Shown piece by piece: positions 1 through 64,000 of a DNA stretch of 64,000 bases; positions within the stretch are counted from its first letter, which is position 1; the number at the start of each line of letters is the position of its first letter. The stretch lies in the IMG/VR virus record IMGVR_UViG_3300032296_003307, positions 124,001 through 188,000 of that record, one strand, 5' to 3'. Position numbers and translations under genes: made by a program. A model generated the notes under the pieces. It saw nothing but the letters and a program-made list of their open reading frames with translations. It ran no database searches and had not been told where the DNA came from.

Positions 1-2
1 TG

Positions 3-698
3 GCACTTAAAGCTCTAGGATTTAAGCCAGGAAAAATGTATAGATATTTGGGAAAAAACGGAAAAATGAATACAGTTTACATCAAAGAAATAAAACCTGA
101 TGGGACTGTGATAGGACTTTTTGGAAAAAAATCGGGAGATACTGTTCTTGGAACCCAAGCTGCGGTTCCCGCAGAAACATTTTTAGGAAGAGGAATAGGG
201 GGTCCATGGGGTAGAAGAGGTTCATCAGTCATGGTTCCTTTATTTGTTAAAAGAATGACTGATGCTATGAGAGATGATGGTACTATTGATGCGAATGTTT
301 TAGCCGCTGGTGGTGAATTAAACGCCGATGAAGTTTCCGCGGCATCTTTAGAGTTTGCACCTGAGGATGTGGTTGCTGATTACCAAGGGGATACCGGTCA
401 GTACGATGTTTCAAGTAACGTAACATCAATTCAAAATGCGTTAATGGAGTTAGACCCTAATTCATTACCCAAATTTGGCGCTGATGGTAAATTCGGACCT
501 GAAACATTATCCGCAATTGAAAAATTCCAAAAAGATAATGGACTTACACCAAACAAAAAGGCTGATAAAGCTTTTGTCAAAAAATTAATAGAAAAATTAC
601 CGGCTAATAGTCCAAACAAAGAAGAATTAAATTCATTATTAACTAAACCATCTGAGGTTAAATCAACTGAAACAGATGCTGAAATTGAAACAACATAA
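3..698 (+). CDS. Peptidoglycan-binding domain protein (5' end outside window)
   Basis: Frame is open to the window edge. PG_binding_1-like motif ADGKFGPETLSAIEKFQKDNGL. Confidence 0.75.
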   Translation, partial: ALKALGFKPGKMYRYLGKNGKMNTVYIKEIKPDGTVIGLFGKKSGDTVLGTQAAVPAETFLGRGIGGPWGRRGSSVMVPLFVKRMTDAMRDDGTIDANVLAAGGELNADEVSAASLEFAPEDVVADYQGDTGQYDVSSNVTSIQNALMELDPNSLPKFGADGKFGPETLSAIEKFQKDNGLTPNKKADKAFVKKLIEKLPANSPNKEELNSLLTKPSEVKSTETDAEIETT

Positions 699-702
699 AA
701 AA

Positions 703-1101
703 ATGGGAAAAAGATTTATTATAACAGAAGAAGAGAAAAAAAGAATTCTCGGACTTTATGAACAGGACGAACCAACACCTGAAACAACTGATGAAAAACC
801 ATCATTAATTGACACCTTAAAACAAATGGGATTTGAAGAAAGTTCTGACCGTATTGGTTTGTGGCAAATAAAAAAAGACGACAATACATATGCTGCGGTT
901 TTAACGTTGAATCCAACAAAAGACCAAATTAGCAAAGCGGAAATTGTAGGAACTCCAGATATCCTTTCCACAATACAAAAGGCATTCAACGAGGTCAACA
1001 TTCCAAATATTATTTCAGGTGAAAAACTAATTACTCGAGCACCATTTAAAGAAGAAAATTTAATTAAGAAATTATCAGAACCGGCAAAAAGTGAGTTTTA
1101 A
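703..1101 (+). CDS. Hypothetical protein with MKRFIITEEEK-type leader
   Basis: Start reassigned to ATG 703: MGKRFIITEEEKKRILGLYE. Confidence 0.8.
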   Translation: MGKRFIITEEEKKRILGLYEQDEPTPETTDEKPSLIDTLKQMGFEESSDRIGLWQIKKDDNTYAAVLTLNPTKDQISKAEIVGTPDILSTIQKAFNEVNIPNIISGEKLITRAPFKEENLIKKLSEPAKSEF

Positions 1102-2015
1102 TGAAATTCAAAATAACCCATACACAATATAAAAAATTAACAGAATCATTGGACCCTGATGTTCAAGATTTTTTTAGTGCTGAAAAGGGTAAGTTTCATT
1201 TGTTGGCACCAATTCCAATTAGTAGAACAACCGCTTCTGAGGTTATAAAAAGAATTTTGAAATCAGAAAACAAAAAGTATTTTTTTGGTGATGATATTGA
1301 CCTTAATGAATTATCTTTAGTTAACAGATTAAGATTTGGTGTTTATTTAGAAGAGGTCTTAAGCGAGGTTGGTACAAGAGGTCATAACTATGAAGGATTT
1401 ATGGCAGGTCTTTTTGATGGATATCTACCTAAAGACACTAATTATTGGTTTGATTATAGGATTAGAGAGGGTTCGGTAGAACAAAAGTTTATAAAAAGTA
1501 GTGGAGAATCACCACAACTTAAAACATATGCTAATTTCATAAAAAACAATCCTCAATACGAAGGTTTATTAGATAAACAAAATACTCCTGAAATCATCAA
1601 ACAGAAAATACAAATGTTAAACAGTCCTGAGTTTTTAACAGACATTTACATTTTTTCAACTAAAACACCTGAACCAGGAAAAGGTTATAGAATCGATAAT
1701 TATGTTGTTTACAAAGATGAGATGATTAAGATTTTAATGAATCCTAATAATCTTAGAGAGCCTAAACAAAAAGGACAAACCGCTTTGAGAATACCGGCAA
1801 GTGTCTTGGGGGGAATTGATTTTACCATAATAACTCCAAGATATAAATCGTCCGAACTACAGGAACTTGTAAAATTGGACGAAAAAGAACGTGCGGTGTT
1901 AAGTGCGTTTGGTAAACATAGTGAACACATAAGACCAGATGTAATTAAAGATTTGAGTAAAAACTTAGATGAGTTTATCGAATCACTTATTGAAATACAA
2001 GAAGAATATGAATAA
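1101..2015 (+). CDS. Leader-bearing protein, possible PD-(D/E)xK nuclease fold
   Basis: Leader MKFKITHTQYKKLTES. RGHNYEGFMAG...FDY...VEQK resembles E...D...ExK. The fold call is tentative. Confidence 0.45.
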   Translation: MKFKITHTQYKKLTESLDPDVQDFFSAEKGKFHLLAPIPISRTTASEVIKRILKSENKKYFFGDDIDLNELSLVNRLRFGVYLEEVLSEVGTRGHNYEGFMAGLFDGYLPKDTNYWFDYRIREGSVEQKFIKSSGESPQLKTYANFIKNNPQYEGLLDKQNTPEIIKQKIQMLNSPEFLTDIYIFSTKTPEPGKGYRIDNYVVYKDEMIKILMNPNNLREPKQKGQTALRIPASVLGGIDFTIITPRYKSSELQELVKLDEKERAVLSAFGKHSEHIRPDVIKDLSKNLDEFIESLIEIQEEYE

Positions 2016-2292
2016 AAAATCAATAGACGAACAAGCTATCAAGGCGTATATGAATTTAGAATCGGTACATAACCATTTAGACGAAATTTTTATTATATTT
2101 GATACTGAAAAAAGAATTGCAATTGCAAAAGACGATAGAGAATTGGCTGATTTTATTTCAGAACAAATGAGAACATTAAGTAATGTTGAAAATGGATTAA
2201 GATTCGGTAAAGATTACCTAAAAAACTTAGTCGGTTTAAGTTGGGACCTATATGGTGGTGACATAACCACAAGAACTGATGGTGACGATTAA
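2008..2292 (+). CDS. Hypothetical protein
   Basis: ATG 2008 overlaps the upstream stop; helical, charged sequence. Confidence 0.7.
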   Translation: MNKKSIDEQAIKAYMNLESVHNHLDEIFIIFDTEKRIAIAKDDRELADFISEQMRTLSNVENGLRFGKDYLKNLVGLSWDLYGGDITTRTDGDD

Positions 2293-2609
2293 TGTATTAT
2301 AAAAGATTCGTCCGAATTGTTGTTTTTAAATAATAGAAAAAAAGAAACTTGATTACCGAAGAATTTATTGAAAGTCAGGTAAACATCGTCAACAAATACT
2401 TTCTTATAGTTATTTTTATCTAAATACTCTAACTTTGTTTTATAGTTTTCGCTATGTATTTTATTATTTCGATTCAAATAAAAAAAATAAAAATATTCAC
2501 CTAAAACAACATCATCAATTTTTTCTATCTTTTCAATCAAACCTGAATAATACCTATTACTTATTAAATTCAGAGATTTCAACAAAACATCTTCGTTTAA
2601 TTTCGACAT
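2289..2609 (-). CDS. Hypothetical protein
   Basis: 106-aa ORF convergent with the previous gene. Confidence 0.65.
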   Translation of the reverse strand: MSKLNEDVLLKSLNLISNRYYSGLIEKIEKIDDVVLGEYFYFFYLNRNNKIHSENYKTKLEYLDKNNYKKVFVDDVYLTFNKFFGNQVSFFLLFKNNNSDESFIIH

Positions 2610-2685
2610 ATCATAATTATAAACGATTGTTGTCGGATTGGAAATATAATTTTGTTCTTTAACTATAATTCACTATCTTCGTGGT

Positions 2686-2949
2686 ATGAAAAAGTTTTTG
2701 GCTTATTACTTCATCTATCGCACCACAAAAAACCCAATGATTGCCGCTCAAATATATCAAATACTTTATGGAAACAACAACAGTGTTTCTTTGACACCTA
2801 CAATCGCTGGTACAACTTCTACGGTTCATAACACCTCAAAAAAACAAGAGTTGGAAGAATCTTTGAAATATCTAAAGGAAAAAACAATTAAAACAAAAAA
2901 AGATAAGGAGTCAATTAACGTTTTAGAGGCAGTGATTCAAAACATGTAA
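2686..2949 (+). CDS. Hypothetical protein
   Basis: 87-aa ORF with a TATCTTCG promoter-like box just upstream. Confidence 0.65.
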   Translation: MKKFLAYYFIYRTTKNPMIAAQIYQILYGNNNSVSLTPTIAGTTSTVHNTSKKQELEESLKYLKEKTIKTKKDKESINVLEAVIQNM

Positions 2950-2988
2950 TAGTTTGACTTTGTATTTTATTGTTTATATAATTGTCAT

Positions 2989-3123
2989 ATGAAAAAATTT
3001 ATTCAAGCGGTTATTATAGGATATGCTGTTTTATGGGTTTTCGCAGAACTTAAGAAGTTCATGGGTGATAAAGAAGTTACCACACTTGAGGATATTAAAA
3101 ATCTGATTAAAGAAAAACTATAA
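2989..3123 (+). CDS. Small membrane protein (44 aa, not in ORF track)
   Basis: MKKFIQAVIIGYAVLWVFAELKK... read from the sequence; fills the gap exactly. Confidence 0.6.
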   Translation: MKKFIQAVIIGYAVLWVFAELKKFMGDKEVTTLEDIKNLIKEKL

Positions 3124-3124
3124 T

Positions 3125-3601
3125 TTAAGGTCTGAAATAAGATATATCTGCATCAGTGAATCCGTCATTGATTGGAGAAGAATTATCGAATTTATATCTC
3201 ACAAAAAAATCTTTGTAACCTAATTTGTTTTCGGGGTCCACAAAACTACCAACATAATAAAAGGTGGTTAATACGTTATTTTCTATTTCTTCCATTAGTT
3301 TTTCATATTCTTTATCATAGAAAATGCTACTCAAATATCTTAAAGTGCCGTAATTACCACTCATGATTAAATTAATATATGGTGCTTTTCCCTCGGGTGT
3401 AAAAAGACCAAAAAAAATCTGAGGGTCAATCGATATAAGAGTTCTATAACCTATTTCAGGTTCCAAACCAAACTTATTACCGGAAGTCCTACTCGGCTCA
3501 AAACTACCTCTATATTCACCGCTAACAATAAATGGGTATTTTCTTTTGAGTTTTTTTACCGCCATATCGGAAATTTTTTTACCTATACTGTCCCTGTCCA
3601 T
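3125..3601 (-). CDS. Hypothetical protein (KRKYP family)
   Basis: Start reassigned to MDRDSIGKK, with TATTTAT upstream on the minus strand. Confidence 0.7.
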   Translation of the reverse strand: MDRDSIGKKISDMAVKKLKRKYPFIVSGEYRGSFEPSRTSGNKFGLEPEIGYRTLISIDPQIFFGLFTPEGKAPYINLIMSGNYGTLRYLSSIFYDKEYEKLMEEIENNVLTTFYYVGSFVDPENKLGYKDFFVRYKFDNSSPINDGFTDADISYFRP

Positions 3602-3659
3602 AACTAAACAATAAATACAACGCAAGGTACAAATATACCTCTTAAAGTATTTATAACAT

Positions 3660-4001
3660 ATGAACTTTAGAGAAGAAACAAATAGAATAAAAGAATTAAT
3701 TTGTGAAACCTCGGATTTGAAATTCAAACGAAGAAACGCAGACGTTGAAAGATTCTTAAGGCAAGTCATGGAATATCTTTCAGTTTGTGATTACGAAGAT
3801 AAAGTACAATTTTTTATTGCTGTTTTATTGTCGGTAAGAGAAGACGAACTGATAAGTAGCAATGAATCTTTTGACGGAAAAGAAGTCTCAGACTTTATTG
3901 AAGACCACTACAAAGAAGAAATATATTACTATTATGAATATTACTATGATTTGGAGTGTGGAAAAAAAGAAATAACCGAATATCCCAATTTTGTTTACTA
4001 A
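3660..4001 (+). CDS. Leader-bearing small helical protein (KRR..C paralog family)
   Basis: MNFREETNRIKELICE...KFKRR...CDY; TATTTATA upstream. Confidence 0.75.
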   Translation: MNFREETNRIKELICETSDLKFKRRNADVERFLRQVMEYLSVCDYEDKVQFFIAVLLSVREDELISSNESFDGKEVSDFIEDHYKEEIYYYYEYYYDLECGKKEITEYPNFVY

Positions 4002-4025
4002 TTTATTTTAGTTATATTTGTGAAC

Positions 4026-4244
4026 ATGAATACTAATGTAATAACTAATCATATGGATACTTATTTTTGGGTTGACAAAGTAATTAACTCATGTACTACA
4101 AAAAAACAAGCCAAAACAGGTATAAAGTTGGTTGGGTTATGGCAAAACATGTTTATAAATCAGTTAGATAGGGAAGAACTAATATACCTTTCAACAAAGT
4201 TAAACAAACGTGCTCTTGAAAAGTATTATTCATTGAATATCTAA
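4026..4244 (+). CDS. Hypothetical protein
   Basis: ATG 5 nt after a TATATTTG promoter box. Confidence 0.7.
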   Translation: MNTNVITNHMDTYFWVDKVINSCTTKKQAKTGIKLVGLWQNMFINQLDREELIYLSTKLNKRALEKYYSLNI

Positions 4245-4270
4245 TTGTGTTTTTGGACTATTTATTTATA

Positions 4271-4600
4271 ATGTCCAAAAAAGAACTCAAAAAAACCATA
4301 TTAAGAATATTGTCAGAAGAAACTTCTGAGGACTTGCCTTTAAAATTAAAAAGAAGGTACTCTAATTTAGTGGATGAATATGAACATACTCTTTCTTTCC
4401 ACAGAATGTGCGAATATGAGGATATTTCGGGTTTTATATCAAATTTGGTATCAGAAATTCAATTTTTAAGCACAAAGAATATACATGAAATTTCTAAACT
4501 TATTTTTTCATATTATACTCAAAATCCATCAAAAACCAAAAAAATGTTGAAACAAGCATTTATAGAAACATGGAATCAACGATGTAAAAAATCAAACTAA
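4271..4600 (+). CDS. Leader-bearing small helical protein (KRR..C family)
   Basis: MSKKELKKTILRILSEE...LKRR...CEY. Confidence 0.75.
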   Translation: MSKKELKKTILRILSEETSEDLPLKLKRRYSNLVDEYEHTLSFHRMCEYEDISGFISNLVSEIQFLSTKNIHEISKLIFSYYTQNPSKTKKMLKQAFIETWNQRCKKSN

Positions 4601-4601
4601 C

Positions 4602-5546
4602 ATGGAGGACTACTCAGTAAAATTTATAAGAAGGGTAAAAGATTTTGAAGAGTTTATTATGGATACTTGGCCTGTAAGAAATCCATGCGACTATGATGAT
4701 ATTGGTCAATACATAAGGGCGATTTACCAAGAGATTGCTGAAATAATTGATGAAGGTGAATTGGATGGAATTTATGTCAGTGAGTGGTTGGATTATGAAG
4801 AAGGAAAAAAATATGTGGATGAAGTTTTAAAGTCAAAAATAGTTGAAAATTATTATTGGAATTGTGGGGATGACGACATGATTACAGAAAACGTAAATTC
4901 AGAAGATGTGATAAATAAATTAGTTGATAAACTGTATGACTATACAATTGGAACCAAACAAGTAAAAAATAATCCAAGAATGTTTACCACATCGATTTAT
5001 TTCACAAACAAAAATGATAAACACCCTGAGATTGAACCAATATATTTCACATGGGAACTTGATAGTGTATGGTCTCCAAAAAAGCTTTCTTTTAGTGAAT
5101 CTAATAATGGTAAAGTTGGTATGTTTAAAAAATTAGGGGCTGAAAACCAATTTTATGAGTGGGCTCGTGAAAAGGCAAAAAAACACGCCGAAAAACACTT
5201 ATTGAATATAGGGGTTTACTTATCAGAGTCAAAGAACCTCAGAAGAAGAGTATATTTTAAAGACTTAGAAGATAGGTTTGAATATAACCTTCAAAGAGCG
5301 GTAACTTTATACAATAAAAAAGTGGATTGGAAAAGTTTTACACGTGAAAAATTTGAACTTATAGTCCTTACTACATTGATAGATGCAATCCATGAAAAAA
5401 TAGATTGGGTCACCGACCCATCGGGAAAATTGTATGACGAAATATACGATTTTTTAAAAGAAACTTTTGGTGGACAGATTGATAAAAAATTTGATGAAAT
5501 AAGGTTGAATAGAATAACCCAAGACATAAAAAACAAAATATATTAA
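4602..5546 (+). CDS. Multi-module hypothetical protein
   Basis: 314 aa; RR..CDY module, with internal ITE and LSE junction-like motifs. Confidence 0.75.
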   Translation: MEDYSVKFIRRVKDFEEFIMDTWPVRNPCDYDDIGQYIRAIYQEIAEIIDEGELDGIYVSEWLDYEEGKKYVDEVLKSKIVENYYWNCGDDDMITENVNSEDVINKLVDKLYDYTIGTKQVKNNPRMFTTSIYFTNKNDKHPEIEPIYFTWELDSVWSPKKLSFSESNNGKVGMFKKLGAENQFYEWAREKAKKHAEKHLLNIGVYLSESKNLRRRVYFKDLEDRFEYNLQRAVTLYNKKVDWKSFTREKFELIVLTTLIDAIHEKIDWVTDPSGKLYDEIYDFLKETFGGQIDKKFDEIRLNRITQDIKNKIY

Positions 5547-6223
5547 AAATTACCTAAAAACCTGTTAACGAATGACGGTTTAGTGTTTGGTGTAGTGTTT
5601 TTGTCTTTAATCCAATTGTATAGTATTTCTCCCAAATTTTCCGTATTCATTTCTCTATCACCTAAATTATCTTTGATTTGTTTTTTGAAGTTCTGTACCA
5701 TTTTTGTAATACTCGCTGGTGACATGTTTTTATAAACACTAGGAGGAACAAAACCCGATTTAACATAACCTTTGTTTTGAAACTCTCTTAACTTCCTTGA
5801 ACCAAATTCATCCGCGACTATTTCCACACCATACAAAAACTTGGCAGCGTCTTCATCAGAAATTTCATCTTTTAAGTATTCATACATTTTTTCAGCACCA
5901 TATTTTTGATATTGGTATTGGTGGGCAATTTCGTGAAATATTACAAATAATAATAGAGGTAGTGGTTGGCGCAAAACTTGTGTGTTAATCAAAACACCCG
6001 AATGAAGAGCGGCTCCCCAAGCGGGAAAATTAAATCCTGAAAATTCTATTTTTTTACAACCTGATTTTTTAATCGCATCTTCTAATTTATCGGCATGTTC
6101 CTTAAAATTAGGATGCCTTTCCACAATTTCACCAACAAAGTCGTCAATACCCTCAACCGACTCGCACAATACTTTTAATACTAAGTCATTTATTTGTTCT
6201 TTATATAGGAAAGTTTTTTTCAC
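5543..6223 (-). CDS. HExxH zinc metallopeptidase-like protein with leader
   Basis: IFHEIAH motif. GTG start after TATTTATA; leader KKTFLYKEQINDLVLKVLCE. Confidence 0.7.
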   Translation of the reverse strand: MKKTFLYKEQINDLVLKVLCESVEGIDDFVGEIVERHPNFKEHADKLEDAIKKSGCKKIEFSGFNFPAWGAALHSGVLINTQVLRQPLPLLLFVIFHEIAHQYQYQKYGAEKMYEYLKDEISDEDAAKFLYGVEIVADEFGSRKLREFQNKGYVKSGFVPPSVYKNMSPASITKMVQNFKKQIKDNLGDREMNTENLGEILYNWIKDKNTTPNTKPSFVNRFLGNF

Positions 6224-6294
6224 GATGAATATTATTATAAATACCTCTTGGGTATTTATTATGTATACAAATATAGTCAATCTAATTGAATAAA

Positions 6295-6642
6295 ATGAAT
6301 CTAAGGGATAAAATAAAAATGATACTGTCAGAGGAAGAACATTTTACTCCTGAATTTTCCGTACCACCATGGTTAAAAAGAAGGTTTAGAATGTTAGAAA
6401 TGATTGTGTTTAGAGAAACACAGTATGCTGAAAGACAAGACACATATCCTTTTTGTAAAAATTTGTTTAAGAAAAAAGAAGATTATTTTAATTACGTTGT
6501 TGATTGGGCTGAACAACATTTTGACGATATTGAACTACCAAAACAAAAAAAATTGGATATACTGAATCAATTTATGTCAGAAAACTACAAAAAAGAGTTG
6601 TATGACCTATATGAAAAAAAATGTAAGGACTTTATGCGATGA
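6295..6642 (+). CDS. Leader-bearing small helical protein (KRR..C family)
   Basis: MNLRDKIKMILSEE...WLKRR...FC. Confidence 0.75.
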   Translation: MNLRDKIKMILSEEEHFTPEFSVPPWLKRRFRMLEMIVFRETQYAERQDTYPFCKNLFKKKEDYFNYVVDWAEQHFDDIELPKQKKLDILNQFMSENYKKELYDLYEKKCKDFMR

Positions 6643-6890
6643 GAAAAGAATTAGAAACATTAGAAAAAATTCTTAACACAATGGTAAAAAGGAAATATCC
6701 TGATGACGTTTTAAAAATAGAAATTATTGACGAGTTGATATTTGACCAAGTATATGATGTTAGAGTTTATGTTATTTTAGAAAAATATGAGTCAATATAT
6801 AAATGGGAAGAAATGGAGCAAATGGTAAAAAACATTGCAAGATTTTCAGGTGTTAAAATAAACCGAGTTATTTCCGCTCAAGAACAATAG
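6639..6890 (+). CDS. Hypothetical protein (LEKILN..KRKYP family)
   Basis: 83-aa ORF, ATGA-coupled to the upstream gene. Confidence 0.7.
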   Translation: MRKELETLEKILNTMVKRKYPDDVLKIEIIDELIFDQVYDVRVYVILEKYESIYKWEEMEQMVKNIARFSGVKINRVISAQEQ

Positions 6891-6916
6891 TGGTATCAAA
6901 GGTTATTTAATATACC

Positions 6917-7240
6917 TTATTTACCGCAATTAGAAATTTCTATTTCTTTTTCCCTTCTAAAATTCTCAAACTCACTTACAAATATCATGTGATTAAGTAA
7001 CTCTTGCCAATCAAAAAAATCAGAATCGTCATCGTCATATCGTACATTGAATAAATTACCCAAAACATAGTCTACAGTAGAATGCAACGCATCATTAAAC
7101 ATATCGTAAACTCCATTTTCATATTGGTAATCACAAGGACTTAATCTCTCAACATATTCATTAAACTCACTTATAATATAATCAAAGTGTCTTCTTAATT
7201 TTACTATTTTGGACTGTGATTCAGTAATGAGTATTTTCAT
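6917..7240 (-). CDS. Leader-bearing small helical protein (RR..CDY family)
   Basis: MKILITESQ...LRR...PCDY. Confidence 0.75.
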   Translation of the reverse strand: MKILITESQSKIVKLRRHFDYIISEFNEYVERLSPCDYQYENGVYDMFNDALHSTVDYVLGNLFNVRYDDDDSDFFDWQELLNHMIFVSEFENFRREKEIEISNCGK

Positions 7241-7275
7241 ATAGAATAAATATAATAGGTTTTTATTTTACAAAG

Positions 7276-7282
7276 TATTTAT
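7276..7282 (+). promoter_or_regulatory. TATTTAT box (representative of the class upstream of leader and structural genes)
   Basis: Also at 17414, 34627, 39339, 53786 and many more, typically 4-12 nt before the start codon, on both strands. Confidence 0.7.
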
Positions 7283-7286
7283 TAGT

Positions 7287-8021
7287 ATGAATCTCCAAGA
7301 GAACATTGATAGAATTAAGGAAATGATGGGACTTATTGTCGAATCAGATGACAAAGAGGTTGTTTGTAGTAAATGCGGTTGGTCTTGGGATTTATCTGAG
7401 GGTGGTAATGACCCATATACCTGTCATGAATGTGGTCACACAAATGAAATAAAAGAAAATGATTTAGACGAATATTCAAGGACTCTAAAGAACGCAAGAA
7501 AACAAGGGAGTGGTTTAAGGTTTTCTAAAAGTGCGGTCAAGAACGCACCTTTGAGGTTTAGACCATATAACAGAGAAAATATTGAAGAAGGGGACCCTAA
7601 AGTTGGGACAGGAAAAAAACCTAAAGGTTCTGACAGAAGACTCTACACTGATGAGAATCCAAATGACACGGTTTCAGTTAAGTTTAGAACCAAAGAAGAC
7701 ATAATAGATACCCTTAACAAAGAAAGTTTTAAATCTAAACCACACAAAAGACAGTCACAGATAATTAATCTTATTCATCAACGAGTTAGAGCCGCATATC
7801 AAAACGCAAAAGACTCTGAAACCAAAGATAGGTTAAAAAGAGCATACGACTATATAGAATCTGTAAAAGAAAAATCAAAAGAAAAGACAATCCGACTACA
7901 AAAACAAGAACAAACTGAAAGCGAACTAACAGAAAAATGTTGGAAGGGATATACACAAAAAGGCATGAAAACTATGTTTGGTAAACGATACCCAAACTGT
8001 GTTAAAAAGACAAAGAAATAA
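7287..8021 (+). CDS. Leader-bearing multi-module protein (Zn ribbon, GTGKKPKGS module, CWKGY tail)
   Basis: MNLQENIDRIKEMMGL; CxxC...CxxC; the EKCWKGY...PNCVK motif is familiar from T4-like phage hypotheticals (recalled, not searched). Confidence 0.75.
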   Translation: MNLQENIDRIKEMMGLIVESDDKEVVCSKCGWSWDLSEGGNDPYTCHECGHTNEIKENDLDEYSRTLKNARKQGSGLRFSKSAVKNAPLRFRPYNRENIEEGDPKVGTGKKPKGSDRRLYTDENPNDTVSVKFRTKEDIIDTLNKESFKSKPHKRQSQIINLIHQRVRAAYQNAKDSETKDRLKRAYDYIESVKEKSKEKTIRLQKQEQTESELTEKCWKGYTQKGMKTMFGKRYPNCVKKTKK

Positions 8022-8033
8022 ATATAAAATTTC

Positions 8034-8606
8034 ATGAAAATAATAATCACAGAATCACAATACAAATCATTATTGTCTGAACAAACATCAACAAGTGATG
8101 GATGTAAAGTTTGGGTAGAATCAAAAAACGACCCAAAATACATAAAATATATAAACGCACTAAATTTGTACATGAGAGGAAAATCTATTGTTGACTTCTT
8201 TAGGTCAAATCCTGATGCCACAAATGATATTTTAAATAAAAAAGAAGATGAGTTGGTAAAAAAATACCCTGTAAATAATAGATACTTGGGTTTTGGCTCA
8301 GATAGGATATTATCAATAAATTCAATTATGGTTGGTAAGGGTCGTGCCGCACGATATGCACAACAATATCCAAAACCTGATAAAGTTTGCGTAAGACCAA
8401 CTCCTACGACAACTACAACCACTACCATCGCACCACCACCAAACACAAATGCGTCAATTCAAAAGGCAAACAGTTTATTCCAAAGGTACAATTACATGTC
8501 AACTGAAGACAAAAAAAGAGCGGTGGCGAAATACGGTGACCCAAGCAAAGTGCCATTCCAAGGGGTTGATGTTTTATTATTAAGAAAAGAATATCCAAAT
8601 ATATAA
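8034..8606 (+). CDS. Leader-bearing hypothetical protein
   Basis: MKIIITESQYKSLLSEQ; short PTPTTTTT linker. Confidence 0.75.
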   Translation: MKIIITESQYKSLLSEQTSTSDGCKVWVESKNDPKYIKYINALNLYMRGKSIVDFFRSNPDATNDILNKKEDELVKKYPVNNRYLGFGSDRILSINSIMVGKGRAARYAQQYPKPDKVCVRPTPTTTTTTTIAPPPNTNASIQKANSLFQRYNYMSTEDKKRAVAKYGDPSKVPFQGVDVLLLRKEYPNI

Positions 8607-8615
8607 AAACATGTG

Positions 8616-9134
8616 ATGAATTTACAAGAAAACATATCAAGGATTAAAGAAATGATGGGACTTCTCATAGAAAAAAGAGAAGGATGGTATAATCTTTTAA
8701 GAAAAAAACTACCAAACATGCCCGAATATGTTTTGAAAGATTGGATTTACAGAAAGGTTGATTACTATAAGGATTATGAATCTTTTAATAATTGGTTGGA
8801 TGAATGGATTGTTGGTTTAGATTGGGAATATCAAAAAGATTTTCCAATGACTATGGATATTTTTAGTGACAAAAGTAGAAAGGAATTAGAAGAAAGGATT
8901 AAGGGTTCGGTTAGGTCCGATGTTGACAGAGACGAAGAAAGACACAAAAATCAAAAAGAATTATTAAAGTTACGTGGAATATCAAAAGAACCAATTATTT
9001 TATTTAGGCATGAGGATGGTAAATACGACTTGGGTGAAGGTTGGCACAGAACGGTTCAAGCATTCATTCAATATCCTGACGGATTTATTCAACCAAATGT
9101 ATACATTGGACTTAATGCAAAATGGTTAGATTAA
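8616..9134 (+). CDS. ParB/Srx-like domain protein with leader
   Basis: EPIILF...DLGEGWHR resembles the ParB_N PI.v...i.DG.HR motif; leader MNLQENISRIKEMMGL. Confidence 0.6.
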   Translation: MNLQENISRIKEMMGLLIEKREGWYNLLRKKLPNMPEYVLKDWIYRKVDYYKDYESFNNWLDEWIVGLDWEYQKDFPMTMDIFSDKSRKELEERIKGSVRSDVDRDEERHKNQKELLKLRGISKEPIILFRHEDGKYDLGEGWHRTVQAFIQYPDGFIQPNVYIGLNAKWLD

Positions 9135-9135
9135 A

Positions 9136-9891
9136 ATGAACCTACAAGAAAACATATTAAGAATCAAAGAAGTAATGGGATTACTGTCTGAGGGAAAATC
9201 TGATAAACAGTTTTCAGGTAAAAATAGAATTATAATCATTGGACCACCAACAGTCGGAAAATCTACAGTTGCTGAAGAATTATCAAAACAACTCGGAATC
9301 GAATATGTTAAGTTAGACAAGTTACAAGAAAAAATAGGTCACGGTGATGGAAAAGAGTTGGAGTTAGTTAAAGAGGTACTATCAAACAAATTTGAAAAAT
9401 ACAACACACCATCCATATTAGATTTTGGTGGAGGACACGTCTATAATAAAGGAGTTAAAGGATTACTCAAAGATTATCCGAATGTAATATTGTTAATGCC
9501 GTCCAAGAACCAATCAAAGTCAGAAGAACTTTTAATGAAAGGAAACACCGAAAGATGGACAGGATTCATAGACCAAATAATTAAAGGGTTAAAAAGTGGA
9601 AAACACAATCATACAAAGGAAAAGGAATCTGAACTAATAGACAAACTGAAAAAGATGAAAAAGGGTGAAGGAGGAAAGTTCCACAAGAAAGATTTACCGA
9701 ACATACCTGAAATGAAAGGATGGGGAGGATTAAACTTGGATAAGGATTGGAACAAACATGTCCCTTTAACCAAAGAGGAGGATAGCATAAACAAAGAGAT
9801 TGCCAAACACACAGTTATTGTGTATGATAAGAATGGGGATAGAAAAACGCCATCAGAGATTGTAAAAGACATTAAAAAAATATTGAAATGA
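9136..9891 (+). CDS. Shikimate-kinase-like P-loop kinase with leader
   Basis: IIIIGPPTVGKSTVAEELS Walker A, D.D, and ILDFGGG, as in the aroK-like NMP kinase fold. Confidence 0.65.
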   Translation: MNLQENILRIKEVMGLLSEGKSDKQFSGKNRIIIIGPPTVGKSTVAEELSKQLGIEYVKLDKLQEKIGHGDGKELELVKEVLSNKFEKYNTPSILDFGGGHVYNKGVKGLLKDYPNVILLMPSKNQSKSEELLMKGNTERWTGFIDQIIKGLKSGKHNHTKEKESELIDKLKKMKKGEGGKFHKKDLPNIPEMKGWGGLNLDKDWNKHVPLTKEEDSINKEIAKHTVIVYDKNGDRKTPSEIVKDIKKILK

Positions 9892-10739
9892 GATTAAGAG
9901 AATCCATAAAAAGAATATTAGAGGAATACACAAAACAACTGAAAGATATGTTGGTTCCCGCAAATCCTAAAGGTAAATTACACCATTATTCAAGTTATCA
10001 AAACAGGGAAAGCATTCAAAAAAACGGTTTGATACCAAAAGTGGGGAGACAAACCACAAATTATATGTCAAAACAGTTTCCTGATGTTGAACCAATGCCA
10101 TTAATATTCACTCAAGACCCAAAACACGGTAATTTCTTCGGTGTTTATGGTAATGATATATGGGAAATAGATTTGAGCAAAGTAAATGCGAAGTGGTATC
10201 ATGACCCAATACATAAAGATGACGGAAACAATTGGGCGTTTTACGTCACGACAGACCCAATCCCACCATCGGCAATCAAACTAATTGGTTCAAATGAACA
10301 AAGAGATGATGACATGGAAGTTTATCGTCAGACAGGAAAGTTCCCAAACAGAAATGTGGAACCTGAAGAACCTAAAAAACCCGAAGAACCTGACATATGG
10401 GATGAAATATTGAGTCAAATCGGTGATGATGACTACATAACAATTCCTGCAGAGTATTTAAAAGAATCCACAAGAAGAACACTAAAGGAAATTACAAATC
10501 CAAATACCAAAAGAAGACATAATCAAATAAGACGACTTTTGATTATTATTTTGGAGAATTCAATAACTTGCGGTCCTGATTATGAACAGTATGAGAAATC
10601 TGTGCTTGATGACGTGGAAACGTTTATGAATGTTTTAGAAATAAAAGGACTAAGCGGACGTGAGGTAAAAGACCATATTGAAGAATATTTGATGTATTTT
10701 ATAAAGAGATATTACACCGAAGCCCAAGAAGATTGTTAA
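9888..10739 (+). CDS. ADP-ribosyltransferase/Tpt1-like domain plus C-terminal KRR..C module, with leader
   Basis: LHHYSSYQNRESIQKNGL...IFT...IWEIDL...IPPSAIKL pattern of His-type ART folds. Confidence 0.55.
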   Translation: MRLRESIKRILEEYTKQLKDMLVPANPKGKLHHYSSYQNRESIQKNGLIPKVGRQTTNYMSKQFPDVEPMPLIFTQDPKHGNFFGVYGNDIWEIDLSKVNAKWYHDPIHKDDGNNWAFYVTTDPIPPSAIKLIGSNEQRDDDMEVYRQTGKFPNRNVEPEEPKKPEEPDIWDEILSQIGDDDYITIPAEYLKESTRRTLKEITNPNTKRRHNQIRRLLIIILENSITCGPDYEQYEKSVLDDVETFMNVLEIKGLSGREVKDHIEEYLMYFIKRYYTEAQEDC

Positions 10740-10740
10740 T

Positions 10741-11289
10741 ATGAACCTACAAGAATCCATAAGAAGAATATTAAGGGAAGAATTAGAACATACTACATTT
10801 GAATCTTTTTTTTCAAAATACGGAGAAGATGTTTTGGAAATTATGAATAATCATTTTGATGAAGAAGTTACGATTAAAGAACTTGAAAAATATTATAATG
10901 ATGAAATTAAATATTTAAATAAAATAATAAACCAAAAACTACCAATATTTAGGTTAATAAAAGTTAATGATAATGTTTTAGAGAGTTTTATAAAATCAAA
11001 AAAAATTAAATCTGGTATATTTTGGACTTTAAATAAACAAGTAACAAAATATTGGGTATCTAGTGATTTATATGATGATAGATTTGAACTTGGTGGTGAC
11101 AATACTATTATTTTTGAGTCTGAATTATCTAATGAATTAGATATTGACATAGAAGGTACAATATTTGCTAGATTTACTTCATCATATGAAGATGAAATAA
11201 GGTTATTGGCAAATAACCCTATTAATATTAAAAATGTATTTGTTAATGGTAAAAAAATTAACATAGAAAATAAAATATTCATATCATAA
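10741..11289 (+). CDS. Possible R-S/T-E-type ADP-ribosyltransferase-like protein with leader
   Basis: LPIFR...GIFWTL...YEDEIRL motif spacing. Confidence 0.45.
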   Translation: MNLQESIRRILREELEHTTFESFFSKYGEDVLEIMNNHFDEEVTIKELEKYYNDEIKYLNKIINQKLPIFRLIKVNDNVLESFIKSKKIKSGIFWTLNKQVTKYWVSSDLYDDRFELGGDNTIIFESELSNELDIDIEGTIFARFTSSYEDEIRLLANNPINIKNVFVNGKKINIENKIFIS

Positions 11290-11744
11290 TGAACCTACAA
11301 GAATCCATAAGAAGAATATTAAAAGAAGAAATTGATTCAAAAGATATTAGTTCTTATTTGGATGTATCACCATTTTATAAATTACCATACCCATATCAAA
11401 AATCATTAATGATATTTAAAAATGAGGGAACTACAAATGATATGGAGATTAAAGATTTAATTGATGATGAGTTACAAACTTCTTTTAAAAGAAAAATGTA
11501 TTACTATGGAGTTGTCCCAATTAAATTAATAGAAGATGAGGTTACAGAACGATTAGGATGGGATAGTTTTGAGAATTACCATAAATGGTATGGTGATGAA
11601 GAAACGGACCACGGAGATTCGGTATTACCAATCATAATAGATTTTGATGATGAAGAATTAATTATAGATGGTTGGCACAGATTCCACTCCTATGTTAGAA
11701 AAGGATTAACTAAAATCCCAGTATTGGGTGTATACGTTGATTAA
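11289..11744 (+). CDS. ParB/Srx-like domain protein with leader
   Basis: LPIIID...IIDGWHRFHSYVRKGLTKIPV. Confidence 0.7.
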   Translation: MNLQESIRRILKEEIDSKDISSYLDVSPFYKLPYPYQKSLMIFKNEGTTNDMEIKDLIDDELQTSFKRKMYYYGVVPIKLIEDEVTERLGWDSFENYHKWYGDEETDHGDSVLPIIIDFDDEELIIDGWHRFHSYVRKGLTKIPVLGVYVD

Positions 11745-11745
11745 T

Positions 11746-12174
11746 ATGAACCTACAAGAAACCATAAGAAGAATATTAAGGGAAGAAACTTATTCACCTG
11801 CGGGGAAAGAATACACACCAGCAAGAGTTGTTGTTCATACATCAAATCCCGTTGTGAGAGATAATATAAAACTTACAGGGTTACAAGTTTCAGTTGGGGA
11901 ATGTTATCAAGTATACGTAAACAGAAACGAAACTAATCCCGATAAAATTAAATGTAAAAAAGCGATATTTGCCACGGATTCATTGAAAAATAGGGACATG
12001 TTTAATTCAACATATGACGATGATATTTGGTTGATTAATACTGAGTGTGCGAATGTTAAGTGGTATAAGGACAAACATTTTGATTACCCTGACTCAAAAC
12101 ACATAGTAACATTTGAAAACATATCACCTGAGTGTATCAAATTGATTCATAAAGGTACTGGTAAAAGTCGTTAA
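11746..12174 (+). CDS. ADP-ribosyltransferase/Tpt1-like protein with leader (paralog of 9888)
   Basis: VVHTSNPVVRDNIKLTGL...IFAT...DIWLI...KWYKD...ISPECIKL aligns by eye with 9888. Confidence 0.55.
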   Translation: MNLQETIRRILREETYSPAGKEYTPARVVVHTSNPVVRDNIKLTGLQVSVGECYQVYVNRNETNPDKIKCKKAIFATDSLKNRDMFNSTYDDDIWLINTECANVKWYKDKHFDYPDSKHIVTFENISPECIKLIHKGTGKSR

Positions 12175-12557
12175 TAAACAGGTGGTGTAGCTCTTTCAGG
12201 ATATATTGTTACCTCATCAACTTCATCTTCGACTTGTTCGTCAACCCATTCAGAAATAATATCAAGAATTTTGCTCACCCTTATTTTGATTATCTTTCTA
12301 AAGAAATCCACAAGATTCGGATGAACTTGTAAACTACCTATGCCATTGTGTACGGTATCGTCATCATCATCATAAGCACCACCTGGACCATACCAAATAT
12401 AATATAACATTTTATTGTCGTTTCTATCATACATTTTGATGGTGTAACTATTTTCACTATATAAACTTTGTTCTTTGGATTGATTAACGATGTTCTTATC
12501 CAGGTACTTATGAATAACATCTTTAGATTGCGTGTCGGTTATAATGTAACGAGCCAT
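12171..12557 (-). CDS. Leader-bearing hypothetical protein
   Basis: MARYIITDTQ; TATTTATA upstream. Confidence 0.7.
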   Translation of the reverse strand: MARYIITDTQSKDVIHKYLDKNIVNQSKEQSLYSENSYTIKMYDRNDNKMLYYIWYGPGGAYDDDDDTVHNGIGSLQVHPNLVDFFRKIIKIRVSKILDIISEWVDEQVEDEVDEVTIYPERATPPVY

Positions 12558-12668
12558 ATTAGATATAAATATAAGGGGTAGGGGGTTTGGGGATGGTAAT
12601 TAGTTAGATTAGTAGGTAATTTAAAAAATTAATTTTTATTTTTGATTTAAAAATTATATCTTTGTATT

Positions 12669-13262
12669 ATGGATAATGTTACTTATTTAAAAGAACAGGT
12701 GGAAAGAAAAATTACACTAAACGATTATGTTAAGGCATATTATGATTGTGATATTTTACCATTTCCTCCCGAAAAAAATAACTTAGTTAATCAAATTGCA
12801 ATTTTAGCAATTGAATATAAAAATAAACATTTAAATACCTATAAAAGAAGAATCAACGAACAAGGGAATGACCAAGAAGAACATTTGAAAAATTCTATGA
12901 ATAATATTTTAAATGGTATTTTTAAATTATTGGGGACTGGATATCCTGACGTTGGTGGTAAAGCTGAAGAACTTGAATTTCCGTTATACTGTGATTCAAA
13001 GATTCGTAAAAATTTAATTGATAAAGAAAGTATTCGCAGTTTTTATACATCTACGCCGGCAAAAAAAACTAAAAACAAAAAGGACCTTAAAACAGGATAT
13101 CACTTGTTATTCATTTTTGAACATGATGGAAACGGTAAACTAACCGGCAAATACCGAGTTTCTGATTTAAACGGTTTTATTTACACTTCATTTGGTAATA
13201 AACAAGAAGGTTCTTATAGCGACATTTTATCCCATAACAAGTTTATTGCGGAGAATCTATAA
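12669..13262 (+). CDS. Putative type II restriction endonuclease / PD-(D/E)xK protein
   Basis: YPDV...CDSK fits PD..DxK. Lies directly upstream of a methyltransferase, behind a TATCTTTG promoter. Confidence 0.4.
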   Translation: MDNVTYLKEQVERKITLNDYVKAYYDCDILPFPPEKNNLVNQIAILAIEYKNKHLNTYKRRINEQGNDQEEHLKNSMNNILNGIFKLLGTGYPDVGGKAEELEFPLYCDSKIRKNLIDKESIRSFYTSTPAKKTKNKKDLKTGYHLLFIFEHDGNGKLTGKYRVSDLNGFIYTSFGNKQEGSYSDILSHNKFIAENL

Positions 13263-13298
13263 TCTTGTATTTCTTCAATTATTTCTTATAATTAACAC

Positions 13299-14123
13299 AT
13301 GGACATTAATAGAATATATCATGAGGATTGTTTGAATACTATGAAGAATATGCCAAATAATTTTGTATCACTAACAGTTACCTCACCACCATATGATGAT
13401 TTAAGAACATATAATAATAAAGTTAAGGGTTTATCAACCGAATTCAACGGATACTCATTTGATTTTGAAAATATTGCACGAGAGTTATATCGTGTTACAA
13501 AATCTGGAGGTGTTGTGGTATGGGTAGTTGGGGATGCAACACACAATGGTTCAGAAACAGGAACATCTTTTAGACAGGCATTATTTTTTAAAGAGGTTGG
13601 ATTTAATATCCACGATACAATGATATACATGAAGAACAATTTTTCAAATCCTTCTTCTAATAGATATCATCAGATATTTGAGTATATGTTTGTTTTATCT
13701 AAAGGTAAACCAACAACATTTAATTCAATCAAAGACAGGAAGAATGTCTATGGAGGTCAAGTCGGTTCATGGGGTAAAAATACTGTTAGACAAAAGGACG
13801 GAACCATGAAGGAAAACACTAAAAAAGTAATAGAAGAATATGGTCAAAGATACAATGTTTGGCAATATAAAACATCTAAAAATGGACAAGAAGACGAGGT
13901 TGCTTACGAACATCCGGCAATATTCCCTATTGATTTGGTTAAAGACCACATTATTTCATGGACAAACCCTGGCGAAATAGTATATGACTGTTTTATGGGT
14001 AGCGGAACTACAGCAAAAGCAGCAACGGCATTAAATAGATTGTGGATTGGTTCTGAAATAAATGAAGAATATGTTGATATTTGCAACAGAAGACTCAATA
14101 GTATACAAACAGAAATAATTTAA
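13299..14123 (+). CDS. Beta-class DNA methyltransferase (N4-C/N6-A)
   Basis: Motif IV TSPPY precedes motif I DCFMGSGTT; HPAIFP..L and GSEINEEY also present. Confidence 0.93.
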   Translation: MDINRIYHEDCLNTMKNMPNNFVSLTVTSPPYDDLRTYNNKVKGLSTEFNGYSFDFENIARELYRVTKSGGVVVWVVGDATHNGSETGTSFRQALFFKEVGFNIHDTMIYMKNNFSNPSSNRYHQIFEYMFVLSKGKPTTFNSIKDRKNVYGGQVGSWGKNTVRQKDGTMKENTKKVIEEYGQRYNVWQYKTSKNGQEDEVAYEHPAIFPIDLVKDHIISWTNPGEIVYDCFMGSGTTAKAATALNRLWIGSEINEEYVDICNRRLNSIQTEII

Positions 14124-14998
14124 AAAGGGGTAGGGGATAATCAGTTCCCGGCTTCACACAGATTATACTAAAAGGTATTATACCATAAAGTATAACCATT
14201 CACTCATGGTGTTTCACTCCGTTCCACACATTCGTTCATAGTTATACTTTATTCCCCACTTAGTTAATCTATAGGTTTACTTCCGTACCTGTAATGTCAA
14301 GTTATATATTGACTTGTTTACAGTAACCTGTTTACTGTAAACTAATCGTATCGGTTATCGTATATTTACGTATCATTACGTATCAGATTCCCCCATCCTC
14401 ACGAGCCCCCATCATAAGAATGGTCCACAGGTGAGGGGTTCACCGATAATGTGGCTCAGTGGTTTATCATTTACGGCTCACAAAACCCTATGGGGTGAGC
14501 CAATTAGTAAACCACAGTGAGCCACAACACCGACATAGGTCATAATGGGACTTCATAGATAAGGTTGTCCCACATTCTACCACATCACTATTATACCCTA
14601 CTGAATGGACCAATTGAGGTCTTCATGATTGGGGTAAATGAGGGGGTCACATAACAAGGGACACGGTTGAAGAAGGGGTTTCTATCATAGGACTTCGTCT
14701 CCCCCACCTATGTTCCATTACTTACATTATTCTCTGGGAAACACATATAGTAAAAAAAGTGGTTCTAGTGATATCAGGAGAGGGGATTTTTTAGGTAGTT
14801 TCCCTTGTGGTGCTATCGTAAGGGGTAATTTATGGATGGGGTCTTAGTGGTGGTGGGAAAAAGTGGGGGAACCAAAACCCCGTAAAGGGATTGTGTAGTG
14901 TCGAGCGAGCAACTGACATTTTGACAAAATCAAGTTTTTCCCCCTATACTTATCCACATTCTCACATATATTTATGTGTATAAATTCCCCCTGACAAT

Positions 14999-15370
14999 AT
15001 GACAGAAGAAGTTATCCACATTTCAGGTTCCACAAATAATCCACATAAAGTGGGGGACCATAACTATGATTTATTGTTCCACACTTTTTTCACCCCTATC
15101 ATAGAACATAAGGATGGGGGAATAACCATTACATGGAAACTAAAGAAAGGACCATCCCATGTTCAGGGGTGGGTATATTTGGAACAACCAAAGAAGGGGT
15201 GGAAAAGAAAACCTATTATGACAAACCATTATACAATGACCAATACCAATCTCAACCGTATTCACGAGTTCATGGATAAGTATATTATCTACAAGAGTGA
15301 TTCACATGAAAGGGTTAAACGTTTCTTTCTAAATGAATCCATTAGATTGGTTAAGGAAGAAAAGGTTTAA
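14999..15370 (+). CDS. Hypothetical protein (start uncertain)
   Basis: 123-aa ORF whose 5' end overlaps DnaA boxes, so it may start later. Confidence 0.4.
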   Translation: MTEEVIHISGSTNNPHKVGDHNYDLLFHTFFTPIIEHKDGGITITWKLKKGPSHVQGWVYLEQPKKGWKRKPIMTNHYTMTNTNLNRIHEFMDKYIIYKSDSHERVKRFFLNESIRLVKEEKV

Positions 15371-15767
15371 TGTCCCTGTAACAGAGATTCCATACTTTCT
15401 CATATTCCCTTGCTTCAATCTCCATAGGGTGATTCCAATAACCATACTTCTGATACATCTTGTTGTATGTCTTCTCCCCCTTCTGTAGAGTGTGAGCGTA
15501 TTCATGAATAACAATGGCAATTAACTTACGTACACAGTTCCCCAACTCTGAAAAGGTATGGGGGTAAATTGTAATCCTATGGTTAGCATCCACGTAGTCA
15601 CCATAGAAGGGGTCAGTCTTAAACTTCTTCTTTGACACCTTAAGTTCAGGGAGACCCTTCTTCTTTTTAAACCCCATATTTTTGACACACCAATTAAAGG
15701 CAAGTTCCACAACAAGGGACGACTCCTTATGAGTTAAAGATGAGATGGGGGTATTACAATTAATCAT
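15351..15767 (-). CDS. SprT-like HExxH metallopeptidase
   Basis: FYGDY...ITIY...VIHEYAHTLQ...PMEIEAR; TACCTTTG promoter upstream. Confidence 0.75.
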   Translation of the reverse strand: MINCNTPISSLTHKESSLVVELAFNWCVKNMGFKKKKGLPELKVSKKKFKTDPFYGDYVDANHRITIYPHTFSELGNCVRKLIAIVIHEYAHTLQKGEKTYNKMYQKYGYWNHPMEIEAREYEKVWNLCYRDIKPFLP

Positions 15768-16215
15768 ACCACAAAGGTACTGAATAACTTTGACACTACC
15801 AAATTATTTTCTTCCCCCTATTATTGGGGCGAGCCGCCTCTGATTAAGCTTCAGTGAACGAGTCGTCCCCAGCCCTTGGTCCTCTATCCGATTTCCCACA
15901 ATACAAAGATAGTGAATAGGTATGGAATAAACTAATCCCCCATCCTAAGAGTTATCCACATCGACATGTTTATAAGTGGGGGGTCCATAAGTTATCCACA
16001 AAGGGGTGGGGGTAAAATGTGGATAAGTCCCCCCATACACCCCCCCCGTTATATGGGGGTGGGGGTCCCCCCTGTGACACCCTGTCAGGTATCCCCCCCC
16101 TCTCCCCCCGTCATTTTGTCAGTTTAGGGGGGTCAATACCTTCGATGAAATTTCTGGAAAAATTTTTGGGAAATTCGGTTTATATTTTAATTTAAATTTA
16201 TTAACATAAGGTGAC

Positions 16216-16890
16216 ATGGAAAAAAAAACTTACATTAGTCAGGAAGAATTGGACAGAATAATGTCATATATAAAATTGTGTGAGGATTGGAATTACTATA
16301 TAATACTTCATAATTTGGTTGTACACCAACGACATTTTAACGAACTTAAAGATACAAAACCTATTATACCTGAGGGGATTCCTATCCCTGAAAAAAACCC
16401 TTTTGAGATTACAATAAGAGCGGTTAATAAAAGATTAAAATTTTATCAATACAAACTTGGTTTAAAAGACATTAATTTATCCACCAAAATATTTTCAAAA
16501 AGGTTTGCTGTTAGTGGGAAAATATTTTACGGTATATTAAATACCGATAAAAATAGTTATAAAAAAACTGAAGAAGGTTATGTGTATATTGTAAAACACA
16601 GTCATAGAAATCCTGAAATATCCAAGCGATTAACCGATAAAAAAGTGGGTATTTCATTTGACTATACTCGAAGAATAAATGGTTTAACATTGGGGACCAT
16701 TGGTATTGAAGTGATAAGGGCGTGGAAAATGTCTTCACATATGGCAAGGTTTATGGAAAAAACAATACACAACGAATTAAAGGAATGCAGATTGGTTGGG
16801 GAGTGGTTTTCAGATGATGATGGGAAATTGGTTGGAGAAGTTGAGAAACTAATCGAGTTATATACCCCATCCTCGGTTGAAAACAAGTAA
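16216..16890 (+). CDS. GIY-YIG-like (T5orf172/Mug113-type) domain protein
   Basis: GYVYIV...KKVGIS...RRINGL...EKTIH...GEWF. Confidence 0.75.
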   Translation: MEKKTYISQEELDRIMSYIKLCEDWNYYIILHNLVVHQRHFNELKDTKPIIPEGIPIPEKNPFEITIRAVNKRLKFYQYKLGLKDINLSTKIFSKRFAVSGKIFYGILNTDKNSYKKTEEGYVYIVKHSHRNPEISKRLTDKKVGISFDYTRRINGLTLGTIGIEVIRAWKMSSHMARFMEKTIHNELKECRLVGEWFSDDDGKLVGEVEKLIELYTPSSVENK

Positions 16891-16893
16891 TCT

Positions 16894-17325
16894 ATGGATA
16901 AGATGAGTCATGTTTGGAAAACAGATAAACTTATATGTAAAGATATTTGTTTTGAGTGCGGTTCTGACTATGCAATTCATTTTCATCATGTTGTACCTAA
17001 ATCAAAAGGAGGGAAAAATGCAATACCATTATGTGAAAAATGTCATGGATTAGTTCATAACAGGAAATTCAATGAACACAGAAAGTTACAGATGGAAGGA
17101 ATTGAAAGGGCTAAATTAAATGGTACGTATAAGGGAAGAAAATGTGATACACCTGAGACACCTGAAAAATTTATGGGAAAAGAAAAAATACAAAAGGTAA
17201 TGATTGAATTATTGGCAGGTAAAAAAGGTACTGTTATATCTAAAGAAATAAATGTACATATAAATACCATCTCAAAGGTGAGAAAATATATGGTAAATTA
17301 CCCTGATTTGGTTCCCCATCCCTAA
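16894..17325 (+). CDS. HNH endonuclease with resolvase-like C-terminal helix/HTH
   Basis: CFECG...HFHHVVPKSKGG...LCEKCHGLVH, then EGIERAKLNGTYKGRK and a terminal HTH-like segment. Confidence 0.8.
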   Translation: MDKMSHVWKTDKLICKDICFECGSDYAIHFHHVVPKSKGGKNAIPLCEKCHGLVHNRKFNEHRKLQMEGIERAKLNGTYKGRKCDTPETPEKFMGKEKIQKVMIELLAGKKGTVISKEINVHINTISKVRKYMVNYPDLVPHP

Positions 17326-17425
17326 TTCCTAATTCCCCTTCGGTAATATATTCTCTTATATGGTGGGGGTTCGGTATAATTATTCCTGAACGGTAAATTC
17401 CCAATGGTCGGGGTATTTATATATT

Positions 17426-17920
17426 ATGAAAAAGGTTGTAAGATTAACCGAGTCTGATTTACTTAGGGTTGTTAAAAGGGTTCTTAAAGAAGAATATACT
17501 CCTGAGAAAGAAAGTGAGTATTACAAATTAACCCTTCAAAGAGATTTCATTAAATCCCAATTAGATTCTTTAAGTAAGAGATATGAAGAAATATCTGAAA
17601 GATTAAATAAAATAGAATTACTTTACCATCCAAAATTAATAATAAGTTTTGTAAAGGGTAAACGAGGAGAAAAAGGGGATAGATACTCGGGTAGAATTAT
17701 GATTCCAAACAAATACAGGATGAATCCTAAAAGTGAAAACGAAAGATTCTACTCTATAGTTTCATCACCAAAAAACGCTTCTGAATATACAGGCAAGGAT
17801 GACCCCAAATTAATTAAAGATTTAACAAATGAATTTAGAAAAAAATTCTCAAACCCCAAGTGGTTAGATTTGTTAAACTTCAACCCTGATGATATATTGT
17901 TTGATAAAAATATAAATTAA
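17426..17920 (+). CDS. Leader-bearing hypothetical protein
   Basis: MKKVVRLTESDLLRVVKRVLKEE. Confidence 0.8.
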   Translation: MKKVVRLTESDLLRVVKRVLKEEYTPEKESEYYKLTLQRDFIKSQLDSLSKRYEEISERLNKIELLYHPKLIISFVKGKRGEKGDRYSGRIMIPNKYRMNPKSENERFYSIVSSPKNASEYTGKDDPKLIKDLTNEFRKKFSNPKWLDLLNFNPDDILFDKNIN

Positions 17921-17927
17921 ATAATTT

Positions 17928-17958
17928 AAACCCCATCCTTCAACAGGTGGGGTTTTTT
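17928..17958 (+). terminator. Intrinsic terminator
   Basis: AAACCCCA/TGGGGTTT stem followed by a T tract. Confidence 0.75.
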
Positions 17959-18104
17959 GTTTTTCCCAAAAAAACTTTTCAATCTGAAATATACCCCATT
18001 TTCAAAAAAAAATTTCCGGAAAAATTTTCAGAAAATTGACTATCTTTGTTCCTTGGGAAAATAAATTTAATCCTTCTTAATGGTTGGGGGAGTATTTATT
18101 GTTT

Positions 18105-18491
18105 ATGAAAAAGGTTGTTATTCTCACAGAATCCGAATTGGTAAATTTAATTGAAAAAATTATTGAAGATAAAAACACTTCCGTAATTGAGGAAGGTTGG
18201 TTTGGTGACATGATTGAGGATATACAATATAATCTTAAATTTTATCTTGGAATTGGTCTTTTATTGTCCTATGGTGTTTTTTCGGGAATTAAGATTTATG
18301 AAAAATCACAGGAACTATCAGGTGAGGAATATTATATGAAGATTTTAAAACCCGCACTTAAACTTCAGGGAAAGAAAAAACTATCTGAATTATCTGATGA
18401 GGTTGGGGAAAAAGATATTTTAATGTATATTCAGCAAAACCCCGATGAGTTTGCCATTGGTGAGAATGGGGAGATTTTCTACAAGGACTAA
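18105..18491 (+). CDS. Leader-bearing protein with one hydrophobic segment
   Basis: MKKVVILTESELVNLIEKIIED; FYLGIGLLLSYGVFSGI. Confidence 0.8.
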   Translation: MKKVVILTESELVNLIEKIIEDKNTSVIEEGWFGDMIEDIQYNLKFYLGIGLLLSYGVFSGIKIYEKSQELSGEEYYMKILKPALKLQGKKKLSELSDEVGEKDILMYIQQNPDEFAIGENGEIFYKD

Positions 18492-18569
18492 TCTTTTTGT
18501 TTCTGATGCCGGAAACGGTTCCCGAATCCCCCGACCCCCTTTTTTTATTTTGGTTGATATTTATAATTT

Positions 18570-18833
18570 ATGAAAAGTATAAGTAAAATAAGACATATCC
18601 AAGAATCAAATTTTAAATTGGAAAAAAGAATTTTATCTGAAGAAGACGAAACCCAATCTATGATGGATGTTTCCTCTGATTCAGATTGGTATCAAAAAAG
18701 AAAACAAGATGTGTCAATCGCTCAAAACGACCTATCAACAATTTTATCCATTGCTTACAGATGGTGCAAAGGTAAGGAAAATTTGCCTGACTGTCAGAAT
18801 GTTAATTCATTGTATATGAAACATTATCTATAA
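18570..18833 (+). CDS. Leader-bearing hypothetical protein
   Basis: MKSISKIRHIQESNFKLEKRILSEE. Confidence 0.75.
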   Translation: MKSISKIRHIQESNFKLEKRILSEEDETQSMMDVSSDSDWYQKRKQDVSIAQNDLSTILSIAYRWCKGKENLPDCQNVNSLYMKHYL

Positions 18834-18849
18834 TAAATTTTTATATCGT

Positions 18850-19374
18850 ATGAAAAAGATTGTAAGATTAAATGAATCCGATTTGATTCGTATTGTTAAA
18901 AGGGTTCTTAAAGAAAATTTGGAATCAAGACCAAATATGATTAGAGTTAGATTAACCCCCGAATTGGAAGAAACAATGATGGAAAGAAATAAGATGGGGG
19001 GAATAGATTTTAATACTGAAATGGATTTAATTTCTGGTATGTGGTACAAAATCGGTCAGGGTCGAGGTAATTTTCACTCTCAAAATTATGAACCCCAATC
19101 GTTTTTCTTTTCAAAATATAAACCAAATCAAAATGAAATTTATACCATGGAAGTTAGATGTCAAGGTAGAGTTCATACCGACATGGCTAAACAGTTAACT
19201 CTTATGTTTGATGAAAGGTTTAATAATTTTCTTAGTAGTGAAAATCCGTACGATAGGTGCTATGATGCGGGTGGATTTTACTCAAAGTTTGAAACTAGAG
19301 ATGGAAAACCAAATTTTGATGTTGGTGAACAAGACCATAGAGGCTATTTTGAAATAACCAAAACTAGCGATTAA
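18850..19374 (+). CDS. Leader-bearing hypothetical protein
   Basis: MKKIVRLNESDLIRIVKRVLKE. Confidence 0.8.
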   Translation: MKKIVRLNESDLIRIVKRVLKENLESRPNMIRVRLTPELEETMMERNKMGGIDFNTEMDLISGMWYKIGQGRGNFHSQNYEPQSFFFSKYKPNQNEIYTMEVRCQGRVHTDMAKQLTLMFDERFNNFLSSENPYDRCYDAGGFYSKFETRDGKPNFDVGEQDHRGYFEITKTSD

Positions 19375-19390
19375 TTGATATTTATATTAT

Positions 19391-19729
19391 ATGAAAAAGA
19401 TTGTTAAACTTAAAGAAGCTGACTTATATAACATTGTTCGTAAAACAATAAACGAAATGGATGGTAATAAGGGTGACTCAATGGATGATTTTTTTAAACA
19501 ATTGAATGATGTTTTGGAGATATACCAAAAAATTGATGATTTGAAAGTAAATCATCTCGATGGTTCTGATTCCGCTGAAAATTATTTAAAATTAAACATA
19601 ATGTATTCCGATATTTTATATAAACTACAAGAAAAAATTTTTCCTAATCGTTTAAAAGTTTTTAATGAGTTGGGTGATAAAGTTAATTATTACGGCAACT
19701 TGTACAATAAGAAAAAAGACGAAATGTAA
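19391..19729 (+). CDS. Leader-bearing hypothetical protein
   Basis: MKKIVKLKEADLYNIVRKTINE. Confidence 0.8.
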   Translation: MKKIVKLKEADLYNIVRKTINEMDGNKGDSMDDFFKQLNDVLEIYQKIDDLKVNHLDGSDSAENYLKLNIMYSDILYKLQEKIFPNRLKVFNELGDKVNYYGNLYNKKKDEM

Positions 19730-19739
19730 TACACTTGAT

Positions 19740-19768
19740 AACCCCCTTCTTTAAGTTGGGGGTTTTTT
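19740..19768 (+). terminator. Intrinsic terminator (near-identical to 22517)
   Basis: AACCCCC-ttctttaagtt-GGGGGTT followed by a T tract. Confidence 0.75.
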
Positions 19769-19789
19769 ATTTCCGCATATTTATTCTAT

Positions 19790-20143
19790 ATGAAAATTAT
19801 TATTGCTGAGAGTCAATTAAAAAAATTTATTGAAGATAAATTGGGTCTTGACCTTGGTGATAAAATTCACATGATAACAAGTAAGTATGACTTGCCAAGA
19901 GAATTTCATTATGCCTTTGCTGGAGATGCCAGATTTTTTAATCAATCTCTAAATTACTTTGGACCAATGTATATGATTGAAACTCCTGACGGAAAATTTT
20001 TATATCACAATAGAAACGGAAAAATAAGAATTTATGATGAAAACGATACTCAAAATTTATCACCAAGAGATGTTTTTCGGTCACTTGGGATTAGTCCGTA
20101 TTGGGGTTTTGATATTGATGATTTGATTAACATTTATTTTTGA
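19790..20143 (+). CDS. Leader-bearing hypothetical protein
   Basis: MKIIIAESQLKKFIED. Confidence 0.8.
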   Translation: MKIIIAESQLKKFIEDKLGLDLGDKIHMITSKYDLPREFHYAFAGDARFFNQSLNYFGPMYMIETPDGKFLYHNRNGKIRIYDENDTQNLSPRDVFRSLGISPYWGFDIDDLINIYF

Positions 20144-20203
20144 CACCGGAAACCGTTTTAAATTCCCCCAACCCCCTTTTTTATTTGATTATATTTATTG
20201 ATA

Positions 20204-20563
20204 ATGTACTTAAGGGGTCTAATTAAAAAAGTTATTAACGAGGAACTAAAAATACCTACCGATTTTGGACCTGTTTATTGGAAGGTACCAAAACATATTC
20301 GGGATGATATTGGTGTAAGACTTGCCAAAGAAGAAGATGTCTTATATTTGCAGGAAATTCATTTTGATACATCTGTGGTTTTATTGATGCCTTATGCCAA
20401 AGATGAAACCGGTGAAGAATATGCTTATTCGGATTTGAATCCGCATTGGCATTTGTATCCAACAGAGTATCGTATTCCATTTAAAAAAATCCCACCAAGT
20501 TTGATGAATTTTATTAGACGTAGACTACCATCCGAATATTTTGAATATATGAACTTTTCTTGA
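20204..20563 (+). CDS. Leader-bearing hypothetical protein
   Basis: MYLRGLIKKVINEE. Confidence 0.75.
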   Translation: MYLRGLIKKVINEELKIPTDFGPVYWKVPKHIRDDIGVRLAKEEDVLYLQEIHFDTSVVLLMPYAKDETGEEYAYSDLNPHWHLYPTEYRIPFKKIPPSLMNFIRRRLPSEYFEYMNFS

Positions 20564-20577
20564 GATATTTATTATGT

Positions 20578-21006
20578 ATGAAAAAGATTGTTAAATTAAC
20601 CGAATCTGATTTGCTTAGAATTGTTAAACGAGTTATAAAAGAAGAATATGGAAAATCGTATTCAATTGAATCCTTATACGACGTTATAAAAGATGAATTA
20701 ATAAATGACCAAGCCGTACAAGATTGGATTAAATTCACGGAGTCTATGGGAGCCTTGAATGATTTTATGGTCGATGATGATGGTGTTGGAATTGCTGACC
20801 GTGCTGAATTGGAAGGAGATACTTTGGGTGTTACAGGAAACGTTAGCATTTTGTCCGCAACCATTCTACCCATCTTGGTTAGATTGGGAATCACAAACAA
20901 ATCAAAATTAAAATCAAACCCTGAGGAAATGGATATGGTAAATCATATTGCCAAATTATTATATTCGGACATAAAACCTGACTATAATCCTCATGGTGAT
21001 TTATAA
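20578..21006 (+). CDS. Leader-bearing hypothetical protein
   Basis: MKKIVKLTESDLLRIVKRVIKEE. Confidence 0.8.
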   Translation: MKKIVKLTESDLLRIVKRVIKEEYGKSYSIESLYDVIKDELINDQAVQDWIKFTESMGALNDFMVDDDGVGIADRAELEGDTLGVTGNVSILSATILPILVRLGITNKSKLKSNPEEMDMVNHIAKLLYSDIKPDYNPHGDL

Positions 21007-21028
21007 TTTAAAGTAATATTTATATCAT

Positions 21029-21400
21029 ATGAAAAAGGTTGTTAGATTAACTGAATCAGATTTAATTAGATTGGTTAAAAAAATTATAAAAGAAGAGGAG
21101 GGTGAATCATCAGTTGAATCGATTAAAGATGAAATTGACGGAAAATTTAATACTCACCGTCGTATATTTCTTATGGATTTACAAAATGGTAAAGTAAAAT
21201 CTGATGAAGGTTTAAAAAATTACCATAATAAATTTGATGATAGCATGGCAAATTTTTTCCAAAATTTAAGGAATGAGGGAATATTAACACCTGATAGTAA
21301 TGAATTCCAAGAAGTTTTCCAACATTTTTTTTCAAAAAGCAATCAATTTTATGATTTAATTCAAGATGCTCATAAAAAACATAAAATGCGTAATAATTAA
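21029..21400 (+). CDS. Leader-bearing hypothetical protein
   Basis: MKKVVRLTESDLIRLVKKIIKEE. Confidence 0.8.
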   Translation: MKKVVRLTESDLIRLVKKIIKEEEGESSVESIKDEIDGKFNTHRRIFLMDLQNGKVKSDEGLKNYHNKFDDSMANFFQNLRNEGILTPDSNEFQEVFQHFFSKSNQFYDLIQDAHKKHKMRNN

Positions 21401-21411
21401 TTTTTAAAAAA

Positions 21412-21750
21412 ATGAAAAAGGTAGTTAGATTAACAGAAAGCCAATTAGTAAAATTTGTTAAAAGAGTTTTGGCAGAACAAGGTATGGAACCTGAATTGGA
21501 AAATAAACCCAAAAATAGACCTATTAATTTTGATAAAATCAAAAACAAGTTTGATAAATTCTTGGACGACTTGAGTTCACAAGGTAATGTGGATAAAGGT
21601 AGATTTTTAAAAGATGTTGATAAAGAAATAAGAGCATATTATCATAGCCGTTTAAACGATGATAATTCAAACGTAGGTAATTTTGCGGAAAAACATGCTG
21701 AAGTAATCCAACACTTCAGAGACAGGTTCAACAGCGAAAAAATAAGTTGA
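21412..21750 (+). CDS. Leader-bearing hypothetical protein
   Basis: MKKVVRLTESQLVKFVKRVLAEQ. Confidence 0.8.
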   Translation: MKKVVRLTESQLVKFVKRVLAEQGMEPELENKPKNRPINFDKIKNKFDKFLDDLSSQGNVDKGRFLKDVDKEIRAYYHSRLNDDNSNVGNFAEKHAEVIQHFRDRFNSEKIS

Positions 21751-21762
21751 TATTTATATACT

Positions 21763-22494
21763 ATGAAAAAAATTATCAAATTAACCGAATCAGATTTATT
21801 TAAAATTGTTAAAAAAGTTATTTTAGAATCTACCGATACAATTGGCGGTGAATTAACTTATATAAAGGATATTGAAAACGGGATAAAGGTTTATGGTAAA
21901 AACTATGGTGACTATACAATTTATGTTATGGTCTTCAAAGTTAAAGATAAAGATGGTACTCCACGTATGATAGCTAAAGTACAGGGAACACCTACTGATG
22001 GAAAAGAAAATTATTTTCCTACTGTTGGTTCACCTGAAGATAAAAAAGGTGGTTTTATTTATATTAATGACTTGAATGACCCAATATTAACACAAAAATA
22101 TATTCCGATGGTTCATAATAAGTTTGGTAATCCTCAAACACCAACACCACCAACGCAAGATTCAATTGCCGGAGAATTAAAATTTAAAGAAGAAAAAAAC
22201 GGAATTAAACTTTACTCAAACAAATATAGAGATTATGCAATTAAAGTTCTTGTTAGAAATGTAACAAAAAAAGATGGAACACTAATAACCATAGCCAAGG
22301 TTATGTCAATAATAAACAGACCAATGGTGTCTAATGCCGAAGAGTATAACCCGACTGAAGGGTCATCAGACGATATAGGAAATGGTTATATTGTAATAAA
22401 CGATTTAAATGACCCAAAATTAATGAAATATATTTCAATGGTTCGCAAACAAGTGGAACTTTATAGAAAATGGGATGATTTACCAAAACTATAA
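21763..22494 (+). CDS. Leader-bearing protein with internally duplicated ~100-aa domain
   Basis: MKKIIKLTESDLFKIVKKVILES; two copies of GEL...NGIK.Y...Y.DY.I.V...KKDGT...IAKV...INDLNDP.L. Confidence 0.8.
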   Translation: MKKIIKLTESDLFKIVKKVILESTDTIGGELTYIKDIENGIKVYGKNYGDYTIYVMVFKVKDKDGTPRMIAKVQGTPTDGKENYFPTVGSPEDKKGGFIYINDLNDPILTQKYIPMVHNKFGNPQTPTPPTQDSIAGELKFKEEKNGIKLYSNKYRDYAIKVLVRNVTKKDGTLITIAKVMSIINRPMVSNAEEYNPTEGSSDDIGNGYIVINDLNDPKLMKYISMVRKQVELYRKWDDLPKL

Positions 22495-22516
22495 TCAAAA
22501 ACCAATGTTAGTTTAT

Positions 22517-22545
22517 AACCCCCTACTTTAAGTTGGGGGTTTTTT
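22517..22545 (+). terminator. Intrinsic terminator
   Basis: AACCCCC-tactttaagtt-GGGGGT followed by a T tract. Confidence 0.75.
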
Positions 22546-22568
22546 ATTTTTATGGGTATTTATTTTAT

Positions 22569-23171
22569 ATGAGAAAGTTTGTAATTACCGAAACAGAAAA
22601 AAAACATATAAGAAGTTTATATGAAGAACCCACCAGATTTACACTTCCTTTTGCGGGTTATCGAATCTATAATAATCAAGGTGTTGATGTTTTTGAAGTC
22701 ACAAATATGAAAGATGCCTGTTATTATGGTAAAGAAATGAAATCATTTGAAATGAGTAACACTTTTTGCGATAAATCAAAATACGATTCATATGTTAAGG
22801 AAGGTGAACGTCTTTTTTTTATTATCGAAGATAATTATGGAAGTCTTCTTAAATCAGAACATAGACCTGTTATTTCAGTTAAATTACCTAATATAATTGA
22901 TGATAATTATGGATACACTAACCCACTTAAAGATTCTCATGTAATGATAGGCGCTTCAAGAGATAAAAGTTTTAGTAGTATTGAGGGTGATATGACTGAT
23001 TTATTTTTAGAATACCCTGAAGTAAAAGGTTTTTTTGATAAAATAAATAAAGACAAATATGATGTTGATACCGCATATCCGGAAAATTACAAAGAACCTA
23101 AAAAAGAAATCCCTGATGATGATGTAGATATGAGTAGTCTAATGAAAGATTTGGGTATTGATGATATGTAA
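22569..23171 (+). CDS. Leader-bearing hypothetical protein
   Basis: MRKFVITETEKKHIRSLYEE. Confidence 0.8.
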   Translation: MRKFVITETEKKHIRSLYEEPTRFTLPFAGYRIYNNQGVDVFEVTNMKDACYYGKEMKSFEMSNTFCDKSKYDSYVKEGERLFFIIEDNYGSLLKSEHRPVISVKLPNIIDDNYGYTNPLKDSHVMIGASRDKSFSSIEGDMTDLFLEYPEVKGFFDKINKDKYDVDTAYPENYKEPKKEIPDDDVDMSSLMKDLGIDDM

Positions 23172-23196
23172 TAATTTTTAGTTATATTTGTAGAAC

Positions 23197-23502
23197 GTGA
23201 AAATTATGCCAACCGAATCAAAATATAACGAATATAAAATAATTAGGAGATACGATTCCTTTTTTGATTATTTAAAAGAATTTTTAGAAGGTAAGGAAAA
23301 TAACATCAAGGGAGGTTTTTATACCAGTGTAGGTCATTTTATAAATCACACAGTAAAATATATGACCATGGATTTAATTGATTTTGCGATAGAAAATAAA
23401 ATAGATTCATTATTTTTCATGGAAACCTTGGAAAAAATGTTTGGCAATTACTTGAAAAGTTATTGGGAAAAGAACGGAAAGTTAAATACTAATATTTATT
23501 GA
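23197..23502 (+). CDS. Small helical protein (IRR family), degenerate leader
   Basis: GTG start, KIMPTESKY...IIRR; TATATTTG box upstream. Confidence 0.65.
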   Translation: MKIMPTESKYNEYKIIRRYDSFFDYLKEFLEGKENNIKGGFYTSVGHFINHTVKYMTMDLIDFAIENKIDSLFFMETLEKMFGNYLKSYWEKNGKLNTNIY

Positions 23503-23511
23503 TTATATTTT

Positions 23512-23895
23512 ATGAAATATAATATCACAAAAGAACAGTTTAATAATTTATTCCCGAAATATCTTAAGTTTCGTAATATTAATTATAAACTTTTTGGAGG
23601 TGGTAACTTTATAAACGAATATACTAAGAAGGCGCATTTCTTTCCACACATTTGGTTTACACAACACAATGAAAAATCTTGGAATAATAATGTTACTTTT
23701 CAGTTTATAGGGGACAAAGATAATTTAGAATTTGTCGACCACGATAAAAAACTACACAATATTATGGATTTTTATATGTTCCCCCCTGAAATGGTAACTG
23801 AATATTTTGTTCCAATAGTAAAGGAATATCTAAAAAATGCTATAGAGAAAGGACATGTTGTTCCAGGTGAAAAGGCTAAAATTATAAGTAAATAA
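23512..23895 (+). CDS. Leader-bearing hypothetical protein
   Basis: MKYNITKEQFNNL. Confidence 0.7.
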   Translation: MKYNITKEQFNNLFPKYLKFRNINYKLFGGGNFINEYTKKAHFFPHIWFTQHNEKSWNNNVTFQFIGDKDNLEFVDHDKKLHNIMDFYMFPPEMVTEYFVPIVKEYLKNAIEKGHVVPGEKAKIISK

Positions 23896-23897
23896 TT

Positions 23898-24761
23898 ATG
23901 AAACGATTTGTAATAACTGAAGATGAAAAAAAGTCAATAAAAGGTCTTTATGGGTTAATGGAACAGTCAAATGTTGTTGTCTCAATAAAAGGAGAGCAAC
24001 CATACCCAAATAATACAGATTGGGACCTTGTTCACGGAATCTTAGGTTCTAAGAGAATTGACGATGATTTAGAAAAAAGAGTTGGTGATAAATTGAAAGA
24101 GGGTAATTATAGAGTTGTTGGTGTAAATATCAACTCATATGTACAGGGAAACAAAGTTGTTACTGACGGTAAAGTGACTTTAGTTCCTGACGAAACAAAT
24201 CCCGATGTTGCCTTTACCACTAGAGGGTCTATTGGTGATGGATTTGACACTAGACATGACGGTCAAGTAAATGGACTTGGCGACAGATTATCGCAATATT
24301 ATGGAGGACAAGCGAGACAATTTGGTCCTTTCACCATTGATATTAAGGGTGTCAAATACAAACAATCCTTTTTTGCCATTTCTAAAAATAGAGGAACCCA
24401 ACAATCAAACCAAACCACAACAAATAAACTAATTCCCATCACCATATTCACCGCATCTAATTTGGATGAATTGTACTCAAGTTTTAAAGAAAAAGTTTCA
24501 AGGTATATTCAATCTTATCCTGGAAAATACAACGCTAAAGATATACGAATAAATGTTAGTGACGGTTCATTAAGTGCCACAGTGTATTTATTTGCGGACC
24601 CAAACGGGTTCCAAGGGTTTTCGTTATTGTTTAACCCTAAAGGTCAACAACAACTTTCAAAAAACAATGCTTTGGCTAAAAACCCAACCGCTAAAGTTAT
24701 CAAATCCGGAGAAGTATCCTTCAACAACAAAGTTTACGAATATCACTTAGTAGGATTCTAA
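23898..24761 (+). CDS. Leader-bearing two-domain hypothetical protein
   Basis: MKRFVITEDEKKSIKGLYGLMEQ. Confidence 0.8.
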   Translation: MKRFVITEDEKKSIKGLYGLMEQSNVVVSIKGEQPYPNNTDWDLVHGILGSKRIDDDLEKRVGDKLKEGNYRVVGVNINSYVQGNKVVTDGKVTLVPDETNPDVAFTTRGSIGDGFDTRHDGQVNGLGDRLSQYYGGQARQFGPFTIDIKGVKYKQSFFAISKNRGTQQSNQTTTNKLIPITIFTASNLDELYSSFKEKVSRYIQSYPGKYNAKDIRINVSDGSLSATVYLFADPNGFQGFSLLFNPKGQQQLSKNNALAKNPTAKVIKSGEVSFNNKVYEYHLVGF

Positions 24762-24782
24762 AAACAAATATATTTATTAATT

Positions 24783-25250
24783 ATGAAAAACATTAACGAC
24801 TATAAGAAAAGATTTTACAACCTTATGGAATCAACCATGGGCGATGTTAGACCTTTGATATTTGAAAATGAACCTATATCACCAATTAGACCAATGACTG
24901 CAGATGAACCAATTAGCGATGAAGCGTTGAATGGTTTTACAGATGTTGGACCAACAACATACAGAAATGGTACTTGGAAAACATACGTAAAAGAAGATTC
25001 CGACGGCGGTTTTTATATTGTCGTTATGATTGATGGTGATAACGCCAGAGTTGTAGTTGAGTATGGGTCTGACAATATAATTGTTGTTGAACCTTACGAA
25101 AGGTACGATGGCGAATTTGATATGGAAGTTGAAGATGATGGTATATTTAAAATTTCAGGAATGGAAGATGAAAACTTACTTAAGACAATTGAATTAGCTG
25201 AGCGTAAAGGTAGATGGTACCAAGCGTATCAGGAATACCAAAATTTGTAA
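24783..25250 (+). CDS. Leader-bearing acidic hypothetical protein
   Basis: MKNINDYKKRFYNLMESTMGDVRP, the same leader type as the GH108 at 29997. Confidence 0.8.
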   Translation: MKNINDYKKRFYNLMESTMGDVRPLIFENEPISPIRPMTADEPISDEALNGFTDVGPTTYRNGTWKTYVKEDSDGGFYIVVMIDGDNARVVVEYGSDNIIVVEPYERYDGEFDMEVEDDGIFKISGMEDENLLKTIELAERKGRWYQAYQEYQNL

Positions 25251-25272
25251 TCTATAAAAAGTTTTTCATAAT

Positions 25273-25303
25273 AAACCCCATCCCTTGAAAGGTGGGGTTT
25301 TTT
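25273..25303 (+). terminator. Intrinsic terminator
   Basis: AAACCCCA/TGGGGTTT followed by a T tract. Confidence 0.75.
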
Positions 25304-25319
25304 GTTTTATTATTCACAA

Positions 25320-25568
25320 ATGGAAAATGACACATATTCTGCGACCGTGCAAATACAATACGTAGACGGTAGAACACACGTAAATCTATTACAACCCAAC
25401 GGACAAAATCTTCCAACTGATTTGTTAGGTAAAATATTAGCCGGTGGTTTGGCACTGGCAATTCGTGGTTCTGAAAATGAAGCGGAATACATGAAAGAAA
25501 TTATTGACTATCTTCATTCTGAATTTATCAATCCTGATTCTTTTTCTGACATGGAAAAAAGAATTTAA
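25320..25568 (+). CDS. Hypothetical protein
   Basis: ATG 25320, MENDTYS... Confidence 0.7.
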   Translation: MENDTYSATVQIQYVDGRTHVNLLQPNGQNLPTDLLGKILAGGLALAIRGSENEAEYMKEIIDYLHSEFINPDSFSDMEKRI

Positions 25569-25586
25569 TTTTATATTTATTGGGAT

Positions 25587-25892
25587 ATGAAGTTGATACT
25601 ATCAGAATCCCAACTTGACATGATAATACCTAATCAAATAAAACGTAGGTATTCTGAGTTTGATGAAATTCTTCACGAAATGTTACACAATACGGACTAC
25701 GGTAGTCAGGCGGTTGATTTCTCAAAAAGCGGATATATTAATTATATTGTGGAGGAATTGTTGTATAACACATATCTTCCCGATGGTGATACACTTCTAG
25801 GTGATTTTGAAGATATTTATATACCAATAATAAAATTTTTATTTGGACCAAAAATTGGTATTTTTTGGAGAGAGATGAATAATAGAAAATAA
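25587..25892 (+). CDS. Leader-bearing small helical protein (IKRR family)
   Basis: MKLILSESQL...IKRR. Confidence 0.75.
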   Translation: MKLILSESQLDMIIPNQIKRRYSEFDEILHEMLHNTDYGSQAVDFSKSGYINYIVEELLYNTYLPDGDTLLGDFEDIYIPIIKFLFGPKIGIFWREMNNRK

Positions 25893-25894
25893 TA

Positions 25895-26257
25895 ATGAAA
25901 ATCATTGTCACGGAATCCCAACTAAAATTCTTGTTAGAAGATGAAAACAAGTATGAATCACTTGAAAAGATTGTGTACAAGTTTTTGAAATTGATAAAAC
26001 CAAAAGGTGTTGTTGGTGTTATTTTTCATAATGATGAAGGATACGATGTGCCTTTTGAGGTTTATTTAGTTTTTGACTCTGATTTTGAAATGGGTAATGG
26101 TTCTCAGTATATTAAAATGTTAAACATTAGAGATATGGTTCATGATAAATTAAAAAAAATGTTTGGTATAGATTCATACGTTGGTGGGTTTGTTAACCAC
26201 AAAAATATTGATAATGTTGTAAACAGTAAAGTTTTGTATTTTAATGAACAAACTTAA
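25895..26257 (+). CDS. Leader-bearing hypothetical protein
   Basis: MKIIVTESQLKFLLED. Confidence 0.75.
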   Translation: MKIIVTESQLKFLLEDENKYESLEKIVYKFLKLIKPKGVVGVIFHNDEGYDVPFEVYLVFDSDFEMGNGSQYIKMLNIRDMVHDKLKKMFGIDSYVGGFVNHKNIDNVVNSKVLYFNEQT

Positions 26258-26573
26258 AGAAATATCTTTGGCGTTGGAAAAAATTTACAACACAATGGGT
26301 AATAAGTACCTCACTAGTAACTTTATTACAGAACCATTTGAGTTTAAGGTTGACGTTGTAAGAACACCAGGAGATGACTCAATGTGGGATTATGTTATAA
26401 GGGTAAAATCAACACCAAAAATGCCTGAAAGTTTAGAATACAGGGAAAAAACACCGGCATCTGTAGATGGTGTTCACAAATCCGTAGTACAATACAATTT
26501 TAAAAAATACATTAATTATATTGACCCAACTTTTGGTTCCTTCAGGAAAACCGTAGGTCTTGTTTTTGTGTGA
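26244..26573 (+). CDS. Hypothetical protein (LEKI.N family)
   Basis: 109-aa ORF overlapping the upstream stop. Confidence 0.7.
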   Translation: MNKLKEISLALEKIYNTMGNKYLTSNFITEPFEFKVDVVRTPGDDSMWDYVIRVKSTPKMPESLEYREKTPASVDGVHKSVVQYNFKKYINYIDPTFGSFRKTVGLVFV

Positions 26574-26589
26574 ACGATATTTATTGTTT

Positions 26590-26853
26590 GTGAAGATTAT
26601 CATAACAGAAGAACAATCTCTTTATTTAAGACGTAGAGATTCAGAAATATACGACTTGGTTAAATATGCAATTGAGTATGTTGACGCAACTGAATATAAC
26701 TACCCTGACTATCTTGAAGAAATTGCGTGGCAAGTTTTCGGACGTATGGCAAGTGACGATAGAAGAGAACAAAACATTAAAGATATCCTTGAGTATGTTA
26801 GAGAAAATTATGGGGAAGATATTAAATCCCACCACACCTATGCCAATGGGTAA
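26590..26853 (+). CDS. Leader-bearing small helical protein (LRRR family)
   Basis: GTG start, KIIITEEQSLYLRRR; TATTTAT upstream. Confidence 0.75.
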   Translation: MKIIITEEQSLYLRRRDSEIYDLVKYAIEYVDATEYNYPDYLEEIAWQVFGRMASDDRREQNIKDILEYVRENYGEDIKSHHTYANG

Positions 26854-26860
26854 TCCTCAA

Positions 26861-27052
26861 TCAAGGAAGGTACAGGATAAAAATGGCAAATATTAATATA
26901 AGAGTTACTACTCCGCCAACCAAAAATCCAAGGTAATATAAAAAATTATCTACATCAAATGGATTAAATTTACTCCAACCGCCTGAGGCTTTGTATATTT
27001 TGTAAACACTCAGACCAAATAACAACTCAATTAAAATTAATAGTGTACACAT
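26861..27052 (-). CDS. Small two-TM membrane protein
   Basis: Two hydrophobic stretches. Confidence 0.6.
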   Translation of the reverse strand: MCTLLILIELLFGLSVYKIYKASGGWSKFNPFDVDNFLYYLGFLVGGVVTLILIFAIFILYLP

Positions 27053-27117
27053 ATCGTTTTTTATTTAATGATATTACATATTTTTTGAATTGTCACGTTA
27101 TTGGATATTTATAGTTT

Positions 27118-27705
27118 GTGTATCTTAAACATTTAATAAAAAAGATTATCAAAGAGGAAACCGATTTACCTCCATTTATTCGCAGAAGGTTAAAAACCAC
27201 TGACGAACAAATGTGGAATGAAGTAAAAGCGTTTGCTATGAAAGGGTTTAAACCTGGAAACATTGAGGATACCGTGAGTCGTGCAATGAGAAATACGGCA
27301 TATGAAATACTTGACCCTATAACATCAAGTTTGAGTGATAAAGAGTATTATGAATTAGAAAAAAAAATGATTAGATTCCTGAAGGATAAATATTCAGATA
27401 AACTTATTGAATTTATTAGCGATTTTATCACTCCTGAAGATGACCAATATGATGGGTACAGATACGTATTTGAAAAACACTCAAATTATAGTGGTGGTGG
27501 TGCGGGATTTACTCAAGGGTTTGCCATGTGGGGTGATTTACTCACGGCATATGCGTATTGGTTTCCTGATTTGGATTGGAAAAAAATAAAATCAGACTTA
27601 GACAAAAATCCGACAAATAAAAGAATTAGATTGAAAAACGTCGGTGATAATTATAACATATATAATTATTATTTTTCGGTTATTAAAGTACCGGGTAATT
27701 CATGA
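27118..27705 (+). CDS. Leader-bearing protein (IRRR module plus second domain)
   Basis: MYLKHLIKKIIKEE...FIRRR. Confidence 0.75.
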   Translation: MYLKHLIKKIIKEETDLPPFIRRRLKTTDEQMWNEVKAFAMKGFKPGNIEDTVSRAMRNTAYEILDPITSSLSDKEYYELEKKMIRFLKDKYSDKLIEFISDFITPEDDQYDGYRYVFEKHSNYSGGGAGFTQGFAMWGDLLTAYAYWFPDLDWKKIKSDLDKNPTNKRIRLKNVGDNYNIYNYYFSVIKVPGNS

Positions 27706-28067
27706 ATATTAGAGAACAAATATCAAGAAGTAAGTCGCTTATGGGTATAACCGAATCAAGAGCCCTGAATATTTTCAGACGTAGATTTGACATGTCAAGT
27801 GAAGAGGCAAACAATTATTTTAGGGAGATTGTAGATGAAGGGTATGAGTTTTTTTCTTCACCATGTGAACATGAATCAGGTATGGAATATACAAAACTTT
27901 TCCTTCAAAATTGTGCTTACACATTTGTTTTAAGAACAGTGTACCAACACGAATTTAGTGATATTATACATGAATTGGTTGATGTTGTTTATGAAATGTA
28001 CGCACCTGATTTTTTTGATGATGTATACCGACATTATTTATATGTTAGAAAGGAGGAAGGTTGTTAA
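27702..28067 (+). CDS. Leader-bearing small helical protein (FRRR..PC family)
   Basis: MNIREQISRSKSLMGITES...FRRR...PCE. Confidence 0.75.
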   Translation: MNIREQISRSKSLMGITESRALNIFRRRFDMSSEEANNYFREIVDEGYEFFSSPCEHESGMEYTKLFLQNCAYTFVLRTVYQHEFSDIIHELVDVVYEMYAPDFFDDVYRHYLYVRKEEGC

Positions 28068-28069
28068 TT

Positions 28070-28717
28070 ATGAGATTGGACGAACAATTAAATAGAATAA
28101 CAGAAATGATGGAGGACGATAATACCCCATACGCAGTTATTGAAATAACCAAGCCATTATCTTATATGAGTCAAGATTATTATTATCAAGAAGTCCCATA
28201 TTGGAAAACAAAAAAAGATAAGATATACATTAAAAAAGGTCCATCAGGATACAAAACAATATCAACAGACAATATAAAGGTCCTAAAGGTTTTTAAAGAC
28301 GGAGACACTGAAGAATTACAGGATTATTTAAAATCACTCAGAAAGAAAAATAAGTTAAACGAAGTTAATGATGATTGGGGTACAGAAGTCGATGATAAAC
28401 GAAGAAAATCGTACATTAAGATTATTGATAAGTTTATGAAATTAAAATATCCTGGTTTTAATAAAGAGAATGTTGGTGTTTATGAAAATAATGTTGGCAA
28501 TGTTTTATATACCAAATGGTTTGAAGATAAAGGAAGAGCGTTTCTTGAGGATGATAAAAAATTTTATGCTAGATTAGATATGATTAGCCGTGAATTGATA
28601 TTAGAAAGAACAATTTTTGAAGATTTAGAAAAATACTTTGGTGATTTTGTTATGACGTTCGTTATTGATTGGTTTAATCAAGAATTCGGTGAAAATGCCG
28701 AAGGACTAACATTTTAG
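28070..28717 (+). CDS. Leader-bearing two-module protein
   Basis: MRLDEQLNRITEMME; internal KLNE junction. Confidence 0.75.
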   Translation: MRLDEQLNRITEMMEDDNTPYAVIEITKPLSYMSQDYYYQEVPYWKTKKDKIYIKKGPSGYKTISTDNIKVLKVFKDGDTEELQDYLKSLRKKNKLNEVNDDWGTEVDDKRRKSYIKIIDKFMKLKYPGFNKENVGVYENNVGNVLYTKWFEDKGRAFLEDDKKFYARLDMISRELILERTIFEDLEKYFGDFVMTFVIDWFNQEFGENAEGLTF

Positions 28718-28723
28718 AACAAT

Positions 28724-29191
28724 ATGAAATTAATAGAGTCCATAAAAGAAATATTAAAAGAGGAATCTGAACTGAAGACCAAAGTTGAAAATATGGTTAA
28801 AAGCAGAGGAATTGAATTCGCATCAAAAATGCTTGGAGATTTAGATAACGTCATTAAAATTTTGGGTTTAGACATTAATAATGTTGATGTCCAAGAAGAA
28901 CTTGTTAAGAATTTCATTATGTTTTCAAAAGATGTGGACCCTGATATAGATGTTAGTTTTATTAAGGTTTCAAGAATATCAAGAGGAACGGTAATTGCAC
29001 CATTTATTGTTAACGCAAGAGAATATGCTCTTTTTTCAAACGCCGCTAGTCTTTTTGACAGAACAGTTTGTGAACTTATGAATGATTTTTTTCCTTTTAA
29101 AACAGAACCTATATGGGAATTTGATAGAAATAAAAGTAACGATACCAAAATATTTATTAATTCAGTAGAACTAAACGAAGACGATGACTAA
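28724..29191 (+). CDS. Leader-bearing hypothetical protein
   Basis: MKLIESIKEILKEE. Confidence 0.75.
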   Translation: MKLIESIKEILKEESELKTKVENMVKSRGIEFASKMLGDLDNVIKILGLDINNVDVQEELVKNFIMFSKDVDPDIDVSFIKVSRISRGTVIAPFIVNAREYALFSNAASLFDRTVCELMNDFFPFKTEPIWEFDRNKSNDTKIFINSVELNEDDD

Positions 29192-29209
29192 GACCAATAA
29201 AAATTTAAA

Positions 29210-29497
29210 ATGAAAATAATAATAACTGAGTCACAATTAAAATATTTTATTAGACGAAGAGCTAAGTGCATCGAAAATTGGATTGAGAGATTAGAGAATG
29301 GCGATATTATTATGCCATTACTACCAGCCACGTTAAATTGGTCTTCATATAAAATTATATTAATTGCATACGCCCTGACCCATTGTGGTACAAATGTTAC
29401 CAAATATGATGAAGAAAAATTTAATTCGGTTGAAGAAGAATTTGGTGACAGATTATTTAATTGGTACGTAAACGAAAAAAATAGAACAACAAAATAG
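29210..29497 (+). CDS. Leader-bearing small helical protein (IRRR..C family)
   Basis: MKIIITESQLKYFIRRRAKC. Confidence 0.75.
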   Translation: MKIIITESQLKYFIRRRAKCIENWIERLENGDIIMPLLPATLNWSSYKIILIAYALTHCGTNVTKYDEEKFNSVEEEFGDRLFNWYVNEKNRTTK

Positions 29498-29547
29498 TTT
29501 TTTATTTTGGTAATTTTTAATATATTTGCATAATAAATTTAATTATT

Positions 29548-29787
29548 ATGTCAAAACCAATATTTGTCGTTAGATTCCCATATTCAGAAGAAAAAAGAGA
29601 TGTTTATTTGAATTTTGTTAAGCGAATATCCAATCAATTAACCGACTATCACGTTTTAGCTCCTATGGATAACAGTGTCGAGCGTGTTGAATTCGAATGT
29701 TTTAATGTGAAAGATGTGCCCGAAACGGAAATTAATGAAATCAAAGACATGATTTCCAATATGTTGGAAGAAACAAAAAACAAATAA
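29548..29787 (+). CDS. Hypothetical protein
   Basis: 79 aa; TATATTTG box at 29521. Confidence 0.7.
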   Translation: MSKPIFVVRFPYSEEKRDVYLNFVKRISNQLTDYHVLAPMDNSVERVEFECFNVKDVPETEINEIKDMISNMLEETKNK

Positions 29788-29788
29788 T

Positions 29789-29965
29789 ATGTTTTCTATT
29801 TGGTTAAAGGGTACAATTGTGTTTATTTTTGGACTTTGTGTTCATGACACAATAAAAACACGAAAGGAAATTCGAAAAGGTAACGTTCAATGGGTTGCGT
29901 GGAAAGGAAAATATGATTCTGTTTATTTAAAAAAACAAGAACAGTTAAAAACCTCACAAAAGTGA
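29789..29965 (+). CDS. Small membrane protein (58 aa, not in ORF track)
   Basis: MFSIWLKGTIVFIFGLCVHD... read from the sequence. Confidence 0.5.
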   Translation: MFSIWLKGTIVFIFGLCVHDTIKTRKEIRKGNVQWVAWKGKYDSVYLKKQEQLKTSQK

Positions 29966-29996
29966 GGTTTTTTTTTACCGTATATTTATATTGTGT

Positions 29997-30977
29997 ATGA
30001 GAATTATTGATGAATATAAAAAAAGGTTCTTTATATTGTTAGAGTCTGAAATGGGTGATGTAAAACCCATTACCAATGACACTGAAGAATCCGACGCCGA
30101 ATCTGTTGTATCAAAAATTGAGGGTGGTGATTTTGAATCTTTGAATAATATGCCGGTTGACATGGACTTAGCAAAAGAAGTCCTACAAATTCTTTCAACA
30201 GAGGACCCGCAACTTAAAGAAAAACTTAAAAATTACATTCAAAGTCAAACCTCAGAACTATCTGAGGGTATAAATAAAAGGTCACTTTTATATGCTCTTG
30301 GATTTTTATTGTTTAGTTCTGGAGTTGCCGTTGGATACAATATAAAAGGAGATTCATCAAACAAAGAAACGGTAAAAACAGAAGTTAAACCTGAAGGTTC
30401 TGTTTCATTTGAAAACGCCCAAAAAATTGTTAAAATTAAAGAGGGTGGTTATCAAAAAAATCGTACTGATGCGGGTAACTATATAAAAACAAAAAGAGGT
30501 AAAAAATTAATTGGAACCAAATATGGTATTGCCGCACCAACATTACAAAATTGGTTCAGAAAAACTGGTAAAATTTCTAAAAAAGAAACAATAACTAGTG
30601 AAGATATGAAAAATTTGGACTACCAAACCGCAACAGAAATTTTTAAAAATGAGTATTGGGATAAAAATAATTTGGATGTTTTAAACAATCAGTCTTTTGC
30701 AAACTTAATATATGATGGAGTTGTTATTCATGGACCAAATGGAATGGCGGAGGCATTAAATCAGGCTTTGGAAAATCAAGGTCTTGAATCTCCGAGCGGA
30801 TTCTCTAATAAATTTAACGTTATAAATGATTTGGATACGGAAGAGCAAGAAAAACTATTCAATCAGATAAAAAAAGAACGAAACGATATATTATTATCAC
30901 AAAGTAGAGCAGAAAGAAGAGAGTTTGGTGATGGTTGGGATAATAGATTAAACTCTTTTGTGTATTCACCAAATTAA
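29997..30977 (+). CDS. Glycoside hydrolase family 108 lysozyme with leader and hydrophobic segment
   Basis: EGGYQKNRTDAGN...GTKYGI catalytic motif; C-terminal FGDGWDNRL resembling PG_binding_3. Confidence 0.8.
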   Translation: MRIIDEYKKRFFILLESEMGDVKPITNDTEESDAESVVSKIEGGDFESLNNMPVDMDLAKEVLQILSTEDPQLKEKLKNYIQSQTSELSEGINKRSLLYALGFLLFSSGVAVGYNIKGDSSNKETVKTEVKPEGSVSFENAQKIVKIKEGGYQKNRTDAGNYIKTKRGKKLIGTKYGIAAPTLQNWFRKTGKISKKETITSEDMKNLDYQTATEIFKNEYWDKNNLDVLNNQSFANLIYDGVVIHGPNGMAEALNQALENQGLESPSGFSNKFNVINDLDTEEQEKLFNQIKKERNDILLSQSRAERREFGDGWDNRLNSFVYSPN

Positions 30978-31002
30978 ATTTTGATAATAAAAAAATTATT
31001 AT

Positions 31003-31010
31003 TACCTTTG
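31003..31010 (+). promoter_or_regulatory. Bacteroidota-type -7 promoter (TAnnTTTG) with TTG 19 nt upstream (representative)
   Basis: Also at 4013, 12657, 29521, 50016, 51994 and 52623 on +, and upstream of 15767, 50975 and 62484 on -. Confidence 0.8.
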
Positions 31011-31014
31011 TGAC

Positions 31015-31401
31015 ATGGGTTCAGTTATTAGTTATGTAGATTGTCCTAATTGCGGACAAGAGTGTTATGATGATTATTATTATAAGACAAATGAAAGTTA
31101 CGTAAATTGTGGTAATTGTGGATATCATCATTCAGTAACATTATCGGATGTTGAAAAAAATTGGGAGGATATTACTCAGGACGATTATATCATCACTGAA
31201 ATAAAAAACCCTTATGGTTCTTACAAATACAAATATATTGGTGATGTTGCAACCATTTTTGGTAGTTTGGAAAACGAAGAACAGGCTGAAGAATTTAAAA
31301 AAGAGATGATTTCCGAACAAGAAACTATAGAATTTGCTCAAATAAGTAGATATGTTAATGGCGAATTTTCAATAATATCATTAGTTGAATCTACAAAATG
31401 A
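31015..31401 (+). CDS. Zn-ribbon protein
   Basis: CPNCG...CGNCGY; TTG-N19-TACCTTTG promoter. Confidence 0.7.
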   Translation: MGSVISYVDCPNCGQECYDDYYYKTNESYVNCGNCGYHHSVTLSDVEKNWEDITQDDYIITEIKNPYGSYKYKYIGDVATIFGSLENEEQAEEFKKEMISEQETIEFAQISRYVNGEFSIISLVESTK

Positions 31402-31664
31402 GTACCGAAGGTGAATTAAAATTCAGAAGAAGAGTTGAGACGGTTTTTTCCGATATGGTAGATACTTTTTTTGCCGATGGAGAACCGTGTAAATTAAGTC
31501 CTGAAATGTTTACAAGAAAATTAGTGTTTATGGTATTACACGAATATAATCACCATTACCCAGATAATAATTACGATTTTTTTGAATTTAAGGATATGTT
31601 AATGGAGTATTTAGAACCAAAAGCAATTGCGGTTTGGAACAAATACTGTAAGAACAAAAGGTAA
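31398..31664 (+). CDS. Small helical protein (FRRR..PC family)
   Basis: LKFRRR...EPC. Confidence 0.7.
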   Translation: MSTEGELKFRRRVETVFSDMVDTFFADGEPCKLSPEMFTRKLVFMVLHEYNHHYPDNNYDFFEFKDMLMEYLEPKAIAVWNKYCKNKR

Positions 31665-31685
31665 TCAACATACTATTTATAGTTT

Positions 31686-31940
31686 ATGGGAAAAACTATA
31701 AGATTAACAGAGTCTAAATTGGTTGAGTTAATTGAATCTATAATAAAAGAAGACTATTACGATTCAAACAAATTATATAACCGTGAATATATTGTTTTTA
31801 AATTAAAAAACGGACCTAGAGAATTAAGAAAATATATTAAAACTTTACCTGAAATTGAATGTAGAGATAGTCAGGGTAATAAGGCGATATGTACTAAAAT
31901 ACCACAAGTTATTCATGTTTTTTTAACAGGTAACTATTAA
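31686..31940 (+). CDS. Leader-bearing hypothetical protein
   Basis: MGKTIRLTESKLVELIESIIKED. Confidence 0.8.
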   Translation: MGKTIRLTESKLVELIESIIKEDYYDSNKLYNREYIVFKLKNGPRELRKYIKTLPEIECRDSQGNKAICTKIPQVIHVFLTGNY

Positions 31941-31952
31941 CAAAGTTTTATT

Positions 31953-32402
31953 ATGGAATATTCACCACAACAAAAAGATGCGGTTTTTAAATATTGGAAC
32001 AAATTGGGTCCTAATGTTAATGCTGGAAAATATTTTGGTTTGGACGAAAGTACCACAATAGAACTATTACATGAATTTTGGAATTCTGACGGTAAAAATT
32101 TAATGGTTGAATTGATAACGTTTGTAAGAAAAGCGGTTTCAGACTTCAAAGAATGTAATGGTGATGAATTCTCTTTAACCTTTGATTATGTGGTACCATA
32201 TGGTGCCGGTAATTATTATGAAGTTGGTTTTAGATTAAATCTGAATTCACCTGTTTTAGATACTCAAGATTGGGATGATTGGGAAGACCTAAGAACCTTA
32301 TATGGTCAAATAGAAACCTGTGTTGAAGACATGTTAACCCCTCTTACATGGAAAAAACACGGTTTAATCTGTGGTCAGGCAAACATGTTAGAATTTATTT
32401 AA
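31953..32402 (+). CDS. Hypothetical protein
   Basis: 149-aa ORF in the operon. Confidence 0.7.
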   Translation: MEYSPQQKDAVFKYWNKLGPNVNAGKYFGLDESTTIELLHEFWNSDGKNLMVELITFVRKAVSDFKECNGDEFSLTFDYVVPYGAGNYYEVGFRLNLNSPVLDTQDWDDWEDLRTLYGQIETCVEDMLTPLTWKKHGLICGQANMLEFI

Positions 32403-32403
32403 T

Positions 32404-32682
32404 CTACTTACCCATCCCACTCAAAATAACTTCGTAATAATTTTGGTTTGAACAATAAGCATATGCCTGTTCGGACACTTTATTATACATAAAATCTTCC
32501 AAAGTAACCTCGTCACAGTTTGGTCTACCGTTCTTTATTACATATTCTATAACTGAAGTGTGTAGGTCATCTTTGATTCCACTCTCCACAGACTCATCTT
32601 CTAAATTATTTAGGTCCATTTCATTCAAAAGTCCCATTCTTTTCTTTATCTTTGTAATCTCTTCAAAAACATTGTTTCTCAT
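32404..32682 (-). CDS. Leader-bearing hypothetical protein
   Basis: MRNNVFEEITKIKKRMGLLNE. Confidence 0.75.
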   Translation of the reverse strand: MRNNVFEEITKIKKRMGLLNEMDLNNLEDESVESGIKDDLHTSVIEYVIKNGRPNCDEVTLEDFMYNKVSEQAYAYCSNQNYYEVILSGMGK

Positions 32683-32722
32683 AAGATATAAATATCAAAA
32701 TAAAACTATTTATCAATAAATC

Positions 32723-33550
32723 ATGGAAGACCCAATTAAATATCAAACAATACGTGAATCAATCAACTTGAATGATTACGACGCAGAAGATTTTGTTGAA
32801 GTGTTCATTTATGTTTTTAGAGATTGGGTTAAAAAAAATGTACCACAAAAAGAATCTGAATACCCAATATCGTACCTATTCAAAAAATATAAGGACAAAT
32901 TTTGTGAAGATATGGGTATTGAAAAGTATATTACATACAGCCAAAGAGCTTTTCAAACTTTGGGTAGACGATTGGTTGAAAAATCATTATACAAACTTCC
33001 TGATTTTACCCCACAAGAAAAATGGACTTCAAAACCTGTAAATCAAAAAATATTAAATTCTTTGATTGGTAAAATGAATTTACCACCTTACATTACTCTT
33101 AAAATTGATGAAGAAAAAAACTACAATGTTACGATATTACCGACCATAGATTTGTCTGAAAGTCTTAAATCACCCATTAAAAACGAATTTTGGGGTCAAT
33201 CAATACCAACAAAACTAATGGGATTGATTAAAAAATATGGTGCGGTAAAATTAGGTAAATCAACACTAGGTGAATTGGACTTAGAAATATATACACCATC
33301 AATTAACGACAAGGGTTGGGATAAGGAATTTAAAAAATTAAGAAAGGAAACTATAGAACATATTGAATCATTAAAAACCGAATACAGAGGTAAAATTAGA
33401 CAGTTCTTTTTTGGTTTCGAATGGGGTAGACCATGTGTTTATTTGAGATTTAATACTTGGAGATTTCACACCGAAATTATTAGAGAAGTTGAGGGATTTT
33501 TACAAAAAAAGGGTTACAATACCGAAAACTTAATAGTTAGGGAAAAATAA
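32723..33550 (+). CDS. Hypothetical protein
   Basis: 275 aa; TATTTAT upstream. Confidence 0.75.
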   Translation: MEDPIKYQTIRESINLNDYDAEDFVEVFIYVFRDWVKKNVPQKESEYPISYLFKKYKDKFCEDMGIEKYITYSQRAFQTLGRRLVEKSLYKLPDFTPQEKWTSKPVNQKILNSLIGKMNLPPYITLKIDEEKNYNVTILPTIDLSESLKSPIKNEFWGQSIPTKLMGLIKKYGAVKLGKSTLGELDLEIYTPSINDKGWDKEFKKLRKETIEHIESLKTEYRGKIRQFFFGFEWGRPCVYLRFNTWRFHTEIIREVEGFLQKKGYNTENLIVREK

Positions 33551-33577
33551 TAGATTTACTTGGTATATTTATAACAT

Positions 33578-34423
33578 ATGTCAAGGACAATCATTTTATC
33601 ACAAAAAAATTTATCATCTATTGTCAGTAGATTAATGTCTGAACAATTAAATGAGATTAAAAAAGACGTTAACCAAAAACTTTGGAACGTTTATAGAATT
33701 CCGTCAAATATAGGCGCCAATGGGTACACAATATCCTCTAATTTTGATGAGACAAATGTTCTTAATTCTATCATAGCATTTTCTAAAAATAAGTGGAAAG
33801 AAGGAAATACCGTTGTTTCTACTGAAGATGAAGATGGTTCAGGGTACCTATTCAAATATATAATATACCTAATCAATAAAACCGTTAAAGACAATCCAAG
33901 AATTGCTAGTACAAAAATGAGATTCACTCAAGAAATTGCTAATAATTTTGGACCTGTTGAAAAAGTAAATGATGAACCTCTTACAAAAGCCGACGCCGAA
34001 ATGTTAAAAAGGAATGAGGCTAAAAGAGATATAAATTCATTCAAAAGAAAAGGTGCTGCAATATTTAGGGAATTTGAAAAGGCGGGTATCGACAAAAAGT
34101 CTTTATCAAAACTAACAAAAAACTTCCAAGAAACAATTTTTGATTTGTTTAAGTGGGATGAGTTACAATATTATGCAGAAGACGATGGGTTATTGTTATA
34201 CCACAAAGGAGCGTTTGAAAAACTTATGGACACAAATCTTCCCGATTCATTAAAGGCGGATTTAGAGTCAGTAGAAAATAATCCCGAAAACGCCATAGAC
34301 CCAGAGACAGGTAAAAAGTTCCCTTATAAATTAAAAATGATTCCAAAGGACTCTAAAATTTATAGAACCATTACCGGTATTTCAGGTTTTGCTCCCAAAA
34401 AAATTATTAAACAAAAGTTTTGA
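33578..34423 (+). CDS. Leader-bearing hypothetical protein
   Basis: MSRTIILSQKNLSSIVSRLMSEQ. Confidence 0.75.
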   Translation: MSRTIILSQKNLSSIVSRLMSEQLNEIKKDVNQKLWNVYRIPSNIGANGYTISSNFDETNVLNSIIAFSKNKWKEGNTVVSTEDEDGSGYLFKYIIYLINKTVKDNPRIASTKMRFTQEIANNFGPVEKVNDEPLTKADAEMLKRNEAKRDINSFKRKGAAIFREFEKAGIDKKSLSKLTKNFQETIFDLFKWDELQYYAEDDGLLLYHKGAFEKLMDTNLPDSLKADLESVENNPENAIDPETGKKFPYKLKMIPKDSKIYRTITGISGFAPKKIIKQKF

Positions 34424-34465
34424 TTTTGGGTCTAATTACATTATTTTTGAATAAAATTAAAAATC

Positions 34466-34606
34466 ATGTTGGGGTCCTTAATTACAATATTTTTATTTAT
34501 TCTGATTTACAGTTATGTAAGTTGGACACTTCCTTTACAAAATTTTAAAAACAAGAGTTTTTCAGAAAAAAAAGAAGTCGTTAAAAAACTAAAAGATATG
34601 GATTAA
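34466..34606 (+). CDS. Small single-TM protein (46 aa, not in ORF track)
   Basis: MLGSLITIFLFILIYSYVSW... read from the sequence. Confidence 0.5.
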   Translation: MLGSLITIFLFILIYSYVSWTLPLQNFKNKSFSEKKEVVKKLKDMD

Positions 34607-34639
34607 AATTTAATCTATAACTTAGGTATTTATAGATAT

Positions 34640-35206
34640 ATGAAGATTATAATCAAAGAATCTCAATTACCACTTTTATTAGAAAACCTTCAATTTGAAG
34701 AGGTGTATAAAAAAACATACCCGAAGATTTTTAATGCGGTATGTATGAGATATGCTAAAGGTGATTATGATTTGGCGTCAGAATATTGTCAATTAGGGTT
34801 TATTCAAGTTTATAAAAATTTAGATAAGTACGATAATTTAGGTAGTTTAGAAGGTTGGGTTAGAAGAGTTGTTACAAATATTATAATTAACGAATTGAGG
34901 TCACAAAAAAGAAAATTGGACACTGTTCCTGATTTTGAAGTGGATTTAGAAAAATTAGACCTTTCGCAAGAACCAGAAAGTTTTGAAGAAATTTCTTACA
35001 TGGGTAAATACCCCGAAAGTTTAATTAGAGCGGCGGTTAATTCTTTACCTGACGGATACAAATATGTTTTCTACAATTATTATTTTGGTGATAAAAGTCA
35101 TAAAGAAATTGCGGATGATTTGGGTATTAAAGAAATTACGTCACGCACCCAATTACACAAAGCCAAAAATTTAATTAAAAACTACTTGGAAAAACATTCA
35201 AAATGA
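34640..35206 (+). CDS. ECF-type sigma-70 factor with N-terminal leader
   Basis: Region 2: FEEVY...A.E..QLGFIQVYKNLDKY...LEGWVRRVVTN..IN.LR. Region 4: LPDGY..VF...SHKEIA..LGI...TSRTQLHKAK. Confidence 0.9.
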   Translation: MKIIIKESQLPLLLENLQFEEVYKKTYPKIFNAVCMRYAKGDYDLASEYCQLGFIQVYKNLDKYDNLGSLEGWVRRVVTNIIINELRSQKRKLDTVPDFEVDLEKLDLSQEPESFEEISYMGKYPESLIRAAVNSLPDGYKYVFYNYYFGDKSHKEIADDLGIKEITSRTQLHKAKNLIKNYLEKHSK

Positions 35207-35298
35207 ACAAAATAATAATATTCATATTGTCTTTAATACCTGGTAGAATTATATGGTTATTTATCCCAAAGGATAAAAACGACAGTTGGTTAATGTAA
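35203..35298 (+). CDS. 31-aa hydrophobic peptide coupled to the sigma gene
   Basis: ATGA overlap; MNKIIIFILSLIPGRIIWLFIPKDKNDSWLM. Confidence 0.4.
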   Translation: MNKIIIFILSLIPGRIIWLFIPKDKNDSWLM

Positions 35299-36276
35299 TT
35301 ACAAACCAAACCTTCCTTTTTGGGCTTTGTAGTTTTGAAGTACTTCAACAGAAGAGAGAGCTCGGTTATAAATTAAACCTATAGCTATATTACCATTTAA
35401 CAATTGACTAGAACCTCCAAAAAACCCTCCACAACCTAATTGTGCCTCTACATTATTATTTAAAAATTTTGTAGTTGTTGTTAAAACTGCTGAACCGTTT
35501 AAATAAACTATAGTATTATTTGAAGGAGTACCTGTGTTTGTGGTAAAAGTCATAGCTACATTTTTCCAAGTTCCGTCGGCAATATTAATTCCTGTACTTC
35601 TAGTTCCCCCACCACCCCAATCATAAGTAACTAATACACTATTTTCTGTAAACAATGCGTAGTTATTCTGTTTTGTTATAATTCCCCTAAAGCTAGAACC
35701 AGGAGACGATGTTTTGACCCATGCTGATATTGTTCCTTGATTTATTTGTAAACTAGAATTATTACCGCAACTAACATAATCATCGGCACCATCAAATACA
35801 ATTGAACCACCATTAGATGAGTTAAATGTTGGTCCATTCACTAATCCCCCATTATTGTTATTTCCGCTCAAATCATACCAAGCGGTTGCAGTGGTTGGAT
35901 ATGACGGAGTAAAACCGGCGTCCAAATTTAGAACCAAACCATTCGTTACTATTCCTTCATATTCTCTGTTTACACAAAACTTATCTGTTTGAGTTACATA
36001 ATAAGTTAAACATTGTGCCGATGTAGTATATGAAGTTCCTGCAATCTTATTTGTAATTGAAACCAATTCACTTTGATTGGATGCCCTATAAATCGCGGGT
36101 CCGTTTGACTCCTTATTTAAATATATTGTAAACCCTCCAGATACAGGGTTATATGATGTGTAATATCCTGTGGTTGAAGTTGGTCCTTTACCATCATTTA
36201 TTGGACCCAACCAAAAATTACCAATTTTAAGTGCGTTCGTTTGAGCGTTGGTACTGTATTTTATATAATTTGCCAT
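35299..36276 (-). CDS. LamG/concanavalin-A-like virion surface protein
   Basis: GLVLNLDAG..SYP...WYDLSGNNNNG.L.NG...FDGADDYV...TISAWVK...W.NVAMT...YLNG...YNRALS; start reassigned after TATTTATA. Confidence 0.85.
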   Translation of the reverse strand: MANYIKYSTNAQTNALKIGNFWLGPINDGKGPTSTTGYYTSYNPVSGGFTIYLNKESNGPAIYRASNQSELVSITNKIAGTSYTTSAQCLTYYVTQTDKFCVNREYEGIVTNGLVLNLDAGFTPSYPTTATAWYDLSGNNNNGGLVNGPTFNSSNGGSIVFDGADDYVSCGNNSSLQINQGTISAWVKTSSPGSSFRGIITKQNNYALFTENSVLVTYDWGGGGTRSTGINIADGTWKNVAMTFTTNTGTPSNNTIVYLNGSAVLTTTTKFLNNNVEAQLGCGGFFGGSSQLLNGNIAIGLIYNRALSSVEVLQNYKAQKGRFGL

Positions 36277-36328
36277 TTGATTATAAATAGTAGTGTGGTA
36301 ATTTACATGTAATGTATATTTATAAACA

Positions 36329-36730
36329 ATGAAGATAATATTATCAGAAACCCAACTTTCAAAACTTATTAAGTTATTAAAGGAGGAAATTGACCTTCCA
36401 GAATCTCCTGCAAGAAGGGTGTATAATATCCTTATGGAAAAAGGATATTTAAATGAAAATTCAGAAGTAAATGTTGGAACAGACACATTAGAAATTTATT
36501 CTTTACCGTATCCCGCACCTGAAGAATACTTTACCGATTATGACGGATATCTTATAATAGTTGTACCTTATCTTTTTGAAGACGAAGGTGGAACTGAAAT
36601 ACAATTTGAAGATGAAAATACTAAAGAATCTAGTCAAGCACGTTTTGAAGTTAAGGACTATATTGCTTCTACATGGGACTTGGATTTTCCAATTGATTTT
36701 GACGATGATTATCTATCTTTTTCTATTTAA
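36329..36730 (+). CDS. Leader-bearing acidic protein
   Basis: MKIILSETQLSKLIKLLKEE. Confidence 0.75.
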   Translation: MKIILSETQLSKLIKLLKEEIDLPESPARRVYNILMEKGYLNENSEVNVGTDTLEIYSLPYPAPEEYFTDYDGYLIIVVPYLFEDEGGTEIQFEDENTKESSQARFEVKDYIASTWDLDFPIDFDDDYLSFSI

Positions 36731-36795
36731 AATTTTCTTCTAAAATAATATCATTAGAACAATTTTTTTATTGTTTTTCCTATATTTATCAGGGT

Positions 36796-37344
36796 ATGAA
36801 ACCCTTTATAATAACCGAAGAAGAAAAAAACAAAATTTTACATCAACACATCGAAGCCACAAGTAGGCAATACCTACCTGAATCAAAGCATGAAACCGAA
36901 GAAATCTATACAATGAGGGATAAAAAAACTCCCTCAACAGGATATAGTGATATGGACATGAAAGACTTTGATGAGTTTGAACATGATTTGGGTTTCGACG
37001 CACCATCAATAGTAGATATTAAAAGGTTAAAAAAACTTGACAAAAGTGCCGTTAAAAACATGTTCAAGAAAAGACCAAAATTCACAGGTAGTGAGGTTGA
37101 ATTGGACGAGGAAATGGATAGTTATTCCATTCCACAAATGAAACGAGACCTAATAGATGCCACTGGCATATCCCAAGAAGAATTGGACTTAATATTAGCC
37201 GGTGATGAAGATGCTTTAGAAGAGGCGAAAGTAACTTATGGTTATACAGACGAAGGTAGAGTTAGATTTGGTATTTTGGACAAGTTGGACGCTTTGTTTG
37301 ATGCTTACAACCCACCAAGTTATATTGAAGACGACGATTATTAA
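36796..37344 (+). CDS. Leader-bearing acidic protein
   Basis: MKPFIITEEEKNKILHQH. Confidence 0.75.
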   Translation: MKPFIITEEEKNKILHQHIEATSRQYLPESKHETEEIYTMRDKKTPSTGYSDMDMKDFDEFEHDLGFDAPSIVDIKRLKKLDKSAVKNMFKKRPKFTGSEVELDEEMDSYSIPQMKRDLIDATGISQEELDLILAGDEDALEEAKVTYGYTDEGRVRFGILDKLDALFDAYNPPSYIEDDDY

Positions 37345-38186
37345 TCTAAACGGTCTCTAAAGTAGGATATGAAATTATTTTTTACACTGTACTCAAAACT
37401 GCCGGCATCCCAATCCCAACCATGACCCTCAAGAGGACGACATCCAACTAGATATCTCCAACCAATATTTTCTCGTGTTTTTAATGATAGGTATTTACCC
37501 AAATCTATCTTATCGGCAAATTCATCGGCAAATGGTGTTCCATTATTTATGGACCTTTCATTAAAATAACATATTATGGCATCAAAAAATTCTCTCTTTT
37601 CATACCCAAACTCATTGCAAAAATCATCAACCATTTCATCATCAATTAGAACTTTATCTCCATTACCTTTTATGTAATTTAAACTTTCAAATGTTATCGG
37701 AAAGAAAAATTCAATGTCTTCGTTATCAACATATTCCTCAGATTCCATGTTTGAGTAATTTATAGAATATGGTACTCCATAGGACCTCATTTCTCCTTTT
37801 TTGTTTTTACCAACATATTTTTTCAAATACTTTTTGGTTTCTTCACTCATAATTATAGAACGAGCGGTCAAATCAATTTTTCCGTACTTAAATTTAAAAT
37901 CAATCCTAAATTCTTTTCCTTGTAAAGGATGGTAGTCAGGAAACATAAAACGAAACATTTTATTGAGGGTGTCATAAATCTCATACTGCAATATTTTTTT
38001 TGTAAAATAAGGTATTTGTGGAGTTCCTGTAATTTCTACATAACAATCATATAGTTTAGAATACGCGCCAGCATTTTCATTTTTAGGTAAATATTCTAAT
38101 TTGTAAGATAGATTTAATCCGAAAACTTTGCTTTTCAGATTATTTAACATTTTCTCTATAAGATTGGTTTGAACATTTATATCCAT
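37341..38186 (-). CDS. Hypothetical protein (LIEKMLN family)
   Basis: 281-aa ORF. Confidence 0.7.
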   Translation of the reverse strand: MDINVQTNLIEKMLNNLKSKVFGLNLSYKLEYLPKNENAGAYSKLYDCYVEITGTPQIPYFTKKILQYEIYDTLNKMFRFMFPDYHPLQGKEFRIDFKFKYGKIDLTARSIIMSEETKKYLKKYVGKNKKGEMRSYGVPYSINYSNMESEEYVDNEDIEFFFPITFESLNYIKGNGDKVLIDDEMVDDFCNEFGYEKREFFDAIICYFNERSINNGTPFADEFADKIDLGKYLSLKTRENIGWRYLVGCRPLEGHGWDWDAGSFEYSVKNNFISYFRDRLD

Positions 38187-38204
38187 GACAGTATTTATAT
38201 AAAT

Positions 38205-38534
38205 ATGAAAAACAGGACAATTATTCTCAGAGAATCCGAACTTGTCAATGTTATTGAAAGGTTAGTTAAGGAAGAAGACATGATGGAATTCATGGACTAT
38301 GACGACGCCGACCCAATTGAGGTTATGAGAATTAACAAGGAAAATTTGAAAAGTAAGAAGTTGACATTTTATGAATATGAAATCAACGATGCCGGTTATT
38401 TAATTTTATTTGATGAGATTAGAAATGTGTCGATAGAAGTTTATGATGGTGAATTTGTTGATAGTGATAATTTCGAAATTATCTATAAACCAATGAATCA
38501 ATATGCTAAAGAAGTATTTTCAGAGATAATATGA
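38205..38534 (+). CDS. Leader-bearing acidic protein
   Basis: MKNRTIILRESELVNVIERLVKEE. Confidence 0.75.
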   Translation: MKNRTIILRESELVNVIERLVKEEDMMEFMDYDDADPIEVMRINKENLKSKKLTFYEYEINDAGYLILFDEIRNVSIEVYDGEFVDSDNFEIIYKPMNQYAKEVFSEII

Positions 38535-38869
38535 GAAAAGTAATAAAATTAACCGAGTCGGATTTAAGAAGAATCGTTAGACGTGTAATCGCCGAGCAAG
38601 GAAGGTCAGGAACAAATCCTGAGGTGTTAGACGCAATTAAATCTATGAATTTTGCCAAAGAATATTGTGTTAGAGCAAGTGATAAGGGTGATATTGAATT
38701 GTCATATGACTATTGTAATAAGACTTATCCGCATATCATGATTTCATACCCAACAGAAGGGTTGGAATTATTGGATATAAAAACACCTAAAATAATTAAA
38801 ACATGGGAATTCTTCTCAGAAGAAGACATACCTGATTTAGAACAAACCGTAAAAAATGTAGTAAAATGA
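38531..38869 (+). CDS. Leader-bearing hypothetical protein
   Basis: MRKVIKLTESDLRRIVRRVIAEQ. Confidence 0.8.
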   Translation: MRKVIKLTESDLRRIVRRVIAEQGRSGTNPEVLDAIKSMNFAKEYCVRASDKGDIELSYDYCNKTYPHIMISYPTEGLELLDIKTPKIIKTWEFFSEEDIPDLEQTVKNVVK

Positions 38870-39273
38870 ACAGAAGAATAATTTTAAACGAAGATGAAAG
38901 GTCAAAAATTCTTTCAATGCACAGAAATGAAATAAAGAAAATGTTTATTCGTGAAGACGATGACATAAGTGATGATGACTTCATGGATGATGATACACCT
39001 GAAGAAATGGTTACAGATTTAACCGTAGAAAAATTTGGACCATTAGTTTCTGTGGAAGGTAATGGTGAAAAATTCATGGGTAGTGAAATGGATGGAGGAT
39101 GGGAATTCTACAATAATGAAGACGTTATTGTTACAATGGACGAAATGTGTTCGGCTCTTGGTTGTAGCATGGAACAACTTAAAGACACCCTAGGAATTGA
39201 TGACGAATCTGAAGAGATTGATGATGTTGTTATGTCCAAATCGGATGATGATGAGATTGACTTAGGATTTTAA
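38866..39273 (+). CDS. Leader-bearing highly acidic protein
   Basis: MNRRIILNEDERSKILSMH...FIRED. Confidence 0.75.
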   Translation: MNRRIILNEDERSKILSMHRNEIKKMFIREDDDISDDDFMDDDTPEEMVTDLTVEKFGPLVSVEGNGEKFMGSEMDGGWEFYNNEDVIVTMDEMCSALGCSMEQLKDTLGIDDESEEIDDVVMSKSDDDEIDLGF

Positions 39274-39295
39274 AGTACATATACAAAAAATTTAG

Positions 39296-39323
39296 AACCC
39301 CAATTTAAACGTTGGGGTTTTTT
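39296..39323 (+). terminator. Intrinsic terminator
   Basis: AACCCC/GGGGTT followed by a T tract. Confidence 0.7.
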
Positions 39324-39352
39324 ATTTCTATTTGCTTGTATTTATTATCAGT

Positions 39353-42300
39353 ATGGCATGTTGTAAATATCAATTTTTATCAAATAGACTGTTTCCGGTT
39401 ACGGTTAATTGGACCGCTTGTGACGGACAAAAAAAATCTACAATTTTAAGAAGAAATCGTCCAATAACCGTTTGGGCAATTTGTGGAACCGCACAACCTA
39501 GCAGATTTGCCACATTAATTTTAGAGTGTAAATGTGTTGGACTTAAAATTGAAAAGCAACCAATAGTAACATCAGGTAGGACCACTTTTGTTCAATTTAC
39601 AGATTGTTATGGAAACCTACAAAAAAAGGAATTGACCGATAGTTCTCCTGTAATAAACGAGTGTGGTTGTAGAGGAACCACAGCTAGTGCAGATATATAT
39701 AGTGTTAGTGAATTTGGTGATTGTTCTAAAGGAGGATTGATTATACCAACCCCTACACCAACAAAAACTTCAACATTAACACCCACATTAACCAAAACAC
39801 CAACCTCAACACCAACTCCAACAAAAACAAAAACCCCAACTCCAACTCCAACAAACACAAGTACAACAACACCATCAAATAGTCCACAAAGTACACCATG
39901 TTTAAGTTTTAGTTTGACACCAAGTAATAGTGCAACACCTAGCACAACACCATCAACAACACCGACAACAACTCCTACGGTAACAACAACAACTTCACCA
40001 ACACCGACTAAGACTGCAACACCATCACCAACTGCGTGTGAGTGTAAGATTTACCAATTCAGAGTCAGACAAACTGATTTAAACAGTGCCACAGGGAATA
40101 CACAATCGTGGATTAATAAAACAGTATTCGGGTTCATGGGTAACTGTGCACCAACTTGCAATCCTGACCATTGGCAATCAACAGGGTTTGTCGTTCCTGA
40201 TGGTTATATTGGTTCAACCGCAACATCAGATATTATCTATGAATGGTGTCAACCATTAACAAAATTACAACAAGACGATAATAACGGATTTGTTACACCA
40301 CCTTACATTTATTTTTACTACTATCAAAATGGTGTTAAAATAACAGGTATATCTACAACTTATACTGCAACCACAGAATGTTGTACCGAACCTGTAGTTT
40401 ATGGTGGTAATAGACAAGGAATTTATTCTTTGACTGAAGAGGGAGGGGCTCCTTCTACACCATCGACAGGACAAATAGAATTTTTTAACTCCGGTGTAAC
40501 ATATAACATTGGTGAAATTACAGGATTTTCATTTACATTGGTAGATGCGTTGGACCAAAATGTTGGTCAACCAAATGACGGTACAGGAAATTGTTATTCA
40601 GTAACCAACCTATCAAACGGAGGTGGGTCAATTTATTTTACACAGAGCGGTGTAACTTTTGGGTTTAGCGGAACCTCCTCAAGTTTTGTGAGTAACGCAA
40701 CAGGGTTTAGTGGTTCTAATTTGACATTAATTCAATCAGGAGGAACATCTTTCTTTTCAGGATTATCCGTAAATATGACATTTAACGTTAATCCTTACCC
40801 AACAGTAACACCAACAAGTAACCCAACTGTAACACCAACCAAAACACCGACCAAAACACCAACACCAACAGTTACACCAACTTATACCGTTACAAGTACA
40901 CCTACTGAAACCGCAACCAACACACCAACACCATCTGTAACACCAAGTCCAACAGAAACTTATTATTGTAGACAATGTCCATCGGGCACAACATGGAATG
41001 GTACTTATTGTGTTGGTAACATATTTTCATCAACATCTGCAACTACTGCATATTCGGCCTTTACCTTTACCTCAGGTTCCACATTAGCGGCGTTTGGTCG
41101 TTGGGGCACCATTTTTTACGAAGATATAAGTGGATATACCTTACCATTAACTTTTTATAACGGTGATTACCCGACAGGGGGTATTATTGCGTATTCAGGT
41201 TCAAATACAACAATATTTAACGGATTACGAGACTCATCAACATTTATAAATTCTTTCACATCCATCGCTTCGGGTAATTTTGATTCTAATTCTGGCGGTA
41301 CTGAAGTACAACGACAAATAGTCGTTAATAATGGTAATGCTCCGACATCACAATTATGGTCAAGTCTTAATAATTCCGATTACGGAAGAATTAATCAGGC
41401 CGGTGTACAAAACGCCGCAGGATTTTTGACAAATGAATGGTGGGGTTATTATGTTTGTGTTGAATTGACCGCAACAACACAATTACATCTATTAATTGGT
41501 GGTGATGACCTTTATAGATTAAGAATGAATGAAAATTTTATAATCTATAAAAATGGTGCAAATCCGCCATCGGTAACTCTTAATGGTGTGACTTATGCAA
41601 ATGCTGGTAGATATGCCATCACAAATGCTGCGGGTCAAAACATTAGCTTTTTTAATCAAATTTGTTTACCTATAACGTTGACCGCAGGAACTTATATATT
41701 CCAACCCGAGTTTATGGATACAGGAGTTCAATATACTACAGGAGTATTTGAAATATACTCAGGAGTATCAACATCAACATTAACAGGTCTTACAACAAAT
41801 ACACAACTATCACCATATATTTTACATTCTTCAGAAAATTTAAGAGGTCAAACAGTTAGCATGATTAAATATTCAGGAAATACTTTTGGTATTTTCTGTC
41901 CACCTAACTATACACTTGGTTTTAGTTCTTGTACACCATATTGTGTTTATGGAAATACAATACAACAACCCTGTCCTACTGTTACACCATCAACCACACC
42001 TTCAAATACACCTACTACGACTCAAACACAAACACCAACACCAACTGAAACTCCAACCTTAACACCAACACCAACGGAAACTTTAGGTATAGAAGGATAT
42101 GTTGCACAACCATGTTGTGGTGGTGGACAAATAGAAATAAATATTCAAGGTAACGGCACATTTTTAGGGCAGTCTTTTTCGTTGGCTAATCAATGTTGGA
42201 CTATTATTTTACCGCTGGGTACATCGGTAGTTGGTCCAACTATAAATGCAACATATTTGTTTGAGTCTGGTTGTACACAATGTTTTGATAGTACTTATGA

Positions 42301-43198
42301 CTATTGTCCATCTCAGACACCAACGGCATCAATAACTGCAACACCTACCGAAACTCCGACTATGACACCAACAACAACGGTAACAAAAACACAAACTAAG
42401 ACACCAACACCTACAAAAACTGCTACTAAAACACCAACACCTACAAAAACACCTACAATGACACCAACACAAAGTAAGTCGGCGTGTTATTGCACAACAT
42501 TTAATATAAGTAAACACGATATTGAATTCGCTTCAGGGAATACAGATAACACTAATGGTAAAGTATTTGCGGTTGTGTATTTGTGTGGTGAAAGTCTACC
42601 ATCAACGTTAGAATTTAATTTTGGAGACACCTATAGAAGGTGTATTGGTCAGTTCTTCTACTTTTATTTAAATAACAACAATTCTGTTTATCAATCTTAC
42701 GTAAATCCTGAATATTTTAGTTCAACAACAATAACATCTCAAACCGCATGTGATAGTGATGAATTCTGTTGTGGTTTTGTACCATCTCAAACTAGAACGC
42801 CAACAAACACTCCAACACCAACAAGTTGTTTGGGTTCATGGAATAGCGTGGCGTTACTTTCAGAATTTTCTGACACCATTTGTAATGGTAACACTATTAG
42901 GTCAGGAAAATTAGAACGAAGAAATTTGGTTCAGTATACAAATAATTGTAGAAATTTGAGTTCAATACCTGCTAACTGCAAGTGGTACCAAGATTATTAC
43001 ATATATTCATGGGATAATAATTGTAATAAAATTACAACTGTGGTTACTGAACAATACCAACCAAACACGGCAAATACTGTTATAAATTTAGGATATATAG
43101 AAGAAACGGTTGGGTGTGAAAATTGTAATAGAGTTGTGGTAAAAAAACCTGTACCTGGCACATTAAGAAATAATTGTGGTATTCCTTTTAAACCGTAA
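39353..43198 (+). CDS. Large Pro/Thr/Ser-repeat (mucin-like), Cys-rich putative virion surface/fibre protein
   Basis: Several TPTPT linkers separate Cys-rich modules and a ~300-aa globular beta-rich domain; start at 39353 after TATTTAT. Confidence 0.75.
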   Translation: MACCKYQFLSNRLFPVTVNWTACDGQKKSTILRRNRPITVWAICGTAQPSRFATLILECKCVGLKIEKQPIVTSGRTTFVQFTDCYGNLQKKELTDSSPVINECGCRGTTASADIYSVSEFGDCSKGGLIIPTPTPTKTSTLTPTLTKTPTSTPTPTKTKTPTPTPTNTSTTTPSNSPQSTPCLSFSLTPSNSATPSTTPSTTPTTTPTVTTTTSPTPTKTATPSPTACECKIYQFRVRQTDLNSATGNTQSWINKTVFGFMGNCAPTCNPDHWQSTGFVVPDGYIGSTATSDIIYEWCQPLTKLQQDDNNGFVTPPYIYFYYYQNGVKITGISTTYTATTECCTEPVVYGGNRQGIYSLTEEGGAPSTPSTGQIEFFNSGVTYNIGEITGFSFTLVDALDQNVGQPNDGTGNCYSVTNLSNGGGSIYFTQSGVTFGFSGTSSSFVSNATGFSGSNLTLIQSGGTSFFSGLSVNMTFNVNPYPTVTPTSNPTVTPTKTPTKTPTPTVTPTYTVTSTPTETATNTPTPSVTPSPTETYYCRQCPSGTTWNGTYCVGNIFSSTSATTAYSAFTFTSGSTLAAFGRWGTIFYEDISGYTLPLTFYNGDYPTGGIIAYSGSNTTIFNGLRDSSTFINSFTSIASGNFDSNSGGTEVQRQIVVNNGNAPTSQLWSSLNNSDYGRINQAGVQNAAGFLTNEWWGYYVCVELTATTQLHLLIGGDDLYRLRMNENFIIYKNGANPPSVTLNGVTYANAGRYAITNAAGQNISFFNQICLPITLTAGTYIFQPEFMDTGVQYTTGVFEIYSGVSTSTLTGLTTNTQLSPYILHSSENLRGQTVSMIKYSGNTFGIFCPPNYTLGFSSCTPYCVYGNTIQQPCPTVTPSTTPSNTPTTTQTQTPTPTETPTLTPTPTETLGIEGYVAQPCCGGGQIEINIQGNGTFLGQSFSLANQCWTIILPLGTSVVGPTINATYLFESGCTQCFDSTYDYCPSQTPTASITATPTETPTMTPTTTVTKTQTKTPTPTKTATKTPTPTKTPTMTPTQSKSACYCTTFNISKHDIEFASGNTDNTNGKVFAVVYLCGESLPSTLEFNFGDTYRRCIGQFFYFYLNNNNSVYQSYVNPEYFSSTTITSQTACDSDEFCCGFVPSQTRTPTNTPTPTSCLGSWNSVALLSEFSDTICNGNTIRSGKLERRNLVQYTNNCRNLSSIPANCKWYQDYYIYSWDNNCNKITTVVTEQYQPNTANTVINLGYIEETVGCENCNRVVVKKPVPGTLRNNCGIPFKP

Positions 43199-43208
43199 AA
43201 AATATTAA

Positions 43209-44150
43209 ATGTCTTATACGTGTATTAAATATACCGTTCAAAATATAAGTCCAATTATACCTGTCACAATAACATGGCGTGGTTGTAATGGATTAACTAG
43301 AACTCAAACACTTAGAAAAAAAAGTTCAATAAGTATATGTGCGTTAAATAATTCTGTTAAATCCAGTATCATTAGGTTAACAAATATAACAAGAAATTGT
43401 AAACCAACTAATGAATGTGTAAATTATTTGGTAACAAATAATAGTAGTTTTTATCAAACATTTGAGTATGTTGACTGTCAAACACCTATGCCGGGTTTGG
43501 GATTTGTTAATAATAAAACAAGAGGCGTAGAACCAGGTCAAACAATTTCAGTTTGTATGTGTGTACCATGTTTAAGTGCATCGGAAAATTTTAATTTTAC
43601 TTTAGAAAAAAAACAACCATGTGTTAATGGTTTACCTGTAACCCCAACACCGTCACCATATAATTGTTTTAGTGTTATAAGTTATGAACCACCAAATCAA
43701 GACACGTTGGTTTTATTTACAGACTGTTGCGGAAACACTAGACAGTTTGTTGCTGATGTTAATTCAAGCGGATACGGTACGCCACCTGAATTTTGTATAC
43801 GAAAAAATTCGGCAATTAGTAGTTTGAAAAGTGTTCTTTATCAAGACCCGTGTGTACAAACTTGTGGAACGCCAACCCCAACACCGTCAGTGACATCAAC
43901 ACCCGCAACAACGCCAACCAATACACTTACACCAACACCGACACCAACAAAAAGTTTGACACCAACACCAACAAAAACACAAACCAATACACCGTCAGTA
44001 ACATTAACGCCCACAAAAACACCAACCAATACTCCTTCAGATACACCAACCCCAACCCCTACTCCAACACCAATAATATTGAATAATCCAATATTAGTTG
44101 GTGAGGATGAATATTTAAATGTTGGGGATAATCAATTTTTACAATATTAA
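43209..44150 (+). CDS. Cys-rich module plus PT-repeat protein
   Basis: C..Y.V.N....V.ITWRGC.G modules; C-terminal PT tract. Confidence 0.75.
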
Positions 44151-44172
44151 AATTAAAAAACTATAAAATAAA

Positions 44173-46236
44173 ATGGCACTAACAGGAAAAACAATCGGAC
44201 AATTAACATATCTACAGTATCCCACAAATGATACTTTGATTCCTGTGGAATTAAGTGGTGATACATACCACATATCATTTTCTGCAGTAAACTATACTGA
44301 AACAACATATACGGATTTAGTTGTAGGTGCAACAGCAGCTGAACTAACTCCAGGTCAATACTACTTGATGACCGATTTCCAAACTTGTTATGACCAACCA
44401 AATTATGATAGTCTTGGTAATCCAATAACAACAGGTAACTATAAAACAGGTACAACTGAACCGATATTATTGTTGGCAACATCAACAACAGGATTCTCAC
44501 CAACAGTATATTCAACATTGTATCCACAAGATAAAATATCTTACGACTTTACTTGGAATACAACTGAGGTAACAGGTAGTCCTGCTAAAGGTAGAATCAC
44601 AGAACGTATTGACGAAAAAGATAATAGAGCCGACTACGATTTCAGAGCAGTTCAATTTATCAGATATGTTGGATTCTTTTCAGAACAATATTTGCCAGGT
44701 AAAATTGATATAAATGCAACAACAGGATTAGTGTCAGAAACTACAACAGGAACAACATTTTTATCTTCCTTTAATGTTGGTGATATTTTGGGTGTTTTTT
44801 ATTCAGCGGGTAATGACGCTCCTATAGGATGTTTTCAGTATTACGAAATTACATCAATTGTTAGCGATACTCAAATGTATGTGACAGGTAGGACTTTGAC
44901 CGCATCCAATAACGTGTATTATAGTCATGGGATAAGATTACCTGATTACATGAGTCCATTCCAATGTAATGTTACTGGAGGAACTTATGATGAATCTGCA
45001 GAGTATTATACATTCCATAATGGAAGTAGTAATAATGTTTATCTTGGTAATAACAGTGAGTATAGTGATTTTATTTTATCAAACAACGTGTTTCAAGGTG
45101 GTTCACATTATGATATGACTTTTGGTGGAAATGTTGTAGGAAATACCCTTAATAACGTTTTGAGAGCAAGTACCTGTGGTCCTTACTTCCAATATAATAT
45201 CATAACAAATAATTTTGATAGAAATGTAGTAGGTCCAAATTTCCAACGAAATGTTATTGATTGTGATATGAACAATAATCAAATTGCAGGTAATTTCCAT
45301 CATAACACTTTGGGTGATGCAGACGGACAAGATTTTGTTTATAATACAATTGGTCCATTTTTCTATAACAATTTCTTGACTTTCAATAATAGTGATTTCC
45401 AAAACAACACCATTGGGTATAGGTTCTATAATAACCTTATAGATAGTGGATTCATAAACAACGAAATCAATGGTACTTTTTATAATAATATAATTAGGAA
45501 TTCAGATTTTGATAATAATAACATTGGGGACACATTTTATTCAAACAACATACCAGTTAGTTTTAGTAGAAATACTATAGGTCAACAATTTTATGAGAAT
45601 AACATTTATAGTCAATTCACTGAAAATACTTTTGGTGAAAACGTATATGTAAACACTTTTGGTGACCCGACTAACATTGGAATTTATTCATTCACAAATA
45701 ACAACGTAGGTGGAGATTTCGCTGCTAACTATTTTTCAGGAACTACTCAATATAATAAAATTGGGAACGGGTGTGGTAGTAATAATGTTGACACAAATTT
45801 TTCATATAATCAAATTGGAACTAATTTTACAAGTAATATTATTGCAAATGATTTTGGATTTGGTGGTGGGGTATATAGAGGAAACATTATAGGTAACGGA
45901 TTTAATGCTAATACCGTGGGTGAATATTGTTACAACAATACTTTTGGTGACGAGTGTTATAATAATAACTTATCTGATTATTTTACAAATAATAATATAA
46001 GTTATGGTATGAATAATACAACCACACTTGATTTAGATGGTGTGGGAAATTTCCAAAATAATAACATAACCTATGGTTATTTCCAATTTGATTTAACTTT
46101 AACAGGTGGGACAGGAGGGAACCCAATATTATATAGTCAATATACCACCAATATCATGAAAGATTCTATGGATAATGTCACATATGTGACTTTCTTGAGT
46201 GGTGGAACAATAATCGCACAAACAATAACAATTTAA
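44173..46236 (+). CDS. Asn-rich parallel beta-helix repeat protein (tailspike/fibre-like)
   Basis: About 20 ~11-residue N.IG..F..N repeats. Confidence 0.75.
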   Translation: MALTGKTIGQLTYLQYPTNDTLIPVELSGDTYHISFSAVNYTETTYTDLVVGATAAELTPGQYYLMTDFQTCYDQPNYDSLGNPITTGNYKTGTTEPILLLATSTTGFSPTVYSTLYPQDKISYDFTWNTTEVTGSPAKGRITERIDEKDNRADYDFRAVQFIRYVGFFSEQYLPGKIDINATTGLVSETTTGTTFLSSFNVGDILGVFYSAGNDAPIGCFQYYEITSIVSDTQMYVTGRTLTASNNVYYSHGIRLPDYMSPFQCNVTGGTYDESAEYYTFHNGSSNNVYLGNNSEYSDFILSNNVFQGGSHYDMTFGGNVVGNTLNNVLRASTCGPYFQYNIITNNFDRNVVGPNFQRNVIDCDMNNNQIAGNFHHNTLGDADGQDFVYNTIGPFFYNNFLTFNNSDFQNNTIGYRFYNNLIDSGFINNEINGTFYNNIIRNSDFDNNNIGDTFYSNNIPVSFSRNTIGQQFYENNIYSQFTENTFGENVYVNTFGDPTNIGIYSFTNNNVGGDFAANYFSGTTQYNKIGNGCGSNNVDTNFSYNQIGTNFTSNIIANDFGFGGGVYRGNIIGNGFNANTVGEYCYNNTFGDECYNNNLSDYFTNNNISYGMNNTTTLDLDGVGNFQNNNITYGYFQFDLTLTGGTGGNPILYSQYTTNIMKDSMDNVTYVTFLSGGTIIAQTITI

Positions 46237-46239
46237 TAA

Positions 46240-46359
46240 AATGCCCAAACACCAACACCGACACCAACAGACCCTTATACAGGAGTAACCCAAAAACAAA
46301 CAATAACACCAACTAACACTCAAACTCTAGCGGTACCTAAAATTAAATCAAACAAATAA
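46240..46359 (+). pseudogene. Start-less PT-repeat relic in frame with the upstream gene
   Basis: After TAA TAA the same frame reads NAQTPTPTPTDPYTGVTQ..., which matches PTDPYTGTTQT in the 46408 protein. Confidence 0.45.
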
Positions 46360-46407
46360 TCTAAAATTGATAATTGATTTACATATTATGATGATATTTA
46401 TTGAGGT

Positions 46408-47853
46408 ATGTATACATGTTTAAATTTTACGATAACAAACAGAAATGTTCTTAGACCAATTGTAGTCACTTGGAGAGGGTGTGACGGGGCAACAAGAAGC
46501 CAAAGCTTAAGAAGAAGAGGGTCTATGACCGTTTGTGCATTAAATGGTAGTGTAACCTCAACTTTCAGAAACTTCGCCACAATAACAAGAAACTGTCAAT
46601 GTTTTAATTATCAAGTAACGAATACAAGTATATTCTATCAAACATTTGAACATGTAAACTGCAATGGATTTACAACCACGACAGGCATAGGACCAAACGA
46701 AACTGTTTCTTTGTGTATGTGTCGTCCGTGTTTTTTACCAAACCAAACAAATGTTAATTTTACATTAGTGCAAGGTCAACCATGTGTTAACGGACTACCA
46801 GCAACTCCTACACCATCAACAACACCAACTGTTACCCCAACCCCACTTCCATGTTCTTCAGGGATTACTGCAGATGCGGGTTTTTGGTTCTATTATGATT
46901 GTTGTGGAAATTATGTTTCAGGTATTAGCGCAAATACTGTGATATGTATGAACCCAAATTTTGCGAATTCAGGGGTTATTCCAATATATTCTGCTTGTTC
47001 ACAAACATGTGTAACACCAACACCAACTAAAACTAAAACATCAACTCCGACACCAACACAAACGCCCACAGACCCATACACAGGAACAACTCAAACTCCA
47101 ACTACAAGTCCAACACCAACTACAACTCCTTCGGCAACTACAACATCAACTCCGACAGTAACGTCCACACCAACAAATACGCTTACTCCTTCAGCAACAA
47201 CAACATCAACTCCGACAGTAACGTCCACACCAACAAATACACTTACTCCTTCAGCAACAACAACACCAACAGAAACCGTAACTCCTACACCAACAAATAC
47301 ACCTAGTCAATCGGCAACCACAACTCCTACACCAACAAATACACTTACTCCTTCAGCAACAACAACACCAACAGAAACCGTAACTCCTACACCAACAAAT
47401 ACACTTACTCCTTCAGCAACAACAACACCAACAGAAACCGTAACTCCTACACCAACACCAACGGTTACTGACCCGTACACAGGAACAACTGAAACACCTA
47501 CACCAACACCAACAAATACACCTAGTCAATCGGCAACCACAACTCCTACACCAACTGTGACATCAACACCAACAAATACAGGCACAATGGCGAGCACAGG
47601 GGTTACCGTTAATTTTGGTACAACAGAAGCAACAACATGTACTCCTGACGCTGGAACGGCCTTAGTTTACTTACCACCAGGTGGAACAATATCTGAGACA
47701 ACTACAATTTATTTTGATGCTGGATTGACAACACCATACACTATTAACCCTACCGCTAACTTTATTGTAGACGCAACTGCGGGAAGTACAGTTCATAACT
47801 TTAACAGACTTACAGGTGTAGTTGGTTCCGCAACAATAACAACTTGTCCGTAA
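46408..47853 (+). CDS. Cys-rich module plus long PT-repeat protein (paralog of 43209)
   Basis: N-terminus MYTCLNF...VTWRGCDG aligns with 43209; ~190-aa T/P/S tract. Confidence 0.8.
   Translation: MYTCLNFTITNRNVLRPIVVTWRGCDGATRSQSLRRRGSMTVCALNGSVTSTFRNFATITRNCQCFNYQVTNTSIFYQTFEHVNCNGFTTTTGIGPNETVSLCMCRPCFLPNQTNVNFTLVQGQPCVNGLPATPTPSTTPTVTPTPLPCSSGITADAGFWFYYDCCGNYVSGISANTVICMNPNFANSGVIPIYSACSQTCVTPTPTKTKTSTPTPTQTPTDPYTGTTQTPTTSPTPTTTPSATTTSTPTVTSTPTNTLTPSATTTSTPTVTSTPTNTLTPSATTTPTETVTPTPTNTPSQSATTTPTPTNTLTPSATTTPTETVTPTPTNTLTPSATTTPTETVTPTPTPTVTDPYTGTTETPTPTPTNTPSQSATTTPTPTVTSTPTNTGTMASTGVTVNFGTTEATTCTPDAGTALVYLPPGGTISETTTIYFDAGLTTPYTINPTANFIVDATAGSTVHNFNRLTGVVGSATITTCP
47125..47580 (+). repeat. 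60-bp coding tandem repeats
   Basis: 47341-47397 is identical to 47401-47457; 47125, 47185 and 47245 show a 60-bp period. Confidence 0.9.
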
Positions 47854-47864
47854 AATACTAATAT

Positions 47865-48239
47865 ATGTCAAGAAAAATAATATTATCTGAAAAACAATTT
47901 GAACAATTGGTTAATAAAATAACTGAAGACGTTAATGAAAACATTTTTTCAGATGCTTATTATGGTTTAAAGGGTGTTTGGAGAGGTTATGGTTATAACT
48001 TTTACAAATACACCAATCAAGTTGACAATATTGCACGTACTATGTTAAGAAAAACGGCAGGTTTGGATGCTCAAGCCAATAATTTGGTAGAAATAAATAG
48101 AACTGTGGGGCAACTAAACATACCACAACAGTCAAAGGACGAATTGAGAAATGAAGTTAATAACTTGTTAACCTCGTTCCAACAATATCAACAATCTCTA
48201 CAGAACTTAAGGGCTTGGAGTCAAAGAACCATCTCTTAA
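47865..48239 (+). CDS. Leader-bearing helical protein
   Basis: MSRKIILSEKQFEQLVNKITED. Confidence 0.75.
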   Translation: MSRKIILSEKQFEQLVNKITEDVNENIFSDAYYGLKGVWRGYGYNFYKYTNQVDNIARTMLRKTAGLDAQANNLVEINRTVGQLNIPQQSKDELRNEVNNLLTSFQQYQQSLQNLRAWSQRTIS

Positions 48240-48251
48240 ATTTACTCCTAT

Positions 48252-48566
48252 ATGGGTAAAAGATTTATTATATCAGAATCTGAAAAAGAAGATATCAAGT
48301 CAAAACATGAAATTGATATTGACCAAAAATTATTTACATATTTAAGGAGAAACCTTAAATTCAAAAAAAGAAAATATCCTGGATTTGATTGGGAGCCGAA
48401 TATTATCACATACGTTTACGATAATGAAGAAAAAGTATTAAATTCTAAAAAAGATGCATTAAATTGGATTTTTGCTAACTTACCTGAAAAATACACAGAA
48501 GAAGATTCTAAAACAAGGAGAACAATTCGTAAGTATATGAATGACTCTATTGATTCCTTAAAATAA
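48252..48566 (+). CDS. Leader-bearing hypothetical protein
   Basis: MGKRFIISESEKEDIKSKHE. Confidence 0.75.
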   Translation: MGKRFIISESEKEDIKSKHEIDIDQKLFTYLRRNLKFKKRKYPGFDWEPNIITYVYDNEEKVLNSKKDALNWIFANLPEKYTEEDSKTRRTIRKYMNDSIDSLK

Positions 48567-48585
48567 CTTTTTTATTTTTTTATTT

Positions 48586-48858
48586 ATGACTAAAAAAGTA
48601 AATTCTTTCAAAAGGTTATATCTACTAGGATTTATTGTTGTATTGGTTTTTGGTTCTTTAATATTTTTAATTGGTAATCAAATTTATTTGAAGATTAAAC
48701 CTAAGAATAATGAACCTATATCAGAAAAAAATACGGTAGATACAGTAATTAAAGAAAAAATTGTAGAAAAAATAAAAATAGACACAGTTTATTTTGAAAG
48801 AAAACCAAAAATGGTGGAAAAACCAAAAATACCTGACACTACAATCTTGAATCCTTAG
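48586..48858 (+). CDS. Single-pass membrane protein (spanin-like candidate)
   Basis: N-terminal TM segment followed by a DTV-rich soluble part. Confidence 0.45.
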   Translation: MTKKVNSFKRLYLLGFIVVLVFGSLIFLIGNQIYLKIKPKNNEPISEKNTVDTVIKEKIVEKIKIDTVYFERKPKMVEKPKIPDTTILNP

Positions 48859-49048
48859 TGGAACGTAAATCAATTTCAAAATTGATTCGTTTTAACCAAT
48901 CGTGAACAGTTACCTTCTCATTTTTATTTTTATTGTGTAAAAATGTCGCATAATTTAATATAGGTAAGGTTGTGTCATACCCTTCTACAATATTTTCATA
49001 AATGTCGTCAATTATTTGTTCGTGTGTTTTTTCTTCAAAGTAGCTCAT
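48839..49048 (-). CDS. Hypothetical protein
   Basis: 69-aa ORF coupled to 49045. Confidence 0.6.
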   Translation of the reverse strand: MSYFEEKTHEQIIDDIYENIVEGYDTTLPILNYATFLHNKNKNEKVTVHDWLKRINFEIDLRSTKDSRL

Positions 49049-49323
49049 AGTAATTCACATTTTTTTACAACTATTAATTTTTCAGAAATACCTAACAATC
49101 TCCATGCTCTGTGTATGTAGTCTTCATAAACAGTATTATAACTATCTTCTAATAATTCAGGTTCGTCTGTATATAATGTAACGTCAACAATAAATGCCTT
49201 CTTTTGACCTGAATAGTGTAATGAATTTATTTGCGAATATGAATTTTCGCCAAAAACCGCCTTTTTTTGTTTCATTTCCATTAGATTTACGGCGGCTTCC
49301 AAGGAATTCAATAAACCTTTCAT
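49045..49323 (-). CDS. Hypothetical protein
   Basis: 92-aa ORF. Confidence 0.65.
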   Translation of the reverse strand: MKGLLNSLEAAVNLMEMKQKKAVFGENSYSQINSLHYSGQKKAFIVDVTLYTDEPELLEDSYNTVYEDYIHRAWRLLGISEKLIVVKKCELL

Positions 49324-49370
49324 TTTAGTAAAATGATAATAATAAATACATTAAAAATAAAATGTTGTTC

Positions 49371-49655
49371 TTAATTTTGGGAACTTGATACAAGTTTTTC
49401 TTTACATTCCCAGTGGATTCTCCAACCACCTCTTAGGACTGGCATTAACTTAGTTTCTTCTGCAATTACATGATATATTTCGTTTTTCATGTCGTAATAT
49501 TCGTTCGGAACCATCTGTGTTGTTACCGTTACCTCTGGGTCAAAGTACACTCGATTTAAACCTTGATTTTTAGATATTTTTATATCTACGTCAGAAAGGA
49601 AAAAGTTATATTTGTTTAAAATTTTTTCAAAAAGACACTTTTCCATTTTTTCCAT
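49371..49655 (-). CDS. Hypothetical protein (FEKILN family)
   Basis: 94-aa ORF; TATTTAT upstream. Confidence 0.65.
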   Translation of the reverse strand: MEKMEKCLFEKILNKYNFFLSDVDIKISKNQGLNRVYFDPEVTVTTQMVPNEYYDMKNEIYHVIAEETKLMPVLRGGWRIHWECKEKLVSSSQN

Positions 49656-49704
49656 AACAGATAAATATCACCAAATCACATAAAAAGTTTTTTAGATAAT
49701 ATTT

Positions 49705-50004
49705 ATGGGTATGATAGGTAACATTAAAAAGTTCTCATTTGCTGAGATGACATCAAATAACAACGGAAAAACATCCGTTACATCAACCTCAGGTGCTTAT
49801 ATAATTTTTATAGGTGGTTTAGGTTTTATTGCTGGTTGTGTGGATAAAATGTTTTTGGGAAACACAGTTGATATTATAAATCAATCTATAATGTTGGTTA
49901 CAATTGGTGCCGGTTTACTTGGTGTTAAAAATATCACTGGTAGTAGAAATCAAATGGCTGAAGCCAAAGCTGAACAAATTAAATCTGAAATTGAGCAAAA
50001 TTAA
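49705..50004 (+). CDS. Two-TM holin-like protein
   Basis: Two hydrophobic helices and a charged C-terminus, near the endolysin. Confidence 0.5.
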   Translation: MGMIGNIKKFSFAEMTSNNNGKTSVTSTSGAYIIFIGGLGFIAGCVDKMFLGNTVDIINQSIMLVTIGAGLLGVKNITGSRNQMAEAKAEQIKSEIEQN

Positions 50005-50027
50005 AATTTTTGCCGTATATTTGTAGT

Positions 50028-50213
50028 ATGTCTGATAAAATACAAAGAATATACGAAACTGAAAACTGTGTGTCTATTTGGACCTACGACCCAAAGGTAT
50101 CAAAGGTAAATCCAATCTCTGTAGAACATAAGTGGCGAAACATCAAAGAACTACTACCACCAAAAAAGAAGACCATGAAAGACATGGTACCGACAAAAAA
50201 GAAGAAAAAATAA
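50028..50213 (+). CDS. Hypothetical protein
   Basis: ATG after TATATTTG; basic C-terminus. Confidence 0.65.
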   Translation: MSDKIQRIYETENCVSIWTYDPKVSKVNPISVEHKWRNIKELLPPKKKTMKDMVPTKKKKK

Positions 50214-50234
50214 AACCCCTTATTTAGGGGTTTT
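50212..50234. terminator. Bidirectional terminator
   Basis: AAAACCCCT/AGGGGTTTT between convergent genes. Confidence 0.75.
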
Positions 50235-50975
50235 ATTATTTAGGACATTTACCTCTTTGAAATCTACGTCAAGATTAATTCTCCAAGGTTCGTTTGTGAC
50301 ATTATATTCACCATCCAAAACGCTTCCATTAAAGAACTCAGTGTCTGCGTTATACGCCCAACCATAACCTTCGTGAATGTGACCTGAAAGGTGTAACATT
50401 GGTTTTACTTCCGCAATTCTTTTATACAAATCTTCACAACCTGCAAAATGTCTTTGATGAGGAATGTAATCACATTTGTACATCACGGGACCATGTGTAA
50501 TAACCACGTGTGTACCCATAGGAATCTTATTCCACTCTTCCATAATTTCATTACCTCTGTGTTTGTTGAAAACCCAATGTTCACCGTAAAACCATGGAGT
50601 TATTGGAGAACCCCAAAACTTAACTCCTTCGATTTCACAACCACTGTTTTCCAAATAAAACACATTGTCAGGTAAGTCACTCAAAAGGTCCATTAACCAA
50701 CCTTTTTTGATTGGAAAATAGTTCACACCCATTAGCGCTTTTTCTAATTTGTTCTCATTCAAAGGATGTTTCTCATCAAAACAAATATCGTGATTACCGG
50801 CAATAAAAATTTTGTATCTGTGTGGTTGACCCACAAACCATTTTACGAAATCTTCAACCCCACTCCGTTCACCCACGTTACTGATATCACCGCTGTGAAC
50901 CAAAACGTCACCATCAGGCACAATTATATTCCTGTGTAGCCCGTGTGTATCTGATATGTGTACAATATTCAACAT
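50220..50975 (-). CDS. Calcineurin-like metallophosphoesterase
   Basis: ISDTHG, HSGD, IAGNHD, ITHGP and SGHIHE motifs. Confidence 0.92.
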   Translation of the reverse strand: MLNIVHISDTHGLHRNIIVPDGDVLVHSGDISNVGERSGVEDFVKWFVGQPHRYKIFIAGNHDICFDEKHPLNENKLEKALMGVNYFPIKKGWLMDLLSDLPDNVFYLENSGCEIEGVKFWGSPITPWFYGEHWVFNKHRGNEIMEEWNKIPMGTHVVITHGPVMYKCDYIPHQRHFAGCEDLYKRIAEVKPMLHLSGHIHEGYGWAYNADTEFFNGSVLDGEYNVTNEPWRINLDVDFKEVNVLNNKTPK

Positions 50976-51004
50976 AATACAAAGATAATAAAATAAACTC
51001 TCAT

Positions 51005-51037
51005 AAAAAAGAAAAGGTCGGAAAAAAATCCGACCTT
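51005..51037 (-). terminator. Intrinsic terminator
   Basis: AAGGTCGGA/TCCGACCTT with an A tract (U tract on the minus strand). Confidence 0.65.
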
Positions 51038-51124
51038 CTCAAAACAATATATATAAACACACCTCAATTAGGCGATGAATTATAAATATATCGAAAATTT
51101 AATTTTTTATGTCTCATAGGTATA

Positions 51125-51949
51125 TCAGCACAATAAACTATAATATTCCTTGAAATGTTTTTTTCTATCTTCTAATCCTATGGTTCCACCGTTAACACAT
51201 CTAGTTACAGAGATTACTGTATTATCATCAGCTCCCGCATCACATTTTGTTAAACAGTTTTTAAAAAAGAACCAACCTGCAGACATCAACGGGTATTTTG
51301 TTGAAACCAAATCGGGATTTGCTAAAATATCATCATCAACAAATTTATCAAACGCTGTGTAATTGTCTTTTCCGGTCAATTGGATATATCCTCTGCCACG
51401 GAATTTCCATCCTTCCTTAGTGTTCTCAGCACCATTTCCCATTCTTGCACCATATACCTTAGATGCGATTTTTTCAGGTTGTCTTGCGTACTGTTCCGCA
51501 AGAGTTCTATTTGGGAAATACCTTGGAAATATCTTCATTAATCCGTCAACATTATAATTTAAGTTTTCCGAAACCGCTTTAAAACCCGCTGATTCATGAC
51601 CACATTGTGCCAAAAAATGAGCCAACCTTAAAGGCGTGTTAATTTTGAACTTTTCCATAACGTCAGGAATTTGTAATAATACCGCATCAGGTATGTGACC
51701 TTTTAATTTTGATAAATCAATTGGACCTGAAACTACAGGTATTACCACGTCTTCTTTTACTACAGATTTTACCCCCATTTTTTCCAAAGTTTTAGGACCA
51801 GCAATGCCGTCGTCAGTAAGCCCATTTTTTTTCTGCCATTCTTTAAGTGCTTTTTCTGTATTGGGACCAAAATCACCATCAGCGGTTAAACCTAACACTT
51901 TCTGAAGTTGTTTAACTTCTTCTCCTTTTGAACCTTTTTTTAATAACAT
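51125..51949 (-). CDS. GH19 endolysin with N-terminal peptidoglycan-binding domain
   Basis: LKKGSKG..V..LQ...DGDFGP.T...WQ..NGL..DGIAG; AHFLAQCGHES...ENLNY...FRGRGYIQLTGKDNY...NGG. Confidence 0.92.
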   Translation of the reverse strand: MLLKKGSKGEEVKQLQKVLGLTADGDFGPNTEKALKEWQKKNGLTDDGIAGPKTLEKMGVKSVVKEDVVIPVVSGPIDLSKLKGHIPDAVLLQIPDVMEKFKINTPLRLAHFLAQCGHESAGFKAVSENLNYNVDGLMKIFPRYFPNRTLAEQYARQPEKIASKVYGARMGNGAENTKEGWKFRGRGYIQLTGKDNYTAFDKFVDDDILANPDLVSTKYPLMSAGWFFFKNCLTKCDAGADDNTVISVTRCVNGGTIGLEDRKKHFKEYYSLLC

Positions 51950-52007
51950 AACTTTTTTTCTTATAAATATTTGTTATAACTTGTAATTCTTATTATCTTT
52001 GTAATTG

Positions 52008-52475
52008 ATGAATCACATGGTATTATTTCCCCCCGAAACAAGTTTGGCACACGAATATGGTCGCAAATGGTTACCTGTGGACTTTGTTGTATTTGAAGGT
52101 AATTTGTATTTTTATTTAAAAAATCAAGAATGTTCACTTGGTTCGGTTTGTTATTTCCCTCAAAACAAAACAATAAGACCAAAACGATACATAGACCCAA
52201 AATTTGTCAATAGAATTGTTGCGTTCCCCGACGAGATTGGGTTTGTATTCAATCAAGGACCTCCCCACGACCACAATTACAATTACACAAATGGTGATTA
52301 TTTGGAGATTTTACATCCTGACACCATTGTAAAAATAATGGAAGGTAAATACTTGGTTCACATCGAGGTAGACCACTACTTCGAAACAGGTTTTGAAGGT
52401 CCGTTACCATATTCACCAATTTATTTTGACAACAAAATAGTTTTAAACCTAAAAGAAATAAAATCGTTCATATGA
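52008..52475 (+). CDS. Hypothetical protein
   Basis: TATCTTTG promoter 6 nt upstream of the ATG. Confidence 0.7.
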   Translation: MNHMVLFPPETSLAHEYGRKWLPVDFVVFEGNLYFYLKNQECSLGSVCYFPQNKTIRPKRYIDPKFVNRIVAFPDEIGFVFNQGPPHDHNYNYTNGDYLEILHPDTIVKIMEGKYLVHIEVDHYFETGFEGPLPYSPIYFDNKIVLNLKEIKSFI

Positions 52476-52612
52476 AAAATATATCATTTAAAAATGGTTC
52501 TTGGCTCAGGTCTGTTGTTCAGATTGCTTTAATAATTGGAATTGTTGCTCTTGCTATGGAAGGTAAAGAGGGTTGGGGTTGGTTAACTTTAGCATTAATT
52601 TTGTCATTGTAA
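52472..52612 (+). CDS. Small two-TM protein (46 aa, not in ORF track)
   Basis: ...VVQIALIIGIVALAMEGKEGWGWLTLALILSL. Confidence 0.6.
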   Translation: MKNISFKNGSWLRSVVQIALIIGIVALAMEGKEGWGWLTLALILSL

Positions 52613-52634
52613 AAAAAATCATTATCTTTGTAAC

Positions 52635-53726
52635 ATGGAAAGGAAATTAGCGTCCATAAGGAAAATTACAGAACTTCGCCCTATTGAAGGTGCGGACAAA
52701 ATTGAACTTGCCGTTGTTGGTGGTTGGAATGTTGTTGTAGCAAAAGACGTTGGTCACAAAGTTGGTGACATGGTAGTTTATTGCGAAATTGACTCATTCT
52801 TACCTATCAAAGAAGAATTTGAATTCTTGAGAAAGAGTTCATACAAAAAAATGAGTGACCAAGAAGGGTTCAGATTGAAAACTATTAAATTAAGGGGTCA
52901 AGTATCACAAGGTTTAATTTTACCCATTAGCGTTTTGAATCAAGGTGAAGAAATGGTTGTTGGAACAAGTCAACAACCCTGGGGAGACCAACTTCAACTT
53001 GGACCATACGACAACGCTTTGGTAATCGAAGAAGGTGTTGATGTGACTAACTTGTTAGGAATAGTTAAATACGAGCCCCCAATTCCCGCAGAACTCGCTG
53101 GTAAAGTAAAAGGACAATTTCCTTCATTCCTTCACAAGACAGATGAAGAACGTGTTCAGAATCTTGTGACAGAATACGAAGGTTGGAGGTACCAATCTAA
53201 CCATAAGTTCTACGTGACCGAAAAACTTGATGGTTCTTCAGCAACGTTTTACTTTAGAAACGGTGAATTTGGTGTATGTTCTCGTAATTTGGAACTCTTG
53301 GAAACGCCAGGTAACACTTTTTGGAAAGTCGCACGTGAACTTTACCTTGAAGAAAAACTTGGTACGTTAGATGAAAACATTTGCCTACAAGGTGAATTGA
53401 TTGGCGAAGGGATTCAAGGTAATCCGTACAAAATCAAAGGTCAAACAGTTAAGTTCTTCAACGCTTTTGATATTGACAAACAACAAAGATTGTCTTTACC
53501 TGAGTTTTTGGGACTGATGACAAGGTTGACACTTGAACACGTACCAATCTTGGACAACCCTGATGGGTTTTTGTTACCCTTCACAGTTGAGGAGATGTTG
53601 GAATTTGCCGATGGTAAGTCAGTTTTGAATCAAAACACAGACAGAGAAGGTGTTGTTGTACGGTCATTTGACAATACCATCTCTTTCAAGGCAATTTCAA
53701 ACAAATTTTTGTTACAAGAAAAGTGA
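52635..53726 (+). CDS. ATP-dependent RNA ligase (DRB0094-like, N-terminal OB domain)
   Basis: TEKLDGSS motif I, GELIG, FNAFD, REGVV, FKAIS; N-terminal I.GAD.IE.A.V.GW.VVV. Confidence 0.9.
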   Translation: MERKLASIRKITELRPIEGADKIELAVVGGWNVVVAKDVGHKVGDMVVYCEIDSFLPIKEEFEFLRKSSYKKMSDQEGFRLKTIKLRGQVSQGLILPISVLNQGEEMVVGTSQQPWGDQLQLGPYDNALVIEEGVDVTNLLGIVKYEPPIPAELAGKVKGQFPSFLHKTDEERVQNLVTEYEGWRYQSNHKFYVTEKLDGSSATFYFRNGEFGVCSRNLELLETPGNTFWKVARELYLEEKLGTLDENICLQGELIGEGIQGNPYKIKGQTVKFFNAFDIDKQQRLSLPEFLGLMTRLTLEHVPILDNPDGFLLPFTVEEMLEFADGKSVLNQNTDREGVVVRSFDNTISFKAISNKFLLQEK

Positions 53727-53746
53727 TGTTTATTTAAATGGTTTAG

Positions 53747-53772
53747 AAATGGGGGTTTTGACCCCCATTTTT
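53747..53772 (+). terminator. Intrinsic terminator
   Basis: AAATGGGGG/CCCCCATTT followed by a T tract. Confidence 0.75.
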
Positions 53773-53798
53773 ATTTATAACCGAGTATTTATGTTTAT

Positions 53799-54923
53799 AT
53801 GTGGGAATTATTGTCAGAAGTAAAAAAAATGAAAGGTATGATGGGTCTTCTAAAGGAAGATGATTCAGAATTGCCAAAGGACAGGTATATTAAAGACATA
53901 ATTAATATTCTACAATTTAATGGAATATACCAAGGGGTGGTAAAAAAAGTGTTTGAGGAGATAATCAAGCTTGGTGATACCCAAATTATTGATTTTGAAC
54001 TATTAGACAAAGGTCTAAAGAGAAATTTGTTAAAAAAAGGTAACAAAAAGAAAGCCATTGAGGATTATTTTCTCAGAGTGTATAACTCATTAAAGTTCAG
54101 AGAACGTGGTGGATACGGTGTTGAACCCGAATCAGAGGATTTTTCGTTTGAACCTGAAGAACCATCACTAATTCCAAAGAAAGTTTACAAAAAAGAACTA
54201 TATTACCTTCAGGTTGAGTTGTTAAAACTTGAAGAATGGTTAAAAAAGACAGGAAAGACCGTAATTATCGTGTTTGAGGGTCGTGATTCTGCAGGAAAAG
54301 GCTCAACAATCAAGAAATTCACCGAAAATATGGACCCAAGAGGGTTTAAGGTAATTGCCATGGGTGTTCCAACACCTGATGAACGTAAAAATTGGTGGGA
54401 CAGGTACAGAAAACAGATAGAACCAGGTAAAGTTAACCTATTTGACCGTTCTTGGTACAACCGAGGTCTTGTGGAACCTGTTATGGGGTACGGAAGTGAT
54501 GAAGAATACGAAGATTTCATGGAAAATGTGGAAGATTTTGAAAATTCTTTGGTTGAAAACGGTGATTACCTGTTTAAACTATGGTTTTCAATAGAAAAAG
54601 ACACGCAAGCCAAAAGATTTCAGATGAGACAACAATCTCCACTGAAATATTGGAAATATTCACCAAATGACGCTAGAATGCAAGACCTTTGGGACCGTTT
54701 TACCGAGTTTAAGGAGAGATTATTTGATAAAACATCAACCCTGAACCATCCATGGGTTATTATTGACTCTAATGACAAAAGAATATCAGGGTTAAACGCA
54801 ATTCGTTACATTTTGAAACAAATTCCTTATGAAAATAGAAATGAGGACATTTTAAATAAAGAATATCCTGAAGTTTTAACCGTTTTAAAACCAATAGATA
54901 AGAAAAACGACACCGATAATTAA
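53799..54923 (+). CDS. ppk2: Polyphosphate kinase 2 with leader and N-terminal helical extension
   Basis: LQVELLKL, VFEGRDSAGKGSTIK, LFDRSWYNR, KLWFSI, PLKYWKYSPND. Confidence 0.93.
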   Translation: MWELLSEVKKMKGMMGLLKEDDSELPKDRYIKDIINILQFNGIYQGVVKKVFEEIIKLGDTQIIDFELLDKGLKRNLLKKGNKKKAIEDYFLRVYNSLKFRERGGYGVEPESEDFSFEPEEPSLIPKKVYKKELYYLQVELLKLEEWLKKTGKTVIIVFEGRDSAGKGSTIKKFTENMDPRGFKVIAMGVPTPDERKNWWDRYRKQIEPGKVNLFDRSWYNRGLVEPVMGYGSDEEYEDFMENVEDFENSLVENGDYLFKLWFSIEKDTQAKRFQMRQQSPLKYWKYSPNDARMQDLWDRFTEFKERLFDKTSTLNHPWVIIDSNDKRISGLNAIRYILKQIPYENRNEDILNKEYPEVLTVLKPIDKKNDTDN

Positions 54924-54945
54924 AATATCCAAGTATTTATAAAAT

Positions 54946-55560
54946 ATGAGACATTTGATAAGAAAAGCATTGGTTACTGAAGCAAATTCAGAAAAAATGA
55001 TATTAAAAGAAAATGCAGGTGCTAGTGAACACCTACAATACCACCTAAAAAACGATTTAACACTATCTGAGAACGTTTTCAGGATATATTCGGACGAATT
55101 CTTTAATCTAATCAATGAAGTTAGAAATCTATATGAATTAGGTCTCATACATTTGAATGAGGAAGACAAATGGATTGTTAAATCCGATATTGGAAAAACT
55201 GATTTATATGAAGGCGAAACAGTTTGGTTAGATATGCCGTTTGAGATTGAGGATGAAGACGATAATCTTTTTGAGGCAGAATATAGAGGTAGAAAAGTAA
55301 ACTTAAATTCACCTTTCAGAACACCGGGTGGTCCAAAAAAGTTTGGTGTATATGTTAAAACCCCGAGCGGAAATGTAAAAATTGTTAGATTTGGTGACCC
55401 AAACCTAAGGGTTAGAAATAATAATCCCGGTGCAAGAAAAAGTTTCAGAGCTCGTCACAAATGTGACCAAAAAACCGATAAGACAAAAGCGGGGTATTGG
55501 GCATGTAACGTTGCAAGATACCGAAAAAAGTTAGGTATTAAATCTTCATCTCCTTGGTAA
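54946..55560 (+). CDS. Leader-bearing protein with conserved T4-like-phage basic domain
   Basis: MRHLIRKALVTE; KKFGVYVK...FGDPN...ARKSFRARHKC...YWAC (DUF6321-like, from memory). Confidence 0.75.
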   Translation: MRHLIRKALVTEANSEKMILKENAGASEHLQYHLKNDLTLSENVFRIYSDEFFNLINEVRNLYELGLIHLNEEDKWIVKSDIGKTDLYEGETVWLDMPFEIEDEDDNLFEAEYRGRKVNLNSPFRTPGGPKKFGVYVKTPSGNVKIVRFGDPNLRVRNNNPGARKSFRARHKCDQKTDKTKAGYWACNVARYRKKLGIKSSSPW

Positions 55561-55578
55561 TTTTAATATAATTCCATT

Positions 55579-55848
55579 ATGGAATTTCCTTTCACCCAAG
55601 AAAAATACGATGGGTATGTAATTCGTGTTTTTTCCAAAGACGTAGAATCCGAAGAATTAAAATGGCATTATGATTTGGAAAATAGAAAAGTTACAATATT
55701 AGAGGGAGACGATTGGGAGTTTCAAATGGATAATCAATTACCACAAACACTAAAATCAGGTCAAACTTATACAATACCAAAGGGTGTTTATCACAGGGTA
55801 AAAAGAGGAACGACCGACCTTAAAGTTAAAATAGAAATTTATGAGTAA
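55579..55848 (+). CDS. Cupin-fold protein
   Basis: WHYD...W.FQ.D...IPKGVYHRV. Confidence 0.75.
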   Translation: MEFPFTQEKYDGYVIRVFSKDVESEELKWHYDLENRKVTILEGDDWEFQMDNQLPQTLKSGQTYTIPKGVYHRVKRGTTDLKVKIEIYE

Positions 55849-56467
55849 TAAATTAAACGAAAATATACCACACTTCAAAGCAAAGATTAAAAAATCTTAT
55901 TTCACCAAAAACGAGGAAGACTCAAAAGAATATTATGATGTGATTTGTTTTGGAATACAATCAATTGCGGGAAAAATATTGACGTTTCACATCATGACCG
56001 ATAACGGAATGATGAGAAGTCGTGTACCATTATCTGAAATATACATTAAAGAACCTGAAAAAGATATTCCATTTCATTACAAACAATTATGGGATTGTTT
56101 TTCAGAAAATGTGTCAGTAATTGAATATAACTTTTTAGGTTATCACAGAGCTCAGATTGTTCTTAGGGATGGTTCTAAAGTTTGGGGTGAATATATGTTC
56201 ACTGTTGATTGGTTTGGTAATCCATATAGTGATGAACCAACAGATTACAAATGTGGTCACGTTTTTGCGTCAGACGACGGTTATTTACTCTGTATGCCAA
56301 ACAACAGAATATATTGGAAAGATTCTAATTGGGTTACAAAAAAATTACCTGAAGATTTAAAACAATTTAAAGTTGATTCTGAACTACCTTCGGTTGAAAA
56401 TATTAGTGACAGATGGGTAAGTGAGGATACCGATAGTTTTTATTACGATATTATTAAGGAACAATAA
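55841..56467 (+). CDS. Conserved phage hypothetical protein
   Basis: 208 aa; FH.MTD.G..RSRVP...QLWDCFS...Y.FTVDW...H. Confidence 0.7.
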   Translation: MSNKLNENIPHFKAKIKKSYFTKNEEDSKEYYDVICFGIQSIAGKILTFHIMTDNGMMRSRVPLSEIYIKEPEKDIPFHYKQLWDCFSENVSVIEYNFLGYHRAQIVLRDGSKVWGEYMFTVDWFGNPYSDEPTDYKCGHVFASDDGYLLCMPNNRIYWKDSNWVTKKLPEDLKQFKVDSELPSVENISDRWVSEDTDSFYYDIIKEQ

Positions 56468-57032
56468 ACTTCTTGTAGTCAGGAGTTATTGGTCTTTCAT
56501 TTCTAAAGTAATATTTTGTGGTTGTCTTACCTGTTGTGATAATTTTATAGAACCCGACAGGTACTGTCGCTCCTGTTTGTAATTTCACACTTTTTTTATC
56601 AAATACCAAGATTATTTTAACCTTAACGGTACCTGTCTTAGCCAATTGCCTTTCTTGTTCTTCTAATAATCTCCAAACACCCCTATTTAAGTATTGATTC
56701 TGTAGACAACAGTTTAAATAACTAAATGTTGATAACAACATTGGTTTGTCACAATTAAAATCTGCGGCAGGTGCCAAGTGACCTTTATCGTAGACGTTAT
56801 TTTGGTAATCGGCGTGATTTGAAGTGTGAATTGAGTCGACTGTAAAAAAATCCATACCGTCTCTTTTTGCCGTCCCGTTAGGACAAAGAACGGTATACTC
56901 CAACCATAAAGGTTGTTCTAAGACTTCAGAGTACATTCCTCTGAATATGGGGGATTGGAAATAAACCGAATCTCTTTTTTGTGCAAAAATAATGGTTGGT
57001 AGTAAAAATAGTATAAAAATTATTTTTTTCAT
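56454..57032 (-). CDS. Secreted DNA/RNA non-specific endonuclease (NucA-like)
   Basis: YDKGHLAPAADF...QNQYLNRGVWRLLE...VPVGFYKI; signal peptide MKKIIFILFLLPTIIFAQ. Confidence 0.88.
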   Translation of the reverse strand: MKKIIFILFLLPTIIFAQKRDSVYFQSPIFRGMYSEVLEQPLWLEYTVLCPNGTAKRDGMDFFTVDSIHTSNHADYQNNVYDKGHLAPAADFNCDKPMLLSTFSYLNCCLQNQYLNRGVWRLLEEQERQLAKTGTVKVKIILVFDKKSVKLQTGATVPVGFYKIITTGKTTTKYYFRNERPITPDYKKFIVP

Positions 57033-57061
57033 ACCGATAAATACTACCAACCATACTATAA

Positions 57062-58159
57062 TTAACCTCTATTTTCTATTTCCCTATATGGTCTATTGTC
57101 CATGTGGTTACTGTACACCATCTGACGAATTTCATGAGCAATTTCGGTGTTTAGTTCTTGTCTGATAGGTGCAAACATTTCGTATTCTGCGTCACTTTCA
57201 CTCTCAGTAATCATATCCTCAGCCAAATCATACATTTCTTCTTCGGTCTCCTCAATATCACGAAGTGGTCGTAACTCCGCAAAATCTAAAGACCTAAGAG
57301 CGTCTTGAATTTTTTCAATCGAACTAACACTTTCTGTTCTAGATTTATTCCACATTTTGGGATTCAATTGCTCATTGGTAGAACTGTTATCTTTAATTAA
57401 ATTTCTAAGCAAATCCAAAACAGATTGGTCAAGTGGTGTCATCATAGAGTCTATTCGGTCATCTCTTTCGTTCCAAAAAGAAATTTCATAATTATCGTTT
57501 TGTGGTGAGCGACCTTCAAACAATGCGGTTTTTTGACCGGTTTCCTTGTTCAAAATATAAACCAATTTACCGTTTTGAGTGTATCTGAAAAAATGATTTG
57601 GACTATCACTTGATGTTGTACACCATCTGGTTTGAGCGCCATATTTACATGATGCCTCATAAGTTATTGGACGAACAACCAACCAAGTGTCATTATTCAT
57701 CAATACGTCAACTTGTTTTTCCAATTCTTTGTTGAGTTCAGATATACTGGCTTTGGAATTTAACTTTCTAAGGGAGTCCATTGTTTCAATTTTGTTTACG
57801 TCAACATCATGAAATTTATTGTTCATATGTCGTTGTATAAAAGCATTAATTTCATTGTAATCGTCCCTTCCCATCGATATCATGTCAAAAAGCCTAATTA
57901 CCACCAGCTTAGTTTCAAAATCCATAGATTCAATAACGGTTTCATCTGAGATAAATCTATGCACATTTTCGGTTACATAACTTAACTCATTATTCATCTC
58001 GTATCTATGTTTTTCTTCATCCATTCTTTTTGAAATCAGATTAAGAATCATTTTTACATATTTTTTAGAACTTGATGGGTCCATAAGAACCACGGCGTCA
58101 AACAATGACATTTTAAACCATTCAGGTGAATTTTCTTTGATTGTCTTTAATCTTCCCAT
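57062..58159 (-). CDS. Conserved jumbo-phage hypothetical protein (YGA.TRWCT motif)
   Basis: WLVVRPITYEASCKYGAQTRWCTT; start reassigned to MGRL below the tRNA. Confidence 0.75.
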   Translation of the reverse strand: MGRLKTIKENSPEWFKMSLFDAVVLMDPSSSKKYVKMILNLISKRMDEEKHRYEMNNELSYVTENVHRFISDETVIESMDFETKLVVIRLFDMISMGRDDYNEINAFIQRHMNNKFHDVDVNKIETMDSLRKLNSKASISELNKELEKQVDVLMNNDTWLVVRPITYEASCKYGAQTRWCTTSSDSPNHFFRYTQNGKLVYILNKETGQKTALFEGRSPQNDNYEISFWNERDDRIDSMMTPLDQSVLDLLRNLIKDNSSTNEQLNPKMWNKSRTESVSSIEKIQDALRSLDFAELRPLRDIEETEEEMYDLAEDMITESESDAEYEMFAPIRQELNTEIAHEIRQMVYSNHMDNRPYREIENRG

Positions 58160-58180
58160 AGTGATGAAAGTATAAAAAAC

Positions 58181-58216
58181 AAAAAAGACAGATTCAAATA
58201 AAATCTGTCTTTTTTT
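58181..58216. terminator. Terminator downstream of the tRNA pair
   Basis: AAAAAAGACAGATT/AATCTGTCTTTTTT. Confidence 0.75.
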
Positions 58217-58219
58217 CTG

Positions 58220-58307
58220 TGGAAGGTGAGGGGCTCGAACCCTCGCGCCGGTCACCCGACCTAACAGTTTAGCAAACTGTCCCCTTCACCAACTTGGGTA
58301 ACCTTCC
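58220..58307 (-). tRNA. tRNA-Ser(GCT)
   Basis: GGAAGGT/ACCTTCC acceptor stem, ACAGT-TTGCTAA-ACTGT anticodon arm, long variable arm, GGTTCGAG T-loop. Confidence 0.92.
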
Positions 58308-58334
58308 AAAAAAAATCCCGACCTAGCTCGGGAT
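58308..58334 (-). terminator. Terminator-like hairpin between the two tRNA genes
   Basis: ATCCCGA/TCGGGAT followed by an 8-T tract on the minus strand. Confidence 0.55.
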
Positions 58335-58349
58335 AACACATTGGATTTG

Positions 58350-58437
58350 CGGAAGCTGAGGGATTCGAACCCCCGGACCCCGTTAAGGGTCTTCAGTTTT
58401 CAAGACTGACGCGATAGACCAACTCTGCCAAACTTCC
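58350..58437 (-). tRNA. tRNA-Ser(TGA)
   Basis: GGAAGTT/AGCTTCC acceptor stem, TCAGT-CTTGAAA-ACTGA anticodon arm, long variable arm, GGTTCGAAT, G discriminator. Confidence 0.92.
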
Positions 58438-58451
58438 GAAACTATTATAAT

Positions 58452-58877
58452 TTAAAGAACATTATCGTTTTTGTCAACAATACCTTCCATTATATTAAGT
58501 ATCCTGTTTTTTGCTCTTTCACTGATAGGTATAGAATTTCCTTCTTCATCTATTCTTACAAAAGTAATAAATGTACTTAAAAGAAGGTTTTGTTTTCCTG
58601 TGTAAACACTATGTGAACGGGCTTCAATGTACAAAGTTACTGAAGTTGTTCCAACTTTTTCAGGTTTTCCATAAATTTTCATTAATTGACCCTCTTTTCC
58701 TGGTCTGTGAAAAACACATTGGTCTAATCCTCTTGTTACAACCATCGGAGTATCACATAGTTGCATTGCCAATCCTGAAGCCGCTGAATCAACCCACGCG
58801 AGTATTTTTCCGCCAAATAAATTTTTATGAAAACCTAAGTCAGAAGTTTTAATAGGGTGAGTATTCAAATATTGCAT
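58452..58877 (-). CDS. Hotdog-fold acyl-CoA thioesterase
   Basis: DLGFHKNLFGGKILAWVD.AA...VVT...F..P...KVGTTSV...TFVRIDEEG. Confidence 0.88.
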   Translation of the reverse strand: MQYLNTHPIKTSDLGFHKNLFGGKILAWVDSAASGLAMQLCDTPMVVTRGLDQCVFHRPGKEGQLMKIYGKPEKVGTTSVTLYIEARSHSVYTGKQNLLLSTFITFVRIDEEGNSIPISERAKNRILNIMEGIVDKNDNVL

Positions 58878-58946
58878 AATACAATTATATAACCAATCAT
58901 GATTATATCAAACTAATTTTTAATAATTGCTGATATTTATTTTATT

Positions 58947-59726
58947 ATGAAAAATGTCGTTAAATTGTCAGAAAGAGATTTGAGAAAAATCGTCTCTAAG
59001 GTTTTAAGTGAACAGCCAAAAAAAGAAATGGACCCATATATTTCAACACCAGGTAGGGGTGATTATTTGAATAGAACCGCAGGGTCTGAGGGTGAAATGT
59101 TAGGGGTTGAAAAAATACTCCAAGGAAAAAAACTTGACGGGTCAATGTTTTTAAATGGTGTTGACAAAATTGATAAAAATAGTTCCGCTTACAAAGCAGG
59201 ATTGTCTGACCTAAAAAAACTATACAATATACTTAAATCAAAATCAATAAGTGGTTTTGATGTTACCGTTCAAGGTGGTGCGTCTGCGGTAGGGTCTTCT
59301 GGTGGATATGATAATGACGCTCTTGCTAAAAGAAGAGCCAACAATTTTATAAGAGCGGTAAGAGAAGATTTACCTGCCGATTTACCAATGAAATTCAATG
59401 TAACCTCAACAGTTGGTAAGGCAACTAAACAAAATTCTCCTGAAGCCAATGCGGAACAATTTGTAAAACTTTCATATCCTGATAAAACATCAATTAAAAG
59501 AGCACCGGTCCAATTGGGTAGAGATAATACAGCTGGTAGATATAGTGACCCAAACTTCCAACCAAAGAACAAACCTGTTGGGGGGGATAGACCTTACATG
59601 ATTTTGAAGATTCATTATAACGAAGGAACAAAACAAGGTGTTTTAAATAAGTTATATGGCGCGACTAGAGATGAAAGAACTGTAACAACAGATATTACCG
59701 ATAAGGCGAAAAAATTAGGACTCTAA
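58947..59726 (+). CDS. Leader-bearing protein with OmpA/MotB-like C-terminal motif
   Basis: MKNVVKLSERDLRKIVSKVLSEQ; VTVQGGAS...NDALAKRRANN. Confidence 0.55.
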   Translation: MKNVVKLSERDLRKIVSKVLSEQPKKEMDPYISTPGRGDYLNRTAGSEGEMLGVEKILQGKKLDGSMFLNGVDKIDKNSSAYKAGLSDLKKLYNILKSKSISGFDVTVQGGASAVGSSGGYDNDALAKRRANNFIRAVREDLPADLPMKFNVTSTVGKATKQNSPEANAEQFVKLSYPDKTSIKRAPVQLGRDNTAGRYSDPNFQPKNKPVGGDRPYMILKIHYNEGTKQGVLNKLYGATRDERTVTTDITDKAKKLGL

Positions 59727-60356
59727 TTCTGAATCTTTTTGAACACTATCAACAACTTTCATTAATATATCTTTAACCATATTTCCACCAACGATAAAAG
59801 CCCCCGAAACTAATAAACGGGATAATATATCATTAAATTCGTTGATTGTGAATGATTCGTCTTTGTACATATAATCTAAATAACCCACTAAAGGAATTAG
59901 ATAAGTATATGACATTATATCGGCAAATTGATGTCCCATAGTCGCAAGGTTTTTCATAAATTGTTTGAAAAGTCTCATCAAGATTTTACCTTTTGACACG
60001 ACCCTTTTCAATACGGGAAGAAGACCCTCAGTTTTTAAATCTTGATACAAATCCTGTATTTGTGTTTTATTATTATAATAAATCATTGCTAAGGCGGCAA
60101 TCATAATTTTGGTAATTTGAGTATCTGTAAGCTCAGGATTTTCACCTTTTAAAAACTCTTCTAAAGGTTTCCCAATACCACCAATTGCAGAACCCCAAGT
60201 AATTAAAAACCTGAAAGAAACACCAAAATCTTTCATGGCTCTTTTTTTCAAACCTTTAGCATATTCTATTGTTGATTTCGCCAATTCTTTTAAGTCTGAA
60301 CCAACGCTTTCAGTTAAAATTATTTTGTATTGTTCTTCTGTAATTACGATTTTCAT
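59715..60356 (-). CDS. Leader-bearing helical/membrane-associated protein
   Basis: MKIVITEEQYKIILTES; glycine-rich hydrophobic helices. Confidence 0.7.
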   Translation of the reverse strand: MKIVITEEQYKIILTESVGSDLKELAKSTIEYAKGLKKRAMKDFGVSFRFLITWGSAIGGIGKPLEEFLKGENPELTDTQITKIMIAALAMIYYNNKTQIQDLYQDLKTEGLLPVLKRVVSKGKILMRLFKQFMKNLATMGHQFADIMSYTYLIPLVGYLDYMYKDESFTINEFNDILSRLLVSGAFIVGGNMVKDILMKVVDSVQKDSELES

Positions 60357-60386
60357 CATTTATAAATATCATAGTATTTATTAAAT

Positions 60387-61010
60387 ATGGAAAACAAAAA
60401 CAATCCCGAATTAGTGGTTGGTGATGATGTGATTTTATTACACATGGAAGACGAATTTATGAGAATGGGTCTTAAAGGAGTCGTAAAAGCGATTAATAAC
60501 ACCCCTTGGGGTATACAATACTCTGTTGAATGGCAGAATGGAAGTAGATTGGATTTAATTCCTGATGTTGATAAATGGATGAAACCAAGTCAAATAAAAA
60601 AGAAAAAAGTTGATGAGGCTGAAGACCCAAGAGTTGGAAATATAAAAAAAAACTTGGACGTTTTAAAATATCTAAAAAAAGATAAAGATAAAGTTTTTGG
60701 TTTTTTATCTAAATTACAAGAATCAGGTCTTACAAATATGTTAGGTGCCGGTCCTGTTTTGAGTTATTCAGGTAAAGACATGGAAAAATGGATTGAGGGT
60801 ATGTTCAAGGATTCTGAAGATTATACAGAATTAATTGATGCCGCTGATGAATCAAGAGACGCACTAATAAGAGCGGTAATGAACATGTATGAAGACAAAG
60901 GTCTTGACATTGACGATATGGACAAAGTTAACAGAGATTTTAGAAATTTAACTAAAAAAGTTATGGAACTTTATACTATAAATTACAAAGATTTCATAAA
61001 GAAACGATAA
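60387..61010 (+). CDS. SH3-like plus helical domain hypothetical protein
   Basis: VGD.V.L..M...KG.V...Y.V.W.NGS.L.LIP..D.W (DUF4314-like, from memory). Confidence 0.65.
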   Translation: MENKNNPELVVGDDVILLHMEDEFMRMGLKGVVKAINNTPWGIQYSVEWQNGSRLDLIPDVDKWMKPSQIKKKKVDEAEDPRVGNIKKNLDVLKYLKKDKDKVFGFLSKLQESGLTNMLGAGPVLSYSGKDMEKWIEGMFKDSEDYTELIDAADESRDALIRAVMNMYEDKGLDIDDMDKVNRDFRNLTKKVMELYTINYKDFIKKR

Positions 61011-61285
61011 TCTTCATTAATCACTTTAGGTTCCAAAGACAAATCTAAAAACACAGCATTTTGTTCACCAGCGTACAACCCTAATATATTAAAATCATAA
61101 TACTCTTCAGCTTCTTGTTGGGTCATTGGATTTACCTCCTGCAATTTTTGTAAAATTTTATTTTTGTCGTATAGAATTCTTTTCCCGTTTCCAAATTCTT
61201 CAACAATCCCAATAATACAATCTTCTAAACCTGTTAAAAGAATTGCACCTTCGGCATATTCGTGGATATCAACTTCAAAACTCAT
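60983..61285 (-). CDS. Conserved phage hypothetical protein
   Basis: GLEDCIIG...YD..KI...EAEEY.DFNI.G.Y.GE. Confidence 0.7.
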   Translation of the reverse strand: MSFEVDIHEYAEGAILLTGLEDCIIGIVEEFGNGKRILYDKNKILQKLQEVNPMTQQEAEEYYDFNILGLYAGEQNAVFLDLSLEPKVINEDYRFFMKSL

Positions 61286-61683
61286 GGTGTAAAATAATAA
61301 GATATTCTACCAACTTCATCAAATACGGCAACTGTCATTCCATATTCTCCTTTAACCAAAACCATACCCATTTGTCTACCTAATCCAACGTGATTAACCT
61401 TTAGATAAGCGGTCGTGTCATCAACATACTTAAAATCTAAAATATCGTAATTTATTGTACCATTACTAACCAATCCTTTACTGTCTGAGTTCACTCTAAA
61501 CTCCCATTTACTGGCAAATGGTATTTTATCTTCATTACTTACAAAATCCCATTTTTTTTCATTGTAATTCCATATCATTTTGGAAGTTTGTTTGTAGTTT
61601 GTTTGTACTACAAAAGTTTCATAATCTTGTCCATATAAAGTAAGTGAAAATAGGGACAATAAGAGAATTAATATTTTTTTCAT
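61282..61683 (-). CDS. Secreted beta-rich hypothetical protein
   Basis: Signal peptide MKKILILLLSLFSLTLYGQ. Confidence 0.7.
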   Translation of the reverse strand: MKKILILLLSLFSLTLYGQDYETFVVQTNYKQTSKMIWNYNEKKWDFVSNEDKIPFASKWEFRVNSDSKGLVSNGTINYDILDFKYVDDTTAYLKVNHVGLGRQMGMVLVKGEYGMTVAVFDEVGRISYYFTP

Positions 61684-61694
61684 AGTGAAAGTAT

Positions 61695-61727
61695 AAAAAA
61701 GAAAAAGGTCGGAATCAACCGACCTTT
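61695..61727 (-). terminator. Intrinsic terminator
   Basis: AAAGGTCGG/CCGACCTTT, same stem as at 51014. Confidence 0.65.
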
Positions 61728-61731
61728 CTTT

Positions 61732-62484
61732 CTAATTACCCCAAAGTTTTTCAACAACAAACTTAAATCTCTTTTGGTTCACATATTCTTTTACCTGAGA
61801 TTTAGGAAGCCAAAATTCAAATTCACCAACTTCTTCAATTCTTCTTTTAAGGTCTGCCTTAAATCGAGAAACTTCGTTGGCGTTCTTGATGTAAGTGATA
61901 CCCATGTTTTTAGCACAAATGGCTCCCATGCCTGTTAAAATTGAAAACTCATCTGTCAAAGTTGCTCCACAACAACGACAAACATCACCATTTTCTTCTG
62001 TCATTTTAACAGTTACTTTAACCGCCTTTTCAGTGATTTGGGTAGCTTTAATCATATCAACCAAGATTGGCATGAACTCCAAACCATACTCTTTTTTTAG
62101 TTTCAGAGCGACACCACGTTTTATTTTGATGGACTCATTGTTTAAGGGTATGTTGATTTTTTGTGCGGGTGCTTTGTTTTCTTTTGCGATTTGTTTAACC
62201 GCTGAGATTATTTGTTTATCAGACAAACGTCTCCAAGTTTTGTATTGTTCTTTAATTTTGAGAACAAATTCGTTGGGTCCTTGATAATTCACGATTGATT
62301 TCAGGTCGTCAGAAAGTTCGTCAACGTTAATATCGTTAACCTTTTCTTCTTGGATAAGAATTTTTTCTGCAATTTCAAACTGTTTTGAGGTCAAGCGACC
62401 GTATTTGTGTAATCCGGGTTGGATGTTACGAATGAAAGAATTGTTTCCGTTGTACTCTCTTACTTTTTGTTCTACTGTTTTCAT
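61732..62484 (-). CDS. Zn-finger (DUF6011-like) protein
   Basis: CRCCGATLTD..SI..GMGAICA; TATCTTTG promoter upstream. Confidence 0.7.
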   Translation of the reverse strand: MKTVEQKVREYNGNNSFIRNIQPGLHKYGRLTSKQFEIAEKILIQEEKVNDINVDELSDDLKSIVNYQGPNEFVLKIKEQYKTWRRLSDKQIISAVKQIAKENKAPAQKINIPLNNESIKIKRGVALKLKKEYGLEFMPILVDMIKATQITEKAVKVTVKMTEENGDVCRCCGATLTDEFSILTGMGAICAKNMGITYIKNANEVSRFKADLKRRIEEVGEFEFWLPKSQVKEYVNQKRFKFVVEKLWGN

Positions 62485-62554
62485 GGTGGTTGTTTTTAAC
62501 AATACAAAGATACGCGCTTTTTTCGATTGCACAACTATTTATAAAGAAAAAATT

Positions 62555-63865
62555 ATGAACGCATATTTTTTCAATATGACTCCTGAAGAAAGAGAGTCAA
62601 TCTTAGACAAACATAAACATGTTTACAACGGTTATCAAACTTTGCAAGCAAATATCCCAAATCCCCAACCATTATATGTTCAGGATTATGCTAACGACAA
62701 AGAAGGGATAACAGTGTCCAACAAAGGTAAGGTAATGTCATACAGAAACCAAAACATAAATGAAAGTATTCAAGAAGGTAATATGTGTGAGCAGTGTGGT
62801 AGTATGATGAACGAAGGTGAAACGTGTGAACAATGTGAAAGCAGATATGAAAGTATAAAAGAAGGTGAAATGTGTGAACAATGTGGAGGCACAATGTCTG
62901 AAGGTAAATGTAAAGTGTGTAGTAAATACAAAAAATACGACGTTGATATATATGATGTTGAAGATTTAAATCCAAAAAACAAATTTGATTATGTTGAAGG
63001 TATGGAAACTTCAGAGTTAGATGAAATAAGAATTGGAGATTTAGAACTTGACAAACCATACAGTATGAAATTTACGAAATTTGACGAACCAGATTTTCCA
63101 AAATACGACAAAAAAATGAAGTACACAGGTAAAATACAATATAAAGACGGAAAACCTATGCATGGATTCTCATCAATTGAGGACGAACCAAGTTGGGCAA
63201 GTTTTACAGGAGATGATGACGAAGAATTAAGAGATGTATACCCTATTGATTTAGAAGAAATGGAATCAAATTATGACTATAAATTACCTGCATACCAATT
63301 CAAATCACATGGACCAATAGACGCTTACGATGAAAGCGATAAGAATTATTTTGAGGATTCTGTTGATGTGTTTGATGATGAAGATTTACAGGCGGGAAGA
63401 GCTTTTTCAGACATGGGAGACAAAAGTGATTGGTCGGATGAAAAAATATTAATGAGTTTAAGAAGTGATTCTGATAAATCTATGGGAACCGATACATCGA
63501 TAGATATGGATTTAAGTGACGTTAAAGAACCATATACTTTTGCATCAGGAGGTCCCGGTAGAAGTATTGGTGTATATGAAGAATTGGAAGAGGAATCTTC
63601 GGCAAAAATAGGTCCATACGCGAACAAATCTTTAAAAGAACTTCAAAATGAGTTGGCTAAATTAAACGCCAAAGCAGACGAACACAAAGAAAAAGATGAA
63701 AACTTACCTGTAGATATTAAAATGAAACTAAATCAAGTACGTAACGCAATTCAGGCTAAAAGAAAATCAAAAGTTGAAGAAGATGTTAATGAAGATTTAC
63801 GAGAGTCGTTCATCAAACAAAAAAATAAAATAACAGAAATGTTTAACAGAATACAAAAATACTAA
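62555..63865 (+). CDS. Leader-bearing acidic protein with tandem CEQCG Zn-ribbon repeats
   Basis: Start reassigned after TATTTATA: MNAYFFNMTPEERESILDKH; EG..CEQCG repeats; many (I/L)xE sites. Confidence 0.75.
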   Translation: MNAYFFNMTPEERESILDKHKHVYNGYQTLQANIPNPQPLYVQDYANDKEGITVSNKGKVMSYRNQNINESIQEGNMCEQCGSMMNEGETCEQCESRYESIKEGEMCEQCGGTMSEGKCKVCSKYKKYDVDIYDVEDLNPKNKFDYVEGMETSELDEIRIGDLELDKPYSMKFTKFDEPDFPKYDKKMKYTGKIQYKDGKPMHGFSSIEDEPSWASFTGDDDEELRDVYPIDLEEMESNYDYKLPAYQFKSHGPIDAYDESDKNYFEDSVDVFDDEDLQAGRAFSDMGDKSDWSDEKILMSLRSDSDKSMGTDTSIDMDLSDVKEPYTFASGGPGRSIGVYEELEEESSAKIGPYANKSLKELQNELAKLNAKADEHKEKDENLPVDIKMKLNQVRNAIQAKRKSKVEEDVNEDLRESFIKQKNKITEMFNRIQKY

Positions 63866-63870
63866 AAAAT

Positions 63871-63893
63871 AGGTCCCATTTGGGACCTTTTTT
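63871..63893 (+). terminator. Intrinsic terminator
   Basis: AGGTCCCA/TGGGACCT followed by a T tract. Confidence 0.75.
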
Positions 63894-63950
63894 ATTTCAT
63901 ATATTTCTTTTTGTAAATTTGTAGATATTTCTTATAAAAATAAAATTATT

Positions 63951-64000
63951 ATGGAAGTAAAAGAAATTGTGGACGTATTCGTTCACGAAAATGTTGTTGA
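63951..64000 (+). CDS. Partial ORF running off the window
   Basis: MEVKEIVDVFVHENVV... after an A-rich leader. Confidence 0.5.
   Translation, partial: MEVKEIVDVFVHENVV

Follow-up and report, generated by a model that had tools for sequence, protein, structure and literature searches.

Leader-tagged gene cassettes in the hyperplastic region of an uncultured T4-like jumbo phage are rearranged by recombination between leader copies

The window (the 64,000 nucleotides analysed here, positions 124,001 to 188,000 of IMG/VR record IMGVR_UViG_3300032296_003307) is a hyperplastic region of an uncultured T4-like jumbo phage of a metagenome lineage. The host of this phage is probably a member of the Bacteroidota. 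At least 38 genes located between 0.7 and 60 kb begin with one of four leader peptides, an array far bigger than the original prediction stated. The conserved leader peptides are 5 to 22 residues long and are designated A (MKKVVRLTESDL.., closing in ..KE), B (MKIIITESQ...), C (MKRFVITE.EK...), and D (MNLQE.I.RI...). The matches to the leader HMMs begin at residues 1–3 in 39 genes.

Three D-leader genes are found on the plus strand at 10741..11289, 11289..11744, and 11746..12174. Gene 10741 (182 aa; leader HMM, 33.9 bits) carries a payload without detectable relatives; Pfam, PHROG, and PDB gave no match, and no relative of the payload was found in IMG/VR. Gene 11289 (151 aa; leader HMM, 33.7 bits) returned nothing from Pfam, and PDB sequence searches with 10741 and 11289 gave nothing usable. 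The C-terminal DGWHR motif of 11289 recalls ParB-like domains as a motif only. A ParB-like identity for genes 8616 and 11289 was not confirmed and was set aside, the motif alone being behind it.

Gene 11746 (142 aa) encodes a payload with an ADP-ribosyltransferase (ART) fold that is nearest to Tpt1/KptA, as determined with AlphaFold2 and Foldseek. The AlphaFold2 model was built from a 26-sequence alignment and has a pLDDT of 78.8. Leader residues 1–16 appear in this model as a low-confidence helix that is detached and lies outside the payload fold. In the Foldseek search against the PDB, Tpt1/KptA chains were matched with E values of 2e-4 to 2e-3, followed by the ART domains of PARP and pierisin. 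The leader is present in more than 176 clusters homologous to 11746. The payload of 11746 is a paralogue of the N-terminal domain of gene 9888-10739 (33% identity, E 1e-11). The payloads had been described as unrelated, which is correct in part: those of 10741 and 11289 have no detected relatives within the window.

The 5′ ends of genes 10741, 11289, and 11746 consist of a common sequence of 34–47 nt, where 0 such matches are expected by chance. The 34-nt string of 10741 is found unchanged at 11289 and with a single mismatch at 11746, as the original prediction had it, and was matched in 0 of 100 dinucleotide shuffles. The longer form is a 47-nt repeat family with identities of 89–98% and plus-strand copies at 10736..10782 (copy 1), 11284..11330 (copy 2), and 11741..11787 (copy 3). 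Identity among these leader copies is lost abruptly at codon 15. At the residues shared by each pair of the three genes, the same codon is used in 12/12, 12/12, and 11/11 cases, compared with about 6 expected (P = 1e-4 to 6e-4). The codon identity of the three copies is about 2-fold what the shared peptide accounts for, and the claim that their DNA is more alike than peptide constraint predicts was upheld. It does not extend to the array as a whole: the remaining D-leader pairs in the window match codons at chance level (5–7 of 11), and A-leader pairs show a modest excess (9–13 compared with 6–9 expected).

The upstream leader genes (703..6642, plus strand) are the C-leader gene 703, the D-leader genes 3660 and 6295, and the D-like gene 4271. 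A B-leader gene at 6917..7240 on the minus strand was identified with the leader HMM. The D-leader run at 7287..10739 (plus strand) comprises genes 7287, 8616, 9136 (P-loop kinase-like), and 9888 (with the N-terminal ART-fold paralogue), together with the B-leader gene 8034. The A-leader run at 17426..22494 (plus strand) comprises genes 17426, 18105, 18850, 19391, 20578, 21029, 21412, and 21763, with the B-leader gene 19790 and the variant-leader genes 18570 and 20204 also on the plus strand. Gene 21763-22494 contains an internal domain duplication. The repeats predicted for the 17.4–22.5 kb block were confirmed as a 93-nt unit in eight copies (repeat family D1), which spans a promoter-like box and the first ~23 codons with identities of 61–78%. 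The positional clustering of leader types was likewise confirmed.

Downstream, the C-leader genes 22569 and 23898 enclose two small genes (22569..24761, plus strand). The gene at 24783..25250 (plus strand) begins with a fifth leader type, E, in common with the GH108 lysozyme gene 29997. The latter (29997..30977, plus strand) encodes a hydrophobic segment and a GH108 muramidase domain (Pfam PF05838, residues 149-248). A mixed run is located between them at 25587..29497 on the plus strand, with B leaders at 25587, 25895, 26590, and 29210, D leaders at 27702 and 28724, and D-like leaders at 27118 and 28070. Further plus-strand leader genes at 31686..39273 are of type A (31686 and 38531), A-like (33578 and 38205), type C (36796 and 38866), and type B (34640, an ECF-type sigma factor, and 36329). 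A D-like gene lies within the same block on the minus strand (32404-32682). Scattered leader genes at 48252..60359 are of type C (48252), type A (58947), and type B (59715-60359, minus strand), and the PPK2 gene 53799 has a D-like N-terminus. Every gene reads open under table 11, and an alternative genetic code and frameshifts were dropped from consideration.

The payloads behind the leaders are unrelated or only distant relatives of one another. Those with a recognisable fold or domain include PPK2, an ECF sigma factor, a GH108 muramidase, a P-loop kinase, and an ADP-ribosyltransferase fold, and many others are orphans. Among 425 leader proteins the payloads form 244 clusters, 173 of which are singletons, and 10 of the 71 multi-member payload families occur with more than one leader type. 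The known enzyme domains begin only downstream of the leader, and these domain boundaries suggest that cargo has been captured, as originally proposed. No family covering the leaders was found in Pfam and PHROG scans, which left most payloads without assignment, and no publication on the leader strings was found in the literature. More than 414 A-leader loci were confirmed in IMG/VR on hundreds of contigs, where the same four types co-occur.

The A leaders are represented by 153 distinct DNA sequences. At conserved residues, TTR and CTN codons are both used for leucine, TCN and AGY for serine, and AGR and CGN for arginine. This free variation of synonymous codons indicates that the leaders are selected as peptides too; they are conserved peptides in the first place, a point absent from the original prediction. 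The most invariant feature in all four leader types is an [LI]-x-E motif, which is nearly invariant and has a fixed position in each type. The motif ends within the first 12 residues of 418 of the 425 leader proteins, compared with 221 of 1233 others. Conservation of the A leader continues for 13 residues beyond the first [LI]-x-E.

The leaders are often preceded by a TATTTATW box, as at 21017..21024 on the plus strand, and the modal distance from the start of the box to the ATG is 12 nt. A same-strand start codon lies 8–40 nt downstream of 64 of the 107 boxes, compared with 2.8 under random placement. The box was found before 55 of 104 leader genes and 246 of 1233 other genes (p = 2e-12). In four genomes the box is also conserved ahead of the genes for portal, protease, and scaffold, and on the basis of the genes downstream of it, it may be a late promoter. 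In the immuto-like part of the contig, the box also precedes some replication-region genes. The orientation of the box and its fixed spacing to start codons show that it acts on the coding strand, and its reading as the wrong-strand reverse complement of the T4 late promoter was dropped for the same reasons. The host-type TAnnTTTG box is depleted at leader genes (3/104 compared with 136/1233 for others). A terminator-like GC hairpin followed by a T run is found at 19735..19772 on the plus strand (repeat family D7), with similar copies at 17924-17961 and 22512-22549.

Payload turnover at leader boundaries had been predicted, and gene content proved unstable among relatives as well as in a strain that is 96–99% identical. 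Three relatives with capsid proteins 75–80% identical have almost no payloads in common with the window, and the BLAST matches are limited to leader residues 1–25. Tandem paralogue runs occur in relative G003. The 96–99% identical strain lacks window positions 8661–9135, 10783–11740, and 21081–21411, and each junction is a crossover within a leader repeat. The segment 10783..11740 was deleted or inserted between leader copies 1 and 3, which are spaced 1005 bp apart. Copy 1 is the left recombination partner, and the variant strain has its upstream flank and the T at 10757; copy 3 is the right partner, as the junction alignment shows. At this junction the blastn alignments have 47 nt of the variant in common, and the junction is identical in two samples. 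Genes 10741 and 11289 are both missing from this variant (L135/L143 for the former). The crossover for 8661..9135 lies within the D leaders of 8616 and 9136, and that for 21081..21411 lies within the A leaders of 21029 and 21412 and was also found in L136 from a second sample.

A multi-cassette replacement between the strains covers 16176..19386, where only the intergenic boxes and leaders are conserved (87–95%). In genes 18105 and 18570 of the variant strain, the leader and upstream box are kept and the payloads are different. These two payload swaps begin at the 3′ edge of the conserved leader, where identity falls from ~97% to none. A GNAT domain payload is found in the variant strain. Gene 23898 is missing from it, and the start region there shows 11 nt of microhomology. 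Where cassette borders were seen, they consist of leader repeats or of overlapping stop and start codons.

Homologous recombination between leader copies thus deletes, inserts, and replaces payload cassettes, and an intact leader–payload fusion remains after each rearrangement. The leader, often together with the TATTTATW box, is repeated as DNA along the array, and recombination between the copies rearranges the cassettes. The proposal that leader DNA serves as a recombination handle is supported by the three deletion junctions in leader repeats and by the two swaps at the leader 3′ edge. A RecA/UvsX-like recombinase is encoded in each of four genomes. An integrase of family PF00589 was not found in G000, G001, G003, and G005; in the control it was present in 14 of 14 genomes. 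The array had been called integron-like without an integrase. The second part is correct, and the first stands as an analogy only: the mechanism is not that of an integron and is ordinary homologous recombination, as known for PeSL elements and for the internal-protein loci of T4-like phages. Like integron arrays, the locus is linear and promoter-proximal, with exchangeable single-gene cassettes and very high turnover. Unlike in integrons, general homologous recombination is at work and the shared element is translated, and no attC-like inverted repeats were noticed beside the cassette borders that were seen.

PeSL elements of T4-like hyperplastic regions are short repeats between ORFan genes, and homologous recombination between them deletes, inserts, or replaces cassettes (PMC2839356, PMC4122927). 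The array resembles PeSL in that the breakpoints of indels and replacements that distinguish close relatives lie in a repeated element and, in the A-leader run, in having a terminator-like hairpin and a promoter-like box before the leader. PeSL elements are non-coding and end at the start codon, whereas the homology here enters the reading frame, so that every exchange yields an in-frame protein fusion. In the tightly packed D run the homology consists of the first 15–23 codons only, with no intergenic spacer. In addition, the box is not a sigma-70 early promoter and differs from the host-type motif, and hairpins are found at few junctions only. Polymorphic toxin loci (CDI and Rhs) combine a conserved delivery part with variable C-terminal payloads, and homologous recombination at the conserved junction displaces cassettes. 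In those loci the delivery part is very large and an immunity gene comes after each toxin, whereas the leaders are 5–22 residues long and no immunity-like partners are evident.

A prohead protease of the T4 type (S77) is encoded in the genome of the window, at genome positions 233341-234051, and in 15 of 15 leader-bearing contigs of at least 117 kb. The immuto-type Flavobacterium phage has an S77 protease and lacks the A leader, so the leaders are not general to S77 phages. In relatives G003 and G001, the head modules contain leader genes. The nearest cultured relative has a capsid protein of 41–46% identity over 37–41% of the length. A tblastn search of cultured phages with a 25-residue leader found no match, the query being too short; DNA searches of the phage collection with the array matched only the methylase, and megablast with large genes found no match. 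Prediction of a complex between the S77 protease and the leader scored 0.00 and gave "no answer" in either direction.

In T4, gp21 cuts after L/I-x-E, and a 10-residue N-terminal CTS is enough for packaging (PMC9026906). This CTS is MKTYQEFIAE (bioRxiv 10.1101/2021.01.19.427310), and the T4 internal proteins have only the CTS in common (PMC3012670). Payloads of T4-type internal proteins are diverse, differ between related phages, and in some cases counter host defences (PMC3012670, PMC9026906, PMC4122927). Like IPI, IPII, and IPIII with their CTS, the proteins of the array consist of a short N-terminal peptide on otherwise unrelated small proteins of a T4-type phage, and an L/I-x-E motif of the kind cut by the gp21-type prohead protease in T4 stands at the end of the peptide (PMC9026906). 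Unlike the three genes of T4, there are about 40 genes in one genome with four to five leader classes. No homology to the T4 CTS was detectable when the leaders were compared by eye, with a Q-E-x-I resemblance of the D leader only. In phiKZ-like jumbo phages, dozens of head-internal proteins are processed after the glutamate of a three-residue motif by a gp21-related protease (PMC9026906). Those inner-body proteins belong to another phage lineage and have an S/A-x-E motif and long family-specific propeptides, in contrast to the few shared short leaders found here.

In the reading preferred here, given a rough probability of 0.55, the leaders would serve as capsid-targeting propeptides of a varied cargo that is injected. 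The leader would load the payload into the prohead core and be cut off by the S77 protease behind the invariant [LI]-x-E, predicted to be after E9 or E22 in type A, E7 in B, E8 in C, and E5 or E13 in D; the mature payload would then enter the next host along with the injected DNA. The array would thereby amount to a stock of interchangeable injected effectors whose address label is at the same time the recombination site, and the leader would be retained by selection because it is a capsid-targeting propeptide. The association with S77, the [LI]-x-E motif, the box in common with head genes, the position in head modules, and the detached helix all point in this direction. The packaged T4 protein Alt is an ADP-ribosyltransferase as well, and the ART fold of one payload is counted on the same side. 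Several observations weigh against capsid targeting. The number of cargo species would be at least 40, far above that of T4; payloads 18105 and 29997 contain hydrophobic segments; a sigma factor and PPK2 are unexpected cargo; A-leader conservation runs on past the first [LI]-x-E; and the leaders, compared by eye, show no significant similarity to the T4 CTS.

The same peptides could instead be functional without loading anything into capsids, as a common docking helix or strand through which many phage proteins attach to a single hub during infection. That hub might be a chaperone, a protease adaptor, or a complex of the host or the phage, and leader-DNA recombination would be a by-product. 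This explanation is unlikely, yet it is the most probable of the alternatives. It accommodates selection on the peptide, the conservation beyond the first [LI]-x-E, and the cytoplasmic activity of sigma factor and PPK2 payloads, and types A, B, and C have an apparent β-strand and helix pattern that would lend itself to strand addition with a partner. It gives no reason for the invariance of [LI]-x-E at the core of four leaders that otherwise differ, for their association with S77-protease phages, for the box shared with head genes, or for the depletion of the host-type box. The conserved 5′ ends could also matter mainly as nucleic acid, either as regulatory or translation-initiation RNA or as homology for recombination, with the peptide incidental. 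The A/U-rich leaders at a fixed 12 nt from a conserved box, the identity of the three D copies beyond peptide constraint, and the crossovers in leader DNA are in keeping with this idea. It is made improbable by the 153 leader variants in which the amino acids are fixed and the synonymous codons vary, six-fold family switches included, and by the chance-level codon matches of the other D-leader pairs in the window.

An ordinary tandem paralogue family, in which one gene was often duplicated and the C-terminal parts diverged with no cassette exchange, is slightly less probable still. The paralogous payloads of 9888 and 11746, the paralogue runs in G003, and the internal duplication in 21763-22494 are what such a family would contain; the different folds and domains (ART, P-loop kinase, sigma-70 regions 2 and 4, GH108, PPK2, and GNAT in the variant), the step from ~97% identity to none at the leader edge between 96–99% identical strains, and the different leader types on one payload family are not. 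Finally, the strain differences could be artefacts that arose in assembly, if short repeats in the metagenomic data were collapsed or misjoined. The contig carrying the window is probably chimeric at thyA, so misassembly does happen in the data set. The recombinant form was, however, assembled independently in two samples (ENA ERZ27275033 and JGI 3300010354) and at least three assemblies (JGI 3300032296, ENA ERZ28594494, and Logan ERR2848545) contain the window form; the 47-nt repeats are below the typical read length, and the open reading frame is kept at every junction. An artefact is the least credible of these explanations.

If the leaders are capsid-targeting propeptides, the principle of the T4 internal proteins would be extended to a self-shuffling modular arsenal of injected effectors; each genome would hold about 40 of them, and the environmental relatives together hundreds of payload families. 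A broader proposal is advanced more tentatively, at somewhat less than even odds: a small set of lineage-wide translated address labels may load dozens of enzymes for injection, among them an ADP-ribosyltransferase-fold protein, kinases, a sigma factor, and a muramidase. The labels would also act as in-frame recombination sites, so that effectors ready for packaging could be exchanged by any phage of the lineage. How a protein is loaded or released might differ among the four to five leader classes. The leader with its [LI]-x-E would provide a sequence rule for finding injected effectors and anti-defence candidates in metagenomes, and the short tags might be used to load foreign proteins into the heads of Bacteroidota phages. 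The array would also be a natural case of a translated tag that doubles as homology for cassette exchange. Should the capsid part fall away, the strain-level junctions still offer a clean example from nature of in-frame, leader-mediated gene shuffling.

The genes at window positions 10741-11289, 11289-11744, and 11746-12174 begin with common DNA, as had been predicted. The common stretch of 47 nt takes in 5 nt before the ATG, and the identity breaks off past codon 15. A 34-nt string from the shared DNA occurs three times in the window and in none of 100 shuffles. The repeats predicted for the 17.4-22.5 kb block were also found, as eight copies of a 93-nt unit. Leader genes were counted using profile searches with the models of the four leader types (A, B, C, and D) over every possible N-terminus in the source genome. 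The first residues of 39 genes match a leader model. Of these genes, 38 belong to the window, where they span 0.7 to 60 kb, and the positional clustering of leader types is borne out. A fifth leader type is common to gene 24783 and the GH108 muramidase gene 29997. Looser variants include those of 4271, 27118, 28070, 33578, 38205, and the polyphosphate kinase 2 gene at 53799-54923, whose product has a 126-residue N-terminal extension that opens with a D-like leader. The A-leader gene at 21763-22494 contains an internal tandem duplication of a domain of roughly 100 residues.

The source contig is an IMG/VR viral contig of 268,739 bp with 32% GC, of which the window forms bases 124001-188000. It carries two divergent T4-type head gene sets, each with a Peptidase_S77 prohead protease and a Gp23 capsid protein, at 31-35 kb and 233-238 kb. 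Genome bases 6-120 kb are syntenic with the Flavobacterium phage immuto, and the remainder belongs to a lineage of metagenomic phages of 240-321 kb. Each of these phages has one protease and one capsid gene, with a capsid protein that shares 75-80% identity with the second copy on the contig. No close cultured phage was found for this capsid protein, the best match being 41-46% identical across 37-41% of its length. An independent ENA contig of 111.8 kb is 99.4% identical to the source contig to the right of a point in thyA at ~119.2 kb of the genome, shortly before the window starts. To the left of this point it diverges and has jumbo-lineage genes instead, so the source contig is most likely a chimera that arose in assembly, with the join lying inside thyA. 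The left part would come from an immuto-like phage that has a portal, a protease, and a capsid gene of its own, and the right part from a jumbo-lineage phage with the second set. The jumbo-lineage part contains the window and all of the leader genes; the same profile search returned no leader-model match in the immuto-like part. The contigs relevant to the join are L146, L147, L151, and L152. In another fetched contig, L137, an I-TevI-like homing endonuclease gene interrupts thyA (11989-14207), in an arrangement that resembles the T4 td intron. Genome bases 8206-8502 of the immuto-like part are 72% identical over 297 nt to window 7593-7889, within the D-leader gene 7287-8021, which indicates a domain common to both phage types. 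Two adjoining tRNA-Ser genes with anticodons GCT and TGA are located on the minus strand at window 58219-58437.

A degenerate search of IMG/VR for the A leader gave more than 587 hits, and 414 of these were confirmed. The 79 fetched loci contain arrays of the same four leader types, clustered by type there too. Among 153 distinct A-leader DNAs there are many synonymous codons at the conserved residues, including switches between the two codon families of Leu, Ser, and Arg. This variety at fixed residues shows that selection acts on the amino acid sequence, and the leaders are conserved peptides rather than DNA repeats alone. The original prediction of DNA identity in excess of peptide constraint holds for some leader pairs in the window only. 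For the pairs among 10741, 11289, and 11746, the codons at shared residues are identical at 12/12, 12/12, and 11/11 positions, where about 6 are expected from the peptide alone (P = 1e-4 to 6e-4). The excess is modest for A-leader pairs (9-13 identical codons, 6-9 expected), and other D-leader pairs are at the chance level (5-7 of 11, about 6 expected). The near-identity of 10741, 11289, and 11746 therefore arose recently and concerns these three copies only.

Near-identical proteins on other contigs were retrieved by a word search with the 20578 protein. One strain variant was obtained in two assemblies, ENA ERZ27275033 (contigs L135 and L143) and JGI 3300010354 (L136 and L144), and is 96-99% identical to the window in shared parts with gene-sized differences. 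The window arrangement itself is found at 100% identity in ENA ERZ28594494 and Logan ERR2848545. The variant lacks 10783-11740, which includes genes 10741 and 11289. In its single gene at this position, the payload of 11746 follows the upstream flank of copy 1 and that copy's T at 10757, which places a crossover within the 47-nt leader repeat. The variant also lacks 8661-9135, where a gene opens with the start of 8616 and changes to 9136 within 14 identical nt of the D leader, and 21081-21411, where the switch falls within the A leaders of 21029 and 21412. Gene 23898-24761 is missing, and a microhomology of 11 nt surrounds the start codons there. Across 16176-19386 the cassettes differ between strains and only the intergenic boxes and leaders are kept (87-95%). 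In gene 18105, identity of ~97% covers about 55 nt of upstream DNA plus the initial 17 codons and then gives way to unrelated sequence; the pattern in gene 18570 is the same. The restriction-modification pair at 12669-14123 is replaced in the variant by another pair and a D-leader gene. The window pair, which is situated within the array, consists of an MjaV-like endonuclease and an N6_N4 methyltransferase, and the counterpart in L135 (1223-3326) has a methylase with 64% DNA identity in addition to the extra D-leader gene. Two genes of typical homing-endonuclease types at 16216-17325, one GIY-YIG-like (T5orf172/MUG113) and one for an HNH endonuclease, are missing from the variant, where a separate HNH-like gene is part of a different cassette. 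In L137, a homologue of payload 20578 (88% DNA and 92% protein identity) has a wholly different neighborhood. The region 14950-16026 contains five of the seven perfect TTATCCACA (DnaA-box) matches of the window, for which 1.2 are expected in total. It is GC-richer and largely noncoding, contains G and C runs, and shows 98% conservation in the variant; it may be an origin-like or DnaA-binding region.

Three complete relatives have almost no payloads in common with the window, and BLAST matches are limited to leader residues 1-25. The 425 leader proteins form 244 payload clusters, including 173 singletons; 10 of the 71 multimember clusters have more than one leader type, and the 11746 payload family is found with two D-leader subtypes. 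The payload turnover and the crossovers inside leaders support the prediction that leader DNA acts as a recombination handle, and leader-mediated homologous recombination is assigned a probability of about 0.9. The proposed likeness to an integron should be dropped. A tyrosine integrase was detected in none of four genomes compared, and all four have a RecA/UvsX-like gene. Exchange proceeds by general homologous recombination between short repeats. The same mechanism is known from the promoter-early stem-loop (PeSL) elements that occur in hyperplastic regions of T4-like phages, and it has been remarked on at the T4 internal-protein locus (PMC2839356, PMC4122927). Unlike in those systems, the homology here is translated, so that every exchange yields an in-frame fusion.

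The most invariant feature of all four leader types is an [LI]-x-E motif. It occupies L7 and E9 of leader A (225 of 227 proteins), residues 5 and 7 of leader B (118 of 123), 6 and 8 of leader C (31 of 32), and 3 and 5 of leader D (37 of 43). An occurrence ending by residue 12 is found in 98% of leader proteins and in 18% of other proteins. The prohead protease of T4, gp21, cleaves at [LI]-x-E; ten N-terminal residues that end in I-A-E, the capsid targeting sequence (CTS), suffice for head loading in T4 and are the sole common part of its internal proteins (PMC9026906, PMC3012670). The S77 protease is present in all 15 tested leader-bearing contigs of at least 117 kb, and leader genes lie inside the head module in relatives. 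Many leader genes have a promoter-like TATTTATW box at a modal distance of 12 nt upstream of the ATG. The box is present before 55 of 104 leader genes and 246 of 1233 other genes (p = 2e-12), and is conserved before the portal, protease, and scaffold genes of the four genomes. The Bacteroidota-type TAnnTTTG box is depleted before leader genes (3/104 versus 136/1233, p = 0.007). In payloads with a known domain, the domain begins downstream of the leader. AlphaFold2 modeling of the 11746 family shows the leader as a low-confidence helix detached from the payload, which folds by itself. The fold of the 11746 payload belongs to the ADP-ribosyltransferase superfamily and is nearest to Tpt1/KptA (Foldseek E = 2e-4) and then to PARP and pierisin domains. 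T4 Alt, which is packaged and protease-processed, is likewise an ADP-ribosyltransferase.

The S77 link, the box in common with head genes, the depletion of the TAnnTTTG box, the head-module position, the detached helix, and the domains behind the leader all fit a capsid-targeting function. However, immuto has an S77 protease and no A leader, conservation of the A leader runs on for 13 residues beyond the first motif, the putative cargo proteins are very numerous, and some payloads have hydrophobic segments while others are unexpected as cargo. The timing conferred by the TATTTATW box, which we infer, is a further weak point, and the box also precedes some replication-region genes in the immuto-like part. 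On balance, capsid targeting by the leader peptide is slightly more likely than not. The box is also found before two of the four large genes at 39353-47853, which encode proteins of up to 1281 aa with long Thr/Pro/Ser-rich linkers and Cys-rich modules; these proteins have no Pfam match and may be fiber or surface proteins. Gene 34640-35206, which has a B leader and a TATTTATW box, encodes a sigma factor of the ECF type with sigma-70 regions 2 and 4; if packaged, this protein would be an injected sigma factor. The array extends two known kinds of locus, the T4 internal-protein/CTS loci and PeSL-type modular shuffling, and stands out in its scale, its several leader classes, and its exchange site, which is a translated tag.

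What the first reader, a model, noticed from the sequence alone, without database searches (positions are those of the whole stretch)
14950..16026. Five perfect DnaA boxes in 1.1 kb of a phage genome
Seen: TTATCCACA at 14950, 15012, 15952 and 15992, and its reverse at 16018. They form two clusters about 930 bp apart, with the last two as an inverted pair 17 bp apart. A rough estimate at about 30% GC gives under one chance copy in the whole window. Established: TTATCCACA is the bacterial DnaA R-box consensus. Inference: an oriC-like phage origin that uses host DnaA, or a datA-like sink that titrates DnaA to stall host replication. Gene strand bias does not switch here, so bidirectional origin function is not established.
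Basis: partly seen in the sequence, partly recalled or inferred. Interest (0 to 1): 0.75.

Follow-up and report, generated by a model that had tools for sequence, protein, structure and literature searches.

The report
Host DnaA boxes in jumbo phage
An uncultured freshwater jumbo phage carries a real, selected cluster of binding sites for the bacterial replication initiator DnaA inside a one-per-genome non-coding control region shared by a whole phage clade, so these phages probably use host DnaA, most likely to start replication or gate early transcription.

Summary
TTATCCACA occurs five times in 14950-16026, against 1.2 expected in the 64-kb window and 9 in the 268.7-kb genome (P about 1e-11). 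It is the only DnaA-box cluster in the genome.

The boxes lie in a 2.1-kb, GC-rich, mostly non-coding, single-copy region (14124-16215). Two elements, E1 and E2, bracket a swappable small-gene cassette there. This framework is conserved in at least 21 lineages of freshwater phages, probably with Bacteroidota hosts.

The boxes are not private to this phage. All five lineages with related cassettes keep box 1 fused to a -10-like hexamer 23 nt after a TTGACA, with an inverted partner 15-16 nt on. Fourteen other lineages carry TTATTAACA at that position. In Bacteroidota chromosomes TTATCCACA, TTATCAACA and TTATTAACA replace one another in tandem pairs (38 of 201 genomes, control 0). Three of six inspected pairs lie upstream of rpmH.

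So these are very probably DnaA sites. An origin role is plausible: the phage has a DnaB-type helicase, and no initiator or loader was detected. It is unproven: there is no significant skew step and no exceptional AT tract. DnaA gating of the E1 promoter is the main rival. A dedicated datA-like sink is unlikely.

The parts
14124..14886 (+). Conserved non-coding block upstream of E1, with G/C runs and small hairpins kept by compensatory changes. Candidate structured leader or ncRNA, or single-strand DNA signals.
   Evidence: Alignments (for example GACAT..ATGTC, GTCCT..AGGAC and ACAC..GTGT). No Rfam match. RNAalifold on the whole block predicted nothing.
14887..14926 (+). Element E1 core: GGGATTGTGTA, 15 nt, then CTGACATTTTGACA. 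Single copy in the genome.
   Evidence: One search shows it is unique. The same core is in 35 metagenome loci and in L011 and L023.
14921..14950 (+). Sigma-70-like promoter match, TTGACA-18 nt-TATACT (11 of 12). Its last T is the first T of box 1.
   Evidence: The TATAC/TATAG fusion with the box is kept in L047, L104, L101-103, L028, L049 and L037.
14950..14958 (+). DnaA box 1, TTATCCACA, 23 nt after TTGACA.
   Evidence: It is unchanged in metagenomes X2 and X3. TTATTAACA sits at the same +23/+25 position in 14 of 19 lineages.
14975..14983 (-). Inverted partner of box 1, TTATACACA, after a 16-nt spacer.
   Evidence: The partner is a perfect TGTGGATAA in L101-103 and is TGTGTATAA in L104.
14992..15004 (+). 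TGACA-N3-TGACA repeat that overlaps the ORF123 start codon.
   Evidence: the direct form occurs only twice in 268 kb, here and at 14914.
14999..15370 (+). ORF123, a small protein of unknown function. Box 2 lies in its codons 5-7.
   Evidence: Homologues at 60-90% identity. Five of 7 population variants fall at third codon positions. No Pfam or Atlas lead.
15012..15020 (+). DnaA box 2, TTATCCACA.
   Evidence: It is perfect in L104, and is ATATCCACA in L047, X2 and L101.
15037..15045 (+). Near-box TAATCCACA.
15351..15767 (-). ORF138, a small HExxH zinc metallopeptidase of the SprT/YgjP/DUF3920 type.
   Evidence: Atlas model pTM 0.91 and phage-wide clusters. A 53%-identical homologue is in L037.
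15897..15911 (-). Conserved block whose reverse complement reads TATCTTTGTATTG, a Bacteroidota-type TAnnTTTG promoter-like element pointing left.
   Evidence: The TAnnTTTG-N4-ATG class is described.
15952..15960 (+). DnaA box 3.
   Evidence: L101 has TTATTAACA and L104 has TTGTCCACA at this place.
15992..16000 (+). DnaA box 4.
   Evidence: Unchanged in X3.
16018..16026 (-). DnaA box 5, which forms an inverted pair with box 4 across a 17-nt spacer.
   Evidence: It lies 71 nt before the E2 core, where several other lineages carry TTATTAACA.
16029..16139 (+). Element E2: C and G runs, the palindrome TGACAcccTGTCA (16075), GTATCCCCCCCC (16089), GTCATTTTGTCA (16110) and GGGGGGTCAAT (16127).
   Evidence: It is conserved in 20 or more loci.
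16140..16215 (.). A/T-tract segment (GGAAAAATTTTTGGGAAA type) after E2. It is a possible unwinding or UP-like element.
   Evidence: AT content is 76%, the 89th percentile for the genome. The equivalent tract reaches about 300 bp in L011.
13299..14123 (+). Flank: N6/N4 DNA methyltransferase, an accessory gene.
   Evidence: PF01555, 2.8e-43. Its depth is about 10 times lower than the core region in X2.
16216..17325 (+). Flank: two free-standing homing-endonuclease-type genes (T5orf172/MUG113 type, then HNH), inserted just after E2.
   Evidence: Low depth in X2. In L028 the B-family gene follows E2 directly.

Best explanation
The five boxes are genuine binding sites for host DnaA. They are built into a single-copy, clade-conserved, non-coding control region.

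Layout of the region. E1 is a TGACATTTTGACA repeat followed by a promoter-like element. A swappable cassette of one or two small genes follows. E2 consists of G/C runs, a second TGACA-type repeat and an A/T tract. Arrays of small early-type genes surround the whole.

Most likely mechanism (inferred). The region is the phage's DnaA-assisted start site for replication. DnaA docks on the strong boxes and spreads onto weaker TTATACACA or TTATTAACA-type sites. Together with whatever binds the TGACA repeats, and with transcription from E1, it opens the DNA near E2. It then recruits the phage's own DnaB-type helicase, for which the phage encodes no recognisable initiator or loader.

What is shown: the sites, their non-randomness, their conservation and their fixed positions. 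Also shown: TTATCCACA and TTATTAACA are equivalent in the likely host phylum, this is the only such cluster in the genome, and no phage DnaA or DnaC was detected.

What is inferred: DnaA binding itself, the host phylum, and the origin function.
For: Statistics. This is the only cluster of TTATYMACA sites in the genome, 6 in 1.5 kb against 2 for the next best window.

The region is unique in the genome. It has the densest G5/C5 runs, 24 of 123. It holds both genomic copies of TGACA-N3-TGACA. In the relative G001 the 13-mer TGACATTTTGACA occurs exactly twice in 257 kb, at E1 and at E2. The region is single copy.

Conservation. The E1 pattern found 35 metagenome loci. Strict boxes number 11 in 24.6 kb of E1-E2 intervals and 0 in 93 kb of flanks. 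Box 1 and its inverted partner are kept in every lineage with a related cassette. The 112-nt stretch from E1 to the ATG is 80-89% identical where the adjacent coding sequence is 68%. TTATTAACA sits at +23/+25 in 14 of 19 lineages and recurs before E2. Strong and TTATTAACA forms are mixed within one lineage, including a tandem pair with a 2-nt spacer.

Host. There is no Shine-Dalgarno signal, and TAnnTTTG-N4-ATG starts occur. The nearest cultured relative by helicase is a Flavobacterium phage, at 57% identity.

Bacteroidota chromosomes. Tandem TTATYMACA-NN-TTATYMACA pairs occur in 38 of 201 genomes, with 0 for the control, and all three variants are mixed within pairs. Three of six inspected pairs lie upstream of rpmH, and in two further regions (L229, L230) TTATCCACA, TTATCAACA and TTATTAACA co-occur within about 300 nt.

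Replication genes. A DnaB_C helicase lies at genome position 68.4 kb. No DnaA domains were found and no DnaC/IstB hit passed the cut-off.
Against: There is no significant GC-skew step at the site: 0.089 at 141 kb, a value reached by the maximum of 32% of block shuffles. The largest step is at 64-71 kb, next to the helicase gene. Gene orientation does not switch.

The A/T tract next to E2 is not exceptional, there are no GATC sites, and no iteron array of three or more units is present. No initiator-like gene lies nearby.

The replication genes lie about 70 kb away. Box 1 sits exactly on a promoter-like -10 element, which suits plain transcriptional control equally well. Most lineages have only the weak-looking TTATTAACA form.

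No expression or replication data could be obtained. The 'RNA' runs look like DNA, and all runs are available only as contigs.
Confidence: 0.4

Rival explanations
1. Pure transcriptional gating or insulation. DnaA bound at box 1 and its inverted partner represses or roadblocks the E1 promoter. The second cluster controls the leftward promoter-like element at 15897-15911 and read-through at E2. This would tie early cassette expression to the host's DnaA-ATP level, that is, to its growth state, with no role in replication.
For: Box 1 shares its first T with the -10-like hexamer of the best sigma-70-type match in the region. That fusion is kept in all five strong-box lineages. TTATTAACA holds the same position in front of the FAM0 gene in other lineages. 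DnaA is an established repressor and transcription roadblock in E. coli (own knowledge).
Against: In L028 and L037 the E1 promoter plus boxes face the 3' ends of minus-strand genes, so no plus-strand gene is there to be controlled. TTGACA is not a general promoter element of this phage: 0.6% of upstream regions carry it against 0.9% of controls. A simple promoter does not explain why the site is unique in the genome or why its sequence is so strongly conserved.
Confidence: 0.3
2. Not DnaA at all. The TTAT(C/T)(C/A)ACA sites would be bound by a phage-encoded or other host protein, or would be promoter or structural elements. Identity with the DnaA consensus would then be coincidental.
For: The motif has an extended flank (AGTTATCCACAT) and sits among other phage-specific repeats. 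TTATTAACA partly overlaps the phage-wide ATATTTAT motif in some lineages. No binding data exist.
Against: The exact 9-mer consensus recurs in five lineages. Its variants stay within known DnaA-box space (TTATACACA, TTGTCCACA, TTATCAACA). The same variant mix and 2-nt tandem spacing are found in Bacteroidota chromosomes, with tandem pairs upstream of rpmH and mixed-variant clusters, and the control gives zero. No phage protein with a DnaA domain IV was found.
Confidence: 0.12
3. A T5-iss-like site. DnaA boxes in a large untranslated, repeat-rich region would hold or pause the incoming genome at the membrane, or anchor it there, rather than start replication.
For: In T5-like phages, two sets of boxes 1.8-4.3 kb apart lie in a large untranslated region, and TTATCCACA, TTATCAACA and TTATTAACA interchange among relatives (preprint 10.1101/866236). 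That is the same variant pattern seen here. The region lies between arrays of small early-type paralogous genes.
Against: There is no sequence similarity to any deposited phage. The pair geometry differs: spacers of 16-17 bp in inverted pairs, against 3 bp in T5. There is no evidence that the region lies near a physical genome end. The T5 model itself is untested.
Confidence: 0.08
4. A datA- or DARS-like device that manipulates the host DnaA pool, either as a sink or as a nucleotide-exchange site, to stall or deregulate host replication.
For: There are 5-7 boxes per genome, multiplied by phage copy number. Inverted (head-to-head) pairs are present.
Against: No IHF consensus was found. Box 1 keeps a strictly fixed position relative to E1 in all lineages, which a sink does not need. 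Most lineages carry only one to three weak-type sites.
Confidence: 0.05

Closest known systems
DnaA-box arrays in the untranslated iss region of T5-like phages (preprint 10.1101/866236)
   Same: Both are lytic phages with a large repeat-rich untranslated region. Both have two groups of boxes separated by a variable 1-4 kb. In both, consensus boxes and TTATCAACA/TTATTAACA variants occupy equivalent positions in different relatives. In both, the function is not demonstrated.
   Different: There is no sequence homology. In T5 the boxes are in pairs 3 bp apart inside defined inverted repeats within the terminal repeat. Here the pairs are inverted with 16-17 bp spacers, box 1 is fused to a promoter-like hexamer, and no link to a genome end is known.
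Iteron-type origins with auxiliary DnaA boxes (P1 oriR, F oriS, RK2 oriV; own knowledge)
   Same: DnaA boxes flank element-specific repeats next to an A/T-rich stretch. P1 oriR even has a 2 + 3 split of five boxes.
   Different: Those origins are 250-400 bp long, have five or more iterons and sit beside their Rep gene. Here the two groups are about 930 bp apart around a gene cassette, only two or three TGACA-N3-TGACA units exist, and no Rep-like gene was found.
Bacteroidota chromosomal DnaA-box pairs, some upstream of rpmH
   Same: The same box family is used (TTATCCACA, TTATCAACA, TTATTAACA, often preceded by AG). The same tandem 2-nt spacing appears in lineage L101.
   Different: The chromosomal sites are bacterial origin or dnaA-promoter regions. 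The phage region has its own framework (E1, E2, G/C runs) and no dnaA, dnaN or rpmH neighbours.
E. coli datA (own knowledge)
   Same: About five boxes within roughly 1 kb, outside a proven origin.
   Different: datA needs an IHF site and acts by DnaA-ATP hydrolysis. No IHF consensus was found here, and the boxes keep fixed positions on promoter-like elements.
PeSL mobile regulatory cassettes of T4-type phages (PMC2839356, PMC4122927)
   Same: Conserved non-coding motifs bracket small variable ORFs that are exchanged among related phages.
   Different: PeSLs occur in many copies per genome and carry no DnaA boxes. E1 and E2 occur once each per genome.

Membership tests
oriC-type DnaA-dependent origin | Cluster of DnaA boxes | tested here: met
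   Five perfect boxes plus two near-boxes in 1.1 kb. It is the only cluster in the genome.
oriC-type DnaA-dependent origin | Adjacent, exceptionally AT-rich unwinding element with repeats | tested here: inconclusive
   Positions 16136-16215 are 76% AT, the 89th percentile for the genome. Relatives have longer A/T tracts. No clear 13-mer-type repeats were seen.
oriC-type DnaA-dependent origin | Switch of strand compositional skew or gene orientation at the site | tested here: not met
   Gene strand does not switch. The step of 0.089 at 141 kb is not significant, and the largest step is at 64-71 kb.
oriC-type DnaA-dependent origin | Supports DnaA-dependent initiation | not testable with these tools
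   This needs replication assays. Only contigs of public runs were available.
Iteron-type origin with auxiliary DnaA boxes | Array of three or more directly repeated iterons plus a neighbouring initiator gene | tested here: not met
   Only two direct TGACA-N3-TGACA units and one palindromic unit were found. No Rep-like domain is in the neighbouring ORFs.
datA-type DnaA sink | Four or more boxes within about 1 kb | tested here: met
datA-type DnaA sink | IHF site between the boxes | tested here: not met
   No WATCAANNNNTTR match on either strand. This is the E. coli consensus, and the host's own consensus is unknown.
T5 iss-type region | Boxes in a large untranslated, repeat-rich region, with consensus and TTATCAACA/TTATTAACA variants interchanging among relatives | tested here: met
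   compared with the paper read.
T5 iss-type region | Box pairs 3 bp apart inside the IRC/IRD inverted repeats | tested here: not met
   Pairs here are inverted with 16-17 bp spacers. There is no DNA similarity to any phage record.
T5 iss-type region | Location in the terminal repeat near the first-injected end | not testable with these tools
   The contig has no end repeats and the region is single copy. No raw reads were available to map termini.
PeSL-type mobile regulatory cassette | Many copies per genome of the flanking motif | tested here: not met
   The E1 and E2 cores occur once each. TGACATTTTGACA occurs twice in G001.
PeSL-type mobile regulatory cassette | Variable small ORFs exchanged between the conserved motifs | tested here: met
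   Different cassette gene families lie between E1 and E2 in different lineages. The cassette has 2-10 times the depth of its flanks in other metagenomes.

The most novel reading that the evidence does not exclude
A whole clade of lytic freshwater jumbo phages, probably of Flavobacteriia, has no initiator of its own. Instead it borrows host DnaA at a single E1-E2 site to load a phage-encoded DnaB-type helicase. Lineages would tune their dependence by switching between weak (TTATTAACA) and strong (TTATCCACA) boxes. More broadly, inverted DnaA-box pairs with 12-17 bp spacers would be a widespread, so far undescribed phage cis-element. At least 119 IMG/VR contigs carry one, and recurrent neighbouring gene families include small and large terminase.
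Probability: 0.2. Interest if true: 0.75.

Novelty: new variant of a known kind. Interest (0 to 1): 0.6.

Why it matters
How jumbo phages start replication, and how far they depend on host initiation proteins, is largely unknown. This is especially true for the abundant uncultured freshwater phages of Bacteroidota.

A conserved, single-copy DnaA-box site gives a concrete, testable candidate for such a host dependency. It could be an origin, or a DnaA-read growth-state switch.

The result also indicates that TTATTAACA and TTATCAACA act as DnaA-box variants in Bacteroidota. That would help origin prediction in that phylum.

The high frequency of phased inverted box pairs in viral contigs suggests that phages use DnaA more widely than the λ, P1 and T5 examples imply.

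Tried and rejected
- DNA similarity searches found nothing for the region in deposited phages or plasmids.
- No structured RNA or tRNA was found. Rfam gave no match and ARAGORN found no tRNA in the region. RNAalifold predicted nothing on the 390-nt block upstream of E1. E2 does not fold better than shuffled sequence, with z-scores from -1.5 to +1.4.
- Transposon hypothesis: the 13-nt inverted repeat around boxes 1 and 5 might mark transposon ends. Rejected, because in L028 and L037 only the 9-mer itself is shared.
- Linkage to the ORF138 peptidase gene was rejected. Only L037 has a true homologue.
- 'Regulator swap' hypothesis: the FAM0 protein of box-less lineages might be the DNA binder that DnaA replaces. 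It has no support. The fold is confident (pLDDT 88) but matches no DNA-binding fold and nothing else in the PDB, and there is no Pfam or Atlas lead.
- Host inference from the methyltransferase failed. Its homologues are scattered over many phyla.
- RNA evidence was not obtained. The two 'RNA' runs are flagged as probably DNA, and all runs are held only as contigs, so neither transcription nor termini could be read.
- GC-skew origin mapping gave no significant signal.
- Link to the packaging site: the terminase-like genes lie at 25 kb and 228 kb, far from the region.
Full report
**Observation**

The window holds 7 copies against 1.2 expected, and no shuffle reaches 7.

The window is bases 124001-188000 of a 268,739-bp IMG/VR virus record with 32.4% GC and a CheckV completeness of 100%. 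That record holds only 9 copies. Five or more in 1,077 bp has a Poisson P of about 1e-11.

One-mismatch variants across the window are at chance level, so only the cluster is unusual. Two more box-like sites belong to it: TTATACACA on the minus strand at 14975 and TAATCCACA at 15037. When the wider family TTAT(C/T)(C/A)ACA is counted, this is still the only cluster in the genome, with 6 sites in 1.5 kb against 2 for the next best window.

**Anatomy of the region**

The boxes lie in a 2.1-kb stretch, 14124-16215, that is unlike the rest of the genome.
- It has about 40% GC against about 31% around it.
- It is mostly non-coding.
- It holds 24 of the genome's 123 runs of five or more G or C.
- It is single copy.

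Two conserved elements stand out. E1 (14887-14926) ends in CTGACATTTTGACA. It is followed by the best sigma-70-type promoter match in the region, TTGACA-18 nt-TATACT, and the last T of that hexamer is the first T of box 1. E2 (16029-16139) is a block of C and G runs. It contains a TGACAcccTGTCA palindrome, GTATCCCCCCCC, GTCATTTTGTCA and GGGGGGTCAAT, and an A/T tract follows it.

The direct repeat TGACA-N3-TGACA occurs only twice in 268 kb, and both copies are in this region.

Between E1 and E2 lie two small convergent genes.
- ORF123 has no known function. It looks like a real gene, because 5 of 7 population variants fall at third codon positions.
- ORF138 is a small HExxH metallopeptidase of a family found across many phages.

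A DNA methyltransferase lies upstream. Two homing-endonuclease-type genes lie immediately downstream.

The wider neighbourhood consists of two arrays of small paralogous genes. Each array has its own conserved N-terminus.

**Relatives**

Deposited phages and plasmids give no DNA match. Two IMG/VR relatives, L011/G001 and L023, share the non-coding framework.

A scan of metagenome contigs with the E1 pattern found 35 loci, mostly from freshwater. Homologues of ORF123 led to four more loci.

E2 is recognisable in more than 20 loci. In G001 the 13-mer TGACATTTTGACA occurs exactly twice in 257 kb, once in E1 and once in E2.

The genes between E1 and E2 differ from lineage to lineage. In two independent lake metagenomes the contigs covering the cassette have 2-10 times the depth of those covering the methyltransferase and the endonuclease genes. 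So the flanks are accessory insertions. The E1-cassette-E2 unit is the shared part, and it is exchanged among strains.

**Are the boxes conserved?**

Strict TTATCCACA occurs 11 times in 24.6 kb of E1-E2 intervals across 19 dereplicated lineages. It does not occur at all in 93 kb of their flanks.

All five lineages with related cassettes keep box 1 fused to TATAC or TATAG at the same distance from TTGACA. These are the window phage with L047, L104, L101-103, L028 with L049, and L037. All five also keep an inverted partner 15-16 nt further on, which is a perfect TGTGGATAA in L101-103.

The 112-nt stretch from E1 to the ATG is 80-89% identical between lineages whose adjacent coding sequence is only 68% identical. 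Boxes 1, 3, 4 and 5 are unchanged in the metagenomes X2 and X3. Box 2 varies to ATATCCACA.

In 14 of the 19 lineages the position of box 1 (+23 to +25 after TTGACA) holds TTATTAACA instead. The same 9-mer recurs about 75-100 nt before E2 in several lineages. It is seven times denser inside the E1-E2 intervals than outside them.

Strong and TTATTAACA forms also co-occur within one lineage. L101 has TTATTAACA-N7-TGTGGATAA where the window phage has box 3. It also has a tandem TTATTAACA pair with a 2-nt spacer before E2.

**Is TTATTAACA a DnaA box?**

The host is probably a Bacteroidota.
- There is no Shine-Dalgarno signal upstream of genes.
- Several genes have a TAnnTTTG-N4-ATG start.
- The phage's DnaB-type helicase is closest, at 57% identity, to that of a Flavobacterium phage.

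In a sample of 81 Bacteroidota genomes, 19 have tandem perfect boxes within 31 nt, against 0 for the reversed control. The usual form is TTATCCACA-AG-TTATCCACA.

With the degenerate pattern, 38 of 201 genomes have a pair with a 2-nt spacer, again with 0 for the control. The pairs freely mix TTATCCACA, TTATCAACA and TTATTAACA.

Six of these pairs were inspected. Three lie about 150-190 nt upstream of a gene whose product begins MKRTFQPS, which is ribosomal protein L34 (rpmH; read from the sequence, identity from my own knowledge). One of those three lies just upstream of dnaA, and two lie at the end of what appears to be a complete chromosome contig. Two further regions (L229, L230) combine TTATCCACA, TTATCAACA and a TTATTAACA tandem within about 300 nt.

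So the three 9-mers are interchangeable members of one site family in the likely host phylum. The phage clade as a whole therefore carries DnaA-type sites at fixed positions in E1 and before E2. The window phage has the high-affinity version, in extra copies.

The preprint on T5-like phages reports the same three variants at equivalent positions of their untranslated iss region (10.1101/866236).

**What does it do?**

The phage has no DnaA domain and no DnaC/IstB-type loader above the cut-off. It does have a DnaB-family helicase at 68.4 kb.

The combination points to a nucleoprotein start site where host DnaA opens DNA and recruits the phage helicase:
- a single DnaA-box cluster in the genome;
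- phage-specific repeats that occur nowhere else;
- a promoter-like element;
- an A/T tract.

I hold this with a confidence of 0.4. The classical origin signatures are missing or weak.
- Gene strand does not switch.
- The GC-skew step at 141 kb (0.089) is only the second largest inside the co-oriented block and is not significant. The largest step is at 64-71 kb, beside the helicase gene.
- There are no GATC sites and no IHF consensus, and the A/T tract is only at the 89th percentile.
- There is no iteron array and no Rep-like gene.

The main rival, at 0.3, is that DnaA simply gates the E1 promoter and insulates the cassette. The box-on-hexamer fusion fits this well. It explains less well why E1 plus its boxes are kept in L028 and L037, where no plus-strand gene follows.

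The other rivals are less likely:
- a binder other than DnaA (0.12);
- a T5-iss-like entry or anchoring site (0.08);
- a datA- or DARS-like manipulator of the host DnaA pool (0.05).

**Context and novelty**

My rough chance estimate is a few tens, assuming tens of gigabases of sequence (own estimate, not a tool result).

The spacers are not uniformly distributed. They peak at 14-15 nt and mostly range from 12 to 17 nt, and 63% of these pairs have further boxes within 1 kb. Recurrent neighbouring gene families in those contigs include small and large terminase genes and an AAA_25 primase/helicase-type protein.

DnaA-box pairs in viral contigs are therefore common. The 16-17-nt inverted pairs seen here fit that wider pattern. 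No paper in the searched library mentions both DnaA boxes and jumbo phages.

I file the finding as a new variant of a known kind: phage or plasmid control regions that recruit DnaA. It is distinguished by its framework (E1, E2, G/C runs), its cassette, its clade-wide conservation and its likely Bacteroidota host.

**Limits**

The host phylum, DnaA binding and every functional statement are inferences. No raw reads, true RNA data or termini could be examined. The E1 pattern used for the metagenome scan biases the sample toward lineages that keep that pattern. The loci found through ORF123 show that further lineages exist.

Noticed in passing
window 9888-12174 and 17426-22494: Two arrays of small paralogous genes flank the region. 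Family A starts MNLQESI and family B starts MKK(I/V)V(R/K)LTESDL. Each family shares only a conserved stretch of about 25 N-terminal residues. The same families occur in L011.
   Followed up: partly
window 16216-17325; L101 3998-4468: Free-standing homing-endonuclease-type genes sit immediately after E2 in the window phage (T5orf172/MUG113 type plus HNH). In L101 a different cysteine-rich 156-aa ORF holds that position; I did not check what it is. In other metagenomes the window phage's endonuclease genes have much lower depth than the core, so E2 may be a homing target.
   Followed up: partly
window 14540-14900 and homologous parts of L011, L023, L046 and others: About 350 nt of non-coding sequence upstream of E1 is conserved across the clade. 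Small hairpins in it are kept by compensatory changes, and the G-T wobbles fall on the plus strand. It may be an unrecognised structured RNA or a set of single-strand DNA signals. Rfam and RNAalifold gave nothing.
   Followed up: partly
whole genome (G000): The motif ATATTTAT lies upstream of 21% of genes (1% in controls), most often 5 nt before the ATG. TAnnTTTG lies 4 nt before the ATG in 8 genes. Shine-Dalgarno motifs are not enriched. This suggests leaderless or near-leaderless transcripts and a Bacteroidota-type host.
   Followed up: partly
G000 63-71 kb: The largest GC-skew step inside the co-oriented gene block lies next to the DnaB-type helicase gene at 68.4 kb. It is reached by 8% of block shuffles. 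It is an alternative place to look for an origin, but no DnaA-box cluster is there.
   Followed up: partly
L105-L223 (IMG/VR contigs): Convergent pairs of perfect DnaA boxes are frequent in viral contigs: at least 119, with the scan truncated. Their spacers peak sharply at 14-15 nt. The recurrent neighbouring gene families include a small terminase (12 loci, median distance 30 nt) and two large-terminase families (12 and 9 loci, median distances 715 and 290 nt).
   Followed up: partly
Bacteroidota genomes G002-G203; L226-L231: Tandem pairs TTATYMACA-NN-TTATYMACA occur in 38 of 201 genomes, usually once per genome, with zero control matches. Three of six inspected pairs lie upstream of rpmH. 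TTATCAACA and TTATTAACA therefore look like regular DnaA-box variants in this phylum. One genome, G043, has 18 such pairs.
   Followed up: partly
L023 11348-11638 and 28 other loci: FAM0 is a protein of about 97 aa that follows E1 in the lineages lacking strong boxes. Its model is confident (pLDDT 88: four strands plus helices) but matches nothing significant in the PDB. It has no Pfam or Atlas relatives.
   Followed up: yes
window 18528, 19742, 20165, 22519, 53751: Typical intrinsic terminators of this phage are CCCCC-loop-GGGGG hairpins followed by a T run. They occur between the small family-B genes.
   Followed up: no
window 58219-58437 (minus strand); G000 199.9-210 kb: Two tRNA-Ser genes lie in the window. 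Sequences resembling tRNA T-arms suggest a larger tRNA cluster further along the genome.
   Followed up: no
window 16029-16109: Five C runs of 6-8 nt on the plus strand, and so G runs on the minus strand, could form an i-motif or G-quadruplex, or stabilise an R-loop under leftward transcription. The run pattern CCCTCCCGTATCCCCCCC is conserved in relatives.
   Followed up: no

What the first reader, a model, noticed from the sequence alone, without database searches (positions are those of the whole stretch)
34466..35298. ECF sigma factor with a cargo leader, flanked by two tiny membrane ORFs
Seen: a clear sigma region 2 and region 4 protein starting MKIIIKESQLPLLLEN behind TATTTAT, with an ATGA-coupled 31-aa hydrophobic ORF downstream and a 46-aa TM ORF upstream. 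Inference: a sigma factor made late, packaged and injected to redirect host RNA polymerase immediately on infection. The peptide could be a minimal anti-sigma factor.
Basis: partly seen in the sequence, partly recalled or inferred. Interest (0 to 1): 0.66.

Follow-up and report, generated by a model that had tools for sequence, protein, structure and literature searches.

The report
Phage sigma factor with portable leader
An uncultivated freshwater jumbo phage encodes a genuine ECF-type sigma factor whose first 15-18 residues are a portable tag shared with dozens of unrelated phage proteins; the tag looks like a T4-style capsid-loading propeptide, so the sigma may be delivered with the DNA, but that is untested.

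Summary
Window 34640-35206 encodes a 188-aa ECF-type sigma factor. It lies 6 nt behind TATTTAT, has a 31-aa hydrophobic ORF overlapping its stop codon (ATGA) and a 46-aa TM ORF upstream.

The N-terminal MKIIIKESQLPLLLE lies outside the ECF model, which is fully covered by residues 19-183. It is a portable module:
- 28 of about 378 ORFs in the 268.7-kb genome start with it (0.12 expected by chance).
- A profile of it finds 1,602 protein clusters in metagenomes, mostly at residue 1 and sometimes in 2-3 copies per protein.
- Sigma homologs carry whichever version their own phage lineage uses, or none.

The module carries two [IL]-x-E motifs, the cleavage signature of T4 gp21. The genome has T4-like head genes with two gp21-family (Peptidase_S77) proteases. 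The sigma's promoter element also heads structural operons.

I therefore favour a T4 capsid-targeting-sequence analogue (about 0.4). Packaging, cleavage and injection remain untested, and a cytoplasmic docking or regulatory tag is nearly as likely.

The 31-aa ORF is a real, conserved gene (10 synonymous against 1 non-synonymous codon change). Nothing shows it is an anti-sigma factor.

Which factor reads TATTTAT is unresolved, because a second, divergent sigma-like protein also exists.

The parts
34466..34606 (+). 46-aa ORF with an N-terminal TM helix and a charged C-terminal tail. It follows the 281-aa leader-bearing gene 33578-34423 and has no promoter element of its own.
   Evidence: Conserved in L022 (6 synonymous and 6 non-synonymous codon changes, the non-synonymous ones all conservative and within the TM part) and in L023 (1 synonymous change). 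Absent upstream of sigma in L024 and L002. No family hit.
34627..34633 (+). Phage promoter element TATTTAT (class P1), 6 nt upstream of the sigma ATG. It predicts a leaderless or nearly leaderless mRNA.
   Evidence: Conserved in L022 and L023 and before the sigma homologs of L002, L003, L005 and L024.
34640..34693 (+). Leader module of the sigma factor (residues 1-18, MKIIIKESQLPLLLENLQ). It has [IL]-x-E motifs at residues 5-7 (IKE, 34652-34660) and 13-15 (LLE, 34676-34684).
   Evidence: Outside the TIGR02937 match. AF2 pLDDT 51-63, not packed on sigma2. Shared with at least 28 ORFs. Swapped or absent in sigma homologs.
34694..34912 (+). Sigma domain 2 (residues 19-91; three helices at 19-37, 43-63 and 70-91).
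   Evidence: Pfam PF04542, AF2 pLDDT about 90, PDB ECF sigma matches.
34913..35014 (+). Acidic, disordered sigma2-sigma4 linker (residues 92-125). There is no sigma3 domain.
   Evidence: AF2 pLDDT below 50 for residues 93-121. Variable in alignment A1.
35015..35206 (+). Sigma domain 4 (residues 126-186, helix-turn-helix), followed by the stop codon.
   Evidence: Pfam PF08281, AF2 pLDDT about 91.
35203..35298 (+). 31-aa membrane micro-protein MNKIIIFILSLIPGRIIWLFIPKDKNDSWLM. Its start overlaps the sigma stop (ATGA). Its own stop abuts the stop of the convergent Laminin_G_3 gene.
   Evidence: Conserved in L022 (10 synonymous, 1 non-synonymous), L023 (11 and 4) and L024 (35 aa, where sigma is only 58% identical). 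The other frames are closed. Absent after sigma in L002-L006.
6920..60359 (.). Cluster of genes whose products begin with the same leader module (MKIII[TS]ESQL.., MKK[VI][VI][KR]LTESDL..[IV]VK, M.KRFIITEEEK..). Starts on the + strand: 8034, 17426, 18105, 18850, 19391, 19790, 20578, 21029, 21412, 21763, 22569, 23898, 25587, 25895, 29210, 31686, 33578, 34640, 36329, 36796, 38205, 38531, 38866, 47865, 48252, 58947. Starts on the - strand: 7240, 12557, 60356.
   Evidence: Apart from sigma, none has a Pfam or PHROG family above threshold.

Best explanation
Shown: the gene encodes a phage ECF-type (group 4) sigma factor made of sigma2, a linker and sigma4. It lies directly behind the phage's own single-element promoter (a/g)TATTTAT, placed so that transcription should start at or next to the ATG.

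Shown: residues 1-15/18 are not part of the sigma fold. They are one copy of a portable module of about 15-25 residues, a short hydrophobic strand followed by an amphipathic helix. The module heads dozens of otherwise unrelated small proteins of this phage and more than 1,600 protein clusters of related uncultivated phages.

Inferred, most likely mechanism: the module works like the T4 capsid-targeting sequence.
1. It docks the protein to the scaffolding core of the T4-like prohead.
2. The gp21-family prohead protease cuts after its [IL]-x-E motifs. In sigma these are after E7 and E15, which leaves an intact ECF domain starting about residue 16.
3. The mature sigma travels in the head and enters the next host with the DNA.
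4. There it can redirect the Bacteroidota RNA polymerase before any phage gene is expressed.

Shown: the downstream 31-aa gene is a conserved membrane micro-protein, apparently translationally coupled to sigma. Its role is open.
For: Sigma identity.

Leader lies outside the fold:
- TIGR02937 is fully covered by residues 19-183.
- AF2 gives the leader low confidence and does not pack it on sigma2.
- Cellular ECF relatives and some phage homologs (P0035-37) lack it.
- P0017 carries the other variant (RLTESDL), and P0006 carries the MIKL.. form used by its own neighbours.

Module is real and widespread:
- 28 N-terminal against 3 internal matches, 0.12 expected.
- N-terminal 28-mers resemble each other about ten times more often than internal ones, 174 against 18 pairs.
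- 1,602 cluster representatives at E <= 0.001, with 133 of the best 150 starting within residues 1-7.

T4-like machinery:
- gp23-like major head protein, portal and TerL.
- Two Peptidase_S77 (gp21-family) proteases.

Cleavage signature:
- I/L-x-E at leader positions about 5-9.
- A second [ILV]-x-E directly after the module in 20 of 28 cases, 4.2 expected.
- In T4, gp21 cuts after L/I-X-E. The internal proteins share only a 10-19-residue N-terminal targeting sequence, and Alt loses a 7-residue N-terminal propeptide (PMC9026906; PMC3012670).

Other support:
- Multi-copy, polyprotein-like relatives make sense if each copy is a cleavage and docking unit.
- The same promoter element precedes head and tail operons (24045 before TerL and portal, 30654 before protease, scaffold and major head protein, 49416 before sheath) and the sigma and leader genes.
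- Sigma is not among the genes with host-type TAnnTTTG promoters.
Against: - There is no virion proteome, isolate or transcript data.
- The module is not strictly N-terminal. Relatives carry internal and C-terminal copies, some without a Met.
- Looser leader classes sit on enzymes that are unusual as capsid cargo: PPK2, a P-loop kinase, NT5C.
- 28 to about 60 leader proteins (7-15% of ORFs) is a large cargo set.
- [IL]-x-E is short, and its recurrence is partly inherited with the module, so the statistics are not independent.
- TATTTAT also precedes small genes in the replication region, so it is not a purely late signal.
- A second sigma-like protein could be the factor that reads it.
- The sigma keeps a region 4, but TATTTAT promoters show no -35 element.
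Confidence: 0.4

Rival explanations
1. The module is a cytoplasmic docking or regulatory tag, not a capsid signal. A common partner would bind the strand-helix unit. Candidates are an assembly hub, a phage compartment, the phage-encoded Lon-like protease or GroEL, or the membrane. This would localise, assemble or time the turnover of many phage proteins. Sigma would act only in the cell that makes it, as a middle or late sigma.
For: Internal and multiple copies per protein suit an avidity or docking motif. Looser leader classes head metabolic enzymes: PPK2, a kinase, NT5C and GH108. The genome encodes a Lon-like ATP-dependent protease behind a host-type (early-looking) promoter, and a GroEL. 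The helix is amphipathic and cationic. The known phage sigmas phiEco32 gp36 and 7-11 gp47 are made and used inside the infected cell (PMC8948821).
Against: It does not explain the doubled [IL]-x-E signature at the module boundary. It does not explain why the leader genes form a variable ORFan cluster like the T4 internal-protein loci. No partner has been identified.
Confidence: 0.33
2. The conserved N-terminus reflects nucleic-acid constraints rather than protein function. Transcription starts at the ATG, so the first codons are the initially transcribed and translated region of leaderless mRNAs and are selected for initiation efficiency.
For: Both promoter classes lie 4-6 nt from the ATG. In Flavobacterium the -7 box spans -12 to -5, and leaderless mRNAs are only 5.5% of the total (PMC9723704). 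The first residues (MK, then I/V runs) are A/T-rich codons.
Against: Conservation is at the amino-acid level, with synonymous and conservative replacements over about 23 residues. The same module follows 15-17-nt 5' UTRs in L031 and L032. It also occurs inside proteins, sometimes without a Met.
Confidence: 0.05
3. The N-terminal stretch is simply the sigma factor's own first helix, the region-1.2-like helix of ECF sigmas. Its likeness to other proteins would then be coincidental.
For: MAFFT and the A1 profile place ESQLPLLLE opposite the N-terminal helix of cellular ECF sigmas such as AlgU (TQEQDQQLVERV). AF2 predicts a short helix at residues 7-14.
Against: The complete TIGR02937 model is satisfied by residues 19-183. 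The helix is of low confidence. The same 14-residue string heads at least 8 unrelated proteins of this genome. Homologs swap it for another variant or lack it.
Confidence: 0.05
4. The 31-aa membrane peptide is a minimal anti-sigma factor that holds the sigma at the membrane until a signal releases it. This claim can be true alongside any reading of the leader.
For: It occupies the classical anti-sigma position: immediately downstream, on the same strand, with start and stop overlapping, and single-pass TM. It is under purifying selection and is retained where sigma is only 58% identical.
Against: It has no anti-sigma domain and no family hit. Only about 3-8 N-terminal and about 10 C-terminal residues lie outside the membrane. 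It is absent after sigma in L002-L006, where sigma is followed by other genes or carries a C-terminal extension.
Confidence: 0.12

Closest known systems
T4 capsid-targeting sequences (CTS) of internal proteins IPI-III and Alt, processed by prohead protease gp21
   Same: A short N-terminal peptide is the only thing shared by otherwise diverse small proteins. L/I-x-E motifs are present. The phage has a gp23-like head and gp21-family (Peptidase_S77) proteases. T4 Alt shows that an injected protein can reprogram host RNA polymerase (PMC9026906, PMC3012670).
   Different: The sequence is unrelated to the T4 CTS. The module is longer (about 23 residues in the LTESDL form) and has two candidate cleavage motifs. 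It can be internal or repeated within one protein. There are far more bearers (28-60 per genome). The cargo would include a sigma factor, which I have not seen reported as capsid cargo. Packaging has not been demonstrated.
phiEco32 gp36 and Salmonella phage 7-11 gp47 (phage-encoded sigma factors using host core RNA polymerase)
   Same: A small phage sigma of the sigma-70/ECF type. phiEco32 gp36 reads a single-element promoter (tAATGTAtA) with the start site 6-8 bp downstream, much like the geometry of TATTTAT here (PMC8948821).
   Different: gp36 lacks region 4, while this sigma keeps it. gp36 is a middle-gene product made and used within one infection. Neither protein has a shared leader. The promoter assignment here rests on co-occurrence only.
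ECF sigma factors of crAss-like phages and of Bacteroidota (TIGR02985-like, SigW-like)
   Same: These are the nearest sequence relatives. crAss-like phage sigmas are 24-30% identical, Bacteroidales ECF sigmas up to 38%. The domain layout is the same.
   Different: Those alignments start at residue 19-22, so they lack the leader. No AAC/CGT-type ECF promoter is enriched here, and there is no classical anti-sigma partner.
T4 gp55 late sigma (for the second, 247-aa sigma-like protein of this genome)
   Same: The phage backbone is T4-like. Promoters have a -10-type element only. The fold resembles 7d7c chain F (Z 9.5) and sigmaE region 2 (Z 9.6, rmsd 2.2 A over 91 residues).
   Different: No significant sequence match. 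The Z values lie in the range where helical bundles can match by chance. The protein has an extra C-terminal helical domain.

Membership tests
ECF (group 4) sigma-70 family sigma factor | Sigma2 domain (regions 2.1-2.4) | tested here: met
   PF04542, 42.5 bits against 24. AF2 helices 19-91 at pLDDT about 90.
ECF (group 4) sigma-70 family sigma factor | Sigma4 domain with helix-turn-helix | tested here: met
   PF08281, 42.8 bits against 25.7. AF2 helices 126-186.
ECF (group 4) sigma-70 family sigma factor | No region 1.1 or sigma3; whole-protein match to the ECF model | tested here: met
   188 aa. TIGR02937, 81.8 bits against 42.9, model positions 3-165 of 165. Disordered linker 92-121. Best PDB hits are all ECF sigmas.
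ECF (group 4) sigma-70 family sigma factor | Co-transcribed cognate anti-sigma factor with an anti-sigma domain (common, not universal) | tested here: not met
   The downstream ORF is only 31 aa and has no family hit.
ECF (group 4) sigma-70 family sigma factor | Bipartite AAC / CGT-type promoters, including its own | tested here: not met
   AAC-N15-18-CGT is not enriched upstream of genes (8 observed against 10.9 in random sequence). Its own promoter is TATTTAT with no -35 signal. A related lineage uses CCGTATATTTA.
T4-type capsid-targeting propeptide | A short N-terminal peptide shared by otherwise unrelated proteins of one phage | tested here: met
T4-type capsid-targeting propeptide | Ends in a prohead-protease site (L/I-x-E in T4) | tested here: met
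   The motif is present twice per module. The second site occurs in 20 of 28 cases against 4.2 expected. This shows sequence compatibility only.
T4-type capsid-targeting propeptide | The phage encodes a gp21-family prohead protease and a T4-like head | tested here: met
   PF03420 at G000 31270-31872 (E 1.8e-29) and 233341-234051 (E 2e-23). gp23-like major head protein, portal and TerL.
T4-type capsid-targeting propeptide | Strictly N-terminal location | tested here: not met
   Internal and C-terminal copies in P0127-P0134, P0164 and P0245. Within this genome there are 28 N-terminal against 3 internal matches.
T4-type capsid-targeting propeptide | Bearers are found processed in the virion and are ejected | not testable with these tools
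   No isolate phage carries the module, and no proteome is available.
Class I anti-sigma factor (for the 31-aa ORF) | N-terminal cytoplasmic anti-sigma domain of about 80 aa followed by a TM helix | tested here: not met
   31 aa in all, with 3 residues before the TM stretch.
T4 gp55-like late sigma (for the 247-aa protein) | Sigma2-like fold that binds core RNA polymerase | tested here: inconclusive
   TIGR02937, 21.6 bits, below threshold. VIA Z 9.5-9.8 to sigmaE region 2 and to gp55. No PHROG or PDB sequence hit.

The most novel reading that the evidence does not exclude
A clade of abundant, uncultivated freshwater jumbo T4-like phages of Bacteroidota uses a previously undescribed, widespread module (more than 1,600 protein clusters) for capsid loading and proteolytic processing. 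The module packs a large and fast-evolving cargo into the head. The cargo includes an ECF sigma factor, so a ready-made promoter-specificity subunit would be injected with the genome. That would solve the bootstrapping problem of a phage whose candidate sigma genes both lie behind phage-specific promoters.
Probability: 0.25. Interest if true: 0.85.

Novelty: new variant of a known kind. Interest (0 to 1): 0.65.

Why it matters
Injected proteins that reprogram host transcription are known, for example T4 Alt and the virion RNA polymerases of N4, crAss-like and phiKZ-like phages. To my knowledge an injected sigma factor is not.

If the module is a capsid-loading signal, it gives a sequence handle for finding the ejected proteins of a large group of uncultivated phages. 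Those proteins are likely anti-defence and takeover effectors. It could also serve as a portable tag for loading foreign proteins into such capsids.

Even if the module is a cytoplasmic docking tag, it is a large unannotated family (1,602 clusters, no Pfam, PHROG or NCBIfam model) that marks 7-15% of a jumbo-phage proteome.

The promoter architecture is also unusual for Bacteroidota: two classes, both placed for leaderless mRNAs. It can be tested directly by 5'-end mapping.

Tried and rejected
- Megablast of 10 kb against isolate phages found no match.
- The search for related loci with sigma in viral contigs found none.
- Literature searches for the motif strings found nothing relevant.
- Pfam, PHROGs and NCBIfam on about 20 leader proteins and both small ORFs gave no family apart from sigma.
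- Complex prediction of sigma with the 31-aa peptide returned 'no answer' (score 0.00, controls not run). This is evidence neither for nor against binding.
- The protein-atlas search on the peptide and on one leader protein returned nothing usable.
- tblastn of a leader against 50,697 isolate phage records gave only a chance-level hit.
- Sequencing runs show the DNA in freshwater and lake metagenomes of at least 11 studies. The two 'RNA-Seq' runs are probably DNA and exist only as contigs, so there is no information on expression or start sites.
- The record behind L002 (201 kb) could not be searched.
- A canonical ECF AAC-N-CGT promoter is not enriched.
- A third bipartite motif, TTGG-N19-TA[CT]A, was considered as the ECF regulon. 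I rejected that link because Flavobacterium phage immuto, which lacks the sigma, also has it.
- Microcystis phage Mel-JY01, the only isolate with a homolog of the 247-aa sigma-like protein, uses SD-type leaders and shows no TATTTAT enrichment. It could not settle who reads TATTTAT.
- I rejected the leaderless-mRNA explanation of the leader, and the idea that the leader is the sigma's own first helix. Reasons are given under the rival explanations.
Full report
WHAT IS THERE

The window is bases 124001-188000 of a 268,739-bp IMG/VR virus record (GC 32%, CheckV 100%). Three ORFs lie at the reported place:
- 34466-34606: 46 aa, with an N-terminal TM helix.
- 34640-35206: 188 aa, starting MKIIIKESQLPLLLEN.
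- 35203-35298: 31 aa and hydrophobic. Its ATG overlaps the upstream TGA as ATGA.

TATTTAT lies at 34627-34633, 6 nt before the 188-aa ORF.

The 188-aa protein is an ECF-type sigma factor:
- Pfam Sigma70_r2 (residues 33-91) and Sigma70_r4_2 (128-176), both above their cut-offs.
- NCBIfam TIGR02937 sigma70-ECF at 81.8 bits (cut-off 42.9). Residues 19-183 cover model positions 3-165 of 165.
- A family profile hits solved ECF sigmas (AlgU, SigH, SigW, sigmaE) at E about 1e-26 to 1e-22.
- The AF2 model has a three-helix sigma2 (19-91), a disordered linker (92-121) and sigma4 (126-186). Its 27 best listed Foldseek hits are ECF sigma chains.

THE LEADER IS A PORTABLE MODULE, NOT PART OF THE SIGMA FOLD

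Residues 1-18 lie outside the ECF model. AF2 gives them pLDDT 51-63, with a short helix at 7-14 that is not packed on sigma2.

The same string heads many other ORFs:
- MKIII[TSKA]ESQL.. in at least 8 proteins.
- MKK[VI][VI][KR]LTESDL..[IV]VK[RK]V[IL].E in about 12.
- M.KRFIITEEEK..I in about 6.

A pattern for the module matches 28 N-termini and only 3 internal positions among 378 ORFs, with 0.12 N-terminal matches expected from the internal rate. All but one lie at genome 131-184 kb, inside the window.

In an unbiased comparison, N-terminal 28-mers resemble each other far more often than internal 28-mers. There are 174 against 18 pairs at score 35 or more, and 86 against 7 at score 45 or more. 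Looser classes also appear: MNLQE.I.RIKEMMGL..E, MNLQESIRRILREE and MK.SEL..IIKEE.

Apart from sigma, the class A proteins tested (20 across) have no Pfam or PHROG family above threshold.

EVIDENCE FROM RELATIVES

About 37 metagenomic sigma homologs (44-97% identity) keep the leader. The exceptions are informative:
- P0017 (locus L036) starts, from its internal ATG, with MGRTIRLTESDL. That is the other variant, and the gene just upstream carries it too.
- P0006 (L034) starts MIKLIKLIES, like three neighbouring genes that begin MIKLKD../MIKLTS...
- P0035-37 (L035, a 43% GC lineage) have no leader, and no other protein on that contig has one.
- Cellular ECF sigmas (38% identity or less) and crAss-like phage sigmas (24-30%) align only from about residue 19.

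The sigma's N-terminus therefore follows the form used by its own phage lineage. That is the behaviour expected of a tag read by a co-evolving partner.

A profile of 37 leaders, searched against 1.84 billion representative proteins, finds 1,602 clusters at E <= 0.001. In 133 of the best 150 the match starts within residues 1-7. Several longer proteins carry two or three copies, including internal and C-terminal ones and some without a Met. They look like polyproteins in which cargo units are separated by the module. Almost none of 67 hits has a Pfam domain. The only family matches were single ones, among them LysM, OmpA, GNAT and a tRNA-synthetase fragment.

On a 311-kb contig the same module follows 5' UTRs of 15-17 nt. 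It is therefore not a by-product of leaderless mRNAs. No isolate phage carries it, and I found no paper that mentions it.

WHY A T4-STYLE CAPSID-TARGETING PROPEPTIDE IS THE LEADING MECHANISM

The phage has a T4-like morphogenesis backbone:
- A gp23-like major head protein, 53% identical to that of Flavobacterium phage vB_FspM_immuto.
- Portal, TerL and tail sheath.
- Two Peptidase_S77 (T4 gp21-family) prohead proteases.

In T4, gp21 cuts after L/I-X-E. The internal proteins share only a 10-19-residue N-terminal capsid-targeting sequence that docks them to the scaffolding core and is then removed. Alt loses a 7-residue N-terminal propeptide, is ejected, and modifies host RNA polymerase (PMC9026906; PMC3012670).

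Here the module carries an I/L-x-E at positions about 5-9. In 20 of 28 cases a second [ILV]-x-E follows directly after it (4.2 expected; the cases are not independent, because the module is inherited).

In sigma the motifs are IKE (5-7) and LLE (13-15). A cut after E15 would leave a protein starting three residues before the ECF model begins.

The leader genes are small (median 128 aa), acidic, poorly conserved ORFans. Many sit behind their own promoter, some of them preceded by a terminator hairpin, and others follow the preceding gene directly. This resembles the variable internal-protein loci of T-even phages.

These points show compatibility, not proof.

PROMOTERS AND TIMING

(a/g)TATTTAT occurs 233 times. 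Of these, 76 copies lie 3-10 nt (mostly 5) upstream of an ATG that opens an ORF of at least 35 aa. No -35 element is conserved. It precedes three groups of genes:
- Head and tail operons: before TerL and portal, before protease, scaffold and major head protein, and before the sheath.
- The leader genes and sigma.
- Some small genes in the replication region.

A second class of about 13-15 genes has a canonical Bacteroidota promoter, TTG-N17-22-TAnnTTTG, 4-5 nt from the ATG. These genes include the RNA ligase, a Lon-like protease and a phosphoesterase. In Flavobacterium psychrophilum this -7 box spans -12 to -5, and only 5.5% of mRNAs are leaderless (PMC9723704). Both phage classes are therefore placed for leaderless transcripts.

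A third, bipartite class, TTGG-N19-TA[CT]A, precedes about 25 genes at 2.9-117 kb, DNA polymerase among them. Phage immuto, which lacks the sigma, also has it, so it is not tied to the sigma.

Contigs that carry a sigma homolog also carry TATTTAT-type promoters, or CCGTATATTTA in L035. The first 50 kb of immuto show no such enrichment. This links the sigma to the promoter only by co-occurrence.

The genome also encodes a second, very conserved sigma-like protein:
- 247 aa, at G000 245426-246169 on the minus strand.
- More than 7,900 metagenomic homologs, the best 120 of them at 74% identity or more.
- One homolog lies on the same 201-kb contig as a sigma homolog.
- TIGR02937 scores 21.6 bits, below threshold.
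- VIA Z is 9.5-9.8 to sigmaE region 2 and to T4 gp55.

Which of the two factors reads TATTTAT is unresolved. phiEco32 gp36 shows that a phage sigma can use a single-element promoter. However, gp36 lacks region 4, and this sigma keeps it (PMC8948821). Neither candidate has a host-type promoter. The ECF sigma gene lies directly behind TATTTAT, and the 247-aa gene lies in a minus-strand gene run headed by one. Delivery of one of them with the virion would be a tidy solution, but this is an argument and not evidence.

THE SMALL ORFs

The 31-aa ORF is a real gene.
- Against the 90%-identical relative L022 it shows 10 synonymous and 1 non-synonymous codon change. Against L023 it shows 11 and 4.
- The other frames are closed.
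- In L024, where sigma is only 58% identical, it persists as a 35-aa ORF overlapping the sigma stop. The shared motif is LSLIPG.IIW.F.PK.K.DSWLM.
- It is absent after sigma in L002-L006.
- It has no anti-sigma domain and no family match. The complex prediction gave no verdict.

The 46-aa ORF is conserved only in the two closest relatives. Its changes are conservative and confined to the TM segment. It belongs to the upstream transcription unit.

CAVEATS

- The record carries two divergent head modules: TerL 27% identical, major head protein about 44% over the C-terminal half. Promoter classes are also distributed asymmetrically between left and right. A chimeric assembly cannot be excluded.
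- The sigma, the leader cluster, the second sigma-like gene and the second head module all lie in the right part. The sigma and the 247-aa gene co-occur on a relative's 201-kb contig. The local conclusions therefore do not depend on this question.

Noticed in passing
G000 25078-34976 and 228247-237947 (outside the window; loci L008, L009, L019): The 268.7-kb record has two complete but divergent head and packaging sets: TerL, portal, Peptidase_S77 protease, scaffold-like protein and gp23-like major head protein. TerL is 27% identical between sets, and the major head protein about 44% over its C-terminal half. This is either one jumbo phage with two head modules or a chimeric assembly.
   Followed up: partly
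L030:1357-2100 (-) = G000 245426-246169: A 247-aa protein with a sigma2-like fold (VIA Z 9.5-9.8 to sigmaE region 2 and to T4 gp55). It scores below threshold on TIGR02937 and has no PHROG or PDB sequence hit. It has more than 7,900 metagenomic homologs, the best 120 of them at 74% identity or more. It is a candidate gp55-like late sigma and a core gene of an abundant freshwater phage clade.
   Followed up: partly
whole window, e.g. 3660, 7287, 17426, 19790, 36329, 39353, 46408, 53799: The promoter-like element (a/g)TATTTAT lies 4-6 nt before the ATG of about 60-76 genes genome-wide, with no -35 element. In divergent gene pairs two opposed copies share intergenic regions of 30-55 bp. This predicts leaderless mRNAs on a scale unusual for Bacteroidota.
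   Followed up: partly
window 4026, 15767(-), 31015, 50028, 50975(-), 52008, 52635: About 13-15 genes genome-wide have a canonical Bacteroidota promoter (TTG-N17-22-TAnnTTTG) only 4-5 nt from the ATG. Among them are the RNA ligase at 52635 and a phosphoesterase. These look like host-sigmaA early genes, also leaderless. They point to a Bacteroidota host.
   Followed up: partly
G000 2896-117105 (L007-L015): A third, bipartite motif, TTGG-N19-TA[CT]Att, lies about 8-30 nt before about 25 genes. These include DNA polymerase, a gene at 89018 that I read as clamp-loader-like from its N-terminal sequence only, and glycosyltransferases. It occurs only in the left 117 kb of the record and is also present in Flavobacterium phage immuto.
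   Followed up: partly
window 7287, 8616, 9136, 9888, 10741, 11289, 11746, 27702, 28070, 32682(-), 53799: Further N-terminal leader classes (MNLQE.I.RIKEMMGL..E and MNLQESIRRILREE..). A Pfam scan of the 59 leader-bearing proteins found PPK2, a P-loop kinase domain and NT5C in one member each. I attribute PPK2 to the 53799 gene and the kinase to the 9136 gene by inference from PHROG hits. Two proteins share MK.I.DYKKRF..L.ES.MGDV.P (24783 and 29997, the latter with a GH108 lysozyme domain).
   Followed up: partly
window 39353-43198, 43209-44150, 46408-47853: Three neighbouring proteins (1281, 313 and 481 aa) share a Cys-containing N-terminal domain (..C..F...N......V.W..CDG....). They have no family assignment, and homologs lie next to sigma in the 201-kb relative. 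They may be structural or receptor-binding paralogs.
   Followed up: no
window 35299-36276 (-): A Laminin_G_3 (concanavalin-like lectin) protein runs convergent to sigma. The 395-aa GTG ORF is probably a 325-aa protein starting at the ATG at 36276, which has its own TATTTAT. Its stop codon abuts the stop of the 31-aa ORF, which leaves no room for a terminator.
   Followed up: partly
window 19735-19775 and 22520-22555: Near-identical G+C-rich hairpins (..CCCCC.TCTTTAAGTTGGGGGTTTTTT) are followed at once by TATTTAT and a leader gene. They look like repeated terminator-promoter cassettes.
   Followed up: no
proteins P0127-P0134, P0164, P0245; loci L031, L032: Metagenomic proteins of 200-750 aa carry 2-3 copies of the leader module, at the N-terminus, internally and at the C-terminus. 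One lies on a 311-kb contig. They look like polyproteins of leader-plus-cargo units.
   Followed up: partly
locus L035 (sigma homolog P0037, 43% GC): A different phage lineage has a leaderless-type sigma homolog and a sharply conserved element (g)aCCGTATATTTA 3-8 nt before at least 8 genes. By my recollection it contains the SigW-type CGTATA -10 core; I did not check this against a source.
   Followed up: partly
window 32600-37400: Near-identical DNA is present in freshwater and lake metagenomes from at least 11 independent studies, so the phage is widespread. No RNA evidence was found.
   Followed up: partly
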